Below are positions 1 to 64,000 of a stretch of 64,000 bases of DNA, one piece after another. Each line of letters opens with the position of its first letter. Within the stretch, counting starts at the first letter, position 1. The notes beneath the pieces are model-generated. The model had not been told where the DNA came from. It worked only from the letters and a program-made list of their open reading frames with translations, and ran no database searches. The translations under genes were made by a program, and so were the position numbers. The stretch comes from a virus: IMG/VR virus record IMGVR_UViG_3300045988_151747; one strand, written 5' to 3'.

Positions 1-64
1 CGGTAACTTCCTGTTCAGTGTCTACTATTGCTGATGTGATTTCTTCTGGATTATTTTTTGCCAT
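1..64 (-). CDS. hypothetical protein, 5' fragment (continues beyond left edge)
   Basis: ATG at 64-62 on the minus strand, 47 nt downstream of the capsid gene stop. The open frame MAKNNPEEITSAIVDTEQEVT runs off the window. Confidence 0.3.
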   Translation of the reverse strand, partial: MAKNNPEEITSAIVDTEQEVT

Positions 65-110
65 GATTGATAAAATATTTAACTGTTACTAAATGGGCAA
101 AGCCCCTCTG

Positions 111-1106
111 TTATACAGAGAGAGCTTTGACAATATTCTTTTCTTCAATGATTCCGGTTCCCCAAATACCATACCAGCCAAGAGTATGTTTACGCCCCAT
201 ATCGACAACGCCATCGTCACGTAATTCAACATCAAGAGCCACACCCCATGCGTATGCGTTTTCTCCAAAGAATACGGCTTCATAGGCTTCTTGAATAGAA
301 CCTCCACTACCGTATTTGGTCTTGATTTGCTCAGCGTTCAAGTGGGGCATCTGAGTTGTTTCAATAAAGATAACACCCTCATACATACCAACCTCACCGA
401 TATACAACTGTCTACGCCCCATATAGGTATTGGCATTAATCCAATCTGGGTCGTCACGCAATTGTCTTAACTGATGCGGAGATGCAATACAAACGTAATA
501 GTCGCCATTGATTCTGGGAGAATCATTTGAAGCCAAAATTTCTACGGCATCTTTTACGGTCTTTGTAGTAAAGGCACTAGTAGTGGTCATTTCTGATAAT
601 GCTTTGGCTGTACCTCCATAAACCACGTTTGAAGTCTTTAATACGGTATCACGGAATTGAGTATCCAATACTTTAGCCATGTTATTTGCCAACAGCTTGG
701 AAGCGTCACCCAGTACGTCGAGCATAGAAGTACGCAATAGGAATTCTGTAACCTGTACCGCATTACCTTGCTCTTTAACGGGAACAACAATTTCCGATGT
801 ACTCATTCCTTCCGGTGTCAGAACATCATTTTCCTCAAGTTCTCCACCACCTTCAAGATTATCATATTTAACGAATACAATGGCTTTTCCTCTTACCGCC
901 TGTAAGTCACGTTTGATTTTGGCGAATTGCAAGAAACGCAAACGAGGCTGTGCCTTGTACAAAACCTCACGAGAATAGAAATCACGGACTGCCTGTGGAA
1001 TAGCCACATAACCGCCTTCATTTACTCCAGCCGATGTAGTATCACCAAAGAACAGGAATCCTAATGTTGCCAATAACATTGGCAATAATACAAATAGAAT
1101 TGACAT
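111..1106 (-). CDS. major capsid protein (HK97-fold type)
   Basis: 331-aa ORF immediately after the scaffold-like gene and downstream of terminase and portal. The segment IPQAVRDFYSREVLYKAQPRLRFLQFA and the overall length are typical of HK97-like capsid proteins. The N-terminal 27 aa are unusually hydrophobic. Confidence 0.8.
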   Translation of the reverse strand: MSILFVLLPMLLATLGFLFFGDTTSAGVNEGGYVAIPQAVRDFYSREVLYKAQPRLRFLQFAKIKRDLQAVRGKAIVFVKYDNLEGGGELEENDVLTPEGMSTSEIVVPVKEQGNAVQVTEFLLRTSMLDVLGDASKLLANNMAKVLDTQFRDTVLKTSNVVYGGTAKALSEMTTTSAFTTKTVKDAVEILASNDSPRINGDYYVCIASPHQLRQLRDDPDWINANTYMGRRQLYIGEVGMYEGVIFIETTQMPHLNAEQIKTKYGSGGSIQEAYEAVFFGENAYAWGVALDVELRDDGVVDMGRKHTLGWYGIWGTGIIEEKNIVKALSV

Positions 1107-1135
1107 AATCTTTACTTGTTAATTTAAACTGTTTA

Positions 1136-1915
1136 TTATAACTGAGTAGGACCTACACCTCCATAAGTGGCACGAAGTTCTGCCTCAAGCTGTTCTCTGC
1201 GAGCAGCAAATTCAGACATTGGCATATTCTTTACGCTTGTAGGACCTGAAACTTCTGGCGCTTCTCTGCGTGGAACTGTCGGTGCAGGAGCAGCAGCCGG
1301 TACAGGGCTTGGAGTTGGTGATGCAGCCTGTGCACGGGCTTCATTCTCTTTCCGCATCTGTTCTGCAATAAGTGGGTCAACAACAGGTTTCTCACTGTGC
1401 AATACTGCTGCGGAACTAGGACTTGGATATTTGCTGCGTAACTGGATAGATTTCTCTAAGGAAGCATCCAATTCCTGCTTGGAATTACCCTCTACAAGTT
1501 CTGGAATACACTCATTGATATGCGCCTGAATAATTGAGTTCCGATATGCTTCCAATTCTTGCTTTCTCTGTTCCTCGGAGTTTTGAATAACAGGGCTGAT
1601 TACCTCAGATACAGTATTTTTCAAGGAGGTTTCCAAATCTTCACGTGTAACGAATGTACCACGCAACGCTTCTACGATTTCCTTGACATTGACTCCAGCA
1701 CCACTACCTTGTGAATCCGGAACCACTTGTACCTTGCGTAAATCTTCCAGTTGATTCTTTAAAGACTCAAACTGGGAGTACAACTTGTTTTTCTCAACTT
1801 TAGATACAGCCTGCATGAACTTCTGCAATTCGGGGGTATCTCTCACTACATAAGTAATACCATTAATTGTAACACTTTCTGGGATGCTTACGTTTCTTCT
1901 TTCTTCTTCGTTCAT
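1136..1915 (-). CDS. putative head scaffolding protein
   Basis: 259-aa ORF between portal and capsid. It is rich in charged, coiled-coil-like sequence (KNKLYSQFESLKNQLEDLRK) with a Pro/Ala-rich tail. The assignment rests on position. Confidence 0.55.
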   Translation of the reverse strand: MNEEERRNVSIPESVTINGITYVVRDTPELQKFMQAVSKVEKNKLYSQFESLKNQLEDLRKVQVVPDSQGSGAGVNVKEIVEALRGTFVTREDLETSLKNTVSEVISPVIQNSEEQRKQELEAYRNSIIQAHINECIPELVEGNSKQELDASLEKSIQLRSKYPSPSSAAVLHSEKPVVDPLIAEQMRKENEARAQAASPTPSPVPAAAPAPTVPRREAPEVSGPTSVKNMPMSEFAARREQLEAELRATYGGVGPTQL

Positions 1916-1951
1916 TTTTTCTACGATTAAAAAGTAACAATTAGATTTCTA

Positions 1952-2149
1952 CTACTTAATAAGGTTGTCTTTCAGAACATTATTACCGTTGCCCTTTACT
2001 GTGGCTTGGGTCATTTGTTCTCTACTAACCAACGGTGCGCTAGGCGTACCCGGATTGACGAATTTTTCGCCAACCTGCATACCCTTATTTTGCCCGATGT
2101 CATGTAATGCTTCGGGGTTTTTAGGGTCTAATGTTTGCAATCCTGCCAT
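1952..2149 (-). CDS. hypothetical small protein (head module)
   Basis: 65-aa minus-strand ORF directly downstream of a canonical promoter and upstream of the scaffold gene. Confidence 0.45.
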   Translation of the reverse strand: MAGLQTLDPKNPEALHDIGQNKGMQVGEKFVNPGTPSAPLVSREQMTQATVKGNGNNVLKDNLIK

Positions 2150-2201
2150 AACATTTGATTTTTAAAATGAAACAATTTGTTATTTTATTACTGATAGCGT
2201 T

Positions 2202-2232
2202 CAAAAGTAGGAATTATTTCTAAATTGACAAA
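2202..2232 (-). promoter_or_regulatory. Bacteroidota-type promoter (TTTG-N19-TACTTTTG)
   Basis: The minus strand reads TTTG (2232-2229), a 19-nt spacer, then TACTTTTG (2209-2202). It sits upstream of the small ORF, scaffold and capsid genes. Confidence 0.6.
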
Positions 2233-2255
2233 ATAAAACCTACTTAAATTAATTC

Positions 2256-3848
2256 CTAGAACTCTTCACTGCCTTGTTCTTCACCAAATTCATCCGGAGT
2301 TTCATCAACGTTTTCCTCATTACCCGTACTGGGGGCTTCTTCACCACCTGCGGAACTTAGTGCAGCTATGCGTGCCTGTAAAACTGCCTCCGCCACAGTA
2401 TCATCATCAATCTCATTAAGCAAATCCGGTATGTTTTGTTTTCCCATACGTTCCATGATTTCCCTACGTGAACCAAGTTTCATCTGTAACTCCATCTGTG
2501 CACGTTGCAGCTCATCCATCTTATCTTTGGGGAAACCGAAAGCAAACACAGGTTCAACCTGCACTTCGGAAAGGAAATCCGGACTTAATTTCTTTATCCG
2601 TTTAAACCGTTTGTTATCCGGGTCCTCTACCTCAAGAATACGGAAAATAATATTGTTCATCTGTGAAATACCCTCACCATAAGTCATTGCCTTTATGTTA
2701 GCCTGTTGTATAAGCGGATGGTAGGTAATCTGCAATGCCGCAGCAGAAGTATTGCTTATAGCCTGAATCTTACCAAGCGCATTTTCCGGAACATCTGACA
2801 ATTCGTGCATTGCGGTTTTCAAGTCTTTTGCAAAATTAACGGCAGCGGACAAATCAACATCCAATCCTAAATTAAATACGTTGGCTTCGGCAGGAAGTCC
2901 TGACCATATCTGACCTAAGCCTTTTTTCAATGACTTGGCGGAAGCACCTGTAATTACCGTGGTCGGAGTAACATGGTAGTCAATCACGGCTTTCAATTGT
3001 TGCATCACCTCATTATAAATCTTGTTTATCTTGAGAATATCATTGGCATCAGACTTTCCATAGTATCCGGAAGAATTGGGCTTGTTCTTTATATGCACTA
3101 CTGGAATGAACCCGTATTTGTTTTGAACCTCGGTATGTTTGTATTTGGCTACGTTACTTTCCTCAAGGTTAACGTCCACTTGATACCAAGTTTCAATAGT
3201 TTCCGCACTCATTTTAATAACATATAGTTTATAAGGCTGGTCGGGTCCGGATTGTAAAGGCTGACGTACCAAGAAAGATTTCACCTTATTATAATCGCCG
3301 TTATCAAATTCCACAAAACATTGTCGGCTGTCAAGAACGGAAACCTTGCAATATCTGTCCTGAACTTCCGGCATCCATTCACACATAAGCCAACAGTCGC
3401 CTGTGATACCACCCATTTGCAGCATCTCATAGGATAACTGTAACTTGTTTGACTTGCCCCAATGATACATCATAAGTTCCTCGGCAATCTTTTCCAGTTC
3501 ACGGTCAATCTGGTCGGAGTAGAAACTCTTCACATGGAAAGTAAAAGCCTCATTACCCAGCAAGAACATATTGACCTTATCAATAAACGCCTTTATATAA
3601 TTAAAGGAAAGCATCCCGTCATTGAAGTCCTTATAATGCATCCCGTCATAGAACTTCCAGTACAGGTAATATTTGGTGATTCTGTCAAGTTCCCATTTAT
3701 TGTCCTGCACTATGTTCTGCAATACAAAACTACGTAAAACGTTAGTTGCCTCACTAAGTGGACGACTGTCCACATTCCAATATTTTGAACCCGGATAACC
3801 GCTGTAGCTACCACCAGTAGGGTCCATACCTCCTACATTTATTCCCAT
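2256..3848 (-). CDS. portal protein
   Basis: 530-aa ORF whose start overlaps the TerL stop (3848). It has an acidic C-terminal tail. Size and position are typical of portal proteins. Confidence 0.8.
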   Translation of the reverse strand: MGINVGGMDPTGGSYSGYPGSKYWNVDSRPLSEATNVLRSFVLQNIVQDNKWELDRITKYYLYWKFYDGMHYKDFNDGMLSFNYIKAFIDKVNMFLLGNEAFTFHVKSFYSDQIDRELEKIAEELMMYHWGKSNKLQLSYEMLQMGGITGDCWLMCEWMPEVQDRYCKVSVLDSRQCFVEFDNGDYNKVKSFLVRQPLQSGPDQPYKLYVIKMSAETIETWYQVDVNLEESNVAKYKHTEVQNKYGFIPVVHIKNKPNSSGYYGKSDANDILKINKIYNEVMQQLKAVIDYHVTPTTVITGASAKSLKKGLGQIWSGLPAEANVFNLGLDVDLSAAVNFAKDLKTAMHELSDVPENALGKIQAISNTSAAALQITYHPLIQQANIKAMTYGEGISQMNNIIFRILEVEDPDNKRFKRIKKLSPDFLSEVQVEPVFAFGFPKDKMDELQRAQMELQMKLGSRREIMERMGKQNIPDLLNEIDDDTVAEAVLQARIAALSSAGGEEAPSTGNEENVDETPDEFGEEQGSEEF

Positions 3849-5509
3849 TAGTACGAATGTCTTTTTATTGCGTTAATTGTTTCAGTTATTCCGCCATACA
3901 GGGGGTTATCGGAAACTTCCATTTCTTCCTTAACCTCCACTTCCTCATTTGCAGCAAGACACATAAGTGCCGCACTGTCCACCATATCGTCAAAATACCC
4001 TTCCGTTTTTTCGCATACCATAAAGGAGCCGTTGAAATACTTCTGGCAGTTTTTCATCTGTTCCTCGAATTTGGAATACTCGGAAGTTCCTCTCACCACT
4101 TTATTAGCCGGAACTATAAGTCTGCGTGTCTTAATGTCAGAGATGAAATTATACCACATGTCTGATTTGCTCTGTGCGGTGAAAGTATATGGAGTTATAT
4201 CCACGTATTCGCCACAAGCATACATAAGCCGGTCAACAACGGGTTTTCCCACACCAGTATAATCCGCGTATATTTTGGCGATATTAAATTCGGCTATATA
4301 ATCAAGAAGTATATGATGCTGTTCCTCATAATCAGCACCACCAAGACACGCCCAGCATAATACCTGCTTATATGGATTCTTAAACGGTTCATCCAAGTCT
4401 TTCCACGACTTACCTATGGTAAGCACTGTTTCAGCAGGAGATTTACCGATATCCAAACCAGCCACAACAAAATCGGTAACATTGGGAACCTGAAATCCCA
4501 ACTTGCGGTTTATGATTCCATTAAATTCCTTATCCGTAAGAAGCATACCGCTTTCAATATCCCAAATAAGGGCGTAGGCAAGTTTGAACGCTTGTGATTC
4601 CTCACCCCAACGTTCACGCTTGCGATAAATATCAGCTTCGTAATTCAAATGGAATCTCTTTCCGTCCTTTTCATACTGTTCCCGTCTGCTGGCGATAATC
4701 TTCTTATAATCATATTCGTAATGATGCCGTACCCGTGGGTCAAGGCACTTCCTGTCCAGTTCACGGTTATGCTTTATTTCATAGTAGAAATGGTTCTTGG
4801 TCATACCTGTTGTACCTACCTTTATAAGAGTACCTGCGGTTGAGGAAAGCATAGGTTCGATAGACTTGCTGACAATAAGGTCGTCAACATCCTGCGCTTC
4901 TTCGACAATAACCAAATCATACGTCTTTGATTCAATCTTGGATTGCTTACTGGCAACCTGTCCGGCAAGAAAAGAACCGTTTGACAATTCAAGGCGTGCC
5001 ACACTTTCTAGCCATACGTCAATATCCGGGTCTGTAAGAACCATATCCGCATTTGCAGACCTCAGTCGGGTCATTGAACGTGAATAGGTAGTGACAACCT
5101 GGTCTGACTGGGGGGCGAAAAGCCCTACACGGAATCCGGTTTTGAACTGTTCCAAGTCGGGAATGATTGAAGCCAGTGCCGGAAGAATAACACATAACGT
5201 ATCAATGACAAAAGCCATAACCTCGGATTTACCCGACTGACGGGAAAGAAGCACTGTCTTTACGTCACCCGAAAAAGTTATCACGGAGTATATGATTCCG
5301 TATGCTATATCTTCCTGATAGGAATACAGGGAAATACCAGTAAGAACTTTGCCGAACTCCATAATCTTGGCGGTTACATCGTGGGCATCAAACTCCACGG
5401 TTTTACCTACCAGTTCCTCGGTATGTATTTCGGAAACGCTCTTACCAGTAGCCTCGAACACGTATCCCTGTTCCTTTAGTTCTTTTTTCTTCTTACTACG
5501 TACAGGCAT
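3848..5509 (-). CDS. terminase large subunit (T4 gp17-like)
   Basis: Walker A-like LLSRQSGKSE (compare T4 gp17 SRQLGKT), Walker B-like YDLVIVEEAQ, and a C-terminal RNase H-like nuclease region (VVAGLDIGK). 553 aa. Confidence 0.9.
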   Translation of the reverse strand: MPVRSKKKKELKEQGYVFEATGKSVSEIHTEELVGKTVEFDAHDVTAKIMEFGKVLTGISLYSYQEDIAYGIIYSVITFSGDVKTVLLSRQSGKSEVMAFVIDTLCVILPALASIIPDLEQFKTGFRVGLFAPQSDQVVTTYSRSMTRLRSANADMVLTDPDIDVWLESVARLELSNGSFLAGQVASKQSKIESKTYDLVIVEEAQDVDDLIVSKSIEPMLSSTAGTLIKVGTTGMTKNHFYYEIKHNRELDRKCLDPRVRHHYEYDYKKIIASRREQYEKDGKRFHLNYEADIYRKRERWGEESQAFKLAYALIWDIESGMLLTDKEFNGIINRKLGFQVPNVTDFVVAGLDIGKSPAETVLTIGKSWKDLDEPFKNPYKQVLCWACLGGADYEEQHHILLDYIAEFNIAKIYADYTGVGKPVVDRLMYACGEYVDITPYTFTAQSKSDMWYNFISDIKTRRLIVPANKVVRGTSEYSKFEEQMKNCQKYFNGSFMVCEKTEGYFDDMVDSAALMCLAANEEVEVKEEMEVSDNPLYGGITETINAIKRHSY

Positions 5510-5510
5510 A

Positions 5511-6038
5511 TTATTCCTCTCTTATATCATAAGACATATTACCTTTCATATTCCGCCATGTTTGGAGAAAAACGTTACACTCTTTAGAATAGGGCATGAA
5601 GCTGTCACTCTCCACCCAACAATTGGGAGTTTCATAAAGGCGTATCTTTTCAATCTGAATACCATGTTCCGAGGGAGTGAAGAACTTCCGGAATACGGTA
5701 AACAGTTCTCCGGCTATGTTTTCGGCAGACGGGTTTATGTCCGTTTTGATACCAAGCCCCATTTCATATACTTTCCAATTATTGGAACGGCACAATTTAA
5801 GAAGTTCCGTATCCATAGGATTAAGAATACAGGCATGGTCTAAAAACTCGTCAATGAAATCACCGCATACACGCTTCAATTCCTTGAAATCTATGGCATA
5901 GCCTATTTCCTTTACGTCCATATAGGAAAAAGTGGCTTCCACTTTAAAACGGTGTCCGTGAAGATTGAAACATTTCACCTTCTCGTTCATAACCCGATGT
6001 GCACTGTCAAACTCAAATACTCTAGTTACTGTTGCCAT
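5511..6038 (-). CDS. queD: 6-carboxy-5,6,7,8-tetrahydropterin synthase QueD
   Basis: N-terminal signature FEFDSAHRV...CFNLHGHRFKVEATF matches the QueD/PTPS family His/Cys motif. It has a C-terminal extension relative to the typical protein of about 120 aa. Confidence 0.88.
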   Translation of the reverse strand: MATVTRVFEFDSAHRVMNEKVKCFNLHGHRFKVEATFSYMDVKEIGYAIDFKELKRVCGDFIDEFLDHACILNPMDTELLKLCRSNNWKVYEMGLGIKTDINPSAENIAGELFTVFRKFFTPSEHGIQIEKIRLYETPNCWVESDSFMPYSKECNVFLQTWRNMKGNMSYDIREE

Positions 6039-6057
6039 AATGATTCGATTTTTAATT

Positions 6058-6270
6058 CTACTTTATAATTCTTCTGTAACGATATACATCTCTGATTACT
6101 GCGGAAAAGTATTCTCCCTTGCTTTCAGACTTTACAAATCTAGTCCATATAGGAAGAGGAACATTGTAATATTGGTATTCCCATCTCGGACGGTTTACAA
6201 ATACCATTGTAAGTGTCCGCGACTTCCTATCATAGTCTGCTGTCATTATATTAGAAGATACAATCTGCAT
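6058..6270 (-). CDS. KTSC domain protein
   Basis: 70-aa ORF with the pattern YDRKSRTLTMVF...YQYYNVPLPIWTRFVKSESKGEYFSAVIR, typical of KTSC (lysyl-tRNA synthetase C-terminal-like) domains. Confidence 0.6.
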   Translation of the reverse strand: MQIVSSNIMTADYDRKSRTLTMVFVNRPRWEYQYYNVPLPIWTRFVKSESKGEYFSAVIRDVYRYRRIIK

Positions 6271-6321
6271 TTCATTCCGATTGGGTACAAAAATAGGTGA
6301 ACACCATTAGATGCTCACCTG

Positions 6322-6353
6322 CAAATATAGGTAATTTCCACTATACTGACAAA
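6322..6353 (-). promoter_or_regulatory. Bacteroidota-type promoter (TTTG-N20-TATATTTG)
   Basis: Minus strand: TTTG at 6353-6350, TATATTTG at 6329-6322. It lies upstream of the KTSC-queD-terL-portal run. Confidence 0.6.
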
Positions 6354-6366
6354 CTAAGAACAACTA

Positions 6367-7338
6367 TTATCTTCGCTTAGAAGATGTTCCTTTCTTAGAA
6401 ATTTCTCTCGCTAAATTAAGATAACCCGGAGTGGATAGGTTATCTACAAATGACTGAGCCTGTTTGTTGTTATACCCCATAGCTTGTCTAATATGGGAAA
6501 TCATTTCTTCTCTTGAAACATCACTTAATGACCTTCCAGAATTATCCATATAAGCTACCGAAGTAACGACATCTTTACTCCTTTTCTTAAAAGAGTTCAT
6601 TGCGGCTTTAGTCTTAAAATACTTAGTGACATATTTACCGTTTTTACCTACATAAGAAAAACCATAAGGTTTATCGTCGCTTTTTGCCATACCTACTCCT
6701 TTAGTTTTTGCACCAGTAGAGGATGTCTTTGGTGCAGGGGCATCATCCATACTTTTAGAAGCCTTAGAAACTGCGGTACTACCACCACCTACACGCTTGA
6801 ACATTGACAAATGTCCACGGGAAGAATAGTTGTCATTGGCTTCCTTGTTAAGTTCCTTATACTTTTCAGCACCTACCTGTTCCTTTAGCTTTTTGGCAGC
6901 GGCTCTCCCCTCTTTAGATTTAGGGTCGTGATACCATGCCTTAAATTCAGTGGATGATAATCCGGAGGATTTAGGAGCCGGCTTTGTTTGCTTCTTGGCA
7001 GGAGCTTTCTTGGTTTCTCTAGGTTCAAGTCCGGTTATTCCTCCACCGACAGGTTTCTTCAATTTCTTTTTCGGAGCAGGTTTCGTAGTCTTGGCAGTAT
7101 CCGAAGAAGCTCCGGAACGGCTCTTTTTCAGTTCGTCCAGATATTGCTGGAGTTCAAGTTTAGGGTCTGGCATCTTGGTAATCTTAGCCTGTAATTCACC
7201 ACCAGCCCCTTTCTTGCGTGCAGCCTTTTTGGCTACTTCCGCAGCAGCGTCATACTTAGCCGTGTGAGATTTTACAGTAGTAATCTTACCCGACTTAGTT
7301 TTACGCTGATAAGTTCTAATTGTTTTTTCTTTTTTCAT
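6367..7338 (-). CDS. lysine-rich low-complexity basic protein (histone H1-like composition)
   Basis: 323-aa ORF with long K/A/P/G/S tracts (KKAARKKGAGG, KPAPKKKLKKPVGGG, KKAPAKKQTKPAPK). It has its own -7 box and sits just after a terminator. Confidence 0.6.
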   Translation of the reverse strand: MKKEKTIRTYQRKTKSGKITTVKSHTAKYDAAAEVAKKAARKKGAGGELQAKITKMPDPKLELQQYLDELKKSRSGASSDTAKTTKPAPKKKLKKPVGGGITGLEPRETKKAPAKKQTKPAPKSSGLSSTEFKAWYHDPKSKEGRAAAKKLKEQVGAEKYKELNKEANDNYSSRGHLSMFKRVGGGSTAVSKASKSMDDAPAPKTSSTGAKTKGVGMAKSDDKPYGFSYVGKNGKYVTKYFKTKAAMNSFKKRSKDVVTSVAYMDNSGRSLSDVSREEMISHIRQAMGYNNKQAQSFVDNLSTPGYLNLAREISKKGTSSKRR

Positions 7339-7373
7339 ACATTACAAAATTTTTGTTGCAACTTCTACGCCTA

Positions 7374-7381
7374 CAAATATA
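7374..7381 (-). promoter_or_regulatory. -7 promoter box TATATTTG
   Basis: Exact TAnnTTTG match on the minus strand, 36 nt upstream of the ATG at 7338. No clean -33 TTTG. Confidence 0.45.
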
Positions 7382-7392
7382 GGAATAAAAAA

Positions 7393-7424
7393 TAATACTC
7401 ACTATATTAAAGTAGTGAGTATTA
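7393..7424 (-). terminator. rho-independent terminator
   Basis: Perfect 12-bp inverted repeat (TAATACTCACTA / TAGTGAGTATTA) with an 8-nt loop, followed on the minus strand by TTTTTTATT. It lies downstream of the gene ending at 7478. Confidence 0.7.
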
Positions 7425-7477
7425 CGAAATTTAGGGGGAAATAAATACAGTGTTTTTAAGCGATTACAGACCGTTTT

Positions 7478-7762
7478 TTAGGGTTTACTAATATAATAGT
7501 ACGTTTTACGTATTACTTTTACTTTACGGGTCAAAGAACCGATACCAAAATGAGTACAAAGTTTAGCGATTATAGTGTAGTTTACCGAACCTGTACCATA
7601 CAGGTATGGACGAATTTTCATACCACCAAGACTTTTCCCGAAATCGGTTTCCAGAAATGCAGGTACACTTCCATACTCCTTGTTAATCTTATTGCGCAAC
7701 GCAAGTTTCACATCTTCCAGTTGAACTTCTTCGAGTTCCTCAGTTACTTTTTTCTTTGGCAT
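7478..7762 (-). CDS. hypothetical protein, possible small HTH DNA-binding protein
   Basis: 94-aa ORF. The segment YTIIAKLCTHFGIGSLTRK loosely resembles an XRE-type helix-turn-helix. Confidence 0.35.
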   Translation of the reverse strand: MPKKKVTEELEEVQLEDVKLALRNKINKEYGSVPAFLETDFGKSLGGMKIRPYLYGTGSVNYTIIAKLCTHFGIGSLTRKVKVIRKTYYYISKP

Positions 7763-8117
7763 AATCTATATGAATTATTGTTTCTGAATATAAGTTACCT
7801 TCCCATGACACACAACCAATCTTTCTTCCAAGACGGATTAGCATCTCAACTATTTGCAAATAAGGTGTCCACAACTCACCATCCTTTCGGTGATTGCAAA
7901 ACATGAACGGAACGTTCCCGTCCTTGTCGGTTTCTATCTGGGAAACCATCTCCCGTATGGCAGGAGCATTTTTCTCCAGTATCTCTTTATGTACACCAAC
8001 CTCATTACCTATGGTACAGATGGCAGTTTCATGCCATATACGTTCTACATTATAACTTCTCAGTTCAATCATAATATAATTGATAAAACGGCAAGCATCC
8101 AAAAGATGAACCTCCAA
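7740..8117 (-). CDS. hypothetical protein
   Basis: 125-aa minus-strand ORF. The codon at 8117 is TTG, so the true start may be the ATG 45 nt downstream. Confidence 0.5.
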   Translation of the reverse strand: MEVHLLDACRFINYIMIELRSYNVERIWHETAICTIGNEVGVHKEILEKNAPAIREMVSQIETDKDGNVPFMFCNHRKDGELWTPYLQIVEMLIRLGRKIGCVSWEGNLYSETIIHIDYAKEKSN

Positions 8118-8169
8118 AAAGGTTTCTTACGGGTAGCAGCCAAGATTACTAATATAACAGTAAGCGCTA

Positions 8170-8289
8170 TCATTGTTTTTTCTTTAATTGACTTACCTTG
8201 AAATTGACAAACAGTTTCTTTGCTTCTTCAACTGTAAGTTCCTTACCCTTGACAGGACGGTTTCCCGTAACGTAATTATTCAGTGCCAT
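8170..8289 (-). CDS. hypothetical small protein (39 aa)
   Basis: Hand-translated ORF MALNNYVTGNRPVKGKELTVEEAKKLFVNFKVSQLKKKQ. Its ATG lies 4 nt after the upstream stop. It is below the ORF-track size cutoff. Confidence 0.35.
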   Translation of the reverse strand: MALNNYVTGNRPVKGKELTVEEAKKLFVNFKVSQLKKKQ

Positions 8290-8293
8290 AGTA

Positions 8294-8653
8294 TTACTTC
8301 TTTAATTCTTGTTTCCAATATTCAAACCAAAATGCCTCACGTAGACTAGCGGTCTTATAGCCTTTGCTCTTTACAGGGGATGGAAATTCCACAGACCATA
8401 CACGGGTAACGGAATCACGTCCTTCTCCGCATCTGAAAATCACAGGAACATTTTTCTTATCCCTACGTGAATAGATGTAGTACACATCATCCTTAAATTG
8501 GTTCACCTCATGGTAAGCACCTTTAAGGCACATACGGACAGAATCCATAGGAGCCTGAATGAGTTTTCCCATGTCCTCGGCAGCCCATTTAGTTTGGGCA
8601 AACATACTGCCCGTTAATATTAGCAGGGCAGCAACAGCAAAAATCTTTTTCAT
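8294..8653 (-). CDS. secreted hypothetical protein
   Basis: N-terminal signal-peptide-like MKKIFAVAALLILTGSMFAQ. 119 aa. Confidence 0.55.
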   Translation of the reverse strand: MKKIFAVAALLILTGSMFAQTKWAAEDMGKLIQAPMDSVRMCLKGAYHEVNQFKDDVYYIYSRRDKKNVPVIFRCGEGRDSVTRVWSVEFPSPVKSKGYKTASLREAFWFEYWKQELKK

Positions 8654-8966
8654 AACCTAGCTTTATTAAATTGATTGTTATTAATCTGTCAGAATACAAC
8701 ATATACACGGAGCGAAACAAGTCCAGTCTTATACATCCCGATTCCGTGAACAAAGAACTTAAAGACTTTCTGACTACTTCCTCAAGTTCGTCCAAATCAA
8801 ATTGAAAGAAGAGTTCCCAGTATGCGTTGGTTCCTATGCCGTATCTCTGCATGAAATCAAACTTGGGCAGAACCGCCATATCCACTAGGAACTCTTTGAA
8901 CAGGGGATTACCCGACAGGCTTACTGTGGGAATCCCCTCATTGTTTAATCTTCGAGTTTTATCCAT
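8589..8966 (-). CDS. hypothetical protein
   Basis: 125-aa ORF. The 3' end overlaps the next gene by 65 nt. The C-terminal tail contains CCCC. Confidence 0.45.
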   Translation of the reverse strand: MDKTRRLNNEGIPTVSLSGNPLFKEFLVDMAVLPKFDFMQRYGIGTNAYWELFFQFDLDELEEVVRKSLSSLFTESGCIRLDLFRSVYMLYSDRLITINLIKLGYEKDFCCCCPANINGQYVCPN

Positions 8967-10378
8967 TTATCACTTTTCAATAATACCTCACGTCCGAAGA
9001 ATATACCTTCCTCATCAATAGCGGTAATCTCTTTCTTAGACCATTTGTCAAGCAGGATAAGAATCTTGTCACCCACTTCAACACCTTCCCAAAGAATATC
9101 TTGGGGAGCATACAAATCCACAGCCGAGAACAGACAGTTTATGATATTCACGTTCTCCACGGTATTCGCAATGAGTTTCTTGTTGAACTCGATTTTCTTA
9201 TCCACGTCAATGGGATTCTTCAACAACTGGGTAGCGGTTATATCACCTTTGACAAACCGCATAAGCTGATACATTGCTTCCGGACAATAGTGTAACAGGT
9301 AGTCAACCAAGAAAGGAACAGCCGGAATGGCTTTACCGTCAACGATTATCTTGTCACCGTCAATTCGCTCAACATTATGGAACTCCGGAAGCAGAGTGCC
9401 CACGAATTTATATGTAGGTTCCTTGCTGGGAGTTTCAAACGTTTCCTCACGTGTAAGTTCCTCCAGTTTGTTAAGGAATGACTTGTATCTTATCTTGCGA
9501 TTTGAAAGGTCGGTCAAAAGAGCCTTCACGTTTTTCTGCCAGCGTCTAAAGGGAATCATATCCGCAAACAGCATAGGGTCGAAATCAGCCAGCTTACCGT
9601 TACGTATCCATGTGATTTTGCTCAGAACTTTCTTACGTAAAAGGTCAAAGTCCGGTTCTTCTTCCTCTTCAACCACGATTTCCTTTTCAGCTTTCTTCTT
9701 GGATTTCTTGGCTTCCTTACCACGCTCAACGGCAGCAGCAAGTTCCTCAGATGTATGTTCAACTCTTGAAGTTTCAAAAAAATCTCCCAATTCAGCCGGA
9801 GTAGGGATGCCCTCGAACGGTGTGTCTACAACCTTATATTTTTTGGTCGTATCTTCAACCATAAATCCGTTTTCCTTGGTACATGAAATACGGTATCCAC
9901 GGAAATGGAGTTTCCCTTTCTTGATTGTCACATCCTCACCGAAATAACGGTCTTTCAGATAACGCTGGTAAGTGGTAAGGCTCATTTCGTCCGTATCGAC
10001 AATATCAGCCAATTGGGAGAAATCACCTATGACCTTATGGCAGGTTTTCTTTATCGTGTCAATCTCATACAGTTTACCGTTAACGGATGGAGCCACTTCA
10101 ATGGATTCCGACTTTTTGGTTTTCTTGGGTTTTGCTTCCGATACAGGAGCAGACGGTTTAGGTTCTTCCGCCGGTTTCACCTTGACAATACCAAGAACAC
10201 CTTTGACGTAATCAAGAAGTTCGGGATTCTCTGCCTTGAGAAGCTGGAACACTTCAATCTTTCCACCCATTTTTTCAACGATGCCTTCAACCTGTTTTCT
10301 TTCAAGTTCCACATTGGGAGTTTTACCGAATCTTGTTCTGAATCCTTTTACTGTGCTGATGAATTTTTTTGTTTCCAT
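8945..10378 (-). CDS. hypothetical protein (477 aa)
   Basis: Long uninterrupted minus-strand ORF with a charged K/E-rich linker. No motif recognised. Confidence 0.6.
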   Translation of the reverse strand: METKKFISTVKGFRTRFGKTPNVELERKQVEGIVEKMGGKIEVFQLLKAENPELLDYVKGVLGIVKVKPAEEPKPSAPVSEAKPKKTKKSESIEVAPSVNGKLYEIDTIKKTCHKVIGDFSQLADIVDTDEMSLTTYQRYLKDRYFGEDVTIKKGKLHFRGYRISCTKENGFMVEDTTKKYKVVDTPFEGIPTPAELGDFFETSRVEHTSEELAAAVERGKEAKKSKKKAEKEIVVEEEEEPDFDLLRKKVLSKITWIRNGKLADFDPMLFADMIPFRRWQKNVKALLTDLSNRKIRYKSFLNKLEELTREETFETPSKEPTYKFVGTLLPEFHNVERIDGDKIIVDGKAIPAVPFLVDYLLHYCPEAMYQLMRFVKGDITATQLLKNPIDVDKKIEFNKKLIANTVENVNIINCLFSAVDLYAPQDILWEGVEVGDKILILLDKWSKKEITAIDEEGIFFGREVLLKSDKWIKLED

Positions 10379-10390
10379 AATTTTGTGAGA

Positions 10391-10753
10391 TTAAATGTTT
10401 GATACTTTTTTAATTGTTGCCGGAGCGTTATTCTTATACAGGTACGCCCACTTTGTAACCTGTTCCATTGTTCTTGGTACGATACTGTCGTACTTCTGTT
10501 TGCCATTGCCGAAATCATGTCTGAAAACGGCTCCATCGGTGTTGTCACATAGGAACTCCAATATCCTTACAGCCTTGTTCCATACGGAACGTTTATAAAA
10601 CTGGGGCTTGCAGAATCCTATGAAAATCAAATCTACGGTTTCTTGTATTCCCATTTGGTAAATTGTAAGCAGGGAATCAAAGTTCCCTACTATAAAGTTT
10701 AATGAATGACTGCCAGTTGATATGCCGTGTATCGCAAAAGGTAACGGCTCCAC
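10391..10753 (-). CDS. hypothetical protein (possibly the C-terminal part of a frameshifted gene)
   Basis: 120-aa ORF starting at GTG 10753, with an alternative ATG at 10654. It overlaps the previous ORF by 77 nt next to an A6 run. Confidence 0.4.
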   Translation of the reverse strand: MEPLPFAIHGISTGSHSLNFIVGNFDSLLTIYQMGIQETVDLIFIGFCKPQFYKRSVWNKAVRILEFLCDNTDGAVFRHDFGNGKQKYDSIVPRTMEQVTKWAYLYKNNAPATIKKVSNI

Positions 10754-10985
10754 AATTTTTTCGCTTCAATAAATCATTGAGCATCTTACGTTCCTCAGAT
10801 GTTATTCCGTCAGTTTCAAACCCGTCAACATAATAGGCTTGTTCAAAAGCGGCTTTAGATACACCGAGTTTTTTGCTCCACCTGTTTATGAAAGCGGCTT
10901 CGTTCTTTGCGCTGGTGTTCATTTCACTTTCCTTACACATGGTATTCCTGTCAACCATGCTGATGCTAATTCTAACTTTCTTCAT
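10677..10985 (-). CDS. hypothetical protein
   Basis: 102-aa ORF directly downstream of duplicated promoter cassette copy A. Confidence 0.5.
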   Translation of the reverse strand: MKKVRISISMVDRNTMCKESEMNTSAKNEAAFINRWSKKLGVSKAAFEQAYYVDGFETDGITSEERKMLNDLLKRKNCGAVTFCDTRHINWQSFIKLYSREL

Positions 10986-10998
10986 AGACCGTTCGTTT

Positions 10999-11086
10999 TA
11001 TTTCGATACACAAAAGTAGTTATTTTTTTCGGAATAACAAAATAGTAAGATACTTTTTTCAGGGTAACTATATTAATATTTGTTAA
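10999..11086 (-). repeat. 88-bp direct repeat, copy A (promoter cassette)
   Basis: About 93 percent identical to 13685-13772. The first 46 nt are identical (TATTTCGATACACAAAAGTAGTTATTTTTTTCGGAATAACAAAATA). Confidence 0.9.
11011..11041 (-). promoter_or_regulatory. Bacteroidota-type promoter (TTTG-N19-TACTTTTG) inside repeat copy A
   Basis: Minus strand: TTTG at 11041-11038, TACTTTTG at 11018-11011. It ends 26 nt upstream of the ATG at 10985. Confidence 0.65.
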
Positions 11087-11330
11087 TCGATAGTGCAGCG
11101 TTAAACAGGTGCACAAACTGGTATATAGTAATAATGAGTTCGGAAAATTGGTTTATATCAGTTAGTTCATGAAACGTACTTAAATCAATCGGCTCGTTAC
11201 CAACGTAACGGTACATTTTGGGAGGCTCGTTTTCGGTTACTGTAAACTTATACATATAGCTTTCCACTTTATCGGATATAAGCACAAACCAAAAATTGTC
11301 CTTGTCAGAACGCAAGAAATATCTTTCCAT
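11073..11330 (-). CDS. hypothetical protein
   Basis: 85 aa counted from the ATG at 11330, which sits right after the topoisomerase stop. The longest ORF extends to 11441, but that part overlaps the upstream gene. Confidence 0.45.
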   Translation of the reverse strand: MERYFLRSDKDNFWFVLISDKVESYMYKFTVTENEPPKMYRYVGNEPIDLSTFHELTDINQFSELIITIYQFVHLFNAALSINKY

Positions 11331-11331
11331 G

Positions 11332-12105
11332 TCATTTTTGTTTTTCCGGAAATGCAACATCATACATATAATCCCAAAGGTACGGGTCGATATAGCTGGT
11401 CTTGCATACCGATGCCGTATTGTTAAGTTTCTCGGAAACATCGGTACACACCTGTTTCACTAAAGCATTGAAAGCCGATTTGGTTTTAACCTCCATCAGT
11501 TCATCCTTATGCCGGCTGAATGATTTCCACGCTTCGATGTTGGCTCTCATGGTACGCAAATCCTTAGGAGTGAAATTTGCTCCTATATGACGCTTGACAA
11601 ACTTGGTAAACTCATAGGCGGTTATCTCGAACAGCGTTTCCGGAGGCTGTGCGGTAAGTTTGATTTTCTCCACATGGGTCGCAAGGTCGCCGGTTACAAC
11701 AAAGCTGTTCTTTACGGAACGTTTCCCCAAGAAGTTCAGATAGACCTTACCACCTCTTAGTGTAACGTGTTCCGGAAGCAAGGTGGTAAGACCATAGGTC
11801 TGAACGAACTCCGGTTCACGTGTCTTGTCATAGGGGCTTACGGTTGTCATATATCCTTCCGCCGAAGATTCGTTCCCTATGCGGATGCCCGTATGGAGCA
11901 TCAGCCGGCACGCACACGCCAGCCGGGCGTTCAGTGTTACAAGTTCTCCCCTTTTTGCAATACGCCCCATCATGGAGTCAAGTCCGGTAAACAGTTTAGC
12001 CAGTTTCACCATCCTGTTGAACTTTCCCGAATAGCTTCCTTTCGGGGAGCGGAAAAACGTTATCATTTCACCGTCCACTTCAAACGTATATGTACCTATC
12101 CCCAT
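11332..12105 (-). CDS. DNA topoisomerase IB
   Basis: Family signatures read in order: HTGIRIGNE, YGLTTLLPEHVTLRGGKVYLNFLGKRSV, FTPKDLRTMRAN, and the catalytic-Tyr context TASVCKTSYIDP. An alternative longer start lies at 12213. Confidence 0.85.
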   Translation of the reverse strand: MGIGTYTFEVDGEMITFFRSPKGSYSGKFNRMVKLAKLFTGLDSMMGRIAKRGELVTLNARLACACRLMLHTGIRIGNESSAEGYMTTVSPYDKTREPEFVQTYGLTTLLPEHVTLRGGKVYLNFLGKRSVKNSFVVTGDLATHVEKIKLTAQPPETLFEITAYEFTKFVKRHIGANFTPKDLRTMRANIEAWKSFSRHKDELMEVKTKSAFNALVKQVCTDVSEKLNNTASVCKTSYIDPYLWDYMYDVAFPEKQK

Positions 12106-12281
12106 ACCACATAGTTTATAAAGTCGCTCAATGCAGTCATAAATTGCAGGAACATTCCCAGCAGCATAGCACCTATAACGAACAATACTGCATACCAAAA
12201 TCTCATCCACCATTTTCTGATAGGGGAAATAAGAACCTTGTTCCCGAATCTTCCGCTTATAAAGTCACAAATTGTATTCAT
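12096..12281 (-). CDS. small membrane protein
   Basis: 61-aa ORF with one strong hydrophobic helix (WYAVLFVIGAMLLGMFLQFMTAL). It fits the tight packing between 12287 and the topoisomerase ATG at 12105. Confidence 0.4.
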   Translation of the reverse strand: MNTICDFISGRFGNKVLISPIRKWWMRFWYAVLFVIGAMLLGMFLQFMTALSDFINYVVWG

Positions 12282-12286
12282 AATAA

Positions 12287-12598
12287 TTATCCGATTAAGT
12301 TTAAAATCATTTTCATTCCTTTCTCACCATAGTGTTCCGTAACAATGTCACGCATGGACTTTCCCTCTTCCTCGTAGTTACCGTACTTTTCATGCAGCCA
12401 GTCGTCAAAGGCGAATATGTCTATTATCACCAGTCTGAACACAACGCTCATAAGTTTGTCGTGAACCTTGGAAAACTTGATACCGAATATACCCTCGAAC
12501 TCATCAGCCACCTTCTGAATCTGGTAAAGCGGATATGGAGTGGGGGCTTCGCCCACCGCTCCGAACAATACTGCATACAATGAAGCATCCATAGTCAA
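12287..12598 (-). CDS. hypothetical protein
   Basis: 103-aa ORF in the same-strand array, with a 4-nt overlap onto its upstream neighbour. Confidence 0.5.
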   Translation of the reverse strand: MTMDASLYAVLFGAVGEAPTPYPLYQIQKVADEFEGIFGIKFSKVHDKLMSVVFRLVIIDIFAFDDWLHEKYGNYEEEGKSMRDIVTEHYGEKGMKMILNLIG

Positions 12599-12855
12599 TA
12601 AACGTTTTCGTCCAACAAGTCCTTTCCTATGAGTTCGTTCACCTGTGGGGCTGTCATTGTGTAGAACCTGCCCCTGCGTGACAAACCTTTTTCACTGTAA
12701 ACCTTCTGACCGTGGTAACGGTCCTGCGCCTGACTGAACAATATCTGATACACGCCTGTGTACGCCACGATGTAAAGTTTCTGGGAGTACATCATCTCCA
12801 CCTCTTCACGTAGCAGCTCCACACCACCTATCGTGCAATGAATATCCTTTCTCAT
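12595..12855 (-). CDS. hypothetical protein
   Basis: 86-aa ORF with 4-nt overlaps on both sides. Confidence 0.5.
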   Translation of the reverse strand: MRKDIHCTIGGVELLREEVEMMYSQKLYIVAYTGVYQILFSQAQDRYHGQKVYSEKGLSRRGRFYTMTAPQVNELIGKDLLDENVY

Positions 12856-13475
12856 TTTCTTGTCTTTTTATTGGTTTTTACTCTTTTCTGTTTCAACACC
12901 ATTTCCGATGTCTGCCATTTGTATGCGGCTTCCACCACGGCTTTAACATCACGTCCGTATTCGATGTCCTCGTCTTCCGTACCGTAAAAGAAATCCTTGT
13001 TGTCAACATCATACCCTACGTAACGGTAAGTGGGAAATTCCGAATCGGAAACGTACCTGTATATGCGGAAGCACTGCCATCTTCCATACCACTCGAACTT
13101 CACCTTCTGACGTTTCAACTCATCTTCCAGCTTTCTGACGCACGCCATGAAATGTTCCTCGGTGCGTGACAGCTTGAAACCGCTTTCGGACTTGTCTTTC
13201 AGATACTCCATATCGTAGGGTTCAAGAACATCCGGTTCCTCATCCACGGTTTCTTCCGGAACCACATTGCCCTTATTGTCGTACATTCTTTCGTCACGGA
13301 CAATCTTTACCGAATGGTCGGGCGTACATGCCCACTGGTAGATTTTCAAAAGTGTTTCCTCATTCAGTGTCCGGAGTGTGTAAACGGAAATGGTAGGGCT
13401 TGCCTTATGAATCTCGAATATCAAATCGTCTACTGTCAATGCTTTTGTTCTCATAGTCGTAATCAATTGGTTCAT
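12852..13475 (-). CDS. hypothetical protein
   Basis: 207-aa ORF. No motif recognised. Confidence 0.55.
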   Translation of the reverse strand: MNQLITTMRTKALTVDDLIFEIHKASPTISVYTLRTLNEETLLKIYQWACTPDHSVKIVRDERMYDNKGNVVPEETVDEEPDVLEPYDMEYLKDKSESGFKLSRTEEHFMACVRKLEDELKRQKVKFEWYGRWQCFRIYRYVSDSEFPTYRYVGYDVDNKDFFYGTEDEDIEYGRDVKAVVEAAYKWQTSEMVLKQKRVKTNKKTRK

Positions 13476-13487
13476 TTAAAATAGTTC

Positions 13488-13649
13488 TTAGCGACAAACA
13501 TCTTCAACTTTAACGTGTAATATTTTCCAAGTACCTATTGCCAAATCAAGTGTTCCATTGGGATTGATTTTCTCGATAACGAATTTTTTTACTGAGTAAA
13601 AGTTATAAGTTACCATACGTCCTAATTTTGCATTAAACTTCTTTTTCAT
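13488..13649 (-). CDS. hypothetical small protein (53 aa)
   Basis: Hand-translated MKKKFNAKLGRMVTYNFYSVKKFVIEKINPNGTLDLAIGTWKILHVKVEDVCR. It lies directly downstream of promoter cassette copy B and is below the ORF-track cutoff. Confidence 0.4.
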   Translation of the reverse strand: MKKKFNAKLGRMVTYNFYSVKKFVIEKINPNGTLDLAIGTWKILHVKVEDVCR

Positions 13650-13684
13650 CTTTCTTGTCTTTTAGTGGTGAATACTACGTTTAT

Positions 13685-13772
13685 TATTTCGATACACAAA
13701 AGTAGTTATTTTTTTCGGAATAACAAAATAATAAGATATTTTTTTCAAAGTAACTATATTAATATTTGTTAA
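13685..13772 (-). repeat. 88-bp direct repeat, copy B (promoter cassette)
   Basis: See copy A at 10999-11086. Confidence 0.9.
13697..13727 (-). promoter_or_regulatory. Bacteroidota-type promoter (TTTG-N19-TACTTTTG) inside repeat copy B
   Basis: Minus strand: TTTG at 13727-13724, TACTTTTG at 13704-13697. Confidence 0.65.
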
Positions 13773-13802
13773 GTACGTACGGTTACGTTGGTAGGCACCG
13801 TT

Positions 13803-14099
13803 TTACAGGTTAACAAGCAAATCATAATCCTCACGTGACAATATCCGGATATGCTCGGTAACGAAAGTTTCAAACAGTTTGACTCTTGCAAGGTTAGAAC
13901 AATCGTATTTCATTACCCATCTCATAAACGGAACCATCTCGTCCGTACTATCCTTATACATGACTTTGGTATTTTGCCATGCTTCCGGACCTATCGTTTC
14001 CAGTAATGTTATGACAAACATCTTTTCGTTTGCAGCCTCGCACTCGTTTTTCATATACAATCCGCTGACACGGTTGTAAATCGTATATCTGAAATTCAT
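13803..14099 (-). CDS. hypothetical protein (tandem paralogue 2 of 2)
   Basis: 98 aa. The C-terminus HIRILSREDYDLLVNL resembles the neighbour's ELHLLSDESFNIIRNL, and both are the same length. Confidence 0.5.
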   Translation of the reverse strand: MNFRYTIYNRVSGLYMKNECEAANEKMFVITLLETIGPEAWQNTKVMYKDSTDEMVPFMRWVMKYDCSNLARVKLFETFVTEHIRILSREDYDLLVNL

Positions 14100-14392
14100 A
14101 GGTTTCTTATGATATTAAATGATTCGTCTGAAAGCAGATGCAGCTCCCCCTTAACGAACATGGTAAACAATCGGTCCTTTAACTGATCCCTCAAAGGAGT
14201 TGAAGCTGCATAGCCTTTGAAAGATATGCCGTTTATCTCTAATGTTTCCAGACATTCAATGGGAACATTGTCAATGACAAGGGCAAACGCCTCTGTTATT
14301 GACGGCGCAAGGACTTCATTACACGTTCCGAATGCCGTAATATCATCCGGATATTCATAAGGGTTGTAATAGCTAAAAGTAAACTTTTTCAT
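14096..14392 (-). CDS. hypothetical protein (tandem paralogue 1 of 2)
   Basis: 98 aa. It is the first gene downstream of the long non-coding region. Confidence 0.5.
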   Translation of the reverse strand: MKKFTFSYYNPYEYPDDITAFGTCNEVLAPSITEAFALVIDNVPIECLETLEINGISFKGYAASTPLRDQLKDRLFTMFVKGELHLLSDESFNIIRNL

Positions 14393-14568
14393 AAGCAGTA
14401 TGTTTCTAATTTAAATTCATTCCGTTTTCCAGTGACAGGAACGTCCGGACAATAATATTAAATATCATATTATATATTCCTTATAGTTATAGTAGTTATT
14501 AATATTAATTGCCACGAAGTTCCCTGCACCTTTATCGTATTGTCAATATTTAGTTCTTTTCATCAAAG

Positions 14569-14599
14569 TAAATATACGAAATATTTCACACCCGTCAAA
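14569..14599 (-). promoter_or_regulatory. candidate promoter (TTTG-N19-TATATTTA)
   Basis: Minus strand: TTTG at 14599-14596 and a 7/8 -7 box at 14576-14569. It lies about 180 nt upstream of the ATG at 14392. Confidence 0.35.
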
Positions 14600-14923
14600 A
14601 CTCCGCACACTCACCCGTTCGCACACGAAGTATTTATTTTCAAATATGCAAATGCCACACAAAACCCGCAATTTTCACACAAGCCACACCACTCACACCG
14701 TTCCACACACAATCCATACATCATCCACACGCCACACAGTTACTTTTATTTTTATCAAAGTAAAAAATACAGGTTCCAAAATCTACTGTCTAACCTACGT
14801 CAACCACCCGACCCGTTTCCCGTACCCGATTCCATTTAAGGGTGGGGGCTGTCTATTCGAGCTATCATAGGTGAAATGCCACACATCCCTCTGGTTATTT
14901 CCATCCAAATATCTGCCACACAC
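14587..14923 (-). repeat. one-orientation CACAC / GCCACAC motif array
   Basis: At least 12 CACAC pentamers, all on the plus strand. They include five GCCACAC copies at 14654, 14683, 14731, 14878 and 14915, plus ACTCAC(C/A)CCGTTC at about 14608 and 14691. Confidence 0.85.
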
Positions 14924-14990
14924 ATTGCTTTCAAAGTAACAACCCTATCTATGTTCTATCCGTGATAAAAGTAACTGTTCTTTTCTGAAA

Positions 14991-15184
14991 AATAACCGCC
15001 GGAAAAGTTAGTCTATATAATTAGAAAAACAAAAACGCCGGAAAGTTATTCTGTATAATATATAGTAGCCAATTAAAAACGCCCGTAATTAAATTAATCT
15101 AGTTACCTATATCAAAGTAAGCCTCGTTTTTCCCTATGCTGGAGTAATAAAAACGCCTATATGGACAATCTTCCTGTATAAAAT
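14991..15184 (-). repeat. direct repeats AA(A/T)AAC(C)GCCGGAAA(A)GTTA..TCT.TATAAT
   Basis: Units at 14991-15022 and 15031-15062 are about 80 percent identical. AAAAACGCC recurs at 15031, 15075 and 15149, and the third unit ends in CTGTATAA. Confidence 0.75.
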
Positions 15185-15587
15185 AAGTAGTTTCCTAGGA
15201 AATTCCGGTATAACATGGATAATCTTATTATCTATATACGTAAAATAACACGCCAATTAGCCAAATTACAGCGATTTTCTACCCTGCTGCCGCTAATTAC
15301 ACAGCAAAAAGCTGTCTTTTACCTTTCCCGCTTAGATATAGCTGTGGTTGAATAATGTCTAAGGTACTTATAAGTAGTATATCTATTGTTATTATTAGTA
15401 TTATATAGATATATTAATAGTAAAACATTAACCCGCGAATGGGTTTCCGGAGATTCCGCGCATTTTCTCCCATGTAGTTACATATAAAACCGCAGTTTTA
15501 CCCCCTTATTTGCTTGGTTAGATAATCTACCCTACTATAATTACTCCTTATTACCACTACCTAATTACCTGACAGCCAAAATAAAAA

Positions 15588-15628
15588 CCCGTTTATGCGG
15601 AAATTTTTATTTTCACGCACAAAACGGG
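15588..15628 (-). terminator. rho-independent terminator (strong)
   Basis: CCCGTTT-A-TGCG / CGCA-CA-AAACGGG stem of 11 bp with a 16-nt loop, followed on the minus strand by TTTTTATTTTGG. Confidence 0.6.
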
Positions 15629-15694
15629 CTAATCAATTCGAGTCTTTTAAATACAAATTTGTGGTTGAGTAAGGTTTTTACTCAAAGTAAAATG

Positions 15695-15724
15695 AAAGGA
15701 GCCACTTTCACAAGCAACTCCTTT
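15695..15724 (-). terminator. hairpin, possible terminator
   Basis: AAAGGAG / CTCCTTT 7-bp stem with a 16-nt loop, followed by CATTTTAC on the minus strand. Confidence 0.35.
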
Positions 15725-15750
15725 CTGTGTATAAACTAAATAAACTAATC

Positions 15751-15768
15751 TTCCCAACGCTTTGGGAA
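15751..15768 (-). terminator. hairpin downstream of dps, possible terminator
   Basis: TTCCCAA / TTGGGAA 7-bp stem with a 4-nt loop, 44 nt after the dps stop. The trailing tract is only moderately U-rich. Confidence 0.4.
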
Positions 15769-15811
15769 AGGCAAATGTAAATAAAGCTAATTATAAACAC
15801 CGACTAAAAGA

Positions 15812-16267
15812 CTATATTTTATCTTGAGTCCATGCGGTAAGGAACCAGCTTTTCAATTCATTCCACTTACTTAGCTGTGTCATTAAATCCGCAGTGACAT
15901 AATCGTTCTGTTCATTTGCGTCCGAATAAATTTCGTTCTGCAAGTTTGTAAGTTGTATAAGACTTATCAAAGTAGCCTCAATCATAGCACGTGGTTCAGT
16001 AGCATCTTGTGAGCCTTCAACTTCTGAAAGTGAAGCGGCTTCGGGCAGCGTAAGATGGATGGGATAGCCTAACTGCCTGATTCGTTCCGCAACACTATCA
16101 GAATTTGATACGGCTTCATTATACAACTCCTCTAACAATTTATGCAATTCATTAAAACTTGGTCCGACAATATTCCAGTGGAATACATGGGTCTGTTGGT
16201 AGAACACTGTCCATGATGCAAGAAGTGCCCTCATACGTTCTACGGTATCTCTATTAATATTAGCCAT
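15812..16267 (-). CDS. dps: Dps-family ferritin-like DNA-binding protein
   Basis: Signature FHWNIVGPSFNELHKLLEELYNEAVSNSDSVAERIRQLG carries the Dps ferroxidase-site His/His/Glu/Asp pattern. 151 aa. Confidence 0.85.
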   Translation of the reverse strand: MANINRDTVERMRALLASWTVFYQQTHVFHWNIVGPSFNELHKLLEELYNEAVSNSDSVAERIRQLGYPIHLTLPEAASLSEVEGSQDATEPRAMIEATLISLIQLTNLQNEIYSDANEQNDYVTADLMTQLSKWNELKSWFLTAWTQDKI

Positions 16268-16291
16268 AATATTTACTGTTTAAATATGGAG

Positions 16292-16322
16292 CAAATATAC
16301 AATATTAATTCAAATAAACAAA
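16292..16322 (-). promoter_or_regulatory. Bacteroidota-type promoter (TTTG-N19-TATATTTG)
   Basis: Minus strand: TTTG at 16322-16319, TATATTTG at 16299-16292. It lies upstream of dps. Confidence 0.6.
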
Positions 16323-16323
16323 C

Positions 16324-16800
16324 CTAAGGAGTCTTATTATTGACAGATTTCCCACAGATTTTCAGTATTCTAGCCTTACGGGCATATTCATCACACCATC
16401 TGTTAACAGCATACCTCGGATGTTTTATATCCATGTGCCCCCGTATGTTCTTCGCATAATAAGAGGGAAAATTCCTATCAAGAATACTCTGCATTTCAAT
16501 ACGCAATCTTTCAATTGCTTCATTTTTATACGTATGTTTTTTCCTGTTTACTATATCCCTGCAACATTTGTTATCCACATTGATAACAAGAATCTCAACG
16601 GGGATTTTGTTTTTCATCACCCAGTGTATCCCGTTCATTACAGACCATATCTCGGCAATATTGGAATCCCACGTGCGATTCTTGAACGGCGCCCATATTT
16701 TTACAGTGACTAAATCACAATTAATCCAGAGCGCATAACCGGCTTCTCCAGTAGCAGGATTAACAGAAGCGTCCGAATTGATTGTGCAATAACCTTTCAT
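16324..16800 (-). CDS. RNase H-like protein
   Basis: Candidate DEDD residues in order: NSDAS, IAEIWSV, NVDNK, WCDEYARKA. 158 aa. Confidence 0.55.
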   Translation of the reverse strand: MKGYCTINSDASVNPATGEAGYALWINCDLVTVKIWAPFKNRTWDSNIAEIWSVMNGIHWVMKNKIPVEILVINVDNKCCRDIVNRKKHTYKNEAIERLRIEMQSILDRNFPSYYAKNIRGHMDIKHPRYAVNRWCDEYARKARILKICGKSVNNKTP

Positions 16801-16994
16801 TGTGACGCTCGTATATAAGATGCTACTCTGTTTATTTCTCCAACGGAGGGCTGATACTTCACTCCTTTTTCAGCCTGTATGTGCAGTATAGCCTTATACA
16901 CATAAGGAATGTTTTCCTTGTCATACTGTACTGAATCTTCTTTCATAACAGTCCAGTCAGTTACGTAATTTGTGGTCAAAGCAGTTTCCATCAT
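16797..16994 (-). CDS. hypothetical protein
   Basis: 65-aa ORF with 4-nt overlaps on both sides. Confidence 0.45.
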   Translation of the reverse strand: MMETALTTNYVTDWTVMKEDSVQYDKENIPYVYKAILHIQAEKGVKYQPSVGEINRVASYIRASQ

Positions 16995-17326
16995 ACGATA
17001 AAGTATTTTATAGTAAAATGAGTTTTGGGATAATCTTTTTCAAGGTTCTCGGAACCGAATACGGACACATGGAATCCTTCAAGCGTTTTTTCTATTTTCG
17101 CCCCTATAAGTATTTTGTCCGGTTCGGTGCAGTTTACAACTCCGATGTAACGGTCCTCGGTACAACTTACAATACCCAACCGTCCTCTCAGTTCGGATTC
17201 CGGTATGTTGTTTTTCTCACAATACTCAAACAGATACGTTTCAATTACTGAACGCTGGTCAGCCAATGCCTTTTGCACCAACTTTGAAGAAGCGTCCGAT
17301 GGTTTTTCAATCAATCCTTTTGTCAT
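16991..17326 (-). CDS. hypothetical protein
   Basis: 111-aa ORF in the same-strand array. Confidence 0.5.
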   Translation of the reverse strand: MTKGLIEKPSDASSKLVQKALADQRSVIETYLFEYCEKNNIPESELRGRLGIVSCTEDRYIGVVNCTEPDKILIGAKIEKTLEGFHVSVFGSENLEKDYPKTHFTIKYFIV

Positions 17327-17609
17327 TATAATCTAATTTACGCATTATTATTCTTTCTACATTGTCATTTCTACGGTGTAACTCCGTAAGGCATACAATG
17401 AGTATATCAACCAGTTCTTCCTGAACTTCGGAATACTCCGAAATATGTTCGGAAGAAACATCCTCATTAGCTTTAAGGAGTTCACAAAATTCATCTTTAA
17501 GACTATTTGTACACTCTGCATACCGTTTCATAGGAGCAGACACCTCGGTAATTTTCCCACGTTCAAGCGCACGTTTGTAAGCGTGCTCGGCAATTTCGTT
17601 TATATTCAT
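17307..17609 (-). CDS. MazG-like nucleotide pyrophosphohydrolase (putative)
   Basis: 100-aa all-helical ORF with acidic helices. EFCELLKANED and EELVDILIVCLTEL resemble the MazG EExxE/ExxD metal-binding helices. Confidence 0.45.
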   Translation of the reverse strand: MNINEIAEHAYKRALERGKITEVSAPMKRYAECTNSLKDEFCELLKANEDVSSEHISEYSEVQEELVDILIVCLTELHRRNDNVERIIMRKLDYNDKRID

Positions 17610-17866
17610 CTTTCAAATAATATCCATAAATAATACATATTGAGATTCCCCCTGTCAAGTATCTTGGTAACTCTCAGGGGAGATACAGCCTGAAATTCAA
17701 ATTCAGCCTTGAAAACTCTTAGGACTAAATTATTATGTAGATAGTCCGTATAGTATTCATTTTCCTTTTGCTTTTTCAACTTCACGTACTTACATAAGAA
17801 TATGACAATAAGCAAATCTGTCAGCAGCAAAAGGGCTATTATTCCTATGAGTAACTCAGTAATCAT
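17606..17866 (-). CDS. small membrane protein
   Basis: N-terminal TM helix ITELLIGIIALLLLTDLLIVIFLC. 86 aa. Confidence 0.5.
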   Translation of the reverse strand: MITELLIGIIALLLLTDLLIVIFLCKYVKLKKQKENEYYTDYLHNNLVLRVFKAEFEFQAVSPLRVTKILDRGNLNMYYLWILFER

Positions 17867-18195
17867 AATGTAGGGGCGCTTTTATATATTTCCAATTCTT
17901 CCTTAGTCGGAAACCTGCACTTATCCACAGGGAAACTAGGAATTTCAACAATCTCCAGAGGGTCGGTTTCATCCGGCATCGCTATTGCACTCCCATAGTA
18001 GACGAACATCATCTTTGCTCCGGATTTACTTACATCAACAGGGTCAGCCAGTTCAAACATATATTTGCTTGAACCCAATTGAGCCACTATGTATGTTCCT
18101 TGGTTTACTATGAAACTTTTAGTGACATCATAAAAAGCACCCACTCCGAAAACGGTGGGATTTATAGTTGTTATGTGTTCTTTATCTTCACTCAT
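17863..18195 (-). CDS. hypothetical protein (possible paralogue of 18192-18518)
   Basis: 110 aa. The C-terminal CRFPTKEELEIYKSAPTL resembles the neighbour's CRLLTADEYKQYRRLPLV. Confidence 0.5.
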   Translation of the reverse strand: MSEDKEHITTINPTVFGVGAFYDVTKSFIVNQGTYIVAQLGSSKYMFELADPVDVSKSGAKMMFVYYGSAIAMPDETDPLEIVEIPSFPVDKCRFPTKEELEIYKSAPTL

Positions 18196-18518
18196 ACTAA
18201 TGGTAAACGTCTATATTGTTTATACTCATCTGCTGTAAGCAGCCGACATTCGGAAAGCAAGAACTTTCTGTAACCATACTGTGTAACATCAAATTTCGGG
18301 CAAAACAATGTTCCCGGCTCAATATACACAGGAGTTGAACTTGGAGAGTTTCTTACGTGCACAGGTTTGGAAACCTCAAAAAAGAAATATGTGTCATTTC
18401 TATATGCGTTTACGGCTACTCCGGCAGGAAGCACTGTTTCACCAGCAGGAAGCCACATAGCGCTTCCTCTCAAACCCCTTTCTAATGGGCGTATAAAATC
18501 AGCTATTGAATGTGCCAT
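18192..18518 (-). CDS. hypothetical protein (possible paralogue of 17863-18195)
   Basis: 108 aa. See the neighbouring entry. Confidence 0.5.
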   Translation of the reverse strand: MAHSIADFIRPLERGLRGSAMWLPAGETVLPAGVAVNAYRNDTYFFFEVSKPVHVRNSPSSTPVYIEPGTLFCPKFDVTQYGYRKFLLSECRLLTADEYKQYRRLPLV

Positions 18519-18552
18519 ATTTGTATTAATTGGTTTACTTGAATATACAAAA

Positions 18553-18879
18553 TTATTTTGATTTTACAAAACGCTTGCAACCTTTAAGAAGCATTACATG
18601 GTATTCCGGCAAACCAGCCTTAACCAAATCAAGAATGACTATGTTTATGCCCTCAACCAGTGCATTATAGGAGTTTCCTGTAAACTTGTGCCTGTTTACT
18701 CCCCATAACAGTCTACCCGGAATTTCACTACGGACGGACAAATACCAGTCGGAACCCTCTTGCACACCTTTGATAATTACAGAGTGTGTTCCCAGTGTAC
18801 CCTCGTCACTGTATTCAAAACAAAAATCCCCAGCCGGATTGCTGGGGAGTAACAACGTCAGAAGTTCTACTTCAATCAT
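18553..18879 (-). CDS. hypothetical protein
   Basis: 108-aa ORF downstream of folE. Confidence 0.5.
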   Translation of the reverse strand: MIEVELLTLLLPSNPAGDFCFEYSDEGTLGTHSVIIKGVQEGSDWYLSVRSEIPGRLLWGVNRHKFTGNSYNALVEGINIVILDLVKAGLPEYHVMLLKGCKRFVKSK

Positions 18880-18896
18880 TAACCTAAACCTAATAA

Positions 18897-19568
18897 TTAT
18901 CCAATCGCTATCATTTGGTAAAATTCCTGTTTCAGTTCGCCTTCAAAGAAATCTCCCCCCAAACGACAGGTAACAGTATCAGAATTTATATCCTCAATTC
19001 CTCTCAGTTTCACACAAGTGTGTTCCGCTTTTATGAGAACGGCTACATTGTCCGTATCAAGTATATAACTCAAAGCATAATAAATTTGTTCGCAAAGTCT
19101 TTCCTGAACTTGCGGTCTACGACAGAAAAATTCCACAATACGGTTGATTTTGGAAAGCCCGATAACAGTATTGTTAGGAATATAGGCAATAAAAGCCTCA
19201 CCCATCATAGGAATGAAATGATGCTCGCAAGTCGAGTGAACCTTGATGTGTCGTTCAAGAAGCATACTACTGTAATGCATCTTATTCTGTATAGTGGTTA
19301 TCTTAGGGAAATTATGGTAATCAAGCCCCCAAAATATTTCATCCACATACATACGGGCAATTCTTTTCGGAGTATCCGAAAGCGAATCATCATCCATATC
19401 CAAACCCAATGAGGTCATTATATTATGAACGGATTCCTCAATTACTTTTTTCTTGGAATCGGTATCAAGGGAAGCACTTATTTCCAAAGGGGTTTCAACA
19501 CCATTATTCATAAGTTCCTTATGGACTTTAATCCCAAGTTCATAGTCAGTCTTATTTTTATCCAACAT
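18897..19568 (-). CDS. folE: GTP cyclohydrolase I (FolE)
   Basis: Signature STCEHHFIPMMGEAFIAYIPNNTVIGLSKINRIVEFFCRRPQVQERL closely follows the GCH-I consensus CEHH..P..G.A.VAYIP...V.GLSK..R.V....RR.QVQERL. Confidence 0.92.
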   Translation of the reverse strand: MLDKNKTDYELGIKVHKELMNNGVETPLEISASLDTDSKKKVIEESVHNIMTSLGLDMDDDSLSDTPKRIARMYVDEIFWGLDYHNFPKITTIQNKMHYSSMLLERHIKVHSTCEHHFIPMMGEAFIAYIPNNTVIGLSKINRIVEFFCRRPQVQERLCEQIYYALSYILDTDNVAVLIKAEHTCVKLRGIEDINSDTVTCRLGGDFFEGELKQEFYQMIAIG

Positions 19569-19569
19569 A

Positions 19570-19872
19570 TTAAAGAGCGTCTAAGTCGTTCAACAAGTTT
19601 GCATATTTATCTGGGGAAAACTCATTGTAGTGTTTCTCCATGATTTTTTTCACATCTCTCAAGGAAACTTCCTTGTCGGTAATAACCCTACTAACAGAGA
19701 ATAAATCCGGGCTGTCAAGACAGAAATCCCGTGCATATCCTACGGCAACGGTTCTTGTGGTGTCATAAAAGAAAATGATTCTCTTTCGTTCAACTCCGAC
19801 AGTTCCCTGTCGTACCACATATTCCTTACCATCCTGTGTTATGAACATAGGTTCTTTGTTACGTATATCCAT
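19570..19872 (-). CDS. hypothetical protein
   Basis: 100-aa ORF abutting folE. Confidence 0.5.
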   Translation of the reverse strand: MDIRNKEPMFITQDGKEYVVRQGTVGVERKRIIFFYDTTRTVAVGYARDFCLDSPDLFSVSRVITDKEVSLRDVKKIMEKHYNEFSPDKYANLLNDLDAL

Positions 19873-20150
19873 TACACAGTTTTTACGTTAGTAATCTCGG
19901 CAGTACCTTCTACTTTAATAAAGTCACCTTGTAATGCCCCAAAATACTCAACCATGCCGGCAGGTATCGCAACTCCTGCACCCATAGCCTCGGAATCAGA
20001 TTTTTCCAAACTCCAAAGACGCACATCAGTTTCGGCATATACTCTTAATATAGAATCAGTAGCCTGAACTACTGAATCTGAAACACTGGTGGCGATGTCA
20101 ATGCTCATACATTGCATTACTCGCCCTCTGTTATCAACTCCTGCACCCAT
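19872..20150 (-). CDS. hypothetical protein
   Basis: 92-aa ORF with an internal MGAGV repeat. Confidence 0.45.
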   Translation of the reverse strand: MGAGVDNRGRVMQCMSIDIATSVSDSVVQATDSILRVYAETDVRLWSLEKSDSEAMGAGVAIPAGMVEYFGALQGDFIKVEGTAEITNVKTV

Positions 20151-20186
20151 AGCATAATAATTTTTATTTTCACAAATATATAAAGA

Positions 20187-20669
20187 TTATACGTATTCAC
20201 CTAGTTCAGAGGCCAATATTTTTCGTGCAGAGAATATCCGGCTCTTTACCGTACCCATAGGAATAGATAACTGGTCGGATATTTCTTGGTAGGAAAACCC
20301 ATTCATGTACATGGTAATCGGTTCATTCAGAAAAGGCGGAAGTTTTCTTACCGTTTCGAGAATTTCCTCTTGTACAAGATGGTCGCCACTATTGTCTATA
20401 CGGGTAGATATAGGAGTGAGATTTTCAAAATGATACCGACTGTTCCATCTAACATCATTAATGAAAATATTTCTCATTACAGTAGCAGACCAAGCCCCGA
20501 AAAATGTACCGTCCTCATACTTATCATAGTTTTCCAGTACCTTTAAACAGGTGTCCTGAAATAATTCCTCGGCTACATCCGGGTCTTTACATAGAAATTT
20601 TGCGTATGTGTGTAAACGGGTAAACTGGCTGACAAGTTGTTTACCCACTTCATCCCTCGTCATATTCAT
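20187..20669 (-). CDS. ECF-type RNA polymerase sigma-70 family factor
   Basis: Region 2-like FQDTCLKVLENYDKYEDGTFFGAWSATVMRNIFINDVRW and region 4 HTH YQEISDQLSIPMGTVKSRIFSARKIL. 160 aa. Confidence 0.85.
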   Translation of the reverse strand: MNMTRDEVGKQLVSQFTRLHTYAKFLCKDPDVAEELFQDTCLKVLENYDKYEDGTFFGAWSATVMRNIFINDVRWNSRYHFENLTPISTRIDNSGDHLVQEEILETVRKLPPFLNEPITMYMNGFSYQEISDQLSIPMGTVKSRIFSARKILASELGEYV

Positions 20670-20862
20670 ACGGATTATTATAGTCCACTACTGCATTTCC
20701 CTCCACATACTTCACGTAATAGTACGTATCATTGACTTTTATAAGGGGAATATACTGCCCGTTTGCAAAAGTTCCGGAACGTCTGGGAACATCACCTACA
20801 CAACCCACAACATAGTGGTCTGAGTTATAAAGAACCCAAGATGCAATTTCTTCTACATTCAT
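20650..20862 (-). CDS. hypothetical protein
   Basis: 70-aa ORF in the same-strand array. Confidence 0.45.
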   Translation of the reverse strand: MNVEEIASWVLYNSDHYVVGCVGDVPRRSGTFANGQYIPLIKVNDTYYYVKYVEGNAVVDYNNPYEYDEG

Positions 20863-21164
20863 TGTATCAATAGCATTATAAGATTAATAGATAATTCATT
20901 CTCAATAACTAAATGACTGCCACCCCATACATCTTGCAATGTATCGTCATAACCTATGAGCCGGTAGAAACCGTATCTCTCACCGACTTTTCTACATAGC
21001 AAATGATAATGAGGCTTGGACTTTGGAGCATCGGAACCCAATTCGACAGCATCAGAAAAAGACGGTTCCGTATGACTGTCACCCTGTACCTCTATAATAC
21101 GGTACGGACCTGTAACCACTCCGCAATCATGGTGTACAGTAACAATCATTCCCTCTCTAAGCAT
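20859..21164 (-). CDS. hypothetical protein
   Basis: 101-aa ORF. Confidence 0.5.
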   Translation of the reverse strand: MLREGMIVTVHHDCGVVTGPYRIIEVQGDSHTEPSFSDAVELGSDAPKSKPHYHLLCRKVGERYGFYRLIGYDDTLQDVWGGSHLVIENELSINLIMLLIQ

Positions 21165-21552
21165 ACGGAGTAAGTTTACAGATTAAAACATAGGCATCCT
21201 CGGTATTCTTCATCGGAATGGTTTTCTGAATACTGAACGAGCATCCCAAAGGAATTTTTTCTATATTGTAGAATATCACTTCACAAGAAGCAAAATCCTT
21301 AAAGGACAGACCATCTTCATAAGTATATTCACAGCCGGCAGCTTTAGTAAGAAACATAACAGCCTGTTCGGGAGATATGAAACGGTCGGTTTTCATTTGA
21401 ATCTCTCCACATAGTTTCTCCTTTGCAAACTGCTTTTCGATAACTTTTATTTCATCAAATATTCTCCTGCGCACTACTATGGGAAATTCCTCAATAACCT
21501 CAGTAAAATTTAAACTTAGCTGTGTGACAGTCATAATTCCTAAACTTATCAT
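21157..21552 (-). CDS. hypothetical protein
   Basis: 131-aa ORF, the first gene after the terminator at 21617-21646. Confidence 0.5.
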   Translation of the reverse strand: MISLGIMTVTQLSLNFTEVIEEFPIVVRRRIFDEIKVIEKQFAKEKLCGEIQMKTDRFISPEQAVMFLTKAAGCEYTYEDGLSFKDFASCEVIFYNIEKIPLGCSFSIQKTIPMKNTEDAYVLICKLTPYA

Positions 21553-21616
21553 GGCATTTTGTTTTAGTTACGGTTGAATATACAAAAAATAAGGCATCTT
21601 ACAAAACGCCATAAAA

Positions 21617-21646
21617 TAGGGTGACTACTTCACAGTAACCACCCTA
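21617..21646 (-). terminator. rho-independent terminator
   Basis: TAGGGTG / CACCCTA stem plus an inner TACT / AGTA stem, followed on the minus strand by TTTTATGGCGTTTTGT. Confidence 0.55.
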
Positions 21647-21667
21647 GCACCCGTTTAGAATAAATTT

Positions 21668-22216
21668 TTAGAATTTACTTTCTACATGGAAATATTTTCT
21701 AATCCAGTAGGGACGGTCTTTGTCCTTCAAGTCAGTCAAAGCAAGGTCATAGCAAGCGATAATGTATTTGTCCTTATCATCGCCAATCCATTTCAAGATA
21801 ACACTGTTCTGGTCGGAAGCAGCCTTGTTCATTGCAACATACAATGCCCATTTGTTGTAGTAAGGTTCACATTCAACCCTACCATCATGTTGCTCAACCT
21901 TTTCAAACAGCTCATCGGGGTCACGCCATTTGGGTCCTTTACTACCATCCTGATTCTGAAATGCGGCAACGATTTCCTCGGCTTCATTTTCAGTAAGGAA
22001 GTTATAGTATTTAAGAGTACCCTCATAACATTCAAGAACTTCTTTAGCCATTCTCGGATTTACATCAGCAAGAACAGTGAAAGCCTTTTTAAACGCCAAT
22101 AGGGATATTTTAATATCCTCGGCATCATTTGCTGTGGTAGCCTCATTAAAGACGGAACAGAATTTGTCCATCAATTCATCTTTAGTCATAATCGTCCTAG
22201 TTTTTATTTTCCGCAA
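21668..22216 (-). CDS. hypothetical protein
   Basis: 182-aa ORF. No family assigned with confidence. Confidence 0.55.
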   Translation of the reverse strand: MRKIKTRTIMTKDELMDKFCSVFNEATTANDAEDIKISLLAFKKAFTVLADVNPRMAKEVLECYEGTLKYYNFLTENEAEEIVAAFQNQDGSKGPKWRDPDELFEKVEQHDGRVECEPYYNKWALYVAMNKAASDQNSVILKWIGDDKDKYIIACYDLALTDLKDKDRPYWIRKYFHVESKF

Positions 22217-22543
22217 TTAGGGCAGTTTATCACTTTCGGAGGAACTTGTTGTATCGTCCTCGGCTTGATATATTTTCCCATAACTTTTGGTGTAATAGTA
22301 GTTAAAAACATTAAGAAGAAGCTCAACCCATAATGCCAGATACGCCAAAGTGAATGAGTAAAAGAGGCTGGGAATAACCCCCTGCCCGGTAATGAACAGG
22401 GAGTATCCCAGTGTCGTCCAAAAGGTAAGGCACTTGGAACAATTCAAAACCACGTTCTTTTTACTATGAAAGGTTATGATTTCTGCAAGCCCCAAATGGT
22501 TGAATAGGACGGCTATTAGCATTATGTAGATTAAGTCAATCAT
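22217..22543 (-). CDS. membrane protein (3 predicted TM helices; holin-like topology)
   Basis: Hydrophobic segments IDLIYIMLIAVLFNHLGL, LTFWTTLGYSLFITG and IPSLFYSFTLAYLALWVELLL, with a charged C-terminal tail. Confidence 0.5.
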   Translation of the reverse strand: MIDLIYIMLIAVLFNHLGLAEIITFHSKKNVVLNCSKCLTFWTTLGYSLFITGQGVIPSLFYSFTLAYLALWVELLLNVFNYYYTKSYGKIYQAEDDTTSSSESDKLP

Positions 22544-22545
22544 TC

Positions 22546-22989
22546 TTATTTCTTAGCTACGGCTACAGAAGCGGCTTCTGCTGCGGTAGCAAATGCAATA
22601 GTCACAGGTGTAAGCAAGTTATACCCATGTACGTTTCCGTTACATTTCACATTAGCGGCCGATTCAAGAGTTTCTCCTACTGTAAGAGTAGGTGCGGCTG
22701 TTTCGGCAGTTGCAAAAATAACATCGAAGCTCTCAGTGAACATTCTTGTAAGAGGCCGGCAGCAGCATCTAGGGTTGTTACCTCGTGGCATGTAGGTAAT
22801 ACTACCTTTAGCCAAAATAGTAAGATACGTCATTCCGTTAAGAACTTGCTGGCTGGCTACGGAAAATTTCACGTCAGCCTGTGGTTGAACCGTTGCGTTC
22901 AGACAATAGCATTGGCAAAGGTTCTCGGTTATACTCACCGCATATTGCTGGGAGTTAGCCGAAATTGCAATAGGTGTTACGTTAATCAT
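22546..22989 (-). CDS. cysteine-cluster protein
   Basis: 147 aa with CQCYC and CCC clusters and an Ala-rich tail. Confidence 0.5.
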   Translation of the reverse strand: MINVTPIAISANSQQYAVSITENLCQCYCLNATVQPQADVKFSVASQQVLNGMTYLTILAKGSITYMPRGNNPRCCCRPLTRMFTESFDVIFATAETAAPTLTVGETLESAANVKCNGNVHGYNLLTPVTIAFATAAEAASVAVAKK

Positions 22990-23008
22990 AATCCTTATTC
23001 AATTAGGT

Positions 23009-23257
23009 TTATTTTTTATTTGGGGCTTCTTCCGCCTTGGGTTTTTCCTCGGCAGGTACGTCACCGCCCAAATTCGGTGACTGTATAGGGGCGCTACCCG
23101 GTGTTAGGATAGGGGTCAAAACCTGAATCAGTCCTGAAACAATAGTCTGCATATTCATAAGTAGCTCCTGATTTTTCAGACCTAACTGTACTGCGCAATA
23201 CGCTCTATTACCTATATCACAGGTAGCGCAATTTTTATCACAACCTTCTTTAGCCAT
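23009..23257 (-). CDS. cysteine-cluster protein
   Basis: 82 aa. N-terminal CDKNCATCDIGNRAYC, then a Pro-rich tail. Confidence 0.5.
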   Translation of the reverse strand: MAKEGCDKNCATCDIGNRAYCAVQLGLKNQELLMNMQTIVSGLIQVLTPILTPGSAPIQSPNLGGDVPAEEKPKAEEAPNKK

Positions 23258-23261
23258 AACT

Positions 23262-23465
23262 TTAACTGTTTAAGAAATTAATAATTCCTGCCTTTACAAA
23301 CATATTGGACTTCCATCGTCCTAATGCGGTGGTAAGTTTGCTTGCAGTAACTGCACGCCCTTCTTTGCGATTTTCCTCAATAAATGCATGTACCGCTTTT
23401 CTACATTCTTCTACTTCCTGTTCTGTTTCAGCGTAGATAAACAATTTCATTTCAAATGCCTGCAT
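23262..23465 (-). CDS. hypothetical protein
   Basis: 67-aa ORF. Confidence 0.45.
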   Translation of the reverse strand: MQAFEMKLFIYAETEQEVEECRKAVHAFIEENRKEGRAVTASKLTTALGRWKSNMFVKAGIINFLNS

Positions 23466-23478
23466 AATATTCTAAATT

Positions 23479-23832
23479 TTATTCAGTAGGTAACGGAGGA
23501 ATATCCACGGGAGGTGTGGTCGGAGTATTGATAATCGGCTCACCTTTCCTTATGGATTGTATAAAGTTGAATGTTCTTGTAACATCATCCTGATGTTCGT
23601 TGAACCATCCGAGAATAGTTCCGGCAGTTTCCTTTATCTGTTGGAAAGTAGTAGGTACTACTGGGTCGGTATCTGGCAACTGCATATCTTTAGCAAAGAA
23701 ATCATACATTTCCGTAGCCTTTTTCAAATCACCGTTTGCAATAGCCAGACAGGACATCTTCAATGACATCTTACTACTTGTTCTCAGTCCTTTAAGCATT
23801 TCCAACTTCACTTTATTGTTACTCCAAATCAT
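23479..23832 (-). CDS. hypothetical protein
   Basis: 117-aa ORF with a Pro/Thr-rich C-terminus. Confidence 0.5.
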   Translation of the reverse strand: MIWSNNKVKLEMLKGLRTSSKMSLKMSCLAIANGDLKKATEMYDFFAKDMQLPDTDPVVPTTFQQIKETAGTILGWFNEHQDDVTRTFNFIQSIRKGEPIINTPTTPPVDIPPLPTE

Positions 23833-23882
23833 GTTTAAACGGGTTAAAGGGAGTTCCCCTATTTAGAGAACTCCCGAAGTTT

Positions 23883-24389
23883 TTACTGATTGCATCCGCA
23901 TCCAGTGTTGCAGCAACAAGGCATAGCCGGTTGATACAAAGCTACGGGTTGAGGATTAACCTGTCCGTTTCTTCCGGAACCACCGTTCAGTAACAAAGCC
24001 AAAGCCTCTGCCTGAGCCAAAGCACTTGCATTAGCACCTGCTCCTGCGCCTGCTCCACTTTGTGCATTAGTGATGATACGGATAATATCCAGATTGTTAG
24101 GAGTCTGGTTATTCTGGTGGTTAACTCTCTCAGCACGTTCTGCCAAAGCAGTAGTAGCCAGAATATCAATAGCACGTTGGTTGCCCTTGCTCTGTGAGTT
24201 GGCATAAACACCACCGAAAATCCATGCGCCTACGGCTGCAAGGAGTGCGGTACTACCAATTGCCAGACCTGCGATACCAACACCTGATGGTCGTCTAGCT
24301 GATTTCTCAGCCATCATAAAATGTTCGTAAGAACTCATGTCAGTTCCTTTACCCATGTTAGCGATGGTCATTAATTCTTCCGCTGTCAT
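23883..24389 (-). CDS. membrane-anchored protein with C-terminal cysteine cluster
   Basis: 168 aa. TM segment GVGIAGLAIGSTALLAAVGAWIFGGVYA, a Gly/Ala-rich middle, and the terminal MPCCCNTGCGCNQ. Confidence 0.55.
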   Translation of the reverse strand: MTAEELMTIANMGKGTDMSSYEHFMMAEKSARRPSGVGIAGLAIGSTALLAAVGAWIFGGVYANSQSKGNQRAIDILATTALAERAERVNHQNNQTPNNLDIIRIITNAQSGAGAGAGANASALAQAEALALLLNGGSGRNGQVNPQPVALYQPAMPCCCNTGCGCNQ

Positions 24390-24487
24390 AATAGTAAGTT
24401 TTTAATGATAATTTTTAGAAATCTTCCTCTCATTAGGAATTGGTTCAAAGTTCGCTAAACATTCTCTCTTGGGAAAGGAATAAGTTA

Positions 24488-24796
24488 CTAGCCCTTTACT
24501 TTTTCTTTACTGTCGAACACTTTAGCGTAAACTCTCTCATAGTTCAGATTCACAAAATAACGCTTACGCCTGTATTTAAAGTTATTACGTATAATACATA
24601 CACCCGGACGTGTAAGTCCTGTAAGCTCCGCGATTTTATTATCTGAGAAACTACGGTTGCCCAGTATGTAGACTAGAATGTGTCGGGCATCCACACATTC
24701 CTCACAATTAGAGGTTAGAATCTTATCCTTGGAGATTCCTGTAACTTCTTCAACGACGCTCATTATGCGGTCGTACATTTCAATCATGGTATTCAT
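24488..24796 (-). CDS. HTH protein resembling the DnaA C-terminal DNA-binding domain
   Basis: Pattern EEVTGISKDKILTSNCEECVDARHILVYILGNRSFSDNKIAELTGLTRPGV resembles DnaA domain IV (..AR.IAMYL...T..S...IG..). Confidence 0.45.
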   Translation of the reverse strand: MNTMIEMYDRIMSVVEEVTGISKDKILTSNCEECVDARHILVYILGNRSFSDNKIAELTGLTRPGVCIIRNNFKYRRKRYFVNLNYERVYAKVFDSKEKVKG

Positions 24797-24834
24797 TTTA
24801 TATTCCAGTTAAACCTTTCTCTTAACTAATTTGT

Positions 24835-24842
24835 TACCTTTG
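24835..24842 (+). promoter_or_regulatory. -7 box TACCTTTG for the plus-strand LuxR-type gene
   Basis: Exact TAnnTTTG on the plus strand, 19 nt upstream of the ATG at 24862. Confidence 0.45.
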
Positions 24843-24853
24843 TAATAACACCC

Positions 24854-24861
24854 CAAAAGTA
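24854..24861 (-). promoter_or_regulatory. -7 box TACTTTTG for the divergent minus-strand HTH gene
   Basis: Exact TAnnTTTG on the minus strand, 58 nt upstream of the ATG at 24796. It is back-to-back with the plus-strand box. Confidence 0.45.
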
Positions 24862-25182
24862 ATGTATATAAAAAACCCAGTCAATGACGTAAATACATCA
24901 TATTTCAGTGAAGCTGAATTAAGAGTAGTGAAATTATTAGCCAGTGGCTCGTCTGAGAAGGAGATTGCTGACAGGCTATGTATCTCACGCCACACTGTTG
25001 ACAACCATCTGAGGAATATTAGGGAGAGATTCGGCTTGCATAAGAATACGGAGATTATACTTCTGTATATTGCACAATTGAACCACAAACCATTCTCATT
25101 AGCCAATATAAAACAATATGGTCTTGAAGTAATCCTTGTGCTGGTGAATATCTGTACTTATACCGATTTGAAAAGTCTGTAA
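24862..25182 (+). CDS. LuxR/GerE-type HTH transcriptional regulator
   Basis: Signature SEAELRVVKLLASGSSEKEIADRLCISRHTVDNHLRNIRERFG. This is the only convincing plus-strand gene in the window. Confidence 0.8.
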   Translation: MYIKNPVNDVNTSYFSEAELRVVKLLASGSSEKEIADRLCISRHTVDNHLRNIRERFGLHKNTEIILLYIAQLNHKPFSLANIKQYGLEVILVLVNICTYTDLKSL

Positions 25183-25520
25183 GTAATAAGAGTGAGTAGA
25201 AAGAAAATTATTCCTATGCCGGACAGAAGCGTTACGGCATAGAAGTACACAACCTCGCTTATAGGTACGTATTTGTAGATGAACGAACAGGCACAGATTC
25301 CTAGCAGGCATCCCAAGTTCAGTTTGTACCAAATACACATACGTTTTGCCGTAGCCATAACATAAAGAATCATTATCACAGAAAATCCTGCATTGATTGA
25401 ACAATTATACACGAAGCTGTCTGTCAGCGAACCATTCAAGAATTTGTATCCGTGAATGTAGGCTGTTATAGTACAGATAAACGGTGCATACAACCGAACT
25501 AATCTACGCAGGACATCCAT
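25158..25520 (-). CDS. membrane protein (about 4 TM helices)
   Basis: 120-aa hydrophobic ORF. Its 3' end overlaps the convergent LuxR-type gene by 25 nt. Confidence 0.5.
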   Translation of the reverse strand: MDVLRRLVRLYAPFICTITAYIHGYKFLNGSLTDSFVYNCSINAGFSVIMILYVMATAKRMCIWYKLNLGCLLGICACSFIYKYVPISEVVYFYAVTLLSGIGIIFFLLTLITYRLFKSV

Positions 25521-25590
25521 AGGCTTAAAAATGACTTTATTGCTTTGACCGATGCAAATATAATAGATTTATCCGAATAGGCACAAAAAA

Positions 25591-25614
25591 AGAGGAACTT
25601 TCTCAAGCTCCTCT
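25591..25614 (-). terminator. rho-independent terminator (strong)
   Basis: AGAGGA.CTT / AAG.TCCTCT stem with a TCTC loop, followed on the minus strand by TTTTTTGTG. Confidence 0.7.
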
Positions 25615-25663
25615 TTCAAAAACCAATTAAATTACAATCATTTATTGCACAAACAAACAAGTT

Positions 25664-25897
25664 TTAACCGCCAGCTCCACCGATTTCAGCCCAATCAGCC
25701 ACAGCCTTTTTGGTATCCACACGGATATAGAGTTTCTTACCAGTCAAGTCAGTGTACTGTGAACCTACTTTAAATACATGAGTGTCCGTAACCAATCTAT
25801 CGTCAACATCAGCCGGAGCACCCTTACCAATCGCAACAGCATACAAATGTGTCTTATCTGCCGGATTGAGGATTGTTAAGTTTTCAATTTTAGCCAT
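25664..25897 (-). CDS. hypothetical protein (stand-alone transcription unit)
   Basis: 77-aa ORF followed by a strong terminator and ending in GGAGG. Confidence 0.55.
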   Translation of the reverse strand: MAKIENLTILNPADKTHLYAVAIGKGAPADVDDRLVTDTHVFKVGSQYTDLTGKKLYIRVDTKKAVADWAEIGGAGG

Positions 25898-25983
25898 TTT
25901 GTTAAACTTTTAAATATTACACATTTTTGAAACGTCAACTACGAAATTCTGTTCCGTTTCAAAGATACAAATAATATTCTTAA

Positions 25984-26733
25984 TTACAAGTCTTTTGGAA
26001 TATATACTTTATTAATTTGATTCTTGAACACATCATACATACATCCCATCTTGTGTGCCTGCATATTCAATATGACAAAACTTGACAGGTTATCCTTGGA
26101 TAGGTTTTCCATAAGTTCGGCATAAGTAAGTTTTGAACCCCACATAAGTCCGGCAGCTATTTTACCTTTAAATTTCGGGTGTGCACCTATCCATTCTTTC
26201 ATTTGTTCATAGTCGGAAATATCATCTATGACAAATTTAAGATAATCGTGTTCATCCATAAGCACCCAGTTTTCCGAGCGCATTTTTGTAGTTTCTCCTG
26301 TACTGCCTAGTTTATAGTCAACCACAAAAGATATACGATTTACGTACTCTCCGCCCATGTCACCATAGTAATTTCTGAAAGGAACATAATTGGCTAGGGA
26401 AACAGACCCGTTAGTTTCTACCACGATAAGAAAGTTAGCTTGAATGAGGTCTGTAATCAACTTAGGAATATCTGGGCGCTTCAACAATGGTTCACCACCT
26501 GTAAGGCAAATGATGTTATGCCCTATATCATGGCACGTGGCTAGTATTTCGTCAAGTCCCATTTCGGTTCCACTACTCATTTCCAATGCCTCCGGAGTAT
26601 CACAAAGAACTCCTTTGGTTGATTTGTAACATCTCAAGTTACATCCTGATAAACGGATAAAAGTACATGGCATACCGATTCCGAATCGGTTTACCTCACC
26701 CATATAGCCGGGATAGATGCTGTTTATTTTCAT
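25984..26733 (-). CDS. queE: 7-carboxy-7-deazaguanine synthase QueE (radical SAM)
   Basis: PCTFIRLSGCNLRCYKSTKGVLCDTPEA (Cys cluster followed by CDT) and LTGGEPLL match QueE-type radical SAM enzymes. 249 aa. Confidence 0.85.
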   Translation of the reverse strand: MKINSIYPGYMGEVNRFGIGMPCTFIRLSGCNLRCYKSTKGVLCDTPEALEMSSGTEMGLDEILATCHDIGHNIICLTGGEPLLKRPDIPKLITDLIQANFLIVVETNGSVSLANYVPFRNYYGDMGGEYVNRISFVVDYKLGSTGETTKMRSENWVLMDEHDYLKFVIDDISDYEQMKEWIGAHPKFKGKIAAGLMWGSKLTYAELMENLSKDNLSSFVILNMQAHKMGCMYDVFKNQINKVYIPKDL

Positions 26734-26744
26734 ATTGGTTATAT

Positions 26745-27200
26745 TTAGAATGATAAGACAAATAATTTTTCCGAGCGGTTAAGATAAGGGGAAAACATTT
26801 CTCTCTTACTTTTGTAGATGCCGCAAAAGTACCCTATGGCATTTACAATCGTATCACGGAGTTTAGGTTTCTCACTACGCAAAAGGTCTATAAGCCTTTC
26901 GGCACGTTCCTCGGTAGGAGTATCCAAGTAGTCGTTTATACGTTCATAGTATCTTCCCAGCGTGATATTACCCCTTACCATAGGGTAGTAAGTCTGATGT
27001 CGGTAATAGTTAGCCATTTCCCCTAATAGGGAAATACATATAACACCTCCGGCAAGTTCAGCCAGACGTGTGTTTTCTACAATCTTGTTTTTAGTTCCGG
27101 TCAAGGATTTCAAAGGCTTTTCACAACCTTTGGGAACTCTAAATTCAATAGAACTCCCCACTAAGTAGCGGAAGAGTTCTTGGGTACGTTTGTTCTCCAT
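26745..27200 (-). CDS. hypothetical protein inside the deazaguanine gene cluster
   Basis: 151-aa ORF between queE and dpdA. No motif recognised. Confidence 0.5.
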   Translation of the reverse strand: MENKRTQELFRYLVGSSIEFRVPKGCEKPLKSLTGTKNKIVENTRLAELAGGVICISLLGEMANYYRHQTYYPMVRGNITLGRYYERINDYLDTPTEERAERLIDLLRSEKPKLRDTIVNAIGYFCGIYKSKREMFSPYLNRSEKLFVLSF

Positions 27201-27255
27201 AACTGTCTAGGTTTCTTATGATATTTTGTAGAATGTAGTCTGCGTTTCGGTTTTC

Positions 27256-28014
27256 TCATTGCCGTTTTCTTTTACGTGAAACTTTTTCGGTTTCCTTTTC
27301 CTCCACTATTTCCTCCACATCAACTATATCCTCACGTGAGGACGGTTTTGCCGGAATGGATATGGTGGACGGTTGTTCTATTTCCTTGGGAGCACCTCCG
27401 AATATTTTGGATAAGATACCACCGCCGGCAGAAGTGGCAGCACCCCCAGCAGCACCTTTAGCCTCGATATTTACCGATATTCGTTCTCTTCCCAGTTCGG
27501 CTTTAGCAGCCATCAAATCATTAAGGCGGTCAATCTCTCCGGAAAGTCCGGCATCAGCGACACCACCGTCAACCTTTTCAATAACAGAACCTCTTCTTAC
27601 TCTTTCATACTGGATGTCAATAAGGAAGTCCATCATATCGGCAGGTGTGGCAGGTTTCTTGTCACCCCAGTCTATACCACAGGCAAAATCCTTTCTGTAC
27701 ATAGGACACTTGTCATAAATGTAGCAGGAATTGCAGTTCATTCCTACGCCTATAATCTCATTTACAGATACCTTGTCACGGGTATTGACAATAAACTTGT
27801 CAAAGTCCTCACACCATATATCCATAGGGAGAGTTTTTATCCGCTTAAGATAATACTCCCGGCAGTCAAGAAGATTATCCTCGGTTTTTCTACAAGTCAT
27901 GCAGTCGGGATAACCCCCTTTTTCAAAGAAAGGACACAAATGTCTTTTCAACAAATCAGCATCCTCCGTACCACGAACAGCCTCGATTCTTTTTTCAATT
28001 GTATCAGTTGCCAT
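27256..28014 (-). CDS. cysteine-rich hypothetical protein inside the deazaguanine gene cluster
   Basis: 252 aa. Contains CPFFEKGGYPDCMTCRKTEDNLLDC and CNSCYIYDKCPMYRKDFAC, then a Gly/Ala-rich and acidic tail. Confidence 0.5.
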   Translation of the reverse strand: MATDTIEKRIEAVRGTEDADLLKRHLCPFFEKGGYPDCMTCRKTEDNLLDCREYYLKRIKTLPMDIWCEDFDKFIVNTRDKVSVNEIIGVGMNCNSCYIYDKCPMYRKDFACGIDWGDKKPATPADMMDFLIDIQYERVRRGSVIEKVDGGVADAGLSGEIDRLNDLMAAKAELGRERISVNIEAKGAAGGAATSAGGGILSKIFGGAPKEIEQPSTISIPAKPSSREDIVDVEEIVEEKETEKVSRKRKRQ

Positions 28015-28015
28015 A

Positions 28016-28945
28016 CTATCTTCTTGTTTTATCGTAATACAAAACAGGTTTATTCTTTAGCTTGCAGTGAGCGATTTTAAGAAATTCCCTGCGGAATCCC
28101 AACCACCCTAGCAGGTTCATGTTATTTATAGGAATACGCTTTTCACCACGTATATCTTCCATACTCAGCCCGGCATCCTCATATTTGATACGGTTAGCCT
28201 TTCTTCTGTACTTATGTTTGTAGTCAATGGTGCTGAAATTTTTCCCGTCATAGTTATAAGTAGTACCAAAACGAGTACCTCCTAACCATGTTACAGAATC
28301 CACGGAAAAGAAAGGGAATCTTTGCAACAGGTTCATTTCGGTCCAAGCAAACCCATGTACTTTTGTTCCATAGGCATTTGTAATGCGATATATCTCGGCA
28401 GCATTATCTTTCATAGTCTGGTTACATCCTACGTAGTTATGTTGCTGGCAATACTCTTTAAGCCGTAACAGACCAGTCTTGTCACCCTGTGCGTCCTGAT
28501 GCACCACATATACTACGTTTATATCCTTTTCGAGCGGTTTGAAATATTTTTCATTCCATCGGTCAACAACTTCCCTACCTACAATCATGTCCAAGTCAAG
28601 GTTTGCAGCGACAAATATAAACTTTTTATTTTCATGCAACCAAGCCACGTATTCCTCCAAATAAGGAAGCCAGTATTCTTCGGTAGTCATTTTATGCTCC
28701 ACTTTTTTACCCATAAAGGAGAAAGCTCCGGAGTCCGTCATAAATATACCACCTTCCTTATGTTGTTTCTCCAATTGCGGTGGGTAAAATTTGAGTGACT
28801 TTCTCAAGTAGAAGTAAGAAACCAACGTGTCCTTTATACCGAAATCCCGTAATGTGGTATAATCACCTACGGATGATGCGGAAAAGAACAGAGTGGCTTT
28901 TCTTTTACTCAACTCATTACCTTCTTCAAGAACTCTGCGCTCCAT
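28016..28945 (-). CDS. dpdA: DpdA-like DNA guanine transglycosylase (TGT superfamily)
   Basis: FMTDSGAFSF matches the catalytic DSGGF/DSGAF motif of the TGT/DpdA family. 309 aa. It overlaps queC by 37 nt. Confidence 0.75.
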   Translation of the reverse strand: MERRVLEEGNELSKRKATLFFSASSVGDYTTLRDFGIKDTLVSYFYLRKSLKFYPPQLEKQHKEGGIFMTDSGAFSFMGKKVEHKMTTEEYWLPYLEEYVAWLHENKKFIFVAANLDLDMIVGREVVDRWNEKYFKPLEKDINVVYVVHQDAQGDKTGLLRLKEYCQQHNYVGCNQTMKDNAAEIYRITNAYGTKVHGFAWTEMNLLQRFPFFSVDSVTWLGGTRFGTTYNYDGKNFSTIDYKHKYRRKANRIKYEDAGLSMEDIRGEKRIPINNMNLLGWLGFRREFLKIAHCKLKNKPVLYYDKTRR

Positions 28946-29535
28946 TTTTCCCTACGTAATGAAGTTATTACTTTCTGGCATTTGTCACATACTCCGCAAT
29001 TGCGCTTTTCGTTTTCCCCATCGGGGCAAAAAGTAAGATGCGAGTAATCTAGCGTACTTAGTTTCTTAGCCAGCTTTACAAACGGCACATTCATTGCCGG
29101 AGCAAGAAGTTTAATCTTATAAGATTTGGCGAACAAATATCTTGCCTCTTCATAGAAAAGATAACCACCGTCAAACCATGAACTTCCCAAATCCACAGCA
29201 CCGTATGCCACTTTCTTTATTCCCATAGCAGTAGCATAATTACCTGCCATAGAAAGAAACAAAAGATTCCGGCAGGGAATATCCACATTATGCACGTTAC
29301 CATCCTTATCACGAATAGGCTCAAACTGTAAGGGGTAAGTTACTTTGCGGAAACTCTTGACGGAATCTTTATAGACTTCAATATAATAACCTATTGCGGA
29401 CAGTTCTTTTTCAATATTGTCCTGCCCATAGTCAACATAGAACAAATGAATATCATACGATTTGGAGAGTTTATCCAGATTATACAGGCTTTCAAAACCT
29501 CCAGTAAACAGCAAAACTACTTTTTCTCTTTTCAT
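28909..29535 (-). CDS. queC: 7-cyano-7-deazaguanine synthase QueC
   Basis: N-terminal PP-loop variant VVLLFTGGFES (canonical SGGxDS) and C-terminal zinc motif C-x10-CGVCDKC. 208 aa. Confidence 0.8.
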   Translation of the reverse strand: MKREKVVLLFTGGFESLYNLDKLSKSYDIHLFYVDYGQDNIEKELSAIGYYIEVYKDSVKSFRKVTYPLQFEPIRDKDGNVHNVDIPCRNLLFLSMAGNYATAMGIKKVAYGAVDLGSSWFDGGYLFYEEARYLFAKSYKIKLLAPAMNVPFVKLAKKLSTLDYSHLTFCPDGENEKRNCGVCDKCQKVITSLRREKWSAEFLKKVMS

Positions 29536-29554
29536 AATCTTATTAAATAGAAAA

Positions 29555-29578
29555 AGCCCACTATGTAAATAGCAGGCT
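29555..29578 (-). terminator. rho-independent terminator (strand-specific)
   Basis: 10-bp stem that is complete only in the minus-strand RNA (two G-U pairs), with a 4-nt loop and a following TTTTTCTATTT. It ends 20 nt upstream of the queC ATG. Confidence 0.65.
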
Positions 29579-29601
29579 TTTTGTGAATACTTTTGGAGGG
29601 C

Positions 29602-29739
29602 TTAACGTCTACGTCCACCACGAGTAGAAGTTCTACGTCCACCGCCACCACGGGTAGCAGTTCTACGAGTAGCACCTCCACCGCCTCTACGAGCAGTACG
29701 GGCAGCGCCACCACCGCCTCCACCTCTAGTTGTTCCCAT
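29602..29739 (-). CDS. 45-aa Arg/Gly-rich peptide
   Basis: Hand-translated MGTTRGGGGGGAARTARRGGGGATRRTATRGGGGRRTSTRGGRRR. It is built from imperfect tandem DNA repeats and has its own terminator. The two ORF-track entries here are other frames of the same repeat. Confidence 0.5.
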   Translation of the reverse strand: MGTTRGGGGGGAARTARRGGGGATRRTATRGGGGRRTSTRGGRRR

Positions 29740-29851
29740 AATAGTGAAAATTTAAAAGTCCAGCAGTATTCATTTATAAAGCGATTAGCTGTAAAAACCG
29801 CTTGTGCAAATGTACTAAAAACTTTTATTCTTCCAAATAAAACCTGCGAAA

Positions 29852-30145
29852 TTATATACTTAAAAAGAATATTTTAAGTCCAATAGCAGTAGTATTCAAG
29901 GACGCATCCTGAAAAAACGGCTGGACACCTATCAATATTCCCTTTTTAGCAAAAAATTTATTGCTTATAATCGCACCCTTAATAGCTTGGTTAAGCGCAC
30001 CCGCACCAATAACTCTTATTATAATATCATTATCGGGATTGCTTTGGTAGGTAGAATAAATACTACCAGCCAATTTCTTGGCATCAGTAGATGAACTGCA
30101 TCTTAGGGTAGTGACTTTTTCTTGTACTTCATTAATTGCTTCCAT
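29852..30145 (-). CDS. SpoVS-like protein
   Basis: VIGAGALNQAIKGAIISNKFFAKKGILIGVQPFF...TTAIGLKIF aligns by eye with Bacillus SpoVS AIGAGALNQAVKAVAIARGFVAPSGVDLICIPAF...RTAIKLIV. Confidence 0.75.
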   Translation of the reverse strand: MEAINEVQEKVTTLRCSSSTDAKKLAGSIYSTYQSNPDNDIIIRVIGAGALNQAIKGAIISNKFFAKKGILIGVQPFFQDASLNTTAIGLKIFFLSI

Positions 30146-30183
30146 AATTACTACGATTTTACCCAGCGTGACTTTGAATAGTG

Positions 30184-30191
30184 CAAATATA
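30184..30191 (-). promoter_or_regulatory. -7 box TATATTTG upstream of the SpoVS-like gene
   Basis: Exact TAnnTTTG on the minus strand, 39 nt upstream of the ATG at 30145. The -33 position reads TGTG. Confidence 0.4.
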
Positions 30192-30195
30192 ACAA

Positions 30196-30603
30196 TTATT
30201 CGTCTACTTCCACAGATTCAAGTTGTATTTTTGAAATCTTATGTAAATCTTCCGGACGTATAACAAGCAGGTATCCTTTACCACCTTTTTGGCGCAAAGC
30301 GATAATGGGAATTTTTTTCTCCACTTTAGCCTTGTTCCTAATATCCTCGAACAAAGTCCATATAGCGGATTTTCCCCTAACCTTACATTCAATGTACAGT
30401 TTGGGATGAAGCGTGTCGCTGTTAGTATTATGACCGCTATTACTTCCGGACAATGGAACTCTCTTTGTACCGAAATGTTTGGCAACTTCTCTTTCAAATG
30501 ACTTCCAACAGCTCTTTGACGTTGGTTTCTTAACCACTACATTATTCTTACGGATAACTTCCTTCTTAGGTCGTAATCTCCTACCGATACTTCTTTTAGG
30601 CAT
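30196..30603 (-). CDS. PD-(D/E)xK nuclease-fold protein (Holliday-junction-resolvase-like)
   Basis: FEREVAKHFG...PLSGSNSGHNTNSDT...YIECKVR gives an E...D...ExK arrangement. The N-terminus is basic. Confidence 0.45.
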   Translation of the reverse strand: MPKRSIGRRLRPKKEVIRKNNVVVKKPTSKSCWKSFEREVAKHFGTKRVPLSGSNSGHNTNSDTLHPKLYIECKVRGKSAIWTLFEDIRNKAKVEKKIPIIALRQKGGKGYLLVIRPEDLHKISKIQLESVEVDE

Positions 30604-30833
30604 TACATTAAAACGGTTAATATTTCCACTGGAATATCTACTCTTACAAAATGTGGATTATTGCAGGCGTTCCAGTTTTCATTAGAATTTAGGTAAGGCT
30701 GATAAAGATTACACATTCCGTTTTTGTAGAACTGTGTAATCTGATATACCTTGCCTGAATATACACTTTTTATATAGCTTCCCAAAGGGAAACAGCTAGG
30801 ATTATGGGGCATAAGTCTACATATTTTCGACAC
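30603..30833 (-). CDS. hypothetical protein
   Basis: 76-aa ORF. Confidence 0.45.
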   Translation of the reverse strand: MSKICRLMPHNPSCFPLGSYIKSVYSGKVYQITQFYKNGMCNLYQPYLNSNENWNACNNPHFVRVDIPVEILTVLM

Positions 30834-31266
30834 CTCTTCGTGTCAGTTCCCTACTAAGCATTGCCAGCACATTACTGAATGATTCGAGTTTTCCCGCAAG
30901 TAGGTCACGGAATATTTCCGCTTCCAGAAGTTTCTTATTCAACTTCTCCACTTCGGGAGTTACTTTAGCGGAAGTTTTTCTTTCGGTTACAGTATCACCA
31001 CCTGCGGACAGCATCGCCTTATCACACGCTAAGTCATATTCAGACTTACATTGGGCATAAACAGCACAAGCTTCCATGTGTCTATCCTCGGTAAATTCAC
31101 GCCATGCGGAATATTTGGCAATCATGTTACCCAGTTCGGTAGAACTTGTTTCCGCTATGGTTACTGGCATTGTGGGTAAACCTCCTTTTGGAGCCTCTAC
31201 CTCGGCAAATACTTTACGGAATCTTTCTAACGGAGAAGATTCCTCTTTAGGTTTTCTTACTGGCAT
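30817..31266 (-). CDS. hypothetical protein (recombination module)
   Basis: 149-aa ORF downstream of the exonuclease gene. Confidence 0.5.
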   Translation of the reverse strand: MPVRKPKEESSPLERFRKVFAEVEAPKGGLPTMPVTIAETSSTELGNMIAKYSAWREFTEDRHMEACAVYAQCKSEYDLACDKAMLSAGGDTVTERKTSAKVTPEVEKLNKKLLEAEIFRDLLAGKLESFSNVLAMLSRELTRRGVENM

Positions 31267-31278
31267 AATTTGTGAGAT

Positions 31279-32136
31279 TTAATGTTTAAAACAATAAGTT
31301 GTATAAGGACAGCTCAAAGCAGCCTTGCAATGGGCGTCCGGACAAATTCTTGCAGGAGGAGTTTTAGTTTCCACACAGTCAATAATAGTGTTCATCTTTT
31401 CATCGGCTTTTTCCAACTCCGTTTCATTTACGGGCATGAGGAAATCCTTTATTTCGGAAGTATCCTTGTTTATGTACAGGTACAGAACTTTAGTAGCACC
31501 TAGTTCTCTAGCGTACAGGGATGCCTGAAACTCATGTTTGGCAAATGGACGGAATATCGCTTTTCTGTAAAAGAAAGAGTTCATGGTCTTTATTTCCAAA
31601 ACCACTTTCTCCCCGAATACCGATTTCTTGAATACACCATCAGCCTTACCATTTATGTAACGGTCTTTATTCACTACTGGAACTTCCGCCTGTTCGAGAA
31701 GTCCTATTTTATAAAGTATAGCCTGCATATATACATGATACCATGTACCCACATCGAATGTTCTTTGAAGTTCCCCCGTGATGGTGGAAACCCTAACGTC
31801 ACTGGGAGGAAGCCTACATAAGTCATAGTACATGAGCCTTGGGCATCCGTCCAATAATTGTGACGGGTGAAATACACCTTCTGCACGTTTATCCGGAGCC
31901 ATTACAGTCATATAGAAATCCATGAACTCCATAAAGAAAATATCACGGTTAAAATCTTCTGTTATACCAAGAAGTTTCTTAATCTTTCTGCGGATTCCCA
32001 AAACGGAAAATATACTGGCAGAAGTAACCCCGTTTACACAGGCAGAATTTATCTTATCAGAAATTGATAAAGGTTTCTCATCGGAAGAACCTTTTATAGT
32101 TTTACGGAGTAACCTCCCTATACCACCTCTAGTCAT
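31279..32136 (-). CDS. PD-(D/E)XK exonuclease, Cas4/RecB-like
   Basis: GKADGVF...VVLEIKT (D...EIK), QASLYA (QxxxY), and C-terminal cysteines CPDAHCKAALSCPYTTYC. Confidence 0.7.
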   Translation of the reverse strand: MTRGGIGRLLRKTIKGSSDEKPLSISDKINSACVNGVTSASIFSVLGIRRKIKKLLGITEDFNRDIFFMEFMDFYMTVMAPDKRAEGVFHPSQLLDGCPRLMYYDLCRLPPSDVRVSTITGELQRTFDVGTWYHVYMQAILYKIGLLEQAEVPVVNKDRYINGKADGVFKKSVFGEKVVLEIKTMNSFFYRKAIFRPFAKHEFQASLYARELGATKVLYLYINKDTSEIKDFLMPVNETELEKADEKMNTIIDCVETKTPPARICPDAHCKAALSCPYTTYCFKH

Positions 32137-32157
32137 TTTTATTTAAGTTAAAAGGAA

Positions 32158-32184
32158 AGGAGCAGCCATTTCTGAACTGCTCCT
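32158..32184 (-). terminator. rho-independent terminator after the tRNA
   Basis: AGGAGCAG / CTGCTCCT 8-bp stem with an 11-nt loop, followed on the minus strand by TTCCTTTT. Confidence 0.6.
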
Positions 32185-32219
32185 AACACGGAATGGAAAA
32201 TTACAAATATCAGAGAGTC

Positions 32220-32296
32220 TGGTGATTCCAAAGTGGCTCGAACACTTGACCCACGCCTTAAAAGGGCGTTGCTCTATCCAACTGAGCTATGGAACC
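32220..32296 (-). tRNA. tRNA-Lys (anticodon UUU) with encoded CCA
   Basis: The manual cloverleaf folds cleanly. Acceptor GGTTCCA / TGGAATC; D arm GCTC-AGTTGGATA-GAGC; anticodon arm ACGCC-CTTTTAA-GGCGT; T arm AAGTG-TTCGAGC-CACTT; ending ACCA. Confidence 0.9.
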
Positions 32297-32371
32297 AAGT
32301 GGAACAGCATCGGCAATCTCACAAATCCAACGCTGTTCCTAGAACATCATTTAACCTCCGATTTGATGTTT

Positions 32372-32402
32372 CAAAGATAACAAATATTTTTTAGTTTCCA
32401 AA
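32372..32402 (-). promoter_or_regulatory. Bacteroidota-type promoter (TTTG-N19-TATCTTTG) driving the tRNA
   Basis: Minus strand: TTTG at 32402-32399, TATCTTTG at 32379-32372. It lies between the vWA gene stop and the tRNA. Confidence 0.55.
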
Positions 32403-32409
32403 ATGCTGT

Positions 32410-34233
32410 TTATAAAACATGAACTTTTGCTGCACTTAGAGTAGCTTTCTTGATTACTTTCCCTAAGCTGAAAGCGAGATTACTCATGTCCTCAAGCACA
32501 ACCCAATGTTTGAACATTGTCTTTGGGTCATAACACATATTAATACAGACCTGAATTACAGTAAAGTCCATTTTCTCTACTTTATCCACACATTCCTTTG
32601 TATGTTCTATCGCCTTACTGCCCCTGTAACGGGAAGCACTCGGTTCACCGTCTGATAGAACAAACAGCAAAACATGATTCTGTGTCTGTTTGCGAATACG
32701 CTGGGCGGTTTCAAGTATGGCAATACCATCCCTGTTTTCACATCTTGCCTCAACAGAACCCAGGGAATACCTTGGCTTGAAAGTTTTTTCACGATAAATC
32801 ATTAGTTCGGTAGCACCGTCAAAACGACTGTCACCCGAATGACCGTAAATGAACAGTTCCACTTTTGGAGAATCCCCCAAAGCCTCATTGATAAGTATGG
32901 CAGTATCACGGGCAGCTTCTATTCTACCACCGCACATGGAACCACTCTCGTCAATAAGCACGCCCACACTTACACCGTCAGTCCTTACTTCACCTTGTCG
33001 GATATATACGGTAGGAACACCCTGTACGGCTTCGGCAAGTTTGGAAGTATCCAGCATACCGCTTCTCATAGAGCGGTGTATGTACTGGTATTCCTTACAA
33101 TGGCAACGTATAACTTTGGATATTGCCGGAGCATAACGTTTAACTCTGGCAAGTGATTCCTTGTACCGTTCCTCATTAGTAGGAGGAAATTTGAAAAAGG
33201 CATCCTTGGTTCCTCCCATATCTACTGTGCCCTCACATACATCTCCAAGCAAACCTCTGTCCTTTTTCACGGCATCAGCAATTTTGGAGTCATCCATACG
33301 GTCCGGCATTGAACGGTCAAGTTTGTCAAGTATATCTGAACTGTCGGATGCCATTCGTTTCTCAACCTCCACACCCGATAGTCCTCCTCCGGAAGCGGAA
33401 TCCTCTTTCATTTCCTCTTCAAGTTTGTCCTTATAGAACTCTTTAAGAATATCAAAAACCTTATAGGCAGCGAGAACCGTTTCCTTAGTAGTTACTGGAT
33501 AGGGTAAAAGCACTTTCTTTATTTCAACGAGATATGGAGCATACTTTACTATCTCGGCTTCATCTATGTATTTAGGGTATCGGACAATCTCCAGTATAAG
33601 ATTGAGAAGAACCTCAAAATCATTAAGTTCCGATTTTTCTTTTTTGGGAGCGACATAATCCAAGTAGTAACTGTCAAACCAGTAATATTTGCTTCGTTCC
33701 AAGAATCGTGCGAAACCCGGTTTCAAATCACCGCAAAGTTTCTCAATACGTTCATCTTCCAGTATATTGAATAATCGGGATATGATTCTGTTACCGATAG
33801 AAGTCAGACGTTCCTTGTTTGTGTACAACAAGTGGCATCCCTCATGTACAGTGGTCCCCAAAAATACGTCCAACCGTTCACCAACAGTAAGAGCCTTGTC
33901 AGTAAGCATTATGGTGGAAACCTGTACTTTCTGAAAGTCAGTGAAACTGTCCTCCCCGTTATGAATTACAACTTTTACCTTGTAGGGAATATCCATAGAA
34001 GTTATCATATCACGTGCCAGAGGATATGCACGCTTTATCAGTTCTGCTTCATCAGCACATTCCAGATAGTAGGAAGAATAGGCACTTCCCTCTTCCAAGG
34101 TACTTTCCCAATCAAGTTTCCCCTCTTTTCGTATATGTGTGAACGCCTTACCGTCACGTTCCAACCAATCTTCCAAAAGTTCGTCCACGATTTCATCGGT
34201 GACAACCATATCTTTATCCACAGCCATAGTCAA
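32410..34233 (-). CDS. von Willebrand factor A domain protein (CobT-like)
   Basis: C-terminal vWA MIDAS motif VGVLIDESGSM. 607 aa. It is paired with the upstream AAA+ ATPase. Confidence 0.75.
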   Translation of the reverse strand: MTMAVDKDMVVTDEIVDELLEDWLERDGKAFTHIRKEGKLDWESTLEEGSAYSSYYLECADEAELIKRAYPLARDMITSMDIPYKVKVVIHNGEDSFTDFQKVQVSTIMLTDKALTVGERLDVFLGTTVHEGCHLLYTNKERLTSIGNRIISRLFNILEDERIEKLCGDLKPGFARFLERSKYYWFDSYYLDYVAPKKEKSELNDFEVLLNLILEIVRYPKYIDEAEIVKYAPYLVEIKKVLLPYPVTTKETVLAAYKVFDILKEFYKDKLEEEMKEDSASGGGLSGVEVEKRMASDSSDILDKLDRSMPDRMDDSKIADAVKKDRGLLGDVCEGTVDMGGTKDAFFKFPPTNEERYKESLARVKRYAPAISKVIRCHCKEYQYIHRSMRSGMLDTSKLAEAVQGVPTVYIRQGEVRTDGVSVGVLIDESGSMCGGRIEAARDTAILINEALGDSPKVELFIYGHSGDSRFDGATELMIYREKTFKPRYSLGSVEARCENRDGIAILETAQRIRKQTQNHVLLFVLSDGEPSASRYRGSKAIEHTKECVDKVEKMDFTVIQVCINMCYDPKTMFKHWVVLEDMSNLAFSLGKVIKKATLSAAKVHVL

Positions 34234-34412
34234 TATGTTATTTTAAATAGTTCCTTTTTATAATACCCGGTTTTAAGCAACTCGGATTTCTTGGCATTAA
34301 GTATAGGAAACGCCCTATCTTTCAAGATGCGTTTCCCGTTATACCACAAGCTACCGTAGGTCTTTTTCTTAGGTTTGTCTACGGGAAATTGATTACTTGT
34401 TGCCATAGGCAA
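34230..34412 (-). CDS. hypothetical small basic protein
   Basis: 60-aa ORF between the ATPase and vWA genes, with a 4-nt overlap. Confidence 0.45.
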   Translation of the reverse strand: MPMATSNQFPVDKPKKKTYGSLWYNGKRILKDRAFPILNAKKSELLKTGYYKKELFKITY

Positions 34413-34419
34413 GAAATTT

Positions 34420-35637
34420 TTATCTACTACTAATCACCCTGCATACGATACCACGTTCTCCATCGGAGCGAGTACCTTCAAAAAGAGGAAGAAGAACCAG
34501 TTCCATAGCACGTACCAAATCCCATCCGTCAGCAACCAAGTCACCCACCATAAGAGTTTCACGGGTGGAAATGGAACTGCTTATCTCCTGTTTGTTATAC
34601 ATATTACGCAAACTGTTTGCAACCTTTGTAATAATTGTAGCGTCCGAAAGGGAAATTCCACAGCGTTTTACCAAAACCTTGTTTTCCTGTTCCGGTGGCA
34701 TATATGATAATTCGATAGGGAAGAAACGTCCTACAAGTGCACGGTCCATACTCATTGTACCCGTATATTCCACACCAACATTGGCAGTTGCTACAAAACA
34801 ACATTCCGGATGCACTTCTATTTCACGTAAGTCCTCACCGCCGGCAATTTCCACAGGAAGTTTTCTACGGCTGTCAAGACAGGGAAACAGAATGTTATTA
34901 GTAGTAACGGGTGCACGGGATAACTCGTCCAAAAGCACTACACCCGGTTTGGATATATCCCTTGTAAATTTGGCATAGTCAAATACTGATACACCTCCCT
35001 TTTGCAATCGGTGTACACCTAAAAGTCCGGCTACTGGGTCATACATGGAACCCATATCATAGACAGAACAGGATATGCCAAGTTTCTTACAGGCAAGTAA
35101 CACAAGTTCGGTCTTACCACCACCCGTAGCACCGATAAGCATCGTGTTCACCTGATTCTGAATATTACGCATAAGCAGATACCATACATCTGAATCTACA
35201 TAGAAACCCTCTGAACCGATAGAGGGGATTTTAAATTCCGGATTTGTTTTCATCTTCCCCAATAAAGTTTTGGAGGAAGTCTTGGTGTCCTTTTTTTCAT
35301 CTGAACTGCCAGAATCATAAGAAGAGGTGGAAGTACCTATAAATATTTCATAGGCTCTAACCATTTCTTCGGTAGGCTTATGTTTCGGGTCCCGATAATC
35401 AGCATCAAGAATACCGATAGGAAAGATGTTTCCTGCCTGATAATACTTACTGGCAGGCTTGAGCATATCGGTCACAAAGGTTGTACCCGTGGGGTACGCA
35501 TCCCTTAAAGACCTGTCGGCACTTACATTTACCGTGCTGTCGATTGTAGTACCATCTTCAAAAGTCTGACCGTTAAGTGCCTTACAACGTTGTCTACCCT
35601 CTTCTACGAGAGTTCTCAAAAAGTAATATTTTTCCAT
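34420..35637 (-). CDS. AAA+ ATPase (MoxR/CobS-like)
   Basis: Walker A LIGATGGGKTE and Walker B VVLLDELSRA. 405 aa. Confidence 0.8.
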   Translation of the reverse strand: MEKYYFLRTLVEEGRQRCKALNGQTFEDGTTIDSTVNVSADRSLRDAYPTGTTFVTDMLKPASKYYQAGNIFPIGILDADYRDPKHKPTEEMVRAYEIFIGTSTSSYDSGSSDEKKDTKTSSKTLLGKMKTNPEFKIPSIGSEGFYVDSDVWYLLMRNIQNQVNTMLIGATGGGKTELVLLACKKLGISCSVYDMGSMYDPVAGLLGVHRLQKGGVSVFDYAKFTRDISKPGVVLLDELSRAPVTTNNILFPCLDSRRKLPVEIAGGEDLREIEVHPECCFVATANVGVEYTGTMSMDRALVGRFFPIELSYMPPEQENKVLVKRCGISLSDATIITKVANSLRNMYNKQEISSSISTRETLMVGDLVADGWDLVRAMELVLLPLFEGTRSDGERGIVCRVISSR

Positions 35638-35646
35638 TTTGTGAGA

Positions 35647-35841
35647 TTAAAAAAGTTTATGTGATTTTTCTAAGTTATAAATTATACTCTCTGCGGTGCT
35701 CAAATCCAGATTTTTTCGGAGTGTTCTTTTCCGGAATCCTGTACCATCAGTCATTTGTGAATATTCCACCACTTTAAACAACCCGTGTTGTTGTTTCTTA
35801 TATTCAAAGCGGAATATACGGTATAAGTTTATTTTCGGCAT
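35647..35841 (-). CDS. hypothetical protein
   Basis: 64-aa ORF. Confidence 0.45.
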   Translation of the reverse strand: MPKINLYRIFRFEYKKQQHGLFKVVEYSQMTDGTGFRKRTLRKNLDLSTAESIIYNLEKSHKLF

Positions 35842-35880
35842 AGTTAAATATACAAATTTTTATGGAAATAACAAAACCCC

Positions 35881-36246
35881 CTAACTGTTATCCTTATACG
35901 CAAGTTCAATCAAAAATTGTAAGTCCTCATAAGTAAGAATAGCAAGGCTGTCACGGGATTTCTCAAAATCCACCACAAAGATAGGAATTTTTTTAGCCGA
36001 ACATTTCTTTTTCAGTTTAACCCACTCGGATAATTTAAGGCTATATGATTCATGGGCTGTGGTTTTTGCCTCAATTTCACAAAAATCAGTAATCACATCA
36101 TTTTGCCCGAATGTGGCTCCTGAATTGATAGTCGTATAGCCACGGAGTTTTTTAGCTATACGACTTTCCTGTTTTTTGGAACGCTCCCGTGTAGTAGTGG
36201 AACCGTCCATAAGTTTGTTCAGATACCCGAATTTACTCTTTACCAT
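35881..36246 (-). CDS. PD-(D/E)xK nuclease-fold protein (paralogue-like of 30196-30603)
   Basis: QESRIAKKLRG...INSGATFGQNDV...EIEAKTT, the same E...D...ExK order and a similar downstream KKIPIF. Confidence 0.45.
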   Translation of the reverse strand: MVKSKFGYLNKLMDGSTTTRERSKKQESRIAKKLRGYTTINSGATFGQNDVITDFCEIEAKTTAHESYSLKLSEWVKLKKKCSAKKIPIFVVDFEKSRDSLAILTYEDLQFLIELAYKDNS

Positions 36247-36494
36247 TGTATAGAATATATCCGGTGAATCTTCATTACGCTATCCCTGTAACTGGTGGTA
36301 AGAGTTACAGAGTAACCAACACTTTTAAGTATCTCTACCAACTCGGACACATCCGTACAGAATCCTATCGTCAATGAACACTTGCCGCTTTCAGCAGCCA
36401 TTTTTATTTTGGTAAATACCTCCCTGTAAGGAGTGGTGGCGATTTCCCTCGCCTGTTGTGCAGTAAGATACTGCTGTTTTTGTTTTTCAGTCAT
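36240..36494 (-). CDS. hypothetical protein
   Basis: 84 aa counted from the ATG at 36494, which lies 4 nt after the upstream stop. The longest ORF, to 36611, overlaps the upstream gene. Confidence 0.45.
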   Translation of the reverse strand: MTEKQKQQYLTAQQAREIATTPYREVFTKIKMAAESGKCSLTIGFCTDVSELVEILKSVGYSVTLTTSYRDSVMKIHRIYSIQW

Positions 36495-36498
36495 ATTC

Positions 36499-36885
36499 CT
36501 AAAATAAGTTTTGTACACTAAAATAAGAAATTTTATCAGAACTTTCAAGCCACTTGGAATACTCTTTACGAGCATGAGTTTCCCAATTGGTTTTTCCCAT
36601 ATTAAACCCATGAAGAACTTCTTTGTTCCATGCGTGCATTACAGCTTGTTCCAAAGTATCATGCACACAGTCAGAACGGGTAAGAGGATGTCCATACCCA
36701 TGGGTACTTGCCATAAACGAAGTAACACAACCCCATTTCCCATTTCTTTGAACCGCCTCAAAACGAAGACCAGTCTTGGGAACCTTCCATTGTAGGAATG
36801 TTACTGCCACACCAAAACAATTAAATACCGTTTCTTGGGGAAATAACATTTCTATTAATGTTGTAAGTATGCAAGCATCTATCAT
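36499..36885 (-). CDS. hypothetical protein
   Basis: 128-aa ORF. Confidence 0.5.
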   Translation of the reverse strand: MIDACILTTLIEMLFPQETVFNCFGVAVTFLQWKVPKTGLRFEAVQRNGKWGCVTSFMASTHGYGHPLTRSDCVHDTLEQAVMHAWNKEVLHGFNMGKTNWETHARKEYSKWLESSDKISYFSVQNLF

Positions 36886-36894
36886 ATTTTTGGT

Positions 36895-37155
36895 TTATTT
36901 TAAAATTTCATCAATAGATGATAAAATACTCTCCAGTCTTTCCAACTGCTCAGAGTATTTCATAAGAAGATTTTCTTCTCTTTCCGTAGCCTCCCCTCCA
37001 TTGTGAATATCATTATACTTTTCGTATTTTGATTTTACACTCTTATATGCTTTCTGAAAGAACGGAAGCAATATCTTACATTCCTCTTTGGTCATACAGA
37101 CCGTTATCTCGTATGGAGATGAATACGATTTTCTAGTGCCATCTATGTAACTCAT
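36895..37155 (-). CDS. hypothetical protein
   Basis: 86-aa ORF. Confidence 0.5.
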   Translation of the reverse strand: MSYIDGTRKSYSSPYEITVCMTKEECKILLPFFQKAYKSVKSKYEKYNDIHNGGEATEREENLLMKYSEQLERLESILSSIDEILK

Positions 37156-37373
37156 TTCTGTTCGTTATTGAAGTCATTAATATAACTACGCCCAGCATCA
37201 GTTGGACGATAAACAACATCACCAAATGGTCCAGCCGATTTCGTCAACAAACCGTTTTTTACCATTTCTTCTAAATCATCAGAGGGTTTACTATAACCAC
37301 CCCATCCTTTTTTGCAGATATTCCTTAAATGAATAAGCTGCATCTTACTTAATTCTATATTCATTTGGTTCAT
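37152..37373 (-). CDS. hypothetical protein
   Basis: 73-aa ORF. Confidence 0.5.
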   Translation of the reverse strand: MNQMNIELSKMQLIHLRNICKKGWGGYSKPSDDLEEMVKNGLLTKSAGPFGDVVYRPTDAGRSYINDFNNEQK

Positions 37374-37597
37374 ATTTTATCTGTTTTGAATTTCTTGTTT
37401 ATTTCTTTTTCTGCCGCCTTGGCTCCTTTCTTGAAACCCTCTACAAAGCTGTCAAAACAAATTCTGTTTATTTCTGGAGTACAGCTTCTCAAAAGTGGGC
37501 AAATCGAACATCTTTGGCTAAGTCCGGCTGACCTCTTGGCTATTTTCGTTACGTTTTTCATAGGCTTTACACTCTTCACAATGCAGTTTGTAAGCAT
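37370..37597 (-). CDS. hypothetical Cys-containing protein
   Basis: The first ATG is at 37597; the ORF-track start at 37603 is TTG. It overlaps the upstream ORF by about 80 nt, so the boundaries are uncertain. Confidence 0.35.
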   Translation of the reverse strand: MLTNCIVKSVKPMKNVTKIAKRSAGLSQRCSICPLLRSCTPEINRICFDSFVEGFKKGAKAAEKEINKKFKTDKI

Positions 37598-37754
37598 GGG
37601 CAAACATTCCTAGAGTAACAGGTTCAAAGTTAAAATCCGCCTGTTTCCCTTCTATAACAACAGAAACACACAATTGTCCATCGCAAAAGTCAATATACGC
37701 TTCACCACCTCCATTTCCTTTAATGGAAAGTGTTTGTGTCTGTACGCTATTCAT
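37518..37754 (-). CDS. hypothetical protein
   Basis: 78-aa ORF. Confidence 0.4.
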   Translation of the reverse strand: MNSVQTQTLSIKGNGGGEAYIDFCDGQLCVSVVIEGKQADFNFEPVTLGMFAHAYKLHCEECKAYEKRNENSQEVSRT

Positions 37755-38025
37755 TATTCACCTCCTTTAATCTTTTAATTATGGCATTAGCACAATTAAC
37801 CGAATATTTAGCAGCTACATCAGAACAAACACCAATATCGTTTGCTATAACCACATTAACGATTTCTTTTGCCAATTCGTATCTACGCTGTTCCCAGTCG
37901 ATAGTTTCACTAAAGAAATCAAGTTCTGATACTTTGAAATATTTATCATTCACCAATGCAGTGCCATCATCATATAAATCCTTGATATTTACAATTTCTC
38001 CTGTTAATTTTACTCTTGCTTTCAT
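37747..38025 (-). CDS. hypothetical protein
   Basis: 92-aa ORF. Confidence 0.5.
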   Translation of the reverse strand: MKARVKLTGEIVNIKDLYDDGTALVNDKYFKVSELDFFSETIDWEQRRYELAKEIVNVVIANDIGVCSDVAAKYSVNCANAIIKRLKEVNNE

Positions 38026-38044
38026 TGTTTAATCATTTATTATA

Positions 38045-38209
38045 TTACCACCAAAACATTCCACCCCAAAATAATATAAAAATAATACCTGCTACAAGTT
38101 TGACAACAGCACCCAAACCAAAAGCACCGTCCTTACCATTAGATGCCCAAAACAACCAAAGTATTAAAACTATAATTGCCACTACATTATACCATGCTAT
38201 TGTAATCAT
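38045..38209 (-). CDS. small membrane protein (54 aa)
   Basis: Hand-translated MITIAWYNVVAIIVLILWLFWASNGKDGAFGLGAVVKLVAGIIFILFWGGMFWW. ATGA start/stop overlap with the upstream gene. Two hydrophobic helices. Confidence 0.5.
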   Translation of the reverse strand: MITIAWYNVVAIIVLILWLFWASNGKDGAFGLGAVVKLVAGIIFILFWGGMFWW

Positions 38210-38592
38210 AATTGTTCCTCCTTTGTTTTAAAGTGTTCAATCAGTTCGTTTACGGAAGCCTTGTGTATTTTTCTACCTTCATTACATACTTCATCACCAC
38301 ATTTAAACCATAAATCCCCATCGGTAAACCATTGGTACTTGTCTGTATCATCCCTTAATGCAGCGATAGCCAGGAAAAGTTCCTCGTTAGCTCCGCAATC
38401 AACAAGGACATCTATTTCTTTAAGAGCATTTATATCATCATCGCGCCATGAATAAACCGAAATAATTCCAAACATACAAGTACATAGATTATGCCAACCT
38501 AAATATGGATTACAATAATAGCCAAGTTCTTTTAATCTATTTCTAATATTATCAGTATTTTTGCGTATGAAACACGGTGTTGTAAATCCCAT
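38206..38592 (-). CDS. hypothetical protein
   Basis: 128-aa ORF. Confidence 0.5.
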   Translation of the reverse strand: MGFTTPCFIRKNTDNIRNRLKELGYYCNPYLGWHNLCTCMFGIISVYSWRDDDINALKEIDVLVDCGANEELFLAIAALRDDTDKYQWFTDGDLWFKCGDEVCNEGRKIHKASVNELIEHFKTKEEQL

Positions 38593-38594
38593 AG

Positions 38595-38885
38595 TTATTC
38601 CTCCTTAATTATTCGCTCATTTATAATAAACTCTCCATGAATATCAATGGGAAGCATATTGGAAACACTCGCATGATAAGTCTTACCGTCCATTGCCTTA
38701 CATAGTGGATGTATTTCTTTAGGCATAGGGGCAGGACATTTTTTACAATGTCTTATCATTTCAAAATGTCTATTTTCCTTATTGCCACAACATTCACAAT
38801 GAATTGGATAGTAAAAATAAGTACGTTCCAACTGGGTTTCTTTTCCACATATTTCGCATCTGCCCCATTCTATTGAATTACACAT
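38595..38885 (-). CDS. zinc-ribbon protein
   Basis: CEICGKE...CECCGN...CKKCPAP CxxC pairs. Confidence 0.5.
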   Translation of the reverse strand: MCNSIEWGRCEICGKETQLERTYFYYPIHCECCGNKENRHFEMIRHCKKCPAPMPKEIHPLCKAMDGKTYHASVSNMLPIDIHGEFIINERIIKEE

Positions 38886-38921
38886 GATTGTTCCTCCTTC
38901 TCTGTTTTAATATCTGTTACT

Positions 38922-39131
38922 TTACTCATAGCGTATTATCTTTTCTTTAACTCCAGTAGTGCTACCACAGGAAGGGCATGGGATAAATATTACATTATAC
39001 CCTTCTCTTTGGTCAAAAAACTCACTGTGTATATCCGATTTCTCAAACTCAAATTCACATCCACATCTGTCACAACGCCGGAAGTAAATCGGATTTTTCT
39101 TATTAGCTTCTTTAATAATCTTTATTGCCAT
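38922..39131 (-). CDS. zinc-ribbon protein
   Basis: CDRCGC...CPSCGS CxxC pairs. 69 aa. Confidence 0.5.
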   Translation of the reverse strand: MAIKIIKEANKKNPIYFRRCDRCGCEFEFEKSDIHSEFFDQREGYNVIFIPCPSCGSTTGVKEKIIRYE

Positions 39132-39133
39132 AG

Positions 39134-39337
39134 CTAATCTTCTTTATATTTTGATTCATCAATTACAACACTCCTAATATTTCTTTCTCCAAATGTTTTA
39201 TAAGTCAACGTTCCTCCATAAAACTTTATGGTATCTCCCTTAACAGTAATAACCATTCCACCTTTTAATCTATGTTCCATATCACCTTTACAAGATAACA
39301 TCGTGGCTGTCATAAGTATAATTAATATAAACCTCAT
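39134..39337 (-). CDS. small lipoprotein
   Basis: Signal plus lipobox-like MRFILIILMTATMLSCKGD. Confidence 0.5.
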   Translation of the reverse strand: MRFILIILMTATMLSCKGDMEHRLKGGMVITVKGDTIKFYGGTLTYKTFGERNIRSVVIDESKYKED

Positions 39338-39339
39338 AA

Positions 39340-39735
39340 TTAATCTCCTTTCTCTTTAATCCGTTCAAGTACATCTCTGTTGGCTTCTAGTATATCATCA
39401 AAAGACGGGATGGGCATCCAAGCTACCGTATCATAATACACTGTATCATAATACACTAATGCTTTTGCTTCCCATTCTCCATCTATATAATTGTTTACAC
39501 ATATAAAATAATTATTAGAGCGCTTCACCTTACAGAGTGTAAATACCATATCTTCATTTTCCGGCAACCGTTCATTAACGCTTATCCAAGGAGATTGCTT
39601 TGACTGCCATTCGGCACCTTGAACGAAATTCATCTCTCCAAACTTTGCCAAATCTTTACCAAACAAAGTTCTGTCAACTGTCCTGTGATTAAACAGGATA
39701 TTTTCTCTTGCTGCTTCTTCTACTGTCTGTTTCAT
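39340..39735 (-). CDS. DUF551-like protein
   Basis: WISVNERLPENEDMVFTL matches the characteristic DUF551 W.SV..RLPE motif. Confidence 0.5.
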   Translation of the reverse strand: MKQTVEEAARENILFNHRTVDRTLFGKDLAKFGEMNFVQGAEWQSKQSPWISVNERLPENEDMVFTLCKVKRSNNYFICVNNYIDGEWEAKALVYYDTVYYDTVAWMPIPSFDDILEANRDVLERIKEKGD

Positions 39736-39736
39736 A

Positions 39737-39919
39737 TCAAAATACTATTTTAAAATCTTTTCCTTTTAACGTAGGAAGCCTGTCAGTGACAAACTTCTCC
39801 AGTTCCTCTTCGTCTATCGGGAACAACGGGCAATATTGGTATCTGAACGTATGTACAAACCGCCCGTCAAGCATTACATCAAAAACCAGTGTTTTCATAT
39901 CTTGTTCACTTTTGTCCAT
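39737..39919 (-). CDS. hypothetical protein
   Basis: 60-aa ORF. Confidence 0.4.
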   Translation of the reverse strand: MDKSEQDMKTLVFDVMLDGRFVHTFRYQYCPLFPIDEEELEKFVTDRLPTLKGKDFKIVF

Positions 39920-40086
39920 AAACTAAACTCGGTATAGAGATATTTCCATTTATCCCTGTAACGGTATTTGTCATTCGAGTATTGGCAACGGACACAATAA
40001 TCCGTCTTATATAAAACCTCATAGATTACTCCCCTGTGTTCAAACAGTTCGTGACTATCAAGGGTTCCTACTTCTACCTTCTTCAT
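39895..40086 (-). CDS. hypothetical protein
   Basis: 63-aa ORF. Confidence 0.4.
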   Translation of the reverse strand: MKKVEVGTLDSHELFEHRGVIYEVLYKTDYCVRCQYSNDKYRYRDKWKYLYTEFSLWTKVNKI

Positions 40087-40115
40087 AACTGTAAGAATTC
40101 AATTATTCATATAAT

Positions 40116-40535
40116 CTATACTACCAATATTTCACGGTAAGAAATACAAATAAGATTGGAAACCTCATTCTCATCGTGACACCATGCAAGAAACCATTTC
40201 TTACCTTTAGTAGTATTAAACTGCCCTTTCCACATTTTACCGTTATACTTACCCGTAGGCTCGGAGTTTGTATAATCCGGCAATAAGTCAAAGTCCAGTT
40301 TACTCATAAGCACATAATCATCGTCCAAAACAAAACCGCTAGGGTCTGGTTGTACCCAATGTTTTCCAAGTGAATTTGTCATTGGTGGAATAGTATTCTT
40401 GTTCAAAGAAACATTATCAGTGTTTTCCTTAAACTGTGCACCCGCAATAAATCCTTTATAGTAAGCAGTAAAAGCATTTCCGTCATTTTGCGATTCTGCA
40501 AACTTATAGGCGGCTTTTTCAATTTCTTTATTCAT
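40116..40535 (-). CDS. hypothetical protein
   Basis: 139-aa ORF. Confidence 0.5.
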   Translation of the reverse strand: MNKEIEKAAYKFAESQNDGNAFTAYYKGFIAGAQFKENTDNVSLNKNTIPPMTNSLGKHWVQPDPSGFVLDDDYVLMSKLDFDLLPDYTNSEPTGKYNGKMWKGQFNTTKGKKWFLAWCHDENEVSNLICISYREILVV

Positions 40536-40774
40536 CAGTCAAGCATTTTATAGTGTCTTTTAAAAGTATCCCAAGGAGTGTAGTCTACATAAGGAGTACC
40601 ATCCCATGTATTTTGCCATGTATATTTGGCATAAAATATGGAACTCCATTTAAAGAACTTGAATTGCCATATAAACGAAATGATATTGAACGCCAAAAAT
40701 ACTGCAATCTCGAACAGTGTATATGCTATGCAAAGCAAACACCATATAATCAAATGTATTCTTAAATATTTCAT
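40535..40774 (-). CDS. small membrane protein
   Basis: Two TM helices (LIIWCLLCIAYTLFEIAVFLAFNIISFIW). Confidence 0.5.
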   Translation of the reverse strand: MKYLRIHLIIWCLLCIAYTLFEIAVFLAFNIISFIWQFKFFKWSSIFYAKYTWQNTWDGTPYVDYTPWDTFKRHYKMLD

Positions 40775-41952
40775 AATAAGCCAAAGTCTAAAAGTTTCGC
40801 AATCATAGGCGGTTCCATCATTTCCAGTTTAGCCATAGAACATGGGGTATAGGTAAGTCCGAATAACAACATTCCCTTATGACAGAACTTTCCGTATTTT
40901 GATATTGCCTCCAACTGCTCATCGCTTATCGGAATAGGGGATTTCTTAGTATATGCAGTCCTAATGTATCCGTCATACAGGATATGGTTATTGTGTACTT
41001 TTACCCACCCTTGTTCGCATAACCAAGTGTCCATAGATTTATGGGGGAAATCTTTCAATGGGTCAACACCGTTTTCTACGGTCATACGACTTCTTATAGC
41101 ATCAGCCAATGCCGCATGGAGCATATTGGCGTAAGAACCGTTTGTTCCAAAATAGGTTCCATCCCGTGCAATCCATCCGGCATCATAGTTGTCAGTTATG
41201 GAAACTGGCTGTATCTCCTTACCAAGAAGTTCCTTGGTGTTTTCAGCACCCTCCATATATTTGGAAAGCTGTTCGTCCTCAGCTTCAAATTGTTTCAGTA
41301 ATAATGAATATTCTCCGTTAATAATAGCGCTTAACCTTATTTGTAACATGGAAACTACATTGTGTCTGCCTCTTGACAAATCACAAGAAACGTCTGGATA
41401 AACGGCATCTATAAAATCAAACACTCTATATAGTTTGGCAGCTCTGTCCAAGAACTTGGTACACTGGTTCACTAATAAAACTATACGTTCTACATCCTCC
41501 ATGTGAGAAAGTTTTCCACGGAATGTTTCCCAATCCTTCATTGTAGCGGAAAGAACTATTGACACTACATCCTTAATCGGGATTTCCAGTTTTTGTTTTT
41601 GCACAAATCGGGCTATTTGCTCCAACGCCCGGTAATATTCCCTTGCCGTATCACCAATCTCTTTATGGTTTCTTTCATACCACGAGGACAAGTTGGGTCT
41701 GGGAAAATCCTTATGTAAAAACCTGTCATAGGTAGCAATCTCAATAGTCTGCTTATCGTCCATTACTACACAGACCATATCGCCTTTAAGTATCTTGAGA
41801 GCGATATTATCCGGACACCCCATAAGGGATGTGGTTATTACCTTTATAGCTTTTTCTGGGTCTAACTCATATAATAATGCTTCTTGGGCGATTTGCATAA
41901 GAAGTTTACCTGCATCATCGCCTAATGTGAAATGTACGGTTCCTTTTTTCAT
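40771..41952 (-). CDS. hypothetical protein (393 aa)
   Basis: Long ORF. No motif recognised. Confidence 0.6.
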   Translation of the reverse strand: MKKGTVHFTLGDDAGKLLMQIAQEALLYELDPEKAIKVITTSLMGCPDNIALKILKGDMVCVVMDDKQTIEIATYDRFLHKDFPRPNLSSWYERNHKEIGDTAREYYRALEQIARFVQKQKLEIPIKDVVSIVLSATMKDWETFRGKLSHMEDVERIVLLVNQCTKFLDRAAKLYRVFDFIDAVYPDVSCDLSRGRHNVVSMLQIRLSAIINGEYSLLLKQFEAEDEQLSKYMEGAENTKELLGKEIQPVSITDNYDAGWIARDGTYFGTNGSYANMLHAALADAIRSRMTVENGVDPLKDFPHKSMDTWLCEQGWVKVHNNHILYDGYIRTAYTKKSPIPISDEQLEAISKYGKFCHKGMLLFGLTYTPCSMAKLEMMEPPMIAKLLDFGLL

Positions 41953-42013
41953 AGTGAGAAATTTTTAATACTTGAATATAGGAAAAATTTAGGAGGAAAA
42001 CAATCTGAAAAAT

Positions 42014-42044
42014 AAAGCCCCACTGGATTTTCCAATGAGGCTTT
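42014..42044 (-). terminator. rho-independent terminator
   Basis: Imperfect stem of about 12 bp (AAAGCC.CA.TGG / CCA.TG.GGCTTT) with an ATTTT loop, followed by ATTTTTC on the minus strand. Confidence 0.5.
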
Positions 42045-42048
42045 GAGT

Positions 42049-42213
42049 TTACTTTTTGATTGCATCACGTAATTTGCGGAGAGGTGAATCTTCCACGTTC
42101 TTTTCATCATGGGGTTTTGATGCTTGAAGTTTCTCCATGTTCTGCTTTGTAAGTTTACCAACCATTTGTAGTCCTTGACCACCAAACAGTCCTCCAAAAA
42201 GTCCTTTTGCCAT
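42049..42213 (-). CDS. hypothetical small protein (54 aa)
   Basis: Hand-translated MAKGLFGGLFGGQGLQMVGKLTKQNMEKLQASKPHDEKNVEDSPLRKLRDAIKK, followed by a terminator. It replaces the implausible ORF-track entry 41949-42197. Confidence 0.45.
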   Translation of the reverse strand: MAKGLFGGLFGGQGLQMVGKLTKQNMEKLQASKPHDEKNVEDSPLRKLRDAIKK

Positions 42214-42225
42214 AATCGTAAAGTT

Positions 42226-42468
42226 TTAGTCAGTTTCCGGTTTTTTGTCCTCCACAGGTTTTACTGTGTAACGACCTCCTGTACCTTTGACAATCTGAAA
42301 ACCGTTTCTTTTCAACAACTTGTCAGCCAGTTTACTGGACACCCTCCAAAGGTTCCCCAAAAACAAATTGTTAGGGGGTAAGTTAACATATCTCTTGCTG
42401 CATTTGAGAATAAGAACGATTTTCTTAAATTCATCTTCGGGTATTTCAATTTTCTTTCCCATAGTCAA
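42226..42468 (-). CDS. hypothetical protein
   Basis: 80-aa ORF. Confidence 0.5.
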   Translation of the reverse strand: MTMGKKIEIPEDEFKKIVLILKCSKRYVNLPPNNLFLGNLWRVSSKLADKLLKRNGFQIVKGTGGRYTVKPVEDKKPETD

Positions 42469-42570
42469 AATATTAATATCCGACTAACTCGGTACTAAAG
42501 TAGTATAATTGCTGATTATCTAACCTATGATTGGTTACTACTTTGTTACTCCGTCAGCCGGATTTGTTAG

Positions 42571-42786
42571 TTATTCGATTTTCTCAATATGTTCTTTTTT
42601 GTACTTTATGATTTCACCTTGGCATATCAAGTGAACGCCCAAAGTAATAAGAAGTACGCCTACCACCATTCTCCAGTTGTGAAAAGATATGCGGAACGGT
42701 GAAATGCTTATCTCTGTGTGAAGAGCCATAAGGAATACGAGCACCGCCACAGGAATAAGCACAGGAGTTACATCAAAACATCTCAC
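42571..42786 (-). CDS. small membrane protein
   Basis: Two hydrophobic helices. 71 aa. Confidence 0.5.
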   Translation of the reverse strand: MRCFDVTPVLIPVAVLVFLMALHTEISISPFRISFHNWRMVVGVLLITLGVHLICQGEIIKYKKEHIEKIE

Positions 42787-43900
42787 GGTACACCTCCTTT
42801 TCCAACTTTTTAAGCATCCCGGATTTTGTAAGTTCGTTCACAAAATTATCTATACCCTGTACGTGAAGGTCTTTATAGTCATACCAAGAACCTTTACGTT
42901 CTACAAGATTGTATTTCATGGCAAGGTCAACTATCTGTCCGGAAGCATCAGTAGAATATGCCTGTGTTCCTCCATAGTCCACATAGGCGTAAAAGAATGT
43001 GGCACTTCTTTGGGGAACACCCACCTTGTTTTTCACACATTCAATGGATATGTTCCTTCCGATTACAATCTCACCCTCATCAACTTTGGCATTGAGTTTT
43101 TTAAGTGCCTTGAATTTCACGGATAGTGATTTCGTGCGCTTCAACTGTTCACCGTTACGTATGACTTCTGGGTCGCCGTATGCTATGCCCGTTTTTTGGT
43201 ATGCCGAATTGATAACTATAAGGGTGGATTCCTTTGTCGGATTACTGTTCATGGCAGCTTGGAATTTACGGCACGCCTTATTCCAGAACCGTGCTCCGGA
43301 AGCCATCTGCTGGTCTTCCATAGATTTTCCTATTTCCTCGTCAGTACCGATAGCGGACATACTGTCCAGAACCACAAGACTTATTTCTTCACTCTCAAGC
43401 AATGCCTGTATAATATCCACACAGTTACTAAGTAGGGTAGGTCTTACCAAAATAAGACCCTCATTGTCAATACCGAAATTTTCTCCCCAGTCGGGAGTGT
43501 AGGTAGCCTCAATATCCACAAGAGCAACTCTTCGTGCCACAGGTGGTTTTTTGGGCTTATAACCGTCACGCAACTCAAAGGATTCCAGTTCCCTCATTGT
43601 ATCATCGCCTTTATAGGTGAATGACTTGAAAGCGTTAGGCTCATGGTTTGCCCAATCATAATGCTGGAATTTTGCTATGGCATCATAGGAAGCATAGCTT
43701 TTAAGGGAACCGTTCTCACCATAATGTTCGATAACTCTTCCTATGGGGAAACCTCCACAGGTAACATAGTTATATGCCGGAATACGGCTTAATATCTTAC
43801 GGCACTTAGGTAGTGTAGCCGCAGTGTGAACAACTCCGTCACCCATTAAATCGTTAAATTTATTAAGCATGGAGTTTAATACTGAAAGTTTTTTGGCCAT
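42773..43900 (-). CDS. UvsX/RecA-like recombinase
   Basis: Degenerate Walker A HYGENGSLKS (compare the UvsX GPSKxFKS type) and Walker B LVVLDSMSAIGTDEE. 375 aa. Confidence 0.65.
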   Translation of the reverse strand: MAKKLSVLNSMLNKFNDLMGDGVVHTAATLPKCRKILSRIPAYNYVTCGGFPIGRVIEHYGENGSLKSYASYDAIAKFQHYDWANHEPNAFKSFTYKGDDTMRELESFELRDGYKPKKPPVARRVALVDIEATYTPDWGENFGIDNEGLILVRPTLLSNCVDIIQALLESEEISLVVLDSMSAIGTDEEIGKSMEDQQMASGARFWNKACRKFQAAMNSNPTKESTLIVINSAYQKTGIAYGDPEVIRNGEQLKRTKSLSVKFKALKKLNAKVDEGEIVIGRNISIECVKNKVGVPQRSATFFYAYVDYGGTQAYSTDASGQIVDLAMKYNLVERKGSWYDYKDLHVQGIDNFVNELTKSGMLKKLEKEVYREMF

Positions 43901-43904
43901 AGTT

Positions 43905-44444
43905 TTATAGTTTAATAATTTTCCATTTCATTCCATAAGATAAGTTACCCTTATGTGCGGCTTGATAAACAGCACCTTGGGCATACCCATGAGATTTTAA
44001 GTCTTTATGAAGAAACTCTCCAAAAATTTTACCCTCTTTATAAGCCAAATATTTAAATTTGGTTTTTGTTTTGGAATGGTTTCTATTTCGTTTTGATGCT
44101 CCAAGACCATACATTAAATTATAGGAAGCAGTACACCACTCCAAATTATCCACATGATTATTCAGTTTATTTTCGTCCTTATGATTTACCTGTGGAAGTC
44201 TTAAGGGGTTCGGAATAAAAGCCTTAGCAACTAAACGGTGTACTAAATAATTTTTTCGTTTCCCTTCCTCATTGTATAAGTCAATAACGGCATACCCTCT
44301 GATAACTTCTGGGGACCTTATTGTTTCCTTTATGTTACGAGTTTTCCCATTACGCATAGTAATGGTTCTCTCAAGAGATTTTATCCTACCATGAGAAGAT
44401 ATAGCATAGTCATACCCTCTGATTCGTTTCCATATCTCTGTCAT
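43905..44444 (-). CDS. HNH homing endonuclease (NUMOD4-like N-terminus)
   Basis: WKRIRGYDYAISSHGRIKS at the N-terminus and VNHKDENKLNNHVDNLEW as the HNH core. It is free-standing between the recombinase and polymerase genes. Confidence 0.8.
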   Translation of the reverse strand: MTEIWKRIRGYDYAISSHGRIKSLERTITMRNGKTRNIKETIRSPEVIRGYAVIDLYNEEGKRKNYLVHRLVAKAFIPNPLRLPQVNHKDENKLNNHVDNLEWCTASYNLMYGLGASKRNRNHSKTKTKFKYLAYKEGKIFGEFLHKDLKSHGYAQGAVYQAAHKGNLSYGMKWKIIKL

Positions 44445-46300
44445 AATACTCCCATTACTAGACCATAGTTGAATCTGTATGGATAAGAAACAATATCGTC
44501 ATTTTTCATCTCGCCCCAGTTTGCAAGTATTTTGCCATCGGCAATTAACGGCACGTCCAGTTTGACGGTGTTTTCCATACAGTCAATAACCACTTTTTCA
44601 CATTCCATCATTTGGTCCTCACGTACTTCAATAAGAACCTCATCGTGAACCTGCAATAAAAAATGGGCATCAAGATTAAGTTCCTTGAACTTCCGGCACA
44701 TTGCAATAGTAGCCAGTTTCACTATATCCGCACCAGTTCCTTGGATAATGGTATTTACCGCCTGTCTTAATTCAGCATAATACATGGCTTCATTACGGGT
44801 GAACTTGGACTTTGTGGTTTCCTTGAAAACACGTATTCTACCGAACAGATTTTTCACGTACCCATGTTTTCGGGCAAAATTTTCAGTAGCTTCTTTCCAA
44901 TGGGCAAATCCTATGTACGACTTATGATAATTGTCAATCATCTCAATGGCACGTTCCTTGGCCACATTGAAAGTTCTCATATACTTACCGATTCCCATAC
45001 CGTACAGCACGCCAAAGTTCATCACTTTTGCCTGTTTACGGGTAATATTACAGGCTTTGGCAACCTCACCATGTGGGTCACGTCCGTGCAGGAAGATATC
45101 CATAAACCGTTCATCCTTACTCATGTGCGCCATCACACGGAGTTCCAACTGTGAGTAGTCATAGTTGACAAACTTATAGCCCGGTCTTGGAACAAATGCC
45201 TCACGTATGGGAAAATGGTAATTGTTAGGTTGGTTCTGTAAGTTAGGTCCGGTAGATGCGAAACGTCCTGTCTTTGTACCACAACTGTTCAAGTCACCTC
45301 TTAGAACCGAGTGCTCGTCAACCAAGTTAGGAATAGCCTTAACATATCCGGTGTACAATTTGTTCAACTCCGAATATTCGTTCATAAGAGCACCGACACG
45401 TATTCCCATAGAATCCCATTCCTCAAATGTAGCAGCATCCGTACTGGGTGCTCCTGTTTTTTTGGAATAGCTTACAATAGGAAGTTTCATCTTATCAAAG
45501 AATACGGCAGCTTTCTGCTTTGCAGAATTTAAGTTGAACACACAACCGCACTCATCATACACCTCATCAAGTATCTTGGGAAGTTCGGCAGTTATCTGCT
45601 CACCCATTTCCTTTAACAAGGGAACATCAATAAGAACCCCACGAATTTTGGCATCCCGAAGAATCGGAATAAGCGGAAGTTCAATTCTATCATGTATTCT
45701 ATGGGCATCCTCATCCATAAGAGGATTATACTTGTAGAATACTTTTGTGGTCCAGTAAGTGTCCTCACCAGCATAGCCAGCAAGAAGTTCAAGCAGGGAA
45801 TCACCTTCAACAGACCAGTTTATCTTATTCCACGCCTTACCGCATATCTCCTTAAAGGTCTTTTTGACGTAACCGAAATCCTCGGCAACACGTTTCTCTA
45901 GCTGTTTGTCGAGTGACGGGTTTACTAGATGAACCATAACCAGTGTATCCGCGAATATCTTATAACATTCATCCTTGATACCGTTCATCTTATTTATCAT
46001 GGTATCGTACTTGGCGTTGTGTGCTATCAGCTTGTAATGGGGAAACCTCTCATTGCAAACTTCGGCAAGTTCATTCATTGGAACCCCTTTTGAGAAGAAG
46101 AAATCCACTGGAATAAAACAAGCGCCCACACCTTTTTGGTGCAAGGAAAGTCCTAGAGGAATCGCATCATATTCCAACCCTGTGGTTTCCCAGTCAAATG
46201 CAAGAAGTTTATCCTCTTCGCACTTACTGAAATACTCCTTTACTTCCCCGATATTTTCAAGTAACTGAACCACACCTTTGAAAACAGGAATCTTTATCAT
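44441..46300 (-). CDS. DNA polymerase, family A, with 3'-5' exonuclease domain
   Basis: Exo I LAFDWETTGL, motif A DYSQLELRVMAH, TGRFASTGPNLQNQP, and motif C QVHDEVLIE. 619 aa. Confidence 0.92.
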   Translation of the reverse strand: MIKIPVFKGVVQLLENIGEVKEYFSKCEEDKLLAFDWETTGLEYDAIPLGLSLHQKGVGACFIPVDFFFSKGVPMNELAEVCNERFPHYKLIAHNAKYDTMINKMNGIKDECYKIFADTLVMVHLVNPSLDKQLEKRVAEDFGYVKKTFKEICGKAWNKINWSVEGDSLLELLAGYAGEDTYWTTKVFYKYNPLMDEDAHRIHDRIELPLIPILRDAKIRGVLIDVPLLKEMGEQITAELPKILDEVYDECGCVFNLNSAKQKAAVFFDKMKLPIVSYSKKTGAPSTDAATFEEWDSMGIRVGALMNEYSELNKLYTGYVKAIPNLVDEHSVLRGDLNSCGTKTGRFASTGPNLQNQPNNYHFPIREAFVPRPGYKFVNYDYSQLELRVMAHMSKDERFMDIFLHGRDPHGEVAKACNITRKQAKVMNFGVLYGMGIGKYMRTFNVAKERAIEMIDNYHKSYIGFAHWKEATENFARKHGYVKNLFGRIRVFKETTKSKFTRNEAMYYAELRQAVNTIIQGTGADIVKLATIAMCRKFKELNLDAHFLLQVHDEVLIEVREDQMMECEKVVIDCMENTVKLDVPLIADGKILANWGEMKNDDIVSYPYRFNYGLVMGVL

Positions 46301-46319
46301 AATTACTTCAAATAAGAAT

Positions 46320-46348
46320 AAGGAGTTAAGTCTTGAACCTAACTCCTT
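46320..46348 (-). terminator. rho-independent terminator after the SSB gene
   Basis: AAGGAGTTA / TAACTCCTT 9-bp stem with an 11-nt loop, followed by ATTCTTATTT on the minus strand. Confidence 0.6.
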
Positions 46349-46359
46349 ACAGTTAACAC

Positions 46360-47040
46360 TTAATCTTCATCGGTATAACCTGCTTCGTCAATTTCGTCCT
46401 CCGTAGGCGGCTGGCAATATTCCTCGGCAGTCATTCCTTGTTCATCCCAGTCAATAGGTCGCATACGCTTATCATCTTCGTCAAAAGCCTGCTCGAAGTT
46501 ATAAGTGGAATCCTTACCCTCGCCGGAACGTGTGACCTCAAGAACCATTTGATTAAGTTCTCTTCCTTTCTTGTCCTTATCCCTAACCTGTTTAAGTGAG
46601 TTAGCGATAGTAGAACCGACAATCCATATCTTTTCAACAGGTTTGTCGTTCTTAAACCGTTTCTTATCACTGTCCCAAGTACCACGGTAATCAAGAATCT
46701 TGAAAGCAGCACGCCATGTCTGTTTGACACCATCGGAACAAAGGACACAATGTTTTCCTGTATTCAATTGACAGGGAACAATAGTCCATTTTCCTCGTTT
46801 GTCTTTCACTTGATGTGCATCAAAACAATAAGGTTCTTCTTGGAGAATCTGGATAATGGCGCTTTCACCAGTTTTAAGCCAAAATTCACGAAGAGAGTTT
46901 CCAGCTTCTTCAATGCGTTTTTTAACTTCTTCCTGTCGTCTTGCAACAGCACCCCAACCTTGTTCTCTTTTAGAACTTCTCGGTGAACTTTCATCACCAC
47001 CACGTCTTGAACGTGTACGTTCAATAGTCTTACTTGGCAT
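46360..47040 (-). CDS. single-stranded DNA-binding protein (T4 gp32-like)
   Basis: H-x13-C-x7-C-x2-C zinc motif (HQVKDKRGKWTIVPCQLNTGKHCVLC) resembling gp32 H-x12-C-x9-C-x2-C, plus an acidic C-terminal tail DEIDEAGYTDED. Confidence 0.6.
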   Translation of the reverse strand: MPSKTIERTRSRRGGDESSPRSSKREQGWGAVARRQEEVKKRIEEAGNSLREFWLKTGESAIIQILQEEPYCFDAHQVKDKRGKWTIVPCQLNTGKHCVLCSDGVKQTWRAAFKILDYRGTWDSDKKRFKNDKPVEKIWIVGSTIANSLKQVRDKDKKGRELNQMVLEVTRSGEGKDSTYNFEQAFDEDDKRMRPIDWDEQGMTAEEYCQPPTEDEIDEAGYTDED

Positions 47041-47115
47041 AATCTTTAATTTTAAATGGCATTGTATTGCCGGTTACACATAAAATAAAACGAATGTGCT
47101 TTTATCAGTCACACT

Positions 47116-47147
47116 TAAATATAAGAAAATTTTTTCATCTATGCAAA
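47116..47147 (-). promoter_or_regulatory. candidate promoter (TTTG-N20-TATATTTA) upstream of the SSB gene
   Basis: Minus strand: TTTG at 47147-47144 and a 7/8 -7 box at 47123-47116. Confidence 0.4.
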
Positions 47148-47707
47148 TCCTTTTTAAGAGCCTTTAATTCCTTAATTAAAGTAGAAGCGGATTCTAGTTT
47201 GACTACATTTAGTCTTTCCCTTATTTCAACACCCTCAGGGGTAGCACCTACATGTATCATGGATTCCCACAATGAATCATTAGTGATGAGCCTGTCAAGT
47301 AGCTTTCTCCTATTCTCATAAACAATATGGTCTACGTATGTTTCATCCCGTAGATACCTTAGTGTATCAAATGGTATTTTATGTTCATAGGAAAATGTGT
47401 CAAAAGGACCTACTTTTATTGACCGTTTCTCATCCAAGTAAGCTATGGGGTCATTCTCATCATTATAGGGTTTAAATACCTCACGCCACTTTTTTACAAA
47501 GGGCACAGTGTCACCTGTAAAATAATCAAATACATGATTTGATGTTTCTATATTTCTCATAACATCAGTCTTAGGAAAACTGATAGCTACTACCAAACTT
47601 TGTAATGGTGCTATTTTGAGATGTGTTTCAAAATAACTTATAGCATCCTCTTCATTGCTTATATGTATAATAAGCAAATAATCGCAGATTGATAATATCT
47701 TAGTCAT
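47135..47707 (-). CDS. hypothetical protein
   Basis: 190-aa ORF downstream of the primase gene. Confidence 0.55.
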   Translation of the reverse strand: MTKILSICDYLLIIHISNEEDAISYFETHLKIAPLQSLVVAISFPKTDVMRNIETSNHVFDYFTGDTVPFVKKWREVFKPYNDENDPIAYLDEKRSIKVGPFDTFSYEHKIPFDTLRYLRDETYVDHIVYENRRKLLDRLITNDSLWESMIHVGATPEGVEIRERLNVVKLESASTLIKELKALKKDLHR

Positions 47708-48665
47708 TTCTTGCCTCCAATTCTTTTTGTACCTCGGTACATAAGTCCAAATATGAATCCCAGTTCATTGTCATTTCCATAGAGTATTGCAGATAATCGG
47801 TAGAGTTATTAAACGCCCTGCTCCATACTTTCGGAGATATACATTTTTCCGGGTCTTTGCTGAGATAAGGAACTAACAGCACCTCGGTATGATTTTTAAG
47901 TAAGTGATAACAAATCTCGGTAGCCTTTCGTCCGGCAGTATCATTATCAAGGGCAAGGTACACTTTGTCAAACTTTCCCAACTGTTCAGCCTGCCAGTTA
48001 CTTAAGTCAGCCCCCATGATACCCGTGGCATTATAACCGTGCTGATATAACCGCATAACATCAGTCTGACCTTCCACAACTACTACATAGTTATATGAAA
48101 AGTCAAGATTATACAGGTAGTTCTTTTTATCGAACCCTTTACTGTTACGAACTTTCCGGTCGGGGTAATAACATCTTCTCTGATAACCGAGCAAAGTGTC
48201 CGGATTGGAGAAATCCTTGTAATAAGGAATAACGAACCATTCCTTGTCCATCATGCCCACACGAAAATGTTTCAAAGTATCTCTGCGCAAACCCCTTCTA
48301 AGAAATTCCTGCGGAGGATTATTCACATCCCACATTAAGTCAAGTTCGAACTCCTTTTCTTCGGGATGGTAGTCAACAAGGTTGACCATTTCCACCGCCT
48401 CGAAATAATTAACTCCGAACTTCGTGGTAAGCAAACGTACTAGGTTTCCGTGTGCTCCACAGGAAAAGCAATGATAGGCGTTCTTATCGGGAGATACAAA
48501 GAATGACATTCTTCCGCTACCGTCCGGATGATTTTCACGAAACGGGCATTCCATACGAATCTGCCCGTTGGTCATTTTCTGCGGATTGAAGTCTTTGAAT
48601 ACCTCCAGTAAGTCAGTCATTGTTTCTTCTGTTGTTTTTGTTATTCTCCATTCTGTTGAAATCAT
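47700..48665 (-). CDS. DNA primase (DnaG-like: CHC2 zinc finger plus TOPRIM)
   Basis: Zinc finger CPFRENHPDGSGRMSFFVSPDKNAYHCFSCGAHGN. TOPRIM VVVVEGQTDV and LALDNDTAG. Confidence 0.88.
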   Translation of the reverse strand: MISTEWRITKTTEETMTDLLEVFKDFNPQKMTNGQIRMECPFRENHPDGSGRMSFFVSPDKNAYHCFSCGAHGNLVRLLTTKFGVNYFEAVEMVNLVDYHPEEKEFELDLMWDVNNPPQEFLRRGLRRDTLKHFRVGMMDKEWFVIPYYKDFSNPDTLLGYQRRCYYPDRKVRNSKGFDKKNYLYNLDFSYNYVVVVEGQTDVMRLYQHGYNATGIMGADLSNWQAEQLGKFDKVYLALDNDTAGRKATEICYHLLKNHTEVLLVPYLSKDPEKCISPKVWSRAFNNSTDYLQYSMEMTMNWDSYLDLCTEVQKELEARND

Positions 48666-49095
48666 CCATAGCTTCCGACAATTTTTTCAGACTGGCAGAA
48701 AGTCTTGTCATGGCACTTGTATTCTCCTTTGCGGATGTACGGGATGATTCCATAACCTGATTGATGCGTGGGAGCAATCTTTCAATACGGGTAAGTATTT
48801 CACGTAGCTTCAAAGCAAAACGGCTATTTACTACAATGGAATTATACAGTCGTAATGTAGAGAAAGTGCTTATGGCAAACATGATAAGAAATGCCCGGAC
48901 GTATAACCGAACCTCAGATATAGGTGTCCACCATACGATAGGCTCAATGAACAGCCAGACAACGAACAACACACAAATAACTATGAGCATCCATGTAATA
49001 AAGGAAACATAGTTATTCTTGACTGCTTCCCACAAGAATTGAAAAAACAAACCGATTCTCTTAAAGAAAGACGGTCTTACATTATTATCTTCCAT
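48613..49095 (-). CDS. membrane protein
   Basis: 160-aa ORF with two or three hydrophobic helices in the N-terminal half. Confidence 0.5.
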   Translation of the reverse strand: MEDNNVRPSFFKRIGLFFQFLWEAVKNNYVSFITWMLIVICVLFVVWLFIEPIVWWTPISEVRLYVRAFLIMFAISTFSTLRLYNSIVVNSRFALKLREILTRIERLLPRINQVMESSRTSAKENTSAMTRLSASLKKLSEAMDDFNRMENNKNNRRNND

Positions 49096-49427
49096 ATATC
49101 AATAAATAAATTATTCCGTGAATTAAAACTGTCAACAGCCGATGGAACATCAAGGCCTTTTTTCTTGAGCTTGAACATATAAAAGTCACAAAGTTTTTTT
49201 GCAGCTATGTTGGGAACTGTTTCCTGATAAGTAACTGCAAAGGCATGGGAATTGGCTTCAACCAATGCAATCCTTTTGGGATAACCGTCTGTATGCCCAA
49301 CATAATACTTAAAACCCTCATGGTACATAACATGGCTGTACAGGAAATCAAATGCCTTTATTTCACCATGTGTTCCATCATAGGCATAAACAAAAGTTGT
49401 TCCGGTTTCTTTTCTTAATTCATACAT
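49077..49427 (-). CDS. hypothetical protein
   Basis: 116-aa ORF. Confidence 0.5.
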   Translation of the reverse strand: MYELRKETGTTFVYAYDGTHGEIKAFDFLYSHVMYHEGFKYYVGHTDGYPKRIALVEANSHAFAVTYQETVPNIAAKKLCDFYMFKLKKKGLDVPSAVDSFNSRNNLFIDIWKIIM

Positions 49428-49798
49428 AACTGCATAACTCCTAAAGTTAAAGGATTCGTGTTTCTATTATTAAGGTTGTACTTTCCATCCACGAGCACAT
49501 CTTTTGTACGGGTGAAAAAATAATACCGTTTTTCGTCAATAACGGAAAGTGCCGCAGACAAGGCATCCTCCATAACAGCGAAACATGGGTCGGTCATACA
49601 CATTCCGGTAGATGCCTCACTTACTATGTAGCAGTCGGGAAATTCCACATCCTGATGGACAATGAAATCCCAATGGTATCTATGAAAGTACCCGTACACC
49701 ATAACGTCACGAAATCCATCATGGCATCTGACAGTACCCACACCGTTCATGTCCACAAAATCAATAGTCTGTTTTAGTTTCGACTTTCGGTCTTTCAT
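49415..49798 (-). CDS. hypothetical protein
   Basis: 127-aa ORF. Confidence 0.5.
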   Translation of the reverse strand: MKDRKSKLKQTIDFVDMNGVGTVRCHDGFRDVMVYGYFHRYHWDFIVHQDVEFPDCYIVSEASTGMCMTDPCFAVMEDALSAALSVIDEKRYYFFTRTKDVLVDGKYNLNNRNTNPLTLGVMQLCMN

Positions 49799-51041
49799 CT
49801 TCCTCTTTTTTAGCTAAGGTAATTGAATGAAGCATATTATCCAAATCATTCTGGAAAATCAGAGTAGTTCCGGAAACGACACGTCTTGCCTTTACAACTT
49901 CACAACCGATTATATCGTGAAACCTCATATCGGCATCCTGAAACATTCTTATGGCAATATCCGAATCTTGCACGAATGAGTTACCGTATGCAAAATCTTC
50001 CATACCGTCCATAGAAAACTTACTGGCTGTCTTTGAGGAACCACGCTTCAACTGTGTGGTATTGATAATGGGTGTCTTGAAATTTTTTGCGAGCCGTTTC
50101 AGATTACGGGTAATGTAGACTATTTTCTCCCAACCCTCCTGCATCTTACTTTCCATAAGATAGGAACCGTCCACGAATACCGCACTAGGCTGGTACAGAC
50201 CCATAAAGGTTGCAAGTTCGTCAATGGTCTGGCAACTGTAAACTATCCTTATCTTGGACTTATGTTTTTTAAGAGCGTCAAGACCTCTATAATAGCGTGA
50301 CTTTTCCCTTTCGGATAATGTACCTTTCATAAACTTCTCATAGGGGAGCTTGAAACGGATGCAGTCAATACGCTCCTTTATTTCTTCCTCTCCCATTTCA
50401 TTTGTGATAAACAGTATATCACCGAAAGTTTCTTCCGTGGCTTCCATACGGTCAAGTATGGTCTGTTCAAGAAGATAAGCCAGATAAACAAGCAGCCACG
50501 ATTTACCTTGACCAGCCTTACCACCAATGGTAATTAAATCCTGTTTACGGTATCCGAAGAAAGTTTTGTCCAAATCGTCACACCCCATAGAAAGATATGT
50601 GACACCTAAAGATTTCATACGTTCCTCGTAATCAGCCTTACGTGCTTCCACATCATCGGAGTATAACACATCCTTACTTTCAACCGCATCCACCGAAAGC
50701 ATACCTATCAAAGACTGCAACTCAAAAAGTTTCTCACGGGGGTCGTCCTTTATCCCACGCAATATTCTTGGGATATTGTCGGTCATAGTGGCGAATATGA
50801 ATCTTTCCTTTACATTGTTGAGATAGTAACTGGGTCGGGAATCCACAGTTCCCGAATCCAGTTTAAACCTCTCACAGAAAGATTTCACACCCATAATCTC
50901 ACCATGTTCACGATAGTAGTCCATGATAAACTTATGTTGTCGTATCTCAGCACCATCCAACCATTTTCGCTGGATAAGCGATAGTATCTTTTGGTCTTTG
51001 CGTTTCAAGCAAGCAACCATCAACTTTTCTCCCTCGGTCAT
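49761..51041 (-). CDS. replicative DNA helicase (DnaB-like)
   Basis: Walker A IGGKAGQGKSWLL and Walker B-like AVFVDGSYLM. 426 aa. It lies next to the loader and primase genes. Confidence 0.85.
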   Translation of the reverse strand: MTEGEKLMVACLKRKDQKILSLIQRKWLDGAEIRQHKFIMDYYREHGEIMGVKSFCERFKLDSGTVDSRPSYYLNNVKERFIFATMTDNIPRILRGIKDDPREKLFELQSLIGMLSVDAVESKDVLYSDDVEARKADYEERMKSLGVTYLSMGCDDLDKTFFGYRKQDLITIGGKAGQGKSWLLVYLAYLLEQTILDRMEATEETFGDILFITNEMGEEEIKERIDCIRFKLPYEKFMKGTLSEREKSRYYRGLDALKKHKSKIRIVYSCQTIDELATFMGLYQPSAVFVDGSYLMESKMQEGWEKIVYITRNLKRLAKNFKTPIINTTQLKRGSSKTASKFSMDGMEDFAYGNSFVQDSDIAIRMFQDADMRFHDIIGCEVVKARRVVSGTTLIFQNDLDNMLHSITLAKKEEDERPKVETKTDY

Positions 51042-51043
51042 TG

Positions 51044-51664
51044 TTACATTAATTTTCTTTTGTTCCTACTGGCAATAGTCTTTCTGAAATCACCACCTGT
51101 AACGCATACGGTAACAACCGCCTCACTCAACAGGGAAGCGACATCTTCCGAAAATACCTTCTTGACATATTTAGGTTCCGTATTGGATGTTATCCACAGG
51201 GGGCGTTTCATCTGAACGCGGTAACGGACTACTGATTCAATCACCCGTTTTACAAAATCCGGTATCGGTAATGGTTCTCCTGATGAATCCACGTTCTTTC
51301 CGAACTCATCAATACCTAGAAATTGTACATCACGGAGAATCTTGGTCAAGTCCTGTTTCTGTTCGTCAGAATACCACGAGCTTGTATATTTGTCAACAAG
51401 TTCATCCATAGAGAACAACCTAACTGTGTAACCCTTTTCAATGAATCTCTTAAAAGCGCAATTAAGCAAATGTGATTTTCCTGTACCATTGCTCCCCCAA
51501 AGATACATTCCTAATCCGTCATTGACAAACTCATCGGATTTCCGTATATAGTTACGTACCATCTTTAACGCTTTCTCATCATTGGTGTAGTCGGCAAAGG
51601 TCTTATCATGCCAACCGAGTTTTATCCCACAGTACAAATAATATTCAGTTTCTTTCTGTGTCAT
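51044..51664 (-). CDS. DnaC/IstB-like AAA+ helicase loader
   Basis: Walker A LWGSNGTGKSHLL and Walker B FLGIDEFGK. 206 aa. Confidence 0.75.
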   Translation of the reverse strand: MTQKETEYYLYCGIKLGWHDKTFADYTNDEKALKMVRNYIRKSDEFVNDGLGMYLWGSNGTGKSHLLNCAFKRFIEKGYTVRLFSMDELVDKYTSSWYSDEQKQDLTKILRDVQFLGIDEFGKNVDSSGEPLPIPDFVKRVIESVVRYRVQMKRPLWITSNTEPKYVKKVFSEDVASLLSEAVVTVCVTGGDFRKTIASRNKRKLM

Positions 51665-51673
51665 AGTATAATA

Positions 51674-52450
51674 TTAAAATGAACCATCAGTAGTATCCAT
51701 TTCACGCATATAGTCCTTACTGTCAGAATCGGTTCTGGTAAGTTTGCGGAAAATATCATCCTTTCGGTAAGCCACATTTGTAAGTGTGGGCACACCTCTT
51801 GTGGAATACTCGTCATAGTTCAAAGTTCCCTCTATAAGAATTGCGAAAACAGTAAACCTGTCATACGCCTTGAGCATATTGTTGGTCTGGAAATATTCGA
51901 CTTTACTCCGTATGATATACACCTCCCCACCTGTGTACATTTCATACAGGTAACTGTGCAGGTCTGTAAAATCATTCGGAGTAAATGCCTCGACACCTTT
52001 TTCGGCAATCAGTTTGTCAATCTGCTCACGTATATACCTGCTCCGTGATTTGTCTTTTGCGGAACGGGATTTACCATACGCCCTTATGGCATCATCAAGT
52101 TTCTGTTTGGCTTCCTCAAACAAACTGCTCTTAACTTCAAAGGTAAAGAACTTCCTTCCTCTGAACTCCCCAAGATAAATAAGTTCGGGATTTTCTGCGT
52201 CAAAACTGATAAGACCCTCATCCGCCAAATCGTCAAGAGCCTTATCAATTTCATTGTTTTTCTTGGAATTGAACTCCGGAAAATAGTCGTACAAGTCGGA
52301 TATGTTCTCAGAGAATACACCGAATTTCTCGTCACTATCTTCCGGTTCAAAGGAAGTTACCTTGGTAAGTAATGCAGCATATAGCAAATACTTGAAAGGA
52401 ACAAGACCTGTGATAGCCATGTTCTTCCGTAACTTGAATAGACTGTTCAT
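51674..52450 (-). CDS. hypothetical protein, possible replication initiator
   Basis: 258-aa ORF immediately upstream of the loader and helicase genes. The winged-helix-like segment KALDDLADEGLISF is weak evidence. The call rests mostly on position. Confidence 0.3.
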   Translation of the reverse strand: MNSLFKLRKNMAITGLVPFKYLLYAALLTKVTSFEPEDSDEKFGVFSENISDLYDYFPEFNSKKNNEIDKALDDLADEGLISFDAENPELIYLGEFRGRKFFTFEVKSSLFEEAKQKLDDAIRAYGKSRSAKDKSRSRYIREQIDKLIAEKGVEAFTPNDFTDLHSYLYEMYTGGEVYIIRSKVEYFQTNNMLKAYDRFTVFAILIEGTLNYDEYSTRGVPTLTNVAYRKDDIFRKLTRTDSDSKDYMREMDTTDGSF

Positions 52451-52695
52451 TACTTCTCATCTAAATCAGCAACCTGTACTTTCAATTCCTCGGTAACAAT
52501 ATTGTCCGCAATTTCAATGGTGGATTTCACGGATGCCAAAACTTCCTCGGTAGGATTTATCGGCAATGTGATTCCGACAGTTATCTTTGCAGAGTTATAG
52601 TCACCCAAATTTTTTGTAAGTGATTTCTCGTAATATACGGAAGCATCATTTCTAACCTCCAAAGCAGGTTTCTTGAGAGTTGATTTAGTAGGCAT
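52450..52695 (-). CDS. hypothetical protein
   Basis: 81 aa counted from the ATG at 52695. The longest ORF, to 52779, overlaps the upstream gene by 95 nt. Confidence 0.4.
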   Translation of the reverse strand: MPTKSTLKKPALEVRNDASVYYEKSLTKNLGDYNSAKITVGITLPINPTEEVLASVKSTIEIADNIVTEELKVQVADLDEK

Positions 52696-52984
52696 ATTTT
52701 CTCCTTTCGTTTTCAAAAAGTTCATGTATCTGAGCGACTTTCTCGGCAGGAGGTCTTTCACTGCCCTTGAAAGTTTCAATTATTTTTGCCGTTTCCTCGG
52801 CAAGAGATACGGGATAATATCGGTATCCTTTTATTTTAAAGATACAAGGAGGAATAGTACCCTCGTGCTCATACCGTCTTACGGTACTGGCACTCTTGCC
52901 GATTATACGGGCAAACCCCATAACGGTAACAACCTTTACGACTATACCGTTAACTTTGAATGTTCTAGTCTTTAATTTCTCCAT
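52685..52984 (-). CDS. MerR-type HTH DNA-binding protein
   Basis: VMGFARIIGKSASTVRRYEHEGTIPP...GYRYY matches the MerR/excisionase-type HTH. Confidence 0.6.
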   Translation of the reverse strand: MEKLKTRTFKVNGIVVKVVTVMGFARIIGKSASTVRRYEHEGTIPPCIFKIKGYRYYPVSLAEETAKIIETFKGSERPPAEKVAQIHELFENERRKYAY

Positions 52985-53420
52985 CGAACCGATTTCTTAA
53001 AGAAGCGGAAAAAGCATAAGATGTTTTCATACCGTAAATCTGTGAAAGTATGGATTCGTCAATCTCACCGTTAAGTATGGCATCTTCAAGTACGGATTCA
53101 CGGATAACTTCCACTTTCTCTATGCAATGTTTGAACCCGTTCTTTTTCAATACTTCTATGGCTTCGGGAAGCAAGGATTTCCCACACCGCAAGGTTTCCT
53201 TTAGGACAATCTCCTTGTCAGCGTGTTCCAGTATGATATACTTGTTACCTTTTTCATCTTCACTACCGATTTCCATAACCGCATCTTCCAAAGGAACACG
53301 TAATGTTTTCAATTCATTGGTTATGGCTTTTTCCTGTTCCTTTTTATTTATGAACTCCAATCCTTGGAGTGCAAGTTGCTCATTACTTAGTAATGTAACT
53401 GATTTTTTTCTCTTTGGCAT
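52965..53420 (-). CDS. hypothetical protein
   Basis: 151-aa ORF, the first gene after the terminator at 53449-53476. Confidence 0.5.
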   Translation of the reverse strand: MPKRKKSVTLLSNEQLALQGLEFINKKEQEKAITNELKTLRVPLEDAVMEIGSEDEKGNKYIILEHADKEIVLKETLRCGKSLLPEAIEVLKKNGFKHCIEKVEVIRESVLEDAILNGEIDESILSQIYGMKTSYAFSASLRNRFDGEIKD

Positions 53421-53448
53421 AAGTCTTGAAAATTAGGTGAAACAAAAA

Positions 53449-53476
53449 AGAGCCGAAGGAACTAACCATCGGCTCT
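53449..53476 (-). terminator. rho-independent terminator
   Basis: AGAGCCGA / TCGGCTCT 8-bp stem with a 12-nt loop, followed by TTTTTTGTTT on the minus strand. Confidence 0.7.
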
Positions 53477-53496
53477 CAAACTAAATGGTAATCGGA

Positions 53497-54432
53497 TTAC
53501 TCTTCCAGTCTGCGAATCTTTGTATGAACTTCTGGGTCAAGGTCGTCCTCGGAGCCATCATCATATTTAACTTTCACAATACCTTTCTTGATTGACGAAA
53601 CCTTACCGTTGAACCATCCTTTGGTTTCTTCATCATCCCAGTAAACGGCAACCAAATCACCTTTTTCAAGGTCGTCTATTTCAACATCCTCACCTTCCGG
53701 TTCAGCAGGTTTTTTCTTTGATTTTGCAGCAGTGGATTTACCTTTTTTCTTGGTAAGGAGTTTGGCAATTTGTTCAGCCATAACATCAATGCTTGCCTTT
53801 TCATCATCTTCAAAATCGGAAAGGGCTTCACTCACCGCTGTTGCATCAACATCATCTTCATTTTCAGCGAAAGCGATAATTGCAGCAACAGCCTTTTTCT
53901 TGTTCTTCTTACCACTGTCGAAGTCCTCAAGAACATCGGCAATGTTATCAATCAGTTCATCATCACTACCATCCTCAGTTTCTTCTTCCTCTTCGACTTT
54001 TGACTTACCTTTTTTCGGAGCCGGCTTTTCATCCTCTGCTTCTGCATCAGAAGAATTATCACCACCTTTTTCCTGTGCATCAAGAATCAGATTACGGAGT
54101 TTCTTGTTGGTGTTCTTACCGTCAAAATCATCCGGATTTATTTTAAAGTCGTTTTTCAGAATTTTGGTAAGTTCCTTAACGTCCATATCCATCAGTTCAT
54201 CTTCGGTATAGACTTTTTCGTCAGCAGCCTCTTCCTCTTGAGGAGCCGGTTTGGGTGCGGATTTCTTAGGTGCAGGAGAATCCTCAATTTTTTTACCATC
54301 ATCTACCGTGTCAAAGTCACCTGCAATGACAGGCATAAACATTTTACCTTCATGTTGGATGCACTCAACTTCAACACCTGCTGCGAATTGTGCTACGATT
54401 GTAGCTACTGGTTTAATTTTTCCGAATACCAT
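53497..54432 (-). CDS. highly acidic protein with Tudor/SH3-like C-terminal domain
   Basis: 311 aa with long D/E tracts interleaved with KKxK patches. The C-terminal GDLVAVYWDDEETKGWFNGKVSSIKKGIVKVKYDDGSEDDLD follows the Tudor-like G..V.A.W..D..W..G.V......V.V.Y.DG pattern. Confidence 0.5.
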   Translation of the reverse strand: MVFGKIKPVATIVAQFAAGVEVECIQHEGKMFMPVIAGDFDTVDDGKKIEDSPAPKKSAPKPAPQEEEAADEKVYTEDELMDMDVKELTKILKNDFKINPDDFDGKNTNKKLRNLILDAQEKGGDNSSDAEAEDEKPAPKKGKSKVEEEEETEDGSDDELIDNIADVLEDFDSGKKNKKKAVAAIIAFAENEDDVDATAVSEALSDFEDDEKASIDVMAEQIAKLLTKKKGKSTAAKSKKKPAEPEGEDVEIDDLEKGDLVAVYWDDEETKGWFNGKVSSIKKGIVKVKYDDGSEDDLDPEVHTKIRRLEE

Positions 54433-54507
54433 AATAGTTTAATTTTAAAAGATTAATAATGTTGCCTACCGTTTTAACGGGTAAGCGTTTTGTTTAATTT
54501 TGTACTT

Positions 54508-54551
54508 CAAATATACGTTTTGTTTTTAAAATGTCCAAATGCCGGACAAAA
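54508..54551 (-). promoter_or_regulatory. extended promoter TTTTGTCCGGCATTTG-N20-TATATTTG (class copy 1)
   Basis: Minus strand: 16-nt upstream motif at 54551-54536, ending in the -33 TTTG. The -7 box is at 54515-54508. Confidence 0.6.
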
Positions 54552-54559
54552 TGCTGACT

Positions 54560-54829
54560 TTACATCTTATCAGTAACAATAAGATGCTGTGGTCCGTAGA
54601 CAGTGAATAAGGAAGTGCCCGGAGTTATAGGGCATACTCCGAACGTTTCGGGAGAACCCTCAGTTTCGGCACGTACTTCCTTAAGGCGCACTAGGCACGT
54701 TTCATAGTCACCTTCAACTTTGAACACATCCCCTACATTAAGGGAAAGAACCTTCTTGTAGTCCTCTTTTGTGGAGCTGTCGGTAATTATAAGTTTTTCA
54801 GCCCTAATACTTGCAGACTTAATTTCCAT
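54560..54829 (-). CDS. hypothetical protein
   Basis: 89 aa counted from the ATG at 54829. The longer ORF-track version, to 55096, crosses an intergenic promoter region and overlaps the upstream gene. Confidence 0.45.
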   Translation of the reverse strand: MEIKSASIRAEKLIITDSSTKEDYKKVLSLNVGDVFKVEGDYETCLVRLKEVRAETEGSPETFGVCPITPGTSLFTVYGPQHLIVTDKM

Positions 54830-54983
54830 ACACTTTACAAATTTAAGATTAAATAATCTAAGCACCCCTTTATTTCTAGGGCAAACCATACAATAGGGAG
54901 AACCTACGCATAATAGGTTATGATATGGAGAGTCCAAGCAAATGGAAGATTTCCAATCATACCTATATCTGCGTATTCTTACA

Positions 54984-55694
54984 CTAAGGAAGAACAATCT
55001 CCCAATCATCGGCGAACATATCGCTAATAGACGGAACCCATGAATCAGCGCGTCCGGTATTCTCGTTGTAAATAAGGCATTGACTAGTATAGTCAATAAA
55101 TCCCTTACCTTTCAGAATAAGGTCTTTTGCCGATTGCGGAAGAGATTGCATCTTTGGAATAATGTCGCTATCTATATGAGCTGGAACCTGTTTGAATACC
55201 ATTAATCCTTTCCCGTTCCATCCACTTCTACGAATTGGATAACCTGCTTTGAGAGCCATAATAGCCATACCAAAGTTCATCTTCCGCACTTCTGCGCTAT
55301 CAGAGCCTTGCATACGTTGTATGCGAGTGTCAAGAAGCCGTATATAGTCGAACATAGTACAACACTGCATTTCCAGTAAACACTTGTTGTACATATCATT
55401 AACGACTTCATCCATTTTCCCTGAATCTATGAAAGCGGCCAACTTTACATATCTTCCATTGACTTCTTCGGCTTCTATCTGCATACGGTCAACTGGTGTT
55501 TCTGCAATCTTATATGCCTTTTCAAACACATCTTTCGGGCTCCAACTTTCGTACTCATCTTCATAACGGACATGATAGCCCTCATCATCGAAATTTTCCG
55601 TTGACGGTTTTTCTCTAAGAAGATGTTTTCCCCACGCATCACCTCTTGTCATAGGTTCTGCTTCAATCTGTTTTGTTCCAATGTACTTTTTCAT
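54984..55694 (-). CDS. DUF2829 (Tad2-like) domain fusion protein
   Basis: The C-terminal MNFGMAIMALKAGYPIRRSGWNGKGLMVF...DSWVPSISDMFADDWEIV follows the DUF2829 pattern F..A..ALK.G..V.R.GWNGKG...W.PS..D.LA.DW.I. About 125 aa of extra N-terminal sequence precede it. Confidence 0.65.
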   Translation of the reverse strand: MKKYIGTKQIEAEPMTRGDAWGKHLLREKPSTENFDDEGYHVRYEDEYESWSPKDVFEKAYKIAETPVDRMQIEAEEVNGRYVKLAAFIDSGKMDEVVNDMYNKCLLEMQCCTMFDYIRLLDTRIQRMQGSDSAEVRKMNFGMAIMALKAGYPIRRSGWNGKGLMVFKQVPAHIDSDIIPKMQSLPQSAKDLILKGKGFIDYTSQCLIYNENTGRADSWVPSISDMFADDWEIVLP

Positions 55695-55731
55695 ATATCT
55701 GTTATTTAAAAATTGGTTTATTGTTTTTTGA

Positions 55732-56361
55732 TTAGAAATAATCGGCTACCGCCCAAAATTTTCTCTGTATCAGATAGTCAAGGTTGGTACTTCTGCTTAT
55801 GGCTTCACGCTCGAAACAAGTATTAGCCCGGACTTTTTCAAATGTAATCGGTGAACCCGATACCGTTTCCCTAATTACCAAATTATGAAAGGAACGTATC
55901 ATCTCAGCACCGTATAATATTGTAGGCGTGAAAGGGATGCAACAAAGTAAATAAAAAGGATTGAACCATCCAAATGCTTCGGCAAGACAGCAAAGAACCA
56001 CAAGGGGAAGGCTTATTGTTACATGAATATCCCTTTGCTGAACGACATGAATCCTTTCGTGATTGATTAGCGTAAGTGACTGCTGGAAATTTTTCCGCAC
56101 ATTTTTACGTATAAAAAAGAAAGGATAAAACGCCCAAGCATTGTATCTCAGATAGGGAACAACTACTGGGAAACCCCTTTTGGTGCACCCCCACATGATG
56201 TTAAGAAAGGAGGAAAGTTTAGCCGCGATTTTATAGTCGAACTCGTTTCCCTTATTATCCACATACGTAGTGTATTCCTCACCACGTTTTCCTTTTCGCA
56301 ATAACAAGCGTCTTTCACGTCTGTTAGGTCTTATTGGTTTTTCCATATTCCAGTTTTTCAA
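55732..56361 (-). CDS. putative membrane-associated HExxH metallopeptidase-like protein
   Basis: LINHERIHVVQQ contains HExxH. A downstream FEREA and hydrophobic segments flank it. Confidence 0.35.
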   Translation of the reverse strand: MKNWNMEKPIRPNRRERRLLLRKGKRGEEYTTYVDNKGNEFDYKIAAKLSSFLNIMWGCTKRGFPVVVPYLRYNAWAFYPFFFIRKNVRKNFQQSLTLINHERIHVVQQRDIHVTISLPLVVLCCLAEAFGWFNPFYLLCCIPFTPTILYGAEMIRSFHNLVIRETVSGSPITFEKVRANTCFEREAISRSTNLDYLIQRKFWAVADYF

Positions 56362-56518
56362 AATGAGAGAAAAGAATAAATGTTCCGATTATGGAAACAA
56401 AATACAAAAGTAGGTAAAACGCACAGGAATAAACCCATGCCATAAGTGGGGGAGTACCCCAAAGAAGAATGAACATGACCATCTTGGTCAGTTCCTGCAC
56501 AATTCTTAATACTACCAT
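56324..56518 (-). CDS. small membrane protein
   Basis: 64 aa with two hydrophobic helices. Confidence 0.45.
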   Translation of the reverse strand: MVVLRIVQELTKMVMFILLWGTPPLMAWVYSCAFYLLLYFVSIIGTFILFSHFEKLEYGKTNKT

Positions 56519-56543
56519 AAAACTACTACGATTTTAACAGGAA

Positions 56544-56586
56544 CAAATATAAGTAATATATAATATATTGCCAAATGCCGGAAAAA
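56544..56586 (-). promoter_or_regulatory. extended promoter TTTTTCCGGCATTTG-N20-TATATTTG (class copy 2)
   Basis: Minus strand: motif at 56586-56572, -7 box at 56551-56544. Confidence 0.6.
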
Positions 56587-56593
56587 TTTCCAA

Positions 56594-58117
56594 CTACAAA
56601 ACCGCATCTATGGTCTGAATACTACGAATACCCTTATACTCTGCGTTTATTTTGAAAAATTTCTGCGCATTGCTAAAAGTGGCATAAGTAAGAGGACAAT
56701 TGTCCAACGGGTAAAACACCACAGGGTATTTCTTGTTTGGGTGAATACGTGTGGTTCTCCCTATGGCTTGTTCCGTGTCTTTCATGGGCAGATGTATAAT
56801 AAGGGTATCAATACGGTCAATATCCAAACCCTCTTTCGCAAGTTGTGTCACTCCGAATATAAGCCGGCACTCATTTTGCAGGTACGCTTCCTCTTCGGGT
56901 GTACGTTCCTTGGTTTCAGATATGATAAGCATGGGCTTATAGGTGGAAAAAAATTCGGTAAGGGCTTTAAGGGTGTCCTTTCTCTTGGAGAGGAAAAGTA
57001 TGGTTCTTCCGGCATCAAGGCATTTCCTTATAAGGTTAATCATAAGTTTTCTTCTTCCTGAGTGGTCGTTCAGATACCCGTCAATAACAGGATAACTAAG
57101 GTCGGTAGCCTTTTTCATCACCCTGCGTAACTCCTGTTTCTCCACGTTTTTTGTGGGCCACATTTCAATAAGTTTTTTCAGACGGTCGGTAGCCTTGAAC
57201 TCGACAGCACCCGTAGATTCATGGTATTTAAGACCGTTTTCATCCATGAAGCGGAAAAATCTTTCATGAGGAATCTTGCTGGAGAATATCTTGTCAATGG
57301 TAACACCTGTACGTATTGCGTAAACATGAGGTCTTGGAAACTCGTTAGCCATAACCAAATGTAGCCCGAAGTGATACTTAAGTATGCGGTGTACCCCATC
57401 GGCACGTCTGAAAGTAGCTGTAAGTGCAGTACGGTATTTAGCCGGAATTTCCTTTAGGATAGGTAAATAGGTTTCAGCACCGATTCTATGGGCTTCATCC
57501 ATTATTACATGACCGACATTCCTTACCAGTTCTTCCGGAAGAACCCTGCATGAGAACAAGTCCATAACAACTATGGTAAAATCCTTGTCAACGGGAATCT
57601 CGGTATCGGAACTGCCTATAACAATACTGGAACAGGTGGTCGCTTCGGATATTCTCTGCTGCCACTGTTTCGCAAGGTAGTAAGTAGGAACCAGTACAAG
57701 GGTCTGTTTTCCACGTTCAAGGGAAATCCATAATCCCATTATTGTCTTACCACTACCGCACTTACCCTCAAGAAGTATTCCGGTACTTTCCTCAAGATGT
57801 TTCTTGTTTTCATCCCAAAAGGTCTGTTGGTAATCACGTAGTGCGAATTTGAATTTTCCGTCAATGTTTCTTCCCTCATTACCGTACTTTCCAAGTTCAC
57901 CAAAATAGTAACGGGGTAAAACATAGCCGGAACCCTCACGTGATACATAACAGAGAGTCTTGGGTATGGTTGAATAGAATTTCTTATTACGTCCGAAACG
58001 TATCTTGTTCTGATATTCGGGATTGGGTAAGGTTAATGATTCAAGTACCTCGTCAACCGTACTACCCAAAGCTGCTATTTCGGCACTGCTTAAAATCAAG
58101 CTACTTCCAACTTCCAT
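56594..58117 (-). CDS. superfamily 2 DNA helicase (DEAH; UvsW/ResIII-like)
   Basis: Motif I LEGKCGSGKT, motif II VIMDEAHR, motif III TATFRR, motif VI QAIGRTTR. 507 aa. Confidence 0.85.
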   Translation of the reverse strand: MEVGSSLILSSAEIAALGSTVDEVLESLTLPNPEYQNKIRFGRNKKFYSTIPKTLCYVSREGSGYVLPRYYFGELGKYGNEGRNIDGKFKFALRDYQQTFWDENKKHLEESTGILLEGKCGSGKTIMGLWISLERGKQTLVLVPTYYLAKQWQQRISEATTCSSIVIGSSDTEIPVDKDFTIVVMDLFSCRVLPEELVRNVGHVIMDEAHRIGAETYLPILKEIPAKYRTALTATFRRADGVHRILKYHFGLHLVMANEFPRPHVYAIRTGVTIDKIFSSKIPHERFFRFMDENGLKYHESTGAVEFKATDRLKKLIEMWPTKNVEKQELRRVMKKATDLSYPVIDGYLNDHSGRRKLMINLIRKCLDAGRTILFLSKRKDTLKALTEFFSTYKPMLIISETKERTPEEEAYLQNECRLIFGVTQLAKEGLDIDRIDTLIIHLPMKDTEQAIGRTTRIHPNKKYPVVFYPLDNCPLTYATFSNAQKFFKINAEYKGIRSIQTIDAVL

Positions 58118-58246
58118 CTTCGCAATAAGTATTTAGAGTGAATAATTTCGTTTTTAATATTATATGATATATAAATATAAAGGCTAGACCCATCACTGGG
58201 TCCAACCTTAGATAAAGACATAGAGAATTAGCATCAAATACCAATA

Positions 58247-58288
58247 CAAAGATACAAAAGTTTTTGAAACAAACAAATGCCGGAAAAA
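58247..58288 (-). promoter_or_regulatory. extended promoter TTTTTCCGGCATTTG-N19-TATCTTTG (class copy 3)
   Basis: Minus strand: motif at 58288-58274, -7 box at 58254-58247. It lies about 130 nt upstream of the helicase ATG. Confidence 0.55.
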
Positions 58289-58289
58289 C

Positions 58290-59474
58290 CTATTTTATCT
58301 TTATAATAAAGTAAAGCGCCAGATACGGAGGCATTATATTAACTGCACCGCCATCACCTGTGGATGTGGTTTCGGAAGCCGCACTTCTGTTGTCGTTACC
58401 ATCCGCTCCCGAACCATTTTCCGCAATTTGGGTTTTGGAATAAGTTCCAGATTTACCGTTAGCCTTGGTGAAATTGTAAGACCTGCCGACATCCTTGTTT
58501 GTTCCGGAATATACATGGGTATGCGGTGGAAGCTGGCTCTCAGTAAGCGTGACGGATTCATTACCTCCGGTAGAACCCAAAGTGTAGGCAGTATTAGGAC
58601 CCAACGGGAAACGTCCGTCCATAAGCGGAACTCCTGAAATCTGTGCGAAATTGATTGAATATGTGGAACCTCCGGTCATTGTTATCGTGAATCCCAGTTC
58701 CTTACAGTAGGCAGACCATGCCGCAAATTCGGTATTGGCTGTGGCAGAACCCAACATAAGTCTGTGACAGGGAACGAAGCCATAAGGAATGGAGTTCTTT
58801 ATATCCTCGATAGTGACTTTTCCCAAGAGGGATTTGTTCCACATCATTATACTTCCCACGGTAACGGTATTTATAATAGCCGTTTCCAGAACTTGTATTC
58901 TGCTTAAAAGAGGATTAACCACGGATTTCACGTAGTCCTGTATGGTAGACCTGTTAGGTATGGCATAAATGATTGTGGCATCCTTTGTGCAGCGTGCCAG
59001 AACGGCTACCAAATTATTAAGCGTGGACGGGTCTTTTACAACCACTATGCTCTCGTTCTTGTACACCAACTGGTCTGCGGAAGCCATAGAAGTACCGTCT
59101 GAAAATGATGCGCCGGCAATTTCATGGCTAAAGTCCGAAGCATACGTAACTGTTTCAGTATCAGCAGTTAAGCAAAGATAAACCCCACTCTCGCTAAACA
59201 ATGAAACAGCCGATTTTGCCGGACTGAAAGCAAGACCTTTGGCTTCAAGATAAGTAAATGACGGTGTGATAGTCCAAGTATTATCCTCAACTTCCACTTT
59301 AAGTGAGAGGTCGCTAACTACACCGATACGTTCGTCTATCCGGTCAGCCTGATACCTCATGCTCTCGAACTGCCGGTTCAAATCCGATGTGGTTATAAGG
59401 TTAGGGGAACCTCTGAAAACCGCACGGATAATTTTCTGCGTCTTATTGAACGCTCTTTCTATGATTGCACTCAT
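58290..59474 (-). CDS. tail fibre protein with phage tail-collar domain
   Basis: The C-terminal GRFPLGPNTAYTLGSTGGNESVTLTESQLPPHTH...NIMPPYLALYFIIK matches the tail-collar domain pattern. Confidence 0.75.
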   Translation of the reverse strand: MSAIIERAFNKTQKIIRAVFRGSPNLITTSDLNRQFESMRYQADRIDERIGVVSDLSLKVEVEDNTWTITPSFTYLEAKGLAFSPAKSAVSLFSESGVYLCLTADTETVTYASDFSHEIAGASFSDGTSMASADQLVYKNESIVVVKDPSTLNNLVAVLARCTKDATIIYAIPNRSTIQDYVKSVVNPLLSRIQVLETAIINTVTVGSIMMWNKSLLGKVTIEDIKNSIPYGFVPCHRLMLGSATANTEFAAWSAYCKELGFTITMTGGSTYSINFAQISGVPLMDGRFPLGPNTAYTLGSTGGNESVTLTESQLPPHTHVYSGTNKDVGRSYNFTKANGKSGTYSKTQIAENGSGADGNDNRSAASETTSTGDGGAVNIMPPYLALYFIIKIK

Positions 59475-60109
59475 ACAAAATACGAATTTAGTAACGGATG
59501 AAAATAATAGCTGCTTGCCGTATTGGTGGTAATGTTTATGGTCTTGTTAGGACTGAAACCCAACCATGACGGAAGCACCTTTTTTATTGTACTTACAATA
59601 ATATCCTTATATGAAGTACCGAAATATTTGCTGTTTATCGTAGCCGAGAAAGTAACCGCAGGATTTATTATATCCGAGTTACCTATAAGATAGAACTTGG
59701 GGTCTGTCGTGTCACCTACTATATGCCCTTGTATAAGGGAGTTGAGAAGCAACACCTGTGGGTCTGCATAAAAGGAATTGAAATTTACCGATACCGTTCC
59801 CAGTGTCATTACGCTAAGAAACAGTTCAACGCCTTTTTTGCTCCCTCTTGTGCCAAGGATAATATCCGCATTAAGAAGAAACTGCTGTATAACAGGTAAC
59901 GGAAACTCCATAGGTATGAAATCAACCCCATAGTCACCCAGACGTTTAAGCAGCCAGTTCTTATCAAGGAGAAGTGCCGGATTATATGCACGTAATGAAG
60001 TGAAAATAATATCCGATTTCACTTCATTTACCCCATCCATCACGGAAACGAACTTTCTCGTATTGGGGTGTGCAAGCACCTGTTCCGGTATGTTACTTTT
60101 AAACGACAT
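59471..60109 (-). CDS. baseplate/tail protein (P2 gpI-like position)
   Basis: 212-aa ORF between the baseplate-J-like and tail-fibre genes. The assignment rests on gene order. Confidence 0.4.
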   Translation of the reverse strand: MSFKSNIPEQVLAHPNTRKFVSVMDGVNEVKSDIIFTSLRAYNPALLLDKNWLLKRLGDYGVDFIPMEFPLPVIQQFLLNADIILGTRGSKKGVELFLSVMTLGTVSVNFNSFYADPQVLLLNSLIQGHIVGDTTDPKFYLIGNSDIINPAVTFSATINSKYFGTSYKDIIVSTIKKVLPSWLGFSPNKTINITTNTASSYYFHPLLNSYFV

Positions 60110-61604
60110 TTAATCTTACCTCCACTTTAGATGTGTCAATTGTACTGAAAATCTCCAGTTCTCCTAAACTAACTTCGGGAATTATTGATTCCGAACTTCC
60201 TGAAAGTTTCTTGAACGTACAGTTCTGAACTCCAGCAACAGAGGAACGGATAAGAATATCCAGACCCGATTTGGTTATGCCCACTCCATACTCCGCACGT
60301 ACCAAAGGATTGGTGACATCGCTTATCACCTGCAAGATACCGCTACGTATGGAAGCCATATCATAGCCGGGAGCGACAACAGCGTCCACTATGAATTTTG
60401 CAGCACCCAGTGCTGTAAGAAGATTCACATACTGGTTGTTTGCATGGTTAGCCTCATAACCGCCCATAACATAGGGAACAAATTCCGTATTCAGCGTGGA
60501 AAGCTCGGAAGAATTAAGTTCCGCATTACCCGAAGTAGGAATAACCATGTAGCTTACCTGTCTACCCATTACCTTTACCTTGGACTTATGTACAAACGGG
60601 AAATTGTTGAGTGTCTTTTCAGCAATTTCCTCATTGATAACAGCCCGTTTTGTGGCAAAATAAGTGGGAGCCTTTTCACGTATGGCAGCGAATGTATCCG
60701 CGTCAGTACCTCCAGCGGAAGCCGTAAGCATGGTTACGGAAGTTGCGCTGCGTGATGCAAGGGAATCCAGTACGGAAGCGTTCTGGACAGACAGGTTTCC
60801 GTCAGCACCGCTTGATTTCCTGTACTCGACATGGATAGCCTTTCCTATGGGCGGTTTTATTCCATAAGTACCGTCACCGAAGAATATCCCAACGGAACCG
60901 TCCTCTTCCGGAATGACTAGGTAATGTGTGCTTTCGGGAGATGAAAACCCGAAATTGTTCACCCGTGTATAGGTTATATTGTCAATAACCACGGAAATGC
61001 TGTTTATATCAATATTCTCCTTTCTTACCAGTACCGAATAACCGCTGAACATGAAATCCTCCGCATAAAGTGTGCCCTCATGCAAAGTAATCTGTTTGGT
61101 GGTGCTGGCAGCATTTACAGGCAATGAAAATTCATCCCAGTTGGTGAATTTCCTGTCACCCACACTTACAAGCAGGTCGCCCCTGTGATATGTGGCAGCA
61201 GGTCCGGCAACGAATTGTATATTGAAACTAGCCGAAGCACTCTTACAGGTGATAGCCTGATAACCCATAGAGGATGCCTTGGAAAAAGCGTTGCTGTAAG
61301 AACGCATTTTTCTCAATATGCTTTCATTGGCGAAAGCGTTAAGATACCAAAAATCCTTTTCCGAAAAAATGGCGAACAGTTCCACTAGAAACTCCCCGAA
61401 GTCCGATTCGCTGCGGTCAGTCCATTCGGGAAAAAGGGAATCAGCCAGAGAGTGGGCTTTCTGAACCATCTGAGACATGGTGGCGTTTGAGAGCAAATCC
61501 TCTTCCGGAATTATAAGCAGCTTGGAATAGTTCTGCAATTTCTGCAAGCGTGCCACGTCAAGACTGGCGAAGTATTTTAAAAGTTCTTCCTTTGTCTGAG
61601 CCAT
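60099..61604 (-). CDS. baseplate J-like protein
   Basis: 501-aa ORF downstream of the gp25/W-like gene. The N-terminal PEWTDRSESDFGEFLVELFA...AFANESIL resembles the gpJ/gp6-type family. Confidence 0.55.
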   Translation of the reverse strand: MAQTKEELLKYFASLDVARLQKLQNYSKLLIIPEEDLLSNATMSQMVQKAHSLADSLFPEWTDRSESDFGEFLVELFAIFSEKDFWYLNAFANESILRKMRSYSNAFSKASSMGYQAITCKSASASFNIQFVAGPAATYHRGDLLVSVGDRKFTNWDEFSLPVNAASTTKQITLHEGTLYAEDFMFSGYSVLVRKENIDINSISVVIDNITYTRVNNFGFSSPESTHYLVIPEEDGSVGIFFGDGTYGIKPPIGKAIHVEYRKSSGADGNLSVQNASVLDSLASRSATSVTMLTASAGGTDADTFAAIREKAPTYFATKRAVINEEIAEKTLNNFPFVHKSKVKVMGRQVSYMVIPTSGNAELNSSELSTLNTEFVPYVMGGYEANHANNQYVNLLTALGAAKFIVDAVVAPGYDMASIRSGILQVISDVTNPLVRAEYGVGITKSGLDILIRSSVAGVQNCTFKKLSGSSESIIPEVSLGELEIFSTIDTSKVEVRLNVV

Positions 61605-61660
61605 AGTAAAGTTATAATTTAAATTTGAAGCAAGTCACAACAGCAAATCACAACAGCCGG

Positions 61661-62032
61661 TTATACGAAAGTCACATCATCAATCTTGTTCTGTTTATCA
61701 TCCGTGGAAGTATATTCGATTTTCAAGTGATATTCAGTCCTGTCATTGGCGAAATATCCTACATCAATGGTCTTTACAGAAACGCCGGGAATGTATTTCT
61801 TGATTCCTTTCTGCAAGTTACCGATTATAAGTGTCCTGTTCATTACGAAAAAGGAAGCCGGTTTCTGTAAGAAGTTGACAAATTTTGCCCCGAAATCGGA
61901 AGCATAAATACGAAAAGTATCAAACACACAATAAAACCAAATGCTGTCTTTATGCTTCTCCACTCCGGAAGTAAGGTTGAACTTGCCATCAACCAACAGA
62001 AACCTGCTTTGTAATCCTTTTAACATAACCAC
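61661..62032 (-). CDS. baseplate wedge protein (gp25/gpW-like)
   Basis: 123 aa. Size and position upstream of the J-like gene support the call, but the motif evidence is weak. Confidence 0.4.
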   Translation of the reverse strand: MVMLKGLQSRFLLVDGKFNLTSGVEKHKDSIWFYCVFDTFRIYASDFGAKFVNFLQKPASFFVMNRTLIIGNLQKGIKKYIPGVSVKTIDVGYFANDRTEYHLKIEYTSTDDKQNKIDDVTFV

Positions 62033-62475
62033 TTGTAAATGGTGACAAATCCACCGTTAGTAACTTTATCCTTGTTAGCCTCACGGATTTTATCAAATTC
62101 CTCATCGGTGAATTTCTGTACTTCAAGAGTTACCTCTTCATTGTACAGAATATCTGTAAGTTCATTGATTTTGTTCATTGCCGTGCGGTTCAAGGAATCG
62201 AATTTTTTCTTTTCCTCTTCCGTAGCGTCATTCTGCTGCACCTTTTCGCTCAACATCTTGTATTCATCGGTACGGAAACCTTTGACAATAGTCTGTTGCG
62301 CCTTTTCGGCAGCATCCTGTTCCTTGCATACACTAAGGGTGTTCTTCAATAATTTCATTGCCCCGTCAGAGGACAGGCTACCATAATGTAACTCTTTTAA
62401 GGTTGCAGCCAACTGGATGGTTTCTCCTTTTGTGAGTGTCAATCCTTTTTCTTTCTTAGTTTCAGCCATAATCAA
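62020..62475 (-). CDS. hypothetical structural-module protein
   Basis: 151-aa helical, charged ORF. Confidence 0.5.
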   Translation of the reverse strand: MIMAETKKEKGLTLTKGETIQLAATLKELHYGSLSSDGAMKLLKNTLSVCKEQDAAEKAQQTIVKGFRTDEYKMLSEKVQQNDATEEEKKKFDSLNRTAMNKINELTDILYNEEVTLEVQKFTDEEFDKIREANKDKVTNGGFVTIYKWLC

Positions 62476-62483
62476 TATTTAGT

Positions 62484-62795
62484 TTAAATTTTCATTGTAC
62501 TTACATCAATAGTGCCTACCTTTTCTCTTAAATCGGACAGGAAAGTATTGGCAACCTCTATAAGATTGGGCCAGTCCTCCGGAGAACCGCCTTCAAAATT
62601 TATACTCATTTGTCCATCTCTGAAAGAGCTGAAAGTCGCAAGATGTGTTCCATCACCTTTCTTTGTAATGTTACCTCCTTCAAATGTATTGAGGACGTTT
62701 CCAGAAATGTTGGCATTACCTGTACATTCATAGGTAATATCACTACCCGATACTCCGATAGTCGCCTGTTGTAACGAATTGAATTTAATTTCCAT
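62484..62795 (-). CDS. hypothetical structural-module protein
   Basis: 103-aa ORF downstream of a promoter and terminator pair. Confidence 0.5.
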   Translation of the reverse strand: MEIKFNSLQQATIGVSGSDITYECTGNANISGNVLNTFEGGNITKKGDGTHLATFSSFRDGQMSINFEGGSPEDWPNLIEVANTFLSDLREKVGTIDVSTMKI

Positions 62796-62829
62796 AATTT
62801 TTACTTTAGAATGTGCCTATATAACTCCA

Positions 62830-62862
62830 CAAATATAATAAATTAAATCTGTTATCACCAAA
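62830..62862 (-). promoter_or_regulatory. candidate promoter (TTTG-N21-TATATTTG)
   Basis: Minus strand: TATATTTG at 62837-62830, TTTG at 62862-62859. Confidence 0.45.
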
Positions 62863-62985
62863 TTATTACCTGTCTTTGTTCCAACATCCATGGCAAGATT
62901 AATAAATGGAGCCGAATCAAGCCAGTTATCCTTAGAATGAAAAAGGATAGCGGTCCAGACCCAGAATACGTTACTACATAAAAAT

Positions 62986-63006
62986 AGCCCACTTATTAGG
63001 TGGGCT
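62986..63006 (-). terminator. rho-independent terminator
   Basis: AGCCCAC / GTGGGCT 7-bp stem with a 7-nt loop, followed by ATTTTTATG on the minus strand. Confidence 0.65.
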
Positions 63007-63013
63007 TTTCTTT

Positions 63014-64000
63014 TTAATACATAACTACTTGATAATCTATATACCATTGGGTTACGTTTCCATAAGACGGGGGACTTCCTGCATCCACTGTGTCCATACG
63101 GGTGAAAGATTTTGGTATGTTGGCACATGATGGCATGGATATATTTCCTGACCATGAACCTGTATAGGAACCGTCTTTAGCCCTCCACCTATATCGTGCA
63201 TAAGGCCTACCAGTAGAAGCCACATAATTATTGGAAGTATTATTGGTAACGCTAAGCCGGCATTGTGCGGAAGTACCTCCGTCACCACCCACAAGGGAAC
63301 CTGTAACGGCAAATCCCGAAGCATTGGCGGTAGTTTCTCCAATATAGATGTACAAACTCTGTGTAACAACTATGGGCTTTTTTACAAGTCCGTCAGAGGA
63401 ACTGGGAATCATGCAGAGAACATTCCCGTTATAGTCGCAGAAATATCCTTTAAGATAAATAAATGTATCTCCAAAAACTATAAGCCCGTTTCTTAGTAGT
63501 TCCAAAGAAACCCTACCTGTATCGGCAATATCACTTACAGTGAATGTTCCAGAATCCACAAGAACATTGTTTTTATTGTAGACTTCTACCTTTATCTTCA
63601 TGTTAGCCCATGTAAACCCACCTAAGATACTCCCCCAATTATATCTAGGGTCTGCCCAGTAAGGAGTTATTGTAAGCGTCCATCTTACAGCAGTAGAACT
63701 TACAGGATTAAGCAAAAGCTCATTGTCTATTGTAGGAGGCTTGGCGTTATGGTCGTAACCGTCAAAGTCTAATGCCCTGTACCATGTTTTCGGGGCATCA
63801 TATACTATGGTCTTGTTTACTGAATCATAGATAAGACCCGGAAGATTGGCATTGTTAAAGTCTGGAGTATTGGCTTCCTTAGGTTTTATATAGCTCCATT
63901 TATTTATTTTCCCGTGGGCGTTGGAACAAAGATAACCCAAGTCATAACTACCTACTCCCAGTACGGGAGCTATATCAGCATCTATACCGACAGGTGCGGT
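63014..64000 (-). CDS. tail/baseplate-associated structural protein, 3' part (gene continues beyond right edge)
   Basis: The frame stays open from 63940 (a TTG codon in the ORF track) to the window end (...TAPVGIDADIAPVLGVGSYDLGYLCSN...), so the true start lies outside the window. Confidence 0.5.
   Translation of the reverse strand, partial: TAPVGIDADIAPVLGVGSYDLGYLCSNAHGKINKWSYIKPKEANTPDFNNANLPGLIYDSVNKTIVYDAPKTWYRALDFDGYDHNAKPPTIDNELLLNPVSSTAVRWTLTITPYWADPRYNWGSILGGFTWANMKIKVEVYNKNNVLVDSGTFTVSDIADTGRVSLELLRNGLIVFGDTFIYLKGYFCDYNGNVLCMIPSSSDGLVKKPIVVTQSLYIYIGETTANASGFAVTGSLVGGDGGTSAQCRLSVTNNTSNNYVASTGRPYARYRWRAKDGSYTGSWSGNISMPSCANIPKSFTRMDTVDAGSPPSYGNVTQWYIDYQVVMY

Follow-up and report, generated by a model that had tools for sequence, protein, structure and literature searches.

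A conserved non-coding control region and possible replication origin in a Flandersviridae-like Bacteroides phage

Results

The window analysed is a 64-kb stretch (64,000 nt) of viral DNA from a Flandersviridae-like Bacteroides myophage, whose TerL was 73% identical to that of the cultured phage BS162P1. Our searches covered this window; about 25 kb of the genome lies beyond it. The minus strand carried every gene of the window. Positions 14393-15811 were the sole stretch longer than 400 nt without a minus-strand ATG open reading frame (ORF) of at least 45 amino acids, the next-largest gaps by the same criterion being 221-399 nt. The original prediction had placed a 1.4-kb ORF-free region at these coordinates, and it was indeed the only long gap without a plausible gene; the 0-170 nt given there for gaps elsewhere was too low, with other intergenic gaps reaching about 300 nt. 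ORFs within the region were at most 99 aa long, had TTG or GTG starts or lay antisense, and were disrupted in relatives by indels (29 + 8 + 1 nt). A tblastn search of the region with 2,072 ORFs from relatives returned trivial matches only. Decayed genes were rejected, as the best distant match (E 0.004) was noise given the number of queries. A 39-aa Cys-rich peptide in the GT array (14730-14611) was likewise discarded because relatives differ in frame here and carry 29-, 8- and 1-nt indels. No regular tandem family of the kind expected of a CRISPR or type III toxin-antitoxin RNA array (34-37 nt or repeat-spacer units) was found in the region, the spacings being irregular. GC skew did not switch across the window, but with every gene on the same strand this carries no information. 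All sub-elements listed in the original prediction were present, and the DNA signals gathered in 14393-15811 are genuine and conserved: terminators, one-strand repeat arrays and two AT-rich blocks (Table 1).

Table 1. Sequence features of the non-coding region, in the direction of transcription
Feature	Position	Strand	Description
Smaller hairpin	15750-15769	-	Precedes block A
Block A, dps-operon intrinsic terminator	15694-15725	-	Long stem, GUGA (GNRA) tetraloop, U run 15686-15693
TTACTTTGA site 1	15682-15690	-	Opens small palindrome TTGAGTAA-AAACC-TTACTCAA, reaching 15660
Block B, AT-rich box (CC.CAAATTTGTATTTAAAAGAC.CGAATT)	15625-15662	-	Aligned in six phage lineages
Second strong terminator	15578-15627	-	Hairpin 15627-15588 (dG -19.8), then T run
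Block C, AACCAAGCAAATAAGGGGGTAAAACTGCGGTTTTATA	15483-15519	-	Conserved across lineages
Block D, paired GCGG boxes	15426-15464	-	Imperfect palindrome around TCCGGA; ends in TTAATG adjoining AT block 1
AT/TA-rich block 1, DUE-like	15365-15424	.	Second least stable 60-nt duplex of the 64 kb (dG -56.1)
Iteron zone	14990-15299	-	TAATT(A/G/T)SS words at 15299, 15268, 15259, 15091, 15075
GGCGTTTTT / CCGGCGG units	15157, 15083, 15039, 15001	-	In iteron zone
TTACTTTGA site 2	15112-15120	-	In iteron zone
TTACTTTGA site 3	14931-14939	-	Precedes block E
Block E	14764-14862	-	AGCTCGAA, C run, invariant CCCTTAAATG (14842-14833); conserved in all lineages
Block E, later part	within 14764-14862	-	G-cluster stretch, TAGGTT...AACCTG stem, T run
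TTACTTTGA site 4	14755-14763	-	In palindrome TTACTTT-N9-AAAGTAA
GTGTG(G) array	within 14590-14763	-	After TTACTTTGA site 4; indels not multiples of 3 in relatives
TTACTTTGA site 5	14563-14571	-	
AT/TA-rich block 2	14450-14509, within 14443-14571	-	Least stable 60-nt duplex of the window (dG -55.7)
TGTCCGGAC box, conserved	14451-14443	-	Adjoins AT block 2
Closing module, outside 14393-15811	13684-13772	-	TTACTTTGA site 6 (13745-13753) and canonical Bacteroides promoter TTTG-N-TACTTTTG

Two grounds for doubting the region, an assembly artefact and absence from related phages, did not hold: independent gut-metagenome contigs of 84-113 kb pass straight through it, and seven lineages with Dps proteins 50-100% identical, BS162P1 among them, have a homologous stretch of 1.3-2.1 kb without ORFs after dps. 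Nucleotide searches of INPHARED gave no match, no literature on BS162P1 was found, and the paper defining the Flandersviridae group does not mention the region. Conservation was confined to short blocks in a fixed order across lineages: a covarying GUGA-loop terminator, blocks B and C, GCGG boxes beside AT block 1, one-strand CG-box and TAATT repeats, block E with the invariant CCCTTAAATG, a G-rich, C-poor stretch and AT block 2. The comparison with related phages proposed in the original prediction showed terminators, blocks B to E and AT-block positions to be kept. The GT array and the TTACTTTGA sites were not kept in all lineages, a point against an origin. Blocks B, C and E were single-copy in the window. 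Repeat units had been gained or lost between near-identical genomes (one 85-nt unit deletion, one unit triplication).

At the entrance, the block A hairpin followed dps in seven lineages with its GUGA loop kept and differing stem sequences (dG -15.7 to -20.3). The terminator at 15627-15588 gave the sole robust structure signal of the region (alifold column-shuffle z = -4.0, sense strand only). Three hairpins after dps, the last a strong terminator, were accordingly present as described. The idea of a terminator-bounded region stood on this upstream side, where the terminators are conserved, and failed downstream, where the boundary is not a terminator and the family-wide non-coding unit extends past 14393 to a promoter at about 13727-13697. 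The two 98-aa genes in between (14392-13803) are a lineage-specific insert, replaced in clade 2. The closing promoter has a GTTATT...AATAAC inverted repeat in its spacer, and such an inverted-repeat promoter ends the region in L025, BS162P1 and L053, marking the actual 3' end of the non-coding unit in those lineages. The closing module is duplicated at 10998-11086 (95.5%). Canonical Bacteroides promoters (TTTG-N17-23-TAnnTTTG) numbered none in 14393-15811 and 14 elsewhere in the window, all on the minus strand. The earlier alternative of a long leader for the downstream operon is weakened by this lack of a canonical promoter and by the conserved terminator that ends the upstream operon.

The motif TTACTTTGA occurred six times in the window against 1.27 expected, all within 13745-15690, and most sites started small palindromes; its multiplicity was limited to two clades. 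Directly after site 1 lies an insertion point (15678-15685) at which, exactly, relatives have 0.7-2.8 kb of small ORFs, present or absent by genome; the window has no cassette there. In relatives TTACTTTGA stands 14 nt ahead of the cassette ORFs, and here it precedes the promoter-less 98-aa genes. The region is an operon boundary and a recombination hotspot where accessory gene cassettes enter at palindromic TTACTTTGA sites; these sites probably act as operators or non-canonical promoters.

Block C was 84-89% identical over 37-50 nt between phage lineages and a chromosomal island (see below); a sigma-54 promoter was dismissed here, as the GG-to-GC spacing differs by 1 nt between lineages. In block D the predicted imperfect palindrome centred on TCCGGA was present, and TTCGCGG/TTTGCGG boxes preceded the AT block in all lineages. 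In L053 and L090 block E is present twice, in tandem. The 215-nt block E unit lies between the arms of a perfect 14-nt inverted repeat (14978-14965 / 14749-14736); in a test for an invertible promoter, about 25 related sequences all had one orientation and no recombinase gene lay nearby in the phage. The single-sequence fold of block E (z = +0.69) and alignment folding with column shuffles (z > 0) gave no sign of RNA structure. Each of two stems had one possible compensatory change, and the candidate C-run/G-run pairing broke down in L051 and L053. The ATG of CCCTTAAATGG was rejected as a start codon (the ORF is 11 aa long; the codon is ATA in L015 and L017), as was a G-quadruplex, whose four G3 runs are not kept in L008, L009 or clade 2.

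The two AT-rich blocks of the original prediction proved to be the two least stable 60-nt duplexes of the 64 kb, both about 4.6 sd from the window mean (-77.7, sd 4.7; 60-nt duplexes). The position of AT block 1 was conserved in all lineages, and an AT block likewise lies beside TGTCCGG in BS162P1 and L053. TAATT words were enriched in the region (P 5e-8). The predicted repeat units were recovered as GGCG followed by five A/T bases, with three minus-strand copies (P 6e-4). CG-box and TAATT words were 4-20x enriched in 7/7 lineages, nearly all on the sense strand: sense/antisense counts of CG pentamers were 7/0, 7/0, 6/1, 7/1, 5/3, 10/1 and 8/0, whereas 48 kb of coding background gave 55/36. 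Individual repeats are short and degenerate, and their spacing is irregular. The predicted CACAC array consisted of 14 minus-strand GTGTG copies versus about 0.9 expected, with none on the plus strand (P 1e-12). Helical phasing of these sites was discarded (no clear period; array absent in L051 and L053), and alignment folding of the array with column shuffles indicated no RNA structure (z > 0). Positions 14809-14660 had a sense-strand GC skew of 0.68 and a G fraction of 0.35, the highest among all 150-nt windows; the stretch after block E was G-rich and C-poor in 6/7 lineages, L051 being without skew. DnaA boxes (at most one mismatch) numbered 0-2 per region, near the background rate. In an Rfam scan the best matches of the region scored 13-20 bits versus gathering scores of 42-115, only the tRNA at 32220-32296 reaching threshold; GibS was rejected as an RNA identity (20 bits versus 115).

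Replication genes of the phage included those for a 258-aa protein (51674-52450), a DnaC-like loader, DnaB, DnaG, PolA and an RNase H-like protein. A MerR-like 99-aa protein is encoded at 52685-52984. The 258-aa protein had no family or structure match, and no repeat cluster was found in or near its gene. The motif TTCCTCGGYARGA, considered as an iteron near this putative initiator gene (four copies at 52486-52805, 18 in the window), is a coding artefact because it encodes (P/V/L)(T/A)EE in frame.

Blocks B, C and E were also found in a tRNA-linked Bacteroides island of about 7 kb, directly upstream of the promoter of a nuclease-like cassette; block B was recognisable by eye in islands L109, L110 and L113. 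The island contains two tyrosine integrases, an excisionase-like HTH protein, the non-coding module, a PD-(D/E)xK-like nuclease cassette and a DUF6642 gene, and no recognisable replication or capsid-redirection genes. In strain KG123 it additionally has an AT block and iterons, which the common short version lacks. An att-site arm is an unlikely identity for the shared blocks, as the tRNA gene at the island end is 3.3 kb away. A virion-packaged satellite was rejected too, no relative of the island's 243-aa gene being found among IMG/VR viral contigs.

Discussion

We interpret the region as a control region made up of several cis-acting DNA elements, with a core that most likely serves as the phage replication origin. 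This origin would be of an iteron-plus-DUE type at an operon boundary and insertion hotspot, an assignment from sequence that we make tentatively. In the proposed mechanism, the two conserved entrance terminators stop transcription of the replication and nucleotide-metabolism operon. A phage initiator would then bind the one-strand repeats (CGGCG plus A/T run, TAATTASCG-type words, GCGG boxes); the best candidate may be the 258-aa protein, whose gene lies directly upstream of those for the DnaC-like loader and DnaB. Its binding would melt one or both of the adjoining TA-rich blocks, the most easily unwound DNA of the window, whereupon the loader would load DnaB, and DnaG and PolA would take over. 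In a speculative variant, a transcript over the G-rich, C-poor stretch after block E might form an R-loop upstream of AT block 2, which the RNase H-like protein might process to a primer for PolA, as in ColE1 or T4 oriF.

Of the earlier suggestion of an origin or a packaging site, the origin part is supported by one-strand repeats in seven lineages, the AT blocks, the turnover of repeat units and the genes for a DnaC-like loader and DnaB. At least three clustered, same-orientation, over-represented direct repeats and an adjacent AT-rich unwinding element were present; host DnaA boxes, which occur in many origins but not all, were not enriched. The distance of 36 kb to the putative initiator, loader and helicase genes counts against an origin, as many phage origins sit in or beside the initiator gene. 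The short, degenerate, unevenly spaced repeats and the failure to place the 258-aa protein in any family count against it as well. The copy of the conserved blocks in the island, with AT block and iterons in KG123, fits a cis site used by the phage machinery. The roles of B, C and E may nevertheless differ from unwinding or initiator binding, because the short island keeps them without iterons or AT blocks.

Iteron-type origins such as lambda ori, P1 oriR and SPP1 oriL/oriR resemble this region in that short direct repeats, all oriented alike, adjoin an AT-rich unwinding element, and the phage has a candidate initiator-like gene, a helicase loader and a DnaB-type helicase to match. SPP1 oriR, too, is in non-coding DNA and a long way from the initiator gene. 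This region departs from those origins in its repeats, which are shorter, less uniform in sequence and unevenly spaced, in having a pair of AT blocks separated by about 900 bp, and in its length, 3-10 times theirs, with the extra conserved blocks B, C and E. The order of a promoter-like site, a non-template G-rich, C-poor stretch and an AT-rich block recalls transcript-primed origins, such as that of ColE1 (RNA II, RNase H, Pol I) and T4 oriF/oriG (promoter and downstream DUE), and a PolA-type polymerase and an RNase H-like protein are encoded two genes upstream. Here, however, the G content (0.30-0.37) is under the usual thresholds for R-loop-forming sequences, L051 lacks the skew, the promoter is putative, and the phage also has a DnaC/DnaB route, which normally accompanies initiator-driven melting. 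The T7-like left-end control region, a non-coding stretch of about 0.9 kb that has repeat arrays and a cluster of early promoters, resembles ours as a long gene-free stretch that starts a transcription unit in a one-direction genome, with short repeats and promoter-like sites. Unlike in T7, contig ends and coverage indicated no physical genome end, and no canonical host promoter lies inside.

Other functions have to be weighed against an origin. It is possible, though rather unlikely, that the region is a transcriptional switch, in which phage regulators act on the repeats and palindromes (TTACTTT-N-AAAGTAA, TTATC..GATAA, GCGG boxes, TAATT words) as operators and non-canonical promoters. Expression of the downstream module (small genes, a 207-aa family with its member at 12852-13475, topoisomerase IB, terminase, structural genes) and of the inserted cassettes would be timed in this way, and the AT blocks would serve as UP-like or bending elements. 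All homologues found of the 207-aa family were 80-99% identical, so its alignment is too shallow to model usefully. The location exactly between a conserved terminator and the next operon suits a switch, as do the six TTACTTTGA sites, confined to this region, mostly opening small palindromes and standing ahead of cassette ORFs and promoter-less genes; the spacer inverted repeat of the closing promoter in every lineage; and the shared island blocks ahead of the nuclease-like cassette promoter. But 1.4-2 kb would be very long for an operator region, multiple TTACTTTGA sites are restricted to two clades, the region is without a canonical -33/-7 promoter, each of B, C and E is present once and does not recur at other operons, and the extreme TA-rich blocks and one-strand CG-box arrays are left unexplained. 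We regard one or more non-coding RNA genes, an alternative in the original prediction that is weakened here, as quite unlikely. Short transcripts would run from TTACTTTGA sites to the terminators at 15588 or 14770, or a GU-rich RNA would come from the array, with a role in host takeover or anti-defence and a homologous RNA in the island. No Rfam family matched even at E up to 10, and conserved structure was seen in terminators only: block E and the GT array scored z > 0, the C-run/G-run pairing fails in L051 and L053, and the transcription-unit layout is not conserved beyond two clades. In favour of such RNAs, all motifs are strictly asymmetric between the strands, hairpin and U-run structures follow promoter-like sites at 90-170 nt, block E has the possible compensatory changes, and phage and island have blocks in common.

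Packaging seems improbable. A cos or pac site would place cleavage at the G/C-rich, partly palindromic element beside the invariant TTAAATG of block E, with flanking repeats that bind terminase, and the island copy would let a helper phage package the island. Satellites carrying helper cos sites are known, and finding shared blocks in an integrase/excisionase island recalls them. Ahead of TTAAATG, the G/C run within AT-rich DNA frequently forms a palindrome (GGGTACCC, GGGGCCCC) and has short repeated motifs downstream, and breaks within the region occur in the BS162P1 record and in four IMG/VR contigs. These breakpoints differ from one another, however, and ten long contigs pass through the region; the two ends of BS162P1 share 55 nt, as in an assembler circle with no terminus. 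The circular assemblies and even read coverage published for the family speak against fixed ends or a long terminal repeat. The terL gene (3848-5509), directly preceded by a QueD-like gene, lies 8.9 kb downstream with unrelated genes between, and the island marker gene is absent from IMG/VR viral contigs. With neither fixed termini, judged from contig ends and published coverage, nor a terminase-adjacent location, the pac part of the earlier suggestion gains nothing. Very improbable, finally, is a mostly functionless hotspot littered with leftover promoters, terminators and junctions of past accessory cassettes. The cassettes that come and go at 15678-15685, the replacement of the 98-aa genes in clade 2, the indels of repeat units and the empty TTACTTTGA site 1 of the window agree with such debris. 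Block order is kept, however, where Dps is only 50-58% identical and in the chromosomal island, no protein remnants were detectable, and length is held at 1.3-2.1 kb in otherwise tightly packed genomes.

Blocks B, C and E can also be read as a cis module common to Flandersviridae-like phages and the island. The island might then be a satellite that borrows a signal for phage replication or packaging, or it might serve in defence, sensing or titrating the phage through the phage's own control sequence; we consider this doubtful. On this reading the KG123 island would be a recombinant between the phage and island versions. We know of no described Bacteroidota example of such a satellite or defence island. 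SaPI/PICI origins and satellite cis sites offer a parallel, as do cloned phage origins that give resistance ('Per', lactococcal phages): a small integrase/excisionase island by a tRNA gene shares blocks with a single-copy non-coding region of a lytic phage, and in KG123 holds the AT block and iterons too. The island differs from SaPI/PICI in having no recognisable replication or capsid-redirection genes and a PD-(D/E)xK nuclease-like cargo, in not being found among viral contigs, and in its common short version without iterons or AT blocks.

Flandersviridae-like phages are among the commonest human-gut phages, and their replication is almost unstudied. The probable origin or control region described here is a concrete target for experiments on, and engineering of, these phages, and the hotspot at TTACTTTGA sites marks where they exchange accessory genes. 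The link to an island with nuclease-like cargo suggests a phage-host or phage-satellite interaction in Bacteroides.

A conserved gene-free region downstream of dps

The original prediction of an ORF-free region held: in the whole 64-kb window, 14393–15811 was the sole stretch longer than 400 nt in which the minus strand has no ATG ORF of 45 aa or more, and every sub-element named in the prediction was found there. The minus strand had 14 copies of GTGTG, with approximately 0.9 expected, and the plus strand had none; TAATT[AGT][CG][CG] occurred seven times (P = 5e-8). The two AT blocks are the most meltable sites of the window, ranking first and second for low duplex stability among all 60-nt windows (approximately 4.6 sd off the window mean). 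Sense-strand GC skew reached its window maximum at 14809–14660. The motif TTACTTTGA, absent from the predicted list, had six minus-strand copies, five within the region and one at 13745–13753, with none elsewhere in the 64 kb; this count was matched in none of 100 shuffles. Small palindromes begin at most copies (e.g. TTACTTT-N9-AAAGTAA, 14763–14738), and the multiplicity of the motif was confined to two clades.

Seven lineages, drawn from IMG/VR, gut metagenomes and GenBank (Dps 50–100% identical to that of the window), carried 1.3–2.1 kb of gene-free sequence directly after dps. A more distant fragment (Dps 43% identical) had no such region beside dps. The possibility of an assembly artefact could be set aside, since long contigs of independent assemblies span the region and contigs ending within it have differing break points. 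The record of the cultured phage BS162P1 also breaks inside the region, and its ends overlap by 55 nt, as in an assembler's circle.

Comparison with related phages, proposed along with the prediction, revealed that the primary sequence diverges fast while a fixed series of short blocks persists. In the direction of transcription (high to low coordinates), the series starts with block A, a terminator whose tetraloop is GUGA and whose stem sequences vary between lineages, followed by block B (an AT-rich box), block C (GGGGTAAAAnTGCGGTTTTATA), block D (GCGG boxes) and AT block 1. A zone of CG-boxes and TAATT words leads to block E, consisting of GAGCTGAA, a G/C run, the invariant CCCTTAAATG, then GGGTA, TAGGT and a T run. 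Next come a G-rich, C-poor stretch (six of seven lineages), AT block 2, which adjoins TGTCCGGA, and a canonical Bacteroides promoter whose spacer contains an inverted repeat. Block E was present in two tandem copies in two lineages, and the CG pentamers lay nearly all on the sense strand in each lineage. The strand-specific repeat arrays evolve via unit gain and loss: in the repeat zone, near-identical genomes were told apart by the loss of 85 nt between direct repeats and by triplication of a 22-nt unit.

Coordinates of genes and other features (window positions unless a locus is named)
Feature	Position	Strand	Remark
Portal and large terminase	2256–5509	−	recognisable genes
TerL	3848–5509	−	553 aa
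QueD-like protein	5511–6038	−	directly upstream of terL
89-nt promoter module, second copy	10998–11086		
Type IB topoisomerase	11332–12213	−	
207-aa family and topoisomerase IB	11332–13475		relatives: L034 1088–2591; L051 5773–6911
89-nt promoter module	13684–13772		contains 13727 promoter
AT block 2	14450–14509		
AT block 1	15365–15424		
Cassette insertion point	15678–15685		occupied in relatives: L008 6587–7797; L015 6585–9206
Dps/ferritin-like protein	15812–16267	−	
RNase H-like protein	16324–16800	−	
GTP cyclohydrolase I	18897–19568	−	
tRNA-Lys(UUU)	32220–32296	−	single gene; in one of few other gaps >200 nt
PolA-type polymerase	44441–46300	−	
DnaG primase	47700–48665	−	
DnaB	49761–51041	−	
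DnaC-like loader	51044–51664	−	
Island unit, Bacteroides contig L110	6100–13320		also in contigs L111–L114

Phage identity and neighbouring genes

All substantial ORFs of the window lie on the minus strand, where a baseplate gene, helicases and a UvsX-like recombinase were also recognisable. Nucleotide searches gave no match between the window and deposited phages. Its TerL shared 73% identity with the homologue in Bacteroides phage BS162P1, which infects B. salyersiae and has a genome of 88.9 kb, and the genome size, gene content and colinearity published for the candidate family "Flandersviridae" agree with the window. The non-coding region goes unmentioned in the paper describing that family. 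The BS162P1 TerL (OP172706.1 9334–12057, annotated as a 907-aa ORF) aligned to that of the window in two pieces, as did the TerL of MT835482.1, suggesting that both terL genes contain an insertion, possibly an intein or homing element. No small terminase subunit was recognised beside terL in the window. The QueD-like protein and GTP cyclohydrolase I hint at a 7-deazaguanine DNA modification pathway. The stretch 36900–40800, with low GC (0.34–0.36), strong strand skew and many very short ORFs, falls within the block of approximately 20 kb that is described for the family as made up of unknown genes.

In relatives, cassettes of small accessory ORFs (0.7–2.8 kb) sat exactly after the first TTACTTTGA. 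This site is an accessory-gene insertion hotspot, at which the window carries no cassette. Two of the cassette ORFs had family matches, one to a crAss001_48-related family and one to DUF551. The two 98-aa genes of the window were replaced in another clade. The conserved genes that come first past the non-coding region were the same in every lineage compared: one of a 207-aa family with no known domain and, second, the topoisomerase IB gene. Poxvirus-type topoisomerase IB cleaves at (C/T)CCTT, and the invariant block E core reads CCCTT-AAATG. CCATT replaces CCCTT in second-copy block E units and in the island described below.

A related module in a Bacteroides island

When one genome of each bacterial species was scanned for the pattern, the chromosome of Bacteroides sp. 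KG123 (NZ_CP171223.1) proved to carry the module; approximately 1.1 kb there, AT block and CG boxes included, was 75–85% identical to one phage lineage. The gene downstream belongs to a chromosomal family. The island unit, approximately 7 kb long, recurred in several Bacteroides contigs. It starts with two tyrosine integrases, an HTH_17 (excisionase-like) protein and a terminator. Approximately 400 nt of non-coding sequence follow, with blocks B and C, a GGCTAAG box, the block E core (CCCCCATTAAATG) and a TTATC..GATAAC palindrome, then a promoter, a structured leader, genes of 243 aa, 162/207 aa and approximately 300 aa, a DUF6642 gene and a tRNA gene. Single-copy blocks of the phage region are shared with a mobile chromosomal island, block C being 84–89% identical between island and phage lineages. 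The common island version lacks iterons and AT blocks; KG123 has the long, phage-like version. The flanks differed in each contig and held many defence genes.

The 243-aa protein was modelled with moderate-to-good confidence (mean pLDDT 79.8, pTM 0.82). Structural matches were weak (best E 0.012), with PD-(D/E)xK nucleases ranking best and most frequent, and the invariant D95 and E113-x-K115 fit the PD-(D/E)xK motif, making the protein a candidate nuclease of this type. No relative of its gene was found among IMG/VR viral contigs. The island link is more surprising than the origin reading discussed below; judged by sequence blocks and gene context, it could, though with low probability, indicate a satellite or a phage-sensing defence island in Bacteroides.

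A proposed replication origin and alternative readings

All 14 matches to TTTG-N17-23-TAnnTTTG in the window were on the minus strand, most of them just before a gene, and the plus strand had none, which fits unidirectional transcription of the genome by host RNA polymerase. No match fell within 14393–15811; the closest canonical promoters were at 16322, ahead of dps, and 13727. The latter lies in an 89-nt module (TTTG-GTTATTCCGAAAAAAATAAC-TACTTTTG) with a second copy of 95.5% identity, and the inverted repeat within its spacer is a candidate shared operator of two transcription units. Relatives showed the same duplication. The TTACTTTGA sites, if promoters, are non-canonical ones. We consider it unlikely that the region serves as an operator or promoter hub.

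The region starts with functional-looking terminators. Candidate peptides were rejected, their reading frames not being kept among relatives, as was a pseudogene, coding remnants being undetectable. Genes for non-coding RNAs are improbable: an Rfam search of the region gave no match, permissive thresholds included, and in alifold alignments of 8–14 distinct relatives, with energies compared with column shuffles, only the 15627–15588 terminator stood out (sense strand, z = −4.0). Block E and the GT array had alifold z values above zero, and the fold of block E was not more stable than those of shuffled sequence (z = +0.69). In the AT-rich part, some z values are very low on account of near-zero energies and carry no meaning. 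A packaging site has a slim chance of being correct. Debris of the insertion hotspot is very improbable for a region of conserved architecture, and some other explanation has roughly the slim chance of a packaging site.

A replication origin fits the features of the region best, and we tentatively favour it. The gene order of an unassigned 258-aa protein, the DnaC-like loader and DnaB suggests initiator-dependent loading. No repeat clusters were found in or near the gene of the 258-aa protein; therefore, within these 64 kb, clustered one-strand repeats and extreme unwinding potential are combined only at the ORF-free region. A cluster of TTCCTCGGYARGA at 52486–52805 was rejected as a DNA signal. 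The word occurred 18 times on the plus strand (3.3 expected), in this cluster and at 14 other sites, and the coding strand, read in frame, gives (P/V/L)(T/A)EE there, a codon-level artefact of xTEE peptides reflecting peptide and codon bias. At such an origin, binding of an initiator to the repeats would open one of the AT blocks and so allow DnaB loading. The G-rich stretch and the PolA and RNase H genes suggest a variant in which an R-loop would prime the start. If an origin, the region would be a new example within a very common, poorly studied gut phage family.

Follow-up and report, generated by a model that had tools for sequence, protein, structure and literature searches.

Does a tailed phage of the human gut place a 7-deazaguanine in its own DNA, and if so, by what kind of enzyme and as which base? 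The question is raised by a 64,000-nucleotide stretch of viral DNA (hereafter the window), whose source is a ~91-kb tailed phage of a human-gut, Bacteroides-infecting type. The initial annotation had described there a complete but dispersed preQ0 pathway with a DpdA-like transglycosylase, a description supported here by profile matches, by protein fold, and by the relationship of the transglycosylase to phage DpdAs that have been catalogued or validated. We concluded that the phage module is a further instance of the known preQ0/DpdA kind with a few unusual details. We predict, with a probability of roughly 0.78, that preQ0 made by the phage is swapped into its own double-stranded DNA as dPreQ0 by a split DpdA-type enzyme, thereby countering host restriction.

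In the mechanism we propose, FolE would convert GTP to dihydroneopterin triphosphate, QueD would yield 6-carboxytetrahydropterin, QueE 7-carboxy-7-deazaguanine, and QueC 7-cyano-7-deazaguanine (preQ0). A DpdA-type enzyme, encoded by two adjacent genes for a 309-aa TIM barrel with the catalytic Asp and a 252-aa protein with eight conserved cysteines (Cys8), would then act after replication, replacing guanine with preQ0 in the double-stranded DNA of the phage. The product would be 2'-deoxy-preQ0 (dPreQ0) at a subset of G positions, and DNA modified in this way would be expected to be cut less readily by host restriction enzymes and possibly also by Cas nucleases.

Genes for preQ0 synthesis and their layout

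All five genes of the 7-deazaguanine set were intact open reading frames on the minus strand at the positions initially annotated (Table 1), and each motif quoted for them was found in the translations. FolE scored 300 bits against NCBIfam NF006824 (cut-off 202), also matched phrog_2197, and was 63% identical to its homologue in the closest relative available in culture, Bacteroides phage BS162P1 (OP172706; protein identity 50-79%). QueD carried the FDSAHR and C-x3-HGH signature and matched phrog_2389 (QueD-like) and TIGR03367, the latter at 7e-19, under the model's cut-off. The best NCBIfam matches of QueE were QueE models, TIGR03963 and TIGR04349 (4e-27), both under their equivalog cut-offs, and it also matched phrog_2076 (QueE-like; 4.9e-23). 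Its cluster motif was C-x3-C-x8-C instead of C-x3-C-x2-C, with the three Cys invariant in the alignment; relative to the QueE proteins of phages BCD7 and CAjan there was a 6-residue insert between the second and third Cys, which was also found in BS162P1.

Table 1. Features of the module and its surroundings
Feature	Product or description	Coordinates	Strand	Evidence
terL	large terminase subunit (context, outside the pathway)	3848..5509	-	phrog_2 4.5e-16
queD	6-carboxytetrahydropterin synthase, 175 aa	5511..6038	-	PF01242 (PTPS) 2.5e-29
folE	GTP cyclohydrolase I, 223 aa	18897..19568	-	Pfam PF01227 (GTP_cyclohydroI) 9.7e-58
queE	radical-SAM 7-carboxy-7-deazaguanine synthase, 249 aa	25984..26733	-	TIGR03963 8e-29
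ORF	151 aa, between partner gene and queE	26745..27200	-	position only
DpdA partner	252 aa	27256..28014	-	phrog_887 positions 365-495 of 509, 2.9e-19
dpdA catalytic barrel	candidate TGT-fold DNA transglycosylase, 309 aa	28016..28945	-	phrog_887 2.8e-33
queC	7-cyano-7-deazaguanine synthase, 208 aa	28909..29535	-	PF06508 4e-16
Hairpin + T-run	intrinsic-terminator-like	29551..29582	-	14-pair stem, 4-nt loop
Small ORF	Arg/Gly-rich, 45 aa	29603..29739	-	translation
SpoVS-like gene	SpoVS-like protein, 97 aa	29852..30145	-	PF04232 2.3e-12

QueC reached 59.6 bits with PF06508 (cut-off 22) and matched the PADLOC QueC model (3.3e-10), was under the NCBIfam equivalog cut-offs, and was ~25% identical to other phage QueCs. 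Its PP-loop had been called non-canonical, with T and E replacing S and D, and we did find TGGFES in place of SGGxDS, with the spacing and glycines retained. This loop was kept in all four homologous QueC clusters (47-99% identity), whereas the QueCs of BS162P1, BCD7, and CAjan have the SGGxDS loop; that of BS162P1, of the canonical SGGLDS type, was just 25% identical to the window QueC. The Zn-site residues C170, C180, C183, and C186 were invariant.

The pathway genes run from 5511 to 29535, which bears out their annotated dispersal over 24 kb, and the gene directly beside queD is indeed the large terminase gene. The same adjacency of queD and terL was present in BS162P1. In the window the large terminase gene is followed by an SPP1-type portal gene and a capsid gene. 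The terminator described before queC has a real hairpin and T-run (dG -15.8 kcal/mol, z -2.3), but the gap to the queC ATG is 15 nt rather than 20 nt; we regard this hairpin as the terminator of the upstream 45-aa ORF. A different hairpin with a T-run occupies the same position before queC in BS162P1. The ~95 nt upstream of the 45-aa ORF were ~85-90% identical to BS162P1 and contained a TAnnTTTG element, and this highly conserved stretch is a putative promoter or leader. The 151-aa ORF had no Pfam, NCBIfam, PHROG, or PADLOC match; a 37%-identical homologue lies at the same place in BS162P1, and in the relative L006 an HNH gene is found at that position. The SpoVS-like gene neighbors queC/dpdA in all relatives examined (BS162P1, BCD7, L006, and L008).

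The gene order of BS162P1 was that of the window (SpoVS, small basic ORF, terminator, queC, dpdA, partner, homologue of the 151-aa ORF, queE), again with folE apart and queD beside terL; its module genes are annotated as 'hypothetical'. Further departures from the window are an insertion in the terL of BS162P1 and one additional ORF of 106 aa. The three features singled out initially as unusual, namely the scattering of the genes with queD beside the terminase gene, the QueC loop, and the terminator, are all real, but they are lineage traits kept in relatives and thus give no hint of a different mechanism; the scattered layout, the queD-terL adjacency, and the terminator before queC are each retained.

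The catalytic barrel

The gene annotated initially as the DpdA-like protein overlaps the 3' end of queC by 37 nt and lies 1.3 kb from queE, with folE and queD in the same genome; this association of dpdA with preQ0 genes recurs in BS162P1, BCD7, L006, and L008. Profile searches, by which its family membership had been proposed to be checked, gave a divided answer. No match was obtained with Pfam TGT (PF01702), the NCBIfam TGT models, or the PADLOC model of bacterial DpdA; likewise, 0 of 54 distant barrel relatives matched Pfam TGT, and PDB sequence and profile searches with the barrel returned no matches. Alignment with E. coli TGT by hhalign was not significant (4.5% probability), the sole aligned stretch being the catalytic TDSGGF motif. 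On the positive side, the barrel matched PHROG 887, labeled 'queuine tRNA-ribosyltransferase', and hhalign paired it with the DpdA of Escherichia phage CAjan at 97.1% probability (E 6.7e-11), aligning the DSGAFS, HxF, and DS(S/T)xW motifs of the two proteins. It was also 35% identical over 227 aa (E 8e-34) to gp021 of Bacillus phage BCD7, which is catalogued as DpdA in Supplementary Data 1 of Hutinet 2019 (PMC6884629).

The AF2 model of the barrel (pLDDT 90.7, pTM 0.89) gave as its top three Foldseek PDB matches TGT 1p0e, ArcTGT 1j2b, and TGT 5i03 (E 4e-7 to 9e-5, TMq 0.51-0.59), with generic TIM barrels ranking below them; BFVD matches included phage DpdA/TGT proteins, for example those of phages R5C, phiST, and nt-1. 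The TM-score to TGT, just 0.59, was counted against the proposed mechanism. Among 54 relatives of 20-50% identity, D71 (TDSGAF), D117, and D216 (VDSxTW) were invariant, and H197-G198 nearly so. From residue mapping rather than superposition, we infer that these Asp residues are equivalents of TGT D102/D156/D280 and bDpdA D95/D130/D256. The nearly invariant H197 would correspond to a conserved His described in DpdA of the 9g type. Several relatives have inteins inserted exactly at VDS|(S/T)TW, which indicates that this site is functionally critical. For the Zn motif CxCxxC...H, there was no conserved Cys or His C-terminal to D216, and no Cys was among the invariant residues.

Two familiar enzymes were considered for the barrel, and neither fitted. 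A canonical tRNA-guanine transglycosylase was disfavored by the lack of PF01702 and NCBIfam matches together with the missing Zn site. As for the bacterial DpdA known from the Dpd restriction-modification system, the barrel had no PADLOC match, and Pfam scans of the window showed neither a ParB-like nor a DpdC-like domain. The crystal structure of that DpdA, from Salmonella Montevideo, has been described (PMC10164549). The enzyme, a TIM barrel of TGT fold with conserved Asp residues, replaces G with preQ0 in DNA and is active only with a second protein, DpdB (PMC10164549). Its Zn site, CxCx2Cx22H, is missing in the window barrel, and the Cys8 protein has no detectable relation to DpdB, a ParB-like ATPase.

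The closest known systems are those of BCD7 and CAjan. BCD7 (DpdA gp021, YP_007005872, with FolE, QueD, QueE, and QueC) has the same five functions as the window and a SpoVS-like gene in the same neighborhood, but its pathway genes lie within ~5 kb. Neither BCD7 nor any other member of the BCD7/BRock/gut-phage subfamily is among the DNA mass-spectrometry phages of Table 2 of Hutinet 2019 (PMC6884629). For CAjan (DpdA1 type), dPreQ0 has been verified in the DNA, and deletion of dpdA abolishes it (PMC6884629). CAjan and the window share the same minimal gene set, and their barrels, 306 and 309 aa, respectively, both lack the canonical TGT Zn motif; pairwise similarity between the two is limited to one 35-aa motif. 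The CAjan genes are clustered and accompanied by a putative preQ0 transporter, whereas those of the window are scattered. Homology and fold together support assignment of the barrel as a phage DpdA, DpdA1-like and of the BCD7/BRock branch, with activity on DNA as a prediction.

The Cys8 partner

Although the family membership annotated for the barrel gene held, that gene represents only the catalytic part of a two-gene module, the adjoining partner gene having been overlooked. The partner's start codon lies 1 nt past the stop of the barrel gene, and its product aligned over 154 aa, at 28% identity, with residues 601-751 of BCD7 gp021, a single 757-aa protein that joins the barrel and the Cys-rich domain encoded by two genes in the window. 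Judged by this alignment and the phrog_887 match, the partner is the detached C-terminal domain of a longer BCD7-type DpdA, carried as a separate gene across the gut-phage clade. Separate homologues comprised >200 barrels of ~300 aa and 90 partners of ~245 aa, while the fused form is common in other phages, such as those of BCD7 and BRock type, and occurs in most members of the subfamily, which links the two genes. The two genes are probably translationally coupled. This DpdA subfamily (BCD7/BRock/gut-phage) is large and lies outside Pfam coverage.

In the partner, C27, C38, C41, C51, C94, C97, C103, and C112 were invariant among 25 homologues and formed two four-Cys clusters. Other features of the partner were a helical segment and, in 90 of 90 clade members, the motif GGIL(S/A)K(I/L)FGG at the C-terminus. 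Among phage isolates, the partner was found only in records that also matched DpdA of the BCD7/gut-phage type, and tblastn gave no match to it in any CAjan-type record. One tentative idea, which we think rather doubtful, is that the Cys8 protein serves as an obligatory metal-binding (Zn or Fe-S) subunit of this DpdA subfamily whose conserved tail peptide could dock the transglycosylase on DNA itself or on part of the replisome, for instance the sliding clamp. If true, the DNA transglycosylase would consist of two subunits and be coupled to replication.

The inserted base and other readings of the module

The initial annotation reported no QueF, ArcS, or Gat-QueC, and our searches agree: no QueF, ArcS, Gat/GATase, formyltransferase, or methyltransferase was found by Pfam scans of the ~100 other ORFs or in precomputed Pfam results for ~17 kb of flanks, a search that covered all of the genome but ~6.5 kb in the tail region. 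[quoted passage not shown] The same module might instead yield dADG, dCDG, or an undescribed derivative, which we consider unlikely. Predictions from gene content have been wrong before, for phages 7-11 and MED16 (dADG) and HVTV-1 (dPreQ1), and both the sub-cut-off scores and the non-canonical motifs of QueC and QueE suggest that the end product could differ. A variant QueC could give a base other than preQ0; with its ~25% identity to phage QueCs and its S-to-T and D-to-E changes fixed in a small subclade, the TGGFES enzyme might go no further than 7-amido-7-deazaguanine. The base might instead be altered further by the product of a neighboring gene, either the 151-aa ORF or the Cys8 partner. 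L006 has a 2OG-Fe(II) oxygenase between queC and dpdA, indicating that the module acquires extra chemistry, but amidotransferase, reductase, oxygenase, and transferase domains were not detected in the window with Pfam. Moreover, both PP-loop replacements, S to T and D to E, are conservative, the four Zn cysteines and the QueC architecture are intact, and both analyzed phages with the exact minimal set, CAjan and Rosebush, contain dPreQ0 (PMC6884629).

That the module acts on RNA, boosting the supply of preQ0 or queuosine while the barrel tunes translation by modifying tRNA of the host or the phage and leaves DNA untouched, would fit a fold that is that of a tRNA-guanine transglycosylase and the name 'queuine tRNA-ribosyltransferase' given to homologues by PHROG and GenBank. 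However, the closest validated relative, CAjan DpdA, works on DNA (PMC6884629); the Pfam, NCBIfam, and E. coli TGT models gave no significant match; and Pfam scans found no QueF to form preQ1, the substrate of bacterial TGT. The window encodes a single tRNA, tRNA-Lys(UUU), which lacks a GUN anticodon and is not a queuosine tRNA, and QueA, QueG, and QueH were absent from all viruses in Hutinet 2019 (PMC6884629). We therefore regard action on RNA as very improbable, and we give hardly any credence to the idea that the genes are remnants of a once-clustered operon in a phage that has lost DNA modification. Such decay might be read from the dispersal over 24 kb, the transglycosylase in two pieces, and the atypical motifs and sub-threshold family scores of QueC and QueE. 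Yet every ORF is intact, and both the dispersed layout and the split recur in BS162P1 (~60% protein identity) and in hundreds of metagenomic clusters; no variation was seen at the catalytic Asp residues, at the partner's eight Cys, or at the Zn ligands of QueC, and the atypical motifs are themselves conserved.

The barrel protein and its assignment to DpdA

The 309-aa product of the predicted dpdA gene (the barrel), proposed in the initial annotation to be a DpdA-like transglycosylase, gave a split result when compared with DpdA and tRNA-guanine transglycosylase (TGT) profiles: Pfam (including the TGT family PF01702), NCBIfam, and PADLOC yielded no match, whereas PHROG 887, 'queuine tRNA-ribosyltransferase', matched at 2.8e-33. 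Searches of PDB sequences with the single sequence or with a 29-sequence profile gave no match, and alignment of the barrel to the single E. coli TGT sequence by hhalign was not significant, the sole aligned stretch being the catalytic TDSGGF motif. A link to the Pfam TGT family through 54 distant relatives was rejected, as none of the 54 matched TGT and only HNH and miscellaneous domains were found.

Further results placed the barrel among phage DpdAs. Gp021 of Bacillus phage BCD7, which has been catalogued as DpdA along with FolE, QueD, QueE, and QueC (Hutinet et al. 2019, PMC6884629), was 35% identical to the barrel across 227 residues. Comparison of the barrel profile with DpdA of Escherichia phage CAjan by hhalign gave a probability of 97.1% (E 6.7e-11), with the motifs LVSYFY, DSGAFS, HGF, and VDS(S/T)xW in register; deletion of CAjan dpdA leads to loss of dPreQ0 from virion DNA (PMC6884629). 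For the confident AlphaFold model of the barrel (pLDDT 90.7), the three top-ranking PDB matches were two bacterial TGT entries and one archaeosine TGT, with generic TIM barrels ranking behind the TGTs, and in a viral structure library the model matched phage proteins annotated as TGT together with proteins of phages R5C, phiST, and nt-1. Among the 54 relatives (20-50% identity) the only invariant columns were D71, D117, and D216, which echo the catalytic set of TGT and bacterial DpdA (PMC10164549); His197-Gly198 was nearly invariant. Seven DpdA homologues (P0211, P0212, P0214, P0238, P0295, P0306, and P0341) carried LAGLIDADG-type inteins of ~390 aa exactly between VDS and (S/T)TW, a site equivalent to codons 216-219 of the window gene; the inteins started with SV(S/G)... 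and finished with VVHN, followed by T or S. Inteins typically lodge at functionally critical sites, and because they were inserted exactly there, we consider this site to be functionally critical. We conclude that the barrel is a phage DpdA from a branch outside the current curated profiles; an exhaustive search recovered 3,326 representative sequences of its family.

A cysteine-rich partner protein

Beginning one nucleotide past the barrel stop codon is a gene, overlooked in the initial annotation, for a 252-aa protein (the partner) that matched the C-terminal part of PHROG 887 (positions 365-495, 2.9e-19) and residues 601-751 of the 757-aa BCD7 DpdA. From these matches it follows that the BCD7-type enzyme consists of a barrel, a linker, and a Cys-rich C-domain, and since the barrel and partner together match this enzyme, that it is divided into two genes in the gut-phage clade. 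The split is not an artefact, because separate homologues are numerous (more than 200 of the barrel at ~300 aa and 90 of the partner at ~245 aa) and the nearest cultured relative, Bacteroides phage BS162P1, has the same two-gene arrangement. Stop-codon recoding or frameshifting as the origin of the split was rejected, since a TGA follows only a few codons later when the TAG is read through, and conservation of the two separate genes extends over hundreds of clusters.

Eight cysteines of the partner were invariant and formed two groups of four; a conserved helical segment follows, and then a disordered C-terminal tail with a short conserved GGIL(S/A)K(I/L)FGG motif. Within the best 149 family representatives, the motif C-x2-C-x5-CP-x7-8-C was present in at least 49 of the 112 long proteins and in none of the 37 short ones. 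No relative of the partner was found in Pfam, NCBIfam, PADLOC, or the PDB, the profile search against the PDB giving only noise, and its AF2 model was poor (pLDDT 59.7); it may be a metal-binding DNA-binding or docking module. When cultured phages were searched, only records with the same DpdA type matched the domain, namely BS162P1, a gut contig, BRock-like Streptomyces phages, and BCD7. CAjan-type DpdA has a barrel equal in length to that of the window, and in CAjan-type records tblastn detected no copy of the partner domain, so not every DpdA is associated with it.

The preQ0 module and the predicted base

All five pathway ORFs were found where the initial annotation had placed them, and every motif that it quoted was present in the translations. 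FolE exceeded the NCBIfam equivalog cut-off (300 bits vs 202), and QueD matched PTPS/QueD profiles and contained the C-x3-HGH signature. The top matches of QueE were QueE models (8e-29), and QueC was above the Pfam QueC threshold and also matched the PADLOC QueC model; both fell under the stricter NCBIfam cut-offs and are therefore divergent family members. The non-canonical QueC PP-loop was confirmed as TGGFES in place of SGGxDS and was kept in 4/4 clusters homologous to the window QueC, down to 47% identity; the loop is canonical in BS162P1, BCD7, and CAjan, and all of these QueC proteins keep the four Zn cysteines. As the QueC proteins at the same locus in the window and BS162P1 are only 25% identical, queC has been exchanged between lineages. 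The radical-SAM cluster motif of QueE was C-x3-C-x8-C; compared with the QueE proteins of BCD7 and CAjan, 6 additional residues separate its second Cys from the third, and BS162P1 has the same insert.

The gene downstream of queD was indeed a large terminase gene (phrog_2, 4.5e-16). The dispersed layout is real but not peculiar to the window: in BS162P1, too, queD lies directly beside terL and folE at a separate location, and dispersal is thus a stable lineage trait. In a more distant metagenomic relative (L006), queD stays near queE.

The hairpin upstream of queC was the strongest terminator-like site of the region (14 pairs, dG -15.8 kcal/mol, z -2.3); the terminator noted earlier is real, although it ends 15 nt rather than 20 nt before the queC ATG. 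In BS162P1 the equivalent place is taken by a different hairpin and T-run, so the terminator is conserved in position. These 15 nt are too short for any promoter-like element, and queC, dpdA, and the partner gene are therefore probably expressed by read-through. The hairpin closes a 45-aa Arg/Gly-rich ORF (MGTTRGGGGGGAARTARRGGGG...), which probably encodes a strongly expressed small basic protein. The ~95 nt upstream of it are 85-90% identical to BS162P1 and include a Bacteroides-type TAnnTTTG element; conservation with BS162P1 in this upstream region far exceeds that of the coding genes. In the window, BS162P1, BCD7, and two metagenomic relatives alike, queC/dpdA is accompanied by a SpoVS-like gene, which suggests that this gene is functionally linked to the module.

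Coordinates of the features discussed
Feature	Position	Strand	Remark
queD	5511-6038	-
terL	3848-5509
Pfam-matched ORFs	111-21552	-	see text
ORF-poor region	14400-15810		1.4 kb; GC 0.36
folE	18897-19568	-
queE	25984-26733	-	Cys motif at residues 31-44
partner	27256-28014	-
dpdA (barrel)	28016-28945	-
queC	28909-29535	-
45-aa ORF	29603-29739
45-aa ORF with conserved upstream region	29603-29860
SpoVS-like gene	29852-30145
tRNA-Lys(UUU)	32220-32296	-	sole tRNA gene
VWA/ATPase gene pair	32410-35637
Tad2-like ORF	54984-55694		236 aa
2OG-Fe(II) oxygenase gene	L006:5420-6001		JGI contig Ga0613783_0000029 (103 kb)
reverse-transcriptase gene	L009:17701-18897		same phage, just beyond window
BS162P1 terL	9334-12057		BS162P1 coordinates

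The absence of QueF, ArcS, and Gat from the window, on which the prediction of dPreQ0 had been based, held up: a Pfam scan that took in ~100 further minus-strand ORFs found no QueF, ArcS, or glutamine amidotransferase, and no formyltransferase, methyltransferase, or 2OG oxygenase. Precomputed Pfam results for 10 kb and 7.6 kb past the window ends showed structural genes, a reverse transcriptase, and an amidase only; the search for base modifiers thus covered the window and these flanks, with a tail region of ~6.5 kb lying outside it. In L006, whose DpdA is 52% identical, queC and dpdA are separated by a gene for a 193-aa 2OG-Fe(II) oxygenase, and a DNA methylase of 592 aa is encoded near the module; L006 may produce a 7-deazaguanine that is modified further. 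No counterpart of this oxygenase gene occurs in the window.

The best-supported reading is the standard one, in which the phage would synthesise preQ0 from GTP, the predicted DpdA-type enzyme would exchange G for preQ0 in the double-stranded phage DNA after replication, and the modified DNA would be protected from restriction. A competing proposal is that a different final base is made through the variant QueC or an unrecognised modifier. dPreQ0 remains the best prediction for the inserted base, but not a secure one, because gene content has earlier given a wrong base prediction in the literature and the window QueC is unusual. We do not favour a module directed at tRNA instead of DNA: QueF is absent, the barrel matches no bona fide TGT profile, no Q-family tRNAs were found in the window, and the closest validated homologue acts on DNA. 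Hundreds of relatives conserve every catalytic and metal-binding residue, which contradicts gene decay.

7-Deazaguanine DNA modifications give phages resistance to restriction enzymes and hinder sequencing, cloning, and phage-genome engineering. The module predicts that the DNA of the Bacteroides phages of this clade is partly refractory at G-containing restriction sites. A homologous DpdA and the same five-function set were already catalogued for BCD7 in 2019, and what is added here is modest: the setting in abundant gut Bacteroides-type phages, with the genes unannotated in the sole cultured relative; recognition of a large DpdA branch that goes undetected by Pfam, NCBIfam, and PADLOC alike and comprises more than 3,000 representative sequences; the split into barrel and Cys8 partner, the latter a conserved Cys-rich accessory domain; and the conserved non-canonical motifs of QueC and QueE. 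These additions will hardly surprise specialists and leave the accepted picture of such systems unchanged.

The phage and its relatives

Essentially all long ORFs of the 64-kb window (GC ~40%) are on the minus strand, and Pfam and PHROG identified tailed-phage genes for capsid, SPP1-type portal, large terminase, family-A DNA polymerase, primase, DnaB-type helicase, and RecA. Proteins identical to those of the window are encoded on contigs from human-gut metagenomes that reach 91,468 bp, and the clade is abundant in such metagenomes, where it is represented by hundreds of clusters at 90% identity and by contigs of 70-100 kb. BS162P1 (OP172706, 88.9 kb), its sole cultured relative among the collected isolates, shares 50-79% protein identity with almost no similarity at the DNA level; nearly all of its genes, including all those of the module, are annotated as hypothetical. 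At the DNA level, megablast detected no closely related cultured phage except for one 50-nt intergenic match, and within the library searched, neither BS162P1 nor deazaguanine in Bacteroides phages of the gut was the subject of any paper. In an Rfam search of the window for the preQ1 riboswitch and other families, tRNA-Lys alone was matched.

Several other features were observed. The ORF-poor region has no ORF longer than 42 aa on the coding strand, a lower GC, and no Rfam match. Neighbouring genes encode a CobT-like VWA protein of 607 aa and, at 405 aa, an AAA_5/CbbQ-type ATPase, a pair that resembles the CobS/CobT-like pairs of other phages. One ORF combines Tad2-like (anti-Thoeris) and crAss001_48/Sequestin domains, and the ORFs between 111 and 21552 included Pfam matches to a ferritin-like protein, a sigma-70-family protein, and a type IB topoisomerase. 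The terL of BS162P1 contains a ~1-kb insertion that is absent from the window terL. Just beyond the window, the reverse-transcriptase gene lies amid tail genes and may be part of a diversity-generating retroelement.

Follow-up and report, generated by a model that had tools for sequence, protein, structure and literature searches.

A Putative Small Polycationic Protein Encoded beside a SpoVS/Alba-Fold Gene in a Clade of Bacteroides Phages

Introduction

On the current view, the DNA packaged by tailed phages is essentially naked, and its charge is neutralized by ions and polyamines. Short Arg-rich peptides that neutralize and condense dsDNA include mu and pVII of adenovirus, P6.9 of baculovirus (named in PMC5899202 and PMC6669607), and the protamines of sperm; a protamine is expected to have Arg at roughly half or more of its residues. 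Phage T4 has basic proteins (IPI–IPIII) that are packaged and injected with its DNA. RGG peptides are classed as di- or tri-RGG when their RGG units lie 0–4 residues apart. Post-transcriptional control in Bacteroidetes phages is poorly known.

Among cellular proteins, alleles of Hc2 vary in size by the number of their basic repeat units (PMC2848022). Proteins with the Alba fold are nucleic-acid binders, and the Alba domain can be accompanied by RGG motifs (PMC2732212, PMC11621453). In Trypanosoma ALBA3/4 and in Plasmodium and plant Albas, the fold is joined in nucleic-acid binding by a Gly/Arg-rich disordered basic segment (PMC11621453, PMC3141063).

Here we describe a 45-aa open reading frame (ORF) from the virus record IMGVR_UViG_3300045988_151747, of which a stretch of 64,000 nucleotides is called the window below. 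A search of the literature on phage BS162P1, on SpoVS in phages, and on protamine- or H1-like phage proteins found no description of the gene and, as far as could be found, such a gene has not previously been described in tailed phages.

Results

Composition and Repeats of the Peptide

The elements of the locus are collected in Table 1. The peptide has a mass of 4400.8 Da, a net charge of about +12.5, and the composition G17 R13 T8 A5 S1 M1. A sequence-only reading of the window had pointed to this ORF, and its translation proved exact; its count of 14 Arg is one too high, and its description of a peptide made of Arg, Gly, Thr, and Ala only overlooks one Ser. The tandem repeats that it reported are real and imperfect, but they are looser than it implied. 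Two 30-nt copies (29605–29634 and 29635–29664) are 83% identical, looser copies recur at spacings of 27, 30, and 36 nt, and Tandem Repeats Finder returns only a 9-nt, 2.1-copy array. Perfect 30-nt tandem units are found in sister alleles, one of which (L004) has three copies. As had been noted, the ORF track at its default 60-aa cut-off holds only two wrong-frame ORFs here, at 29532..29723 (-) and 29593..29877 (+).

Table 1. Features of the locus, with positions in the window
Feature	Positions	Strand	Details
Polycationic peptide coding sequence MGTTRGGGGGGAARTARRGGGGATRRTATRGGGGRRTSTRGGRRR	29602..29739	-	ATG to TAA, 45 aa; stop TAA 29604-29602
Out-of-frame upstream ORF MNTAGLLNFHYYGNN	29726..29773	-	15 codons; start inside leader tail; overlaps main start codon
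Single-stranded leader tail UUUAUAAAUGAAUACUGC	29763..29779	-	Family consensus AAAAKAAUAC(U)GC
5′-leader RNA hairpin AGCGGUU-UUUACAGCU-AAUCGCU	29780..29802	-	7 bp including one G.U; covariation
Bacteroides sigma-A type promoter	29807..29837	-	-33 TTTG 29837-29834; -7 box TACATTTG 29814-29807; 19-nt spacer
Intrinsic terminator	29551..29582	-	Hairpin with two G.U pairs, then U-tract; ends 16 nt before QueC-like ATG at 29535
SpoVS-like (Alba-superfamily fold) gene	29852..30145	-	97 aa; own TAnnTTTG box TATATTTG about 30191-30184

The composition is more than chance in the window: among its 898 ORFs of at least 20 aa, this is the only one in which Arg+Lys reach 20% or more, no more than one residue is acidic, and hydrophobic residues stay at or below 10%. 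AlphaFold2 gives the peptide no secondary structure (pTM 0.15), and it is thus predicted to be an intrinsically disordered polycation. The upstream ORF is restricted to the window's own lineage; it is not conserved and is probably incidental, since the AAATG at its start is AAAAG or AAAAT in other lineages.

The Frame Is Kept While the Sequence Changes

Alleles of the peptide were collected from related phage contigs (35 raw alleles, less two start-codon artefacts), and all 33 distinct ones have a length that is a multiple of three, spanning 31–57 aa. No frame but that of the peptide stays open throughout the 17 close alleles: stops interrupt the other sense frame in the alleles L009–L013, and the antisense frame is broken in BS162P1. 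GC content at the three codon positions is 0.65, 0.96, and 0.15, and Arg is encoded by CGT and AGA alone, a usage shared with the major capsid gene. Gap events number 0.86–2.4 per 100 nt in the gene versus 0–0.13 in the 1-kb flanks; all are in frame, and allele lengths inside a single lineage range from 33 to 54 aa. The gene is an in-frame indel hotspot.

The sequence-only reading would have been overturned by relatives that kept the repeat and broke the frame. The opposite is seen: the repeat sequence is not kept, and the open polycationic frame and its start position are, nearly always together with a terminator. Within lineages, substitutions are few and mostly nonsynonymous, so that classical purifying selection on the peptide sequence is not seen, and the counts of synonymous and nonsynonymous changes add no support for coding. 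The case for coding rests on the frame, the indels, GC by codon position, and composition, and by these measures the ORF appears to be a genuine protein-coding gene. Gene callers mostly skip it, and it is usually unannotated. A collection of 15 billion proteins lacks nine of ten exact peptide sequences.

A Family Defined by Composition and Place

One clade of Bacteroides phages, with genomes of about 80–100 kb, includes about 18 lineages in which a small ORF occupies the same place with unrelated sequence and the same composition: rich in Gly, Ala, Arg, Lys, and Thr, almost devoid of acidic or hydrophobic residues, and with a pI near 12 (pooled, Arg is 21% and Lys 7%). Between lineages Arg swaps with Lys and Gly with Ala, and charge is retained. 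RGG- or RG-rich forms are found in the window lineage and several others, while many lineages are rich in Lys, Ala, and Pro, carry AKKA or PKPK motifs, and have few or no RGG triplets. Selection targets charge together with small flexible residues (Gly, Ala, Thr, Ser, Pro) and not sequence, and gain or loss of repeat units shifts length quickly, always in frame.

We propose a new family, made up of ORFs that are 31–57 aa long, start 107–194 nt past a SpoVS-like gene, and have a QueC-like gene next; Arg and Lys account for 20% or more of their residues, acidic residues number one or none, and hydrophobic ones are almost lacking. The window ORF and all of the approximately 18 lineages examined have the ORF properties of this definition, and the leader features proposed with it (TAnnTTTG box, AGCGGUU...AAUCGCU hairpin, AAUAC tail) are present in the window at 29763–29814. 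Where the SpoVS-like gene has an identity of 47% or more, a small polycationic ORF always lies 107–194 nt downstream, and none is found at loci where that identity is 41% or less. No family of Pfam, PHROGs, or NCBIfam matches the peptide, a phmmer search of 5.8 billion clusters returned nothing at E ≤0.01, and these four resources gave no homology to characterized DNA- or RNA-binding families.

A Self-Contained Transcription Unit

The earlier description of a stand-alone gene with its own terminator holds, and a dedicated promoter that had gone unnoticed can be added. This is of the Bacteroides type (consensus from PMC7366714); the window contains 13 matches to TTTG-N17-21-TAnnTTTG, every one on the minus strand, where 2.4 are expected, and 16 of 18 lineages have the exact TAnnTTTG box in this position. 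Since all 13 units of the window share this promoter type, the timing of expression cannot be read from it.

The leader hairpin starts 5 nt past the -7 box, so the mRNA probably begins with it or close to it, and it is 100% identical in BS162P1, whose peptide has 36 residues, despite diverged coding sequences. When 16 lineages are aligned by hand (alignment A4), pairing holds for 94.5% of cells and compensatory changes occur in four of the seven pairs; none of 500 shuffles reaches the observed values, and slid controls are 17%–54% paired. AATAC in the tail is invariant across the 16 lineages. The hairpin could be tested only after the leader alignment had been trimmed; on the automatic MAFFT alignment, RNAalifold predicted no structure. 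An alternative fold from RNAfold, in which the 5′ strand of the stem pairs with a downstream ACUGCU, was rejected: by eye, compensatory changes in three relatives (L055, L223, L225) follow the hairpin partner and not the tail.

A covariance model of hairpin plus tail has one strong match in the window (29763–29802, minus strand; 59 bits, E 1e-9), the next scoring 18 bits, and it has zero matches at 99 distant loci; the leader hairpin is found at the polycation gene only. Searched against bacterial genomes, the leader gave at least 120 matches, which we regard as chance hits in unrelated taxa; among the matches listed, none has both the AATAC tail and a basic ORF. At its gathering threshold Rfam finds only a tRNA-Lys in the whole window, and at permissive E-values it adds only far sub-threshold chance matches across 29500–29900.

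The terminator lies, as the sequence-only reading had it, directly past the stop codon (14 pairs including flanking A/U, 4-nt loop, -15.8 kcal/mol, z -3.3), and its two G.U pairs indeed leave it fully paired only in minus-strand RNA. A hairpin of -8 kcal/mol or stronger with at least four T residues is found 33–59 nt past the stop codon in 14 of 18 lineages. No TAnnTTTG box occurs between the terminator and the QueC-like ATG, which makes it probable that the downstream Dpd genes are supplied by terminator read-through. Host sigma-A promoter, covarying 5′ hairpin, conserved leader tail, ORF, and terminator together form one self-contained unit.

Neighboring Genes

The neighbors had been described correctly. 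SpoVS lies upstream (Pfam PF04232, E 2.3e-12), and QueC-like and DpdA-like genes lie downstream. The SpoVS-like protein scores 46.9 bits against PF04232 (cut-off 24), and a profile of its homologs matches PDB 2EH1 and 2EK0 (E 3e-7 for 2EH1). Its AlphaFold2 model (pLDDT 89) has SpoVS 2EH1 as its top Foldseek match (TM 0.86), followed by archaeal Alba/Sso10b at a probability of about 1. The neighbor is a member of the SpoVS/Alba superfamily, of the SpoVS branch rather than Alba proper.

Around the pair are genes for a Cas4-like exonuclease, a resolvase, QueC, DpdA, QueE, and FolE. The polycation gene, like all members of its family, sits in a recombination and DNA-metabolism module, between the SpoVS/Alba-fold gene and the QueC/DpdA genes for 7-deazaguanine DNA modification. 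The block exonuclease–resolvase–SpoVS–peptide–QueC is intact even in the most distant member (L066), and the adjacency of SpoVS and peptide is confounded by this clade-wide synteny. No genome was found that separates the two, including in a search that started from QueC-like homologs: four of these were found, and both informative contigs again have SpoVS, peptide, and QueC in order. A fusion of SpoVS to a basic tail was sought among 78 SpoVS-like homologs and none was found; the longer ones carry only N-terminal start-site extensions.

Discussion

As a whole, these observations are best explained if the gene encodes a disordered polycation that is made in quantity and binds nucleic acid through its charge, a reading to which we give a probability of about 0.55. 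The consensus promoter, 5′ stem-loop, preferred codons, and tight terminator suggest an abundant product, and with it a stoichiometric rather than a catalytic role. From composition we infer a likeness to protamine-like or RGG-type nucleic-acid binders. The peptide would bind the phosphates of nucleic acids nonspecifically, neutralizing or condensing them; its most likely target would be phage DNA during replication, modification, or packaging, and it may act with the adjacent Alba-fold protein, as eukaryotic Albas carry RGG tails in cis. The 5′ stem-loop would likely be an mRNA stabilizer or a regulator site. Location in a DNA-metabolism module, and not with head genes, does not favor a role in a virion core.

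A more elaborate form of this reading is possible but doubtful. It is a minimal phage "chromatin," in which an Alba-like dimer would coat the phage DNA, the polycation would neutralize and bridge it, possibly by complex coacervation, and the 5′ hairpin would be a feedback site that titrates free peptide. If true, the arrangement would organize, protect, or pre-condense a 7-deazaguanine-modified genome during replication and packaging, and tailed phages would have their first protamine- or H1-like system for genome condensation.

The target could instead be RNA. On this account, which we consider unlikely, the peptide would be a binder of the RGG or arginine-rich-motif type that acts alone or with the SpoVS-like protein as a chaperone, translational modulator, or condensate former, and by analogy with lambda N-boxB it might regulate itself through its own leader hairpin. 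Such a role is consistent with the RGG- and RG-rich forms of the window lineage and several others, and with Alba-superfamily proteins often being RNA binders, the eukaryotic ones with RGG tails (PMC11621453, PMC3141063). The gene-specific covarying hairpin, with its conserved loop, also resembles a protein-binding site more than a stabilizer. However, many lineages resemble the histone H1 tail (AKKA/PKPK), a type of sequence typical of DNA binders, and the gene sits among those for DNA recombination and modification. Nor does the window peptide have strict di- or tri-RGG spacing: its RGG triplets, at residues 5, 18, 30, and 40, are about 10–13 residues apart (spacers of 7–10 residues). GRGGRGGR of BS162P1 has that spacing, which is thus found in some lineages only.

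Action against the host is improbable. A polycation might compact or shut off the nucleoid or ribosomes, or be a membrane- or LPS-active peptide that aids lysis or blocks defense, and the charge of this one, together with its apparent abundance and disorder, would suit such a part. Its fast variation in length and sequence between near-identical phages resembles that of genes in host–phage conflict, but repeat slippage under a constraint on composition alone explains this variation equally well, the peptide lacks a signal sequence and any hydrophobic or amphipathic segment, its gene is not in the context of a lysis cassette, and the searches described here gave no anti-defense lead.

It is very improbable that the ORF is a regulatory leader peptide, the translation of which sets transcription into the QueC/DpdA operon by attenuation at the terminator. 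The probable dependence of the Dpd genes on read-through would fit, an AAGCCC at the stop codon could pair with the GGGCUU of the terminator 3′ arm, and Rfam places Thr_leader over the terminator, at a far sub-threshold 21 bits (gathering score 55). Yet this possible 6-bp antiterminator is much weaker than the approximately 14-bp terminator and is absent in BS162P1; judged by eye, the alternative structures do not form an exclusive terminator/antiterminator pair, and codons of the regulated pathway are also lacking. Leader peptides are usually shorter than the 31–57 codons of this ORF. No single aminoacyl-tRNA could be sensed, since Arg/Lys and Gly/Ala exchange between lineages; no residue relates to 7-deazaguanine synthesis, the downstream operon making 7-deazaguanine and not an amino acid; and the conserved polycationic composition is a feature that attenuators do not need.

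Least probable of all is that there is no protein gene here, but a small non-coding RNA or a GC-rich repeat whose ORF comes from stop-poor composition: the repeat in the window leaves three frames open, gene callers usually skip the ORF, nearly all of its exact sequences are missing from the protein collection, and the leader holds a structured RNA element, but the stops and the broken antisense frame in relatives, the divergence of nucleotides between lineages while amino-acid composition and the start and stop positions stay, the coding signatures of low GC3 beside high GC2 with preferred Arg codons, and the lack of any Rfam family match all speak against it.

If the gene does encode a charge-driven nucleic-acid binder, a polycation like protamine or the H1 tail, standing beside an Alba-fold gene and hypermodification genes, would add a protein layer to genome neutralization and organization. 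The family also shows a blind spot, since homology searches do not see it and gene callers mostly pass it over, and it offers a clear case of selection on composition instead of sequence, its repeats turning over rapidly and in frame. The covarying 5′ hairpin, specific to this gene, adds a new candidate to the cis-regulatory RNAs of Bacteroidetes phages.

Comparison with Known Systems

Like T4 IPI–IPIII, the peptide is a phage-encoded basic protein, and those of T4 travel with the genome. The T4 proteins are folded, have masses of 8–20 kDa, are encoded with head genes, and bear an N-terminal capsid-targeting sequence that is cut by the prohead protease; the peptide, unlike them, is of low complexity, lacks a targeting signal or Glu cleavage motif, and is encoded in a DNA-metabolism module.

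Arg is far more abundant in true protamines and P6.9 than in the window peptide, which at 29% Arg (13/45) falls well short of the protamine proportion and has Gly (38%) as its commonest residue. Adenovirus and baculovirus build their particles around a condensed core; a tailed phage, by contrast, fills its procapsid by pumping in naked DNA, and no homology links the peptide to protamines or viral core proteins.

With N-boxB of lambda and P22 and with Tat and Rev of HIV, the gene shares the pairing of a short Arg-rich disordered peptide with a conserved RNA hairpin, here that of its own leader. It differs from arginine-rich-motif peptides in having no sequence similarity to them and a hairpin that is not boxB-like (7-bp stem, 8–10-nt loop), and binding of the peptide to this hairpin is hypothetical.

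The bacterial H1-like proteins (Chlamydia Hc2/HctB, and AlgP, Rv3852, and the HupB tail with AKKA/PAKKA repeats) are, like the phage family, low-complexity polycations of Lys/Arg with Ala/Gly/Pro. They bind DNA by charge, as is proposed for the phage peptide, and as in Hc2 the phage alleles vary in size (33–54 aa inside one lineage). Lys-rich members of the family have faint compositional matches, far below cut-offs, to Pfam HC2 (E 0.04) and NCBIfam Rv3852_fam; the window peptide has no match to HC2 (PF07382), and the best member (L223) reaches 14.5 bits, the cut-off being 40. Hc2 is 165–237 aa long, and the H1-like proteins are cellular and developmentally regulated, whereas the phage proteins are 31–57 aa and stand alone. 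Eukaryotic RGG-tailed Albas share with this locus an Alba-superfamily fold, here that of the SpoVS-like neighbor; unlike in those proteins, the fold and the basic segment are in the phage separate genes, each with its own promoter.

The ORF and its product

The minus-strand ORF proposed by the sequence-only reading is intact on translation and encodes MGTTRGGGGGGAARTARRGGGGATRRTATRGGGGRRTSTRGGRRR (G17 R13 T8 A5 S1 M1; mass 4400.8 Da; net charge about +12.5). Arg, Gly, Thr and Ala, said to be its sole constituents, do dominate, with one Ser besides Met; the Arg count is 13 rather than 14. The proposed tandem repetition holds for the DNA in a looser form, as two 30-nt copies are only 83% identical, further copies lie at 27-, 30- and 36-nt spacings, and Tandem Repeats Finder reports only a 9-nt micro-array. 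No other among the 898 window ORFs of 20 aa or more is polycationic while lacking acidic and hydrophobic residues. AlphaFold2 gives it no secondary structure (pTM 0.15). As modeled, the peptide is a disordered polycation, the product of a self-contained, conserved transcription unit.

Coordinates of the peptide gene, its control elements and other features discussed (window positions unless stated)
Feature	Coordinates	Strand	Details
Peptide ORF	29739-29602	-	ATG to TAA
Peptide gene promoter	29837-29807	-	immediately upstream
Leader hairpin	29802-29780	-	AGCGGUU-UUUACAGCU-AAUCGCU; 23 nt, begins 5 nt past box
uORF	29726-29773	-	15 codons, out of frame, overlaps main start codon
Terminator-like hairpin and U-tract	29582..29551	-	-15.8 kcal/mol, z-score -3.3
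QueC-like ATG	29535
DpdA-like function, two ORFs	27256-28945	-	309 aa, then 252 aa
Resolvase-like gene	30196-30603		135 aa
Resolvase-like gene, BS162P1 (L001)	4447-5451		334 aa
tRNA-Lys	32220-32296	-	anticodon TTT
tRNA-Lys consensus promoter	32372-32402	-	own promoter, about 75 nt upstream
Window promoters (13)	2202, 6322, 11011, 13697, 16292, 25555, 29807, 32372, 51498, 54508, 56544, 58247, 62830	-	TTTG-N17-21-TAnnTTTG
89-nt intergenic duplication	10998-11086 and 13684-13772		96% identity, 2686 nt apart

Evidence for translation

We put the probability that this ORF is a real translated gene at about 0.93. The nearest cultured relative, Bacteroides phage BS162P1 (OP172706), has an annotated 36-aa CDS, MAKRGAKTTRAAARKTAAGRGGRGGRKAAAKGSTSA, at the equivalent position, with a terminator coming next. 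The frame is kept in all 15 IMG/VR contigs whose SpoVS-like protein matches that of the window at 96%–100% identity, the peptide varying from 33 to 54 aa by gain or loss of whole units. When relatives were compared for conservation of the frame rather than of the repeat, as the sequence-only reading had proposed, this frame alone was open throughout 17 alleles; stops interrupt the +1 frame in related loci L009-L013, and the antisense frame, source of a 94-aa artefact, is broken in BS162P1. At the three codon positions the GC content is 0.65/0.96/0.15 (genome 40% GC), and the Arg codons are CGT and AGA only, the same two as in the major capsid gene. The gene is an indel hotspot (0.86–2.4 gap events per 100 nt versus 0–0.13 in the 1-kb flanks), and its indels are without exception in frame. 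The few within-lineage substitutions are for the most part non-synonymous, a pattern that fits constraint on composition alone and does not independently strengthen the case for coding. This ORF usually escapes gene callers. Of ten exact peptide sequences looked up in a collection of 15 billion proteins, nine had no entry; the exception was the BS162P1 form, found on 355 contigs.

A family across related phages

Relatives were gathered by a SpoVS-like protein profile search of viral and metagenome contigs. Wherever the SpoVS-like gene is 47% identical or more, a polycationic ORF of 31–57 aa starts 107–194 nt downstream, and none was found at profile-search loci with a more distant SpoVS (at most 41% identity). 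Two additional lineages came from contigs with QueC-like homologues. After removal of two start-codon artefacts from 35 raw alleles, all 33 distinct alleles have a length that is a multiple of three and a pI of about 12, with a single acidic residue among them. Their pooled composition is 27% G, 22% A, 21% R, 12% T, 7% K, 5% S and 4% P. Between lineages no alignment is possible (for instance, MARTARTAATGRGRGRAAAAPARGGRRSGGRGRAAATASKS, MAKKLTTKAPVKKAPAKAAAKKTAPAKGGKGKAAAAGSKS and MAKSRKPTPKPKPGPGKKPNKPKPKPTPGGKSGNS), and Lys can stand in for Arg, and Ala or Pro for Gly, which argues for constraint on the charge and flexibility of the protein, not on nucleotide sequence.

Many otherwise unalignable peptides (e.g., at loci L047, L050, L051, L055, L056 and L062) share the termini MA(R/K)... 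and ...-(A/T/G)SKS; those of the window lineage differ, with an MGT start and a GGRR(R) end. The conserved termini may serve a function beyond composition, such as processing, targeting or modification.

Promoter, leader and terminator

The genes of the window are all minus-strand. Thirteen exact matches to the Bacteroides sigma-A consensus (TTTG at -33, TAnnTTTG at -7; PMC7366714) occur in the window against 2.4 expected, all on the coding strand. They precede both structural and DNA-metabolism genes. Host sigma-A polymerase seems to serve the phage throughout, which leaves promoter type uninformative on timing. Both copies of the 89-nt duplication include the same minus-strand promoter of Bacteroides type, TTTGTTATTCCGAAAAAAATAACTACTTTTG; the two transcription units apparently share a promoter cassette.

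An exact TAnnTTTG box occupies the matching site of the peptide gene in 16 of 18 lineages. After the leader hairpin comes a conserved tail, AAAAKAAUAC(U)GC; the window and BS162P1 leaders match at 100% identity, despite the differing proteins. In a trimmed alignment of 16 lineages, pairing is kept in 94.5% of cells, with compensatory changes in four of seven pairs (A-U to G-C; G-C to U-A, A-U or U.G; C-G to U-A; U-A to A-U). None of 500 shuffles reached these values; slid controls were 17%–54% paired, a somewhat favorable control in that the structure was derived from the same sequences. A conserved G.U pair points to an RNA rather than a DNA element. A covariance model has one match in the window (59 bits; next 18 bits) and none near distant SpoVS genes (99 loci), and an Rfam search returned no family. 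A Shine-Dalgarno sequence is absent before the ATG, as is normal for Bacteroidetes, and A at -3 and -6 fits the reported initiation context (PMC7366714). The uORF is confined to the window's own lineage, its ATG arising inside the conserved leader tail (AAATGAATAC versus AAAAG or AAAAT elsewhere).

The gene was also said to have its own terminator, and a hairpin with U-tract is indeed found, specific to the minus strand because of two G.U pairs. Fourteen of 18 lineages have, 33–59 nt past the stop codon, a hairpin with a T-run and an energy of -8 kcal/mol or lower; of the other four, one has a borderline hairpin (-7.9), two have hairpins lacking a clean T-run, and one is a truncated contig. 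The stretch from terminator to QueC-like ATG gave no promoter box in the window scan, and the downstream 7-deazaguanine DNA-modification (Dpd) genes therefore probably rely on terminator read-through.

Genomic context

The neighbors were read correctly, with a SpoVS gene upstream (PF04232, E 2.3e-12) and QueC-like and DpdA-like genes downstream. Read in descending coordinates, the window carries tail and baseplate genes; a replication module (helicases, DnaB, primase, DNA polymerase, UvsX-like recombinase); a MoxR/vWA pair and tRNA-Lys; a Cas4-like exonuclease, resolvase, the SpoVS-like gene and the peptide gene; the 7-deazaguanine genes QueC, DpdA, QueE and FolE; and terminase, portal and major capsid genes. 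Exonuclease, resolvase, SpoVS, peptide and QueC follow one another in this order clade-wide, even in the most distant member (L066), so the SpoVS-peptide adjacency reflects shared ancestry as much as it evidences coupling. No fusion of SpoVS to a basic tail was found among the SpoVS-like homologues.

The SpoVS-like model (pLDDT 89) matches Thermus SpoVS 2EH1 (TM 0.86), then archaeal Alba/Sso10b and Rpp20/25, in agreement with the assignment of SpoVS to the nucleic-acid-binding Alba superfamily (PMC2732212, PMC11621453). In eukaryotes, RGG motifs rank with the most frequent partners of Alba domains (PMC11621453). The second-best Foldseek match, 9a7h_B, comes from an integrative cross-linking model in which B. 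subtilis SpoVS is complexed with YunD, a hint that SpoVS in cells binds another protein.

Several other features of the region were observed. The BS162P1 resolvase-like protein is annotated as an I-HmuI-like HNH endonuclease and aligns with the window protein over its C-terminal third; an N-terminal HNH module appears to have been inserted or fused. The DpdA-like function is split, the first ORF covering positions 8–260 of phrog_887 (queuine tRNA-ribosyltransferase) and the second positions 365–495. The pair (308/309 aa and 248/252 aa) recurs in related loci L299 and L301, which marks the split as conserved rather than a sequencing error. Between the QueC-like gene and the first ORF there is a 37-nt overlap. 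AAA/AAG-rich (Lys-rich) peptide variants occur in sister lineages.

Proposed function and alternatives

The consensus promoter, 5' stem-loop, preferred codons and tight terminator suggest high expression. A +12 to +13 peptide of small residues only would be expected to bind nucleic-acid phosphates non-specifically, and so to neutralize or condense the nucleic acid; it may act jointly with its Alba-fold neighbor. We consider action through nucleic-acid binding likely. That phage DNA is the target is a tentative preference, held at somewhat under even odds: the DNA-metabolism context and H1-tail-like AKKA and PKPK variants favor DNA over RNA. Less likely is an RNA-directed role, autoregulation through the covarying leader hairpin included. 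The charge would also suit an anti-host polycation, a still less likely reading. An attenuator leader peptide, improbable, would accord with the terminator ahead of the Dpd genes and less readily with selection on charge and flexibility. A non-coding element, likewise improbable, is disfavored by the in-frame indels and the unalignable yet uniformly basic products.

Relation to known systems

The peptide gene and its leader element rest on solid evidence and had been overlooked; the function is a proposal. Pfam, PHROG and NCBIfam profiles and phmmer gave no match to the window peptide, protamines are richer in Arg, and the RGG spacing of the window allele does not fit the di-/tri-RGG definition; hence, membership in no known family can be claimed. 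In the openly accessible literature we found no description of a tailed-phage gene of this kind. Nearest in proposed function are bacterial H1-like proteins, for example Chlamydia Hc2, in which alleles likewise differ in how many basic repeats they have (PMC2848022), eukaryotic Alba-RGG proteins, and small basic core proteins encoded by eukaryotic DNA viruses.
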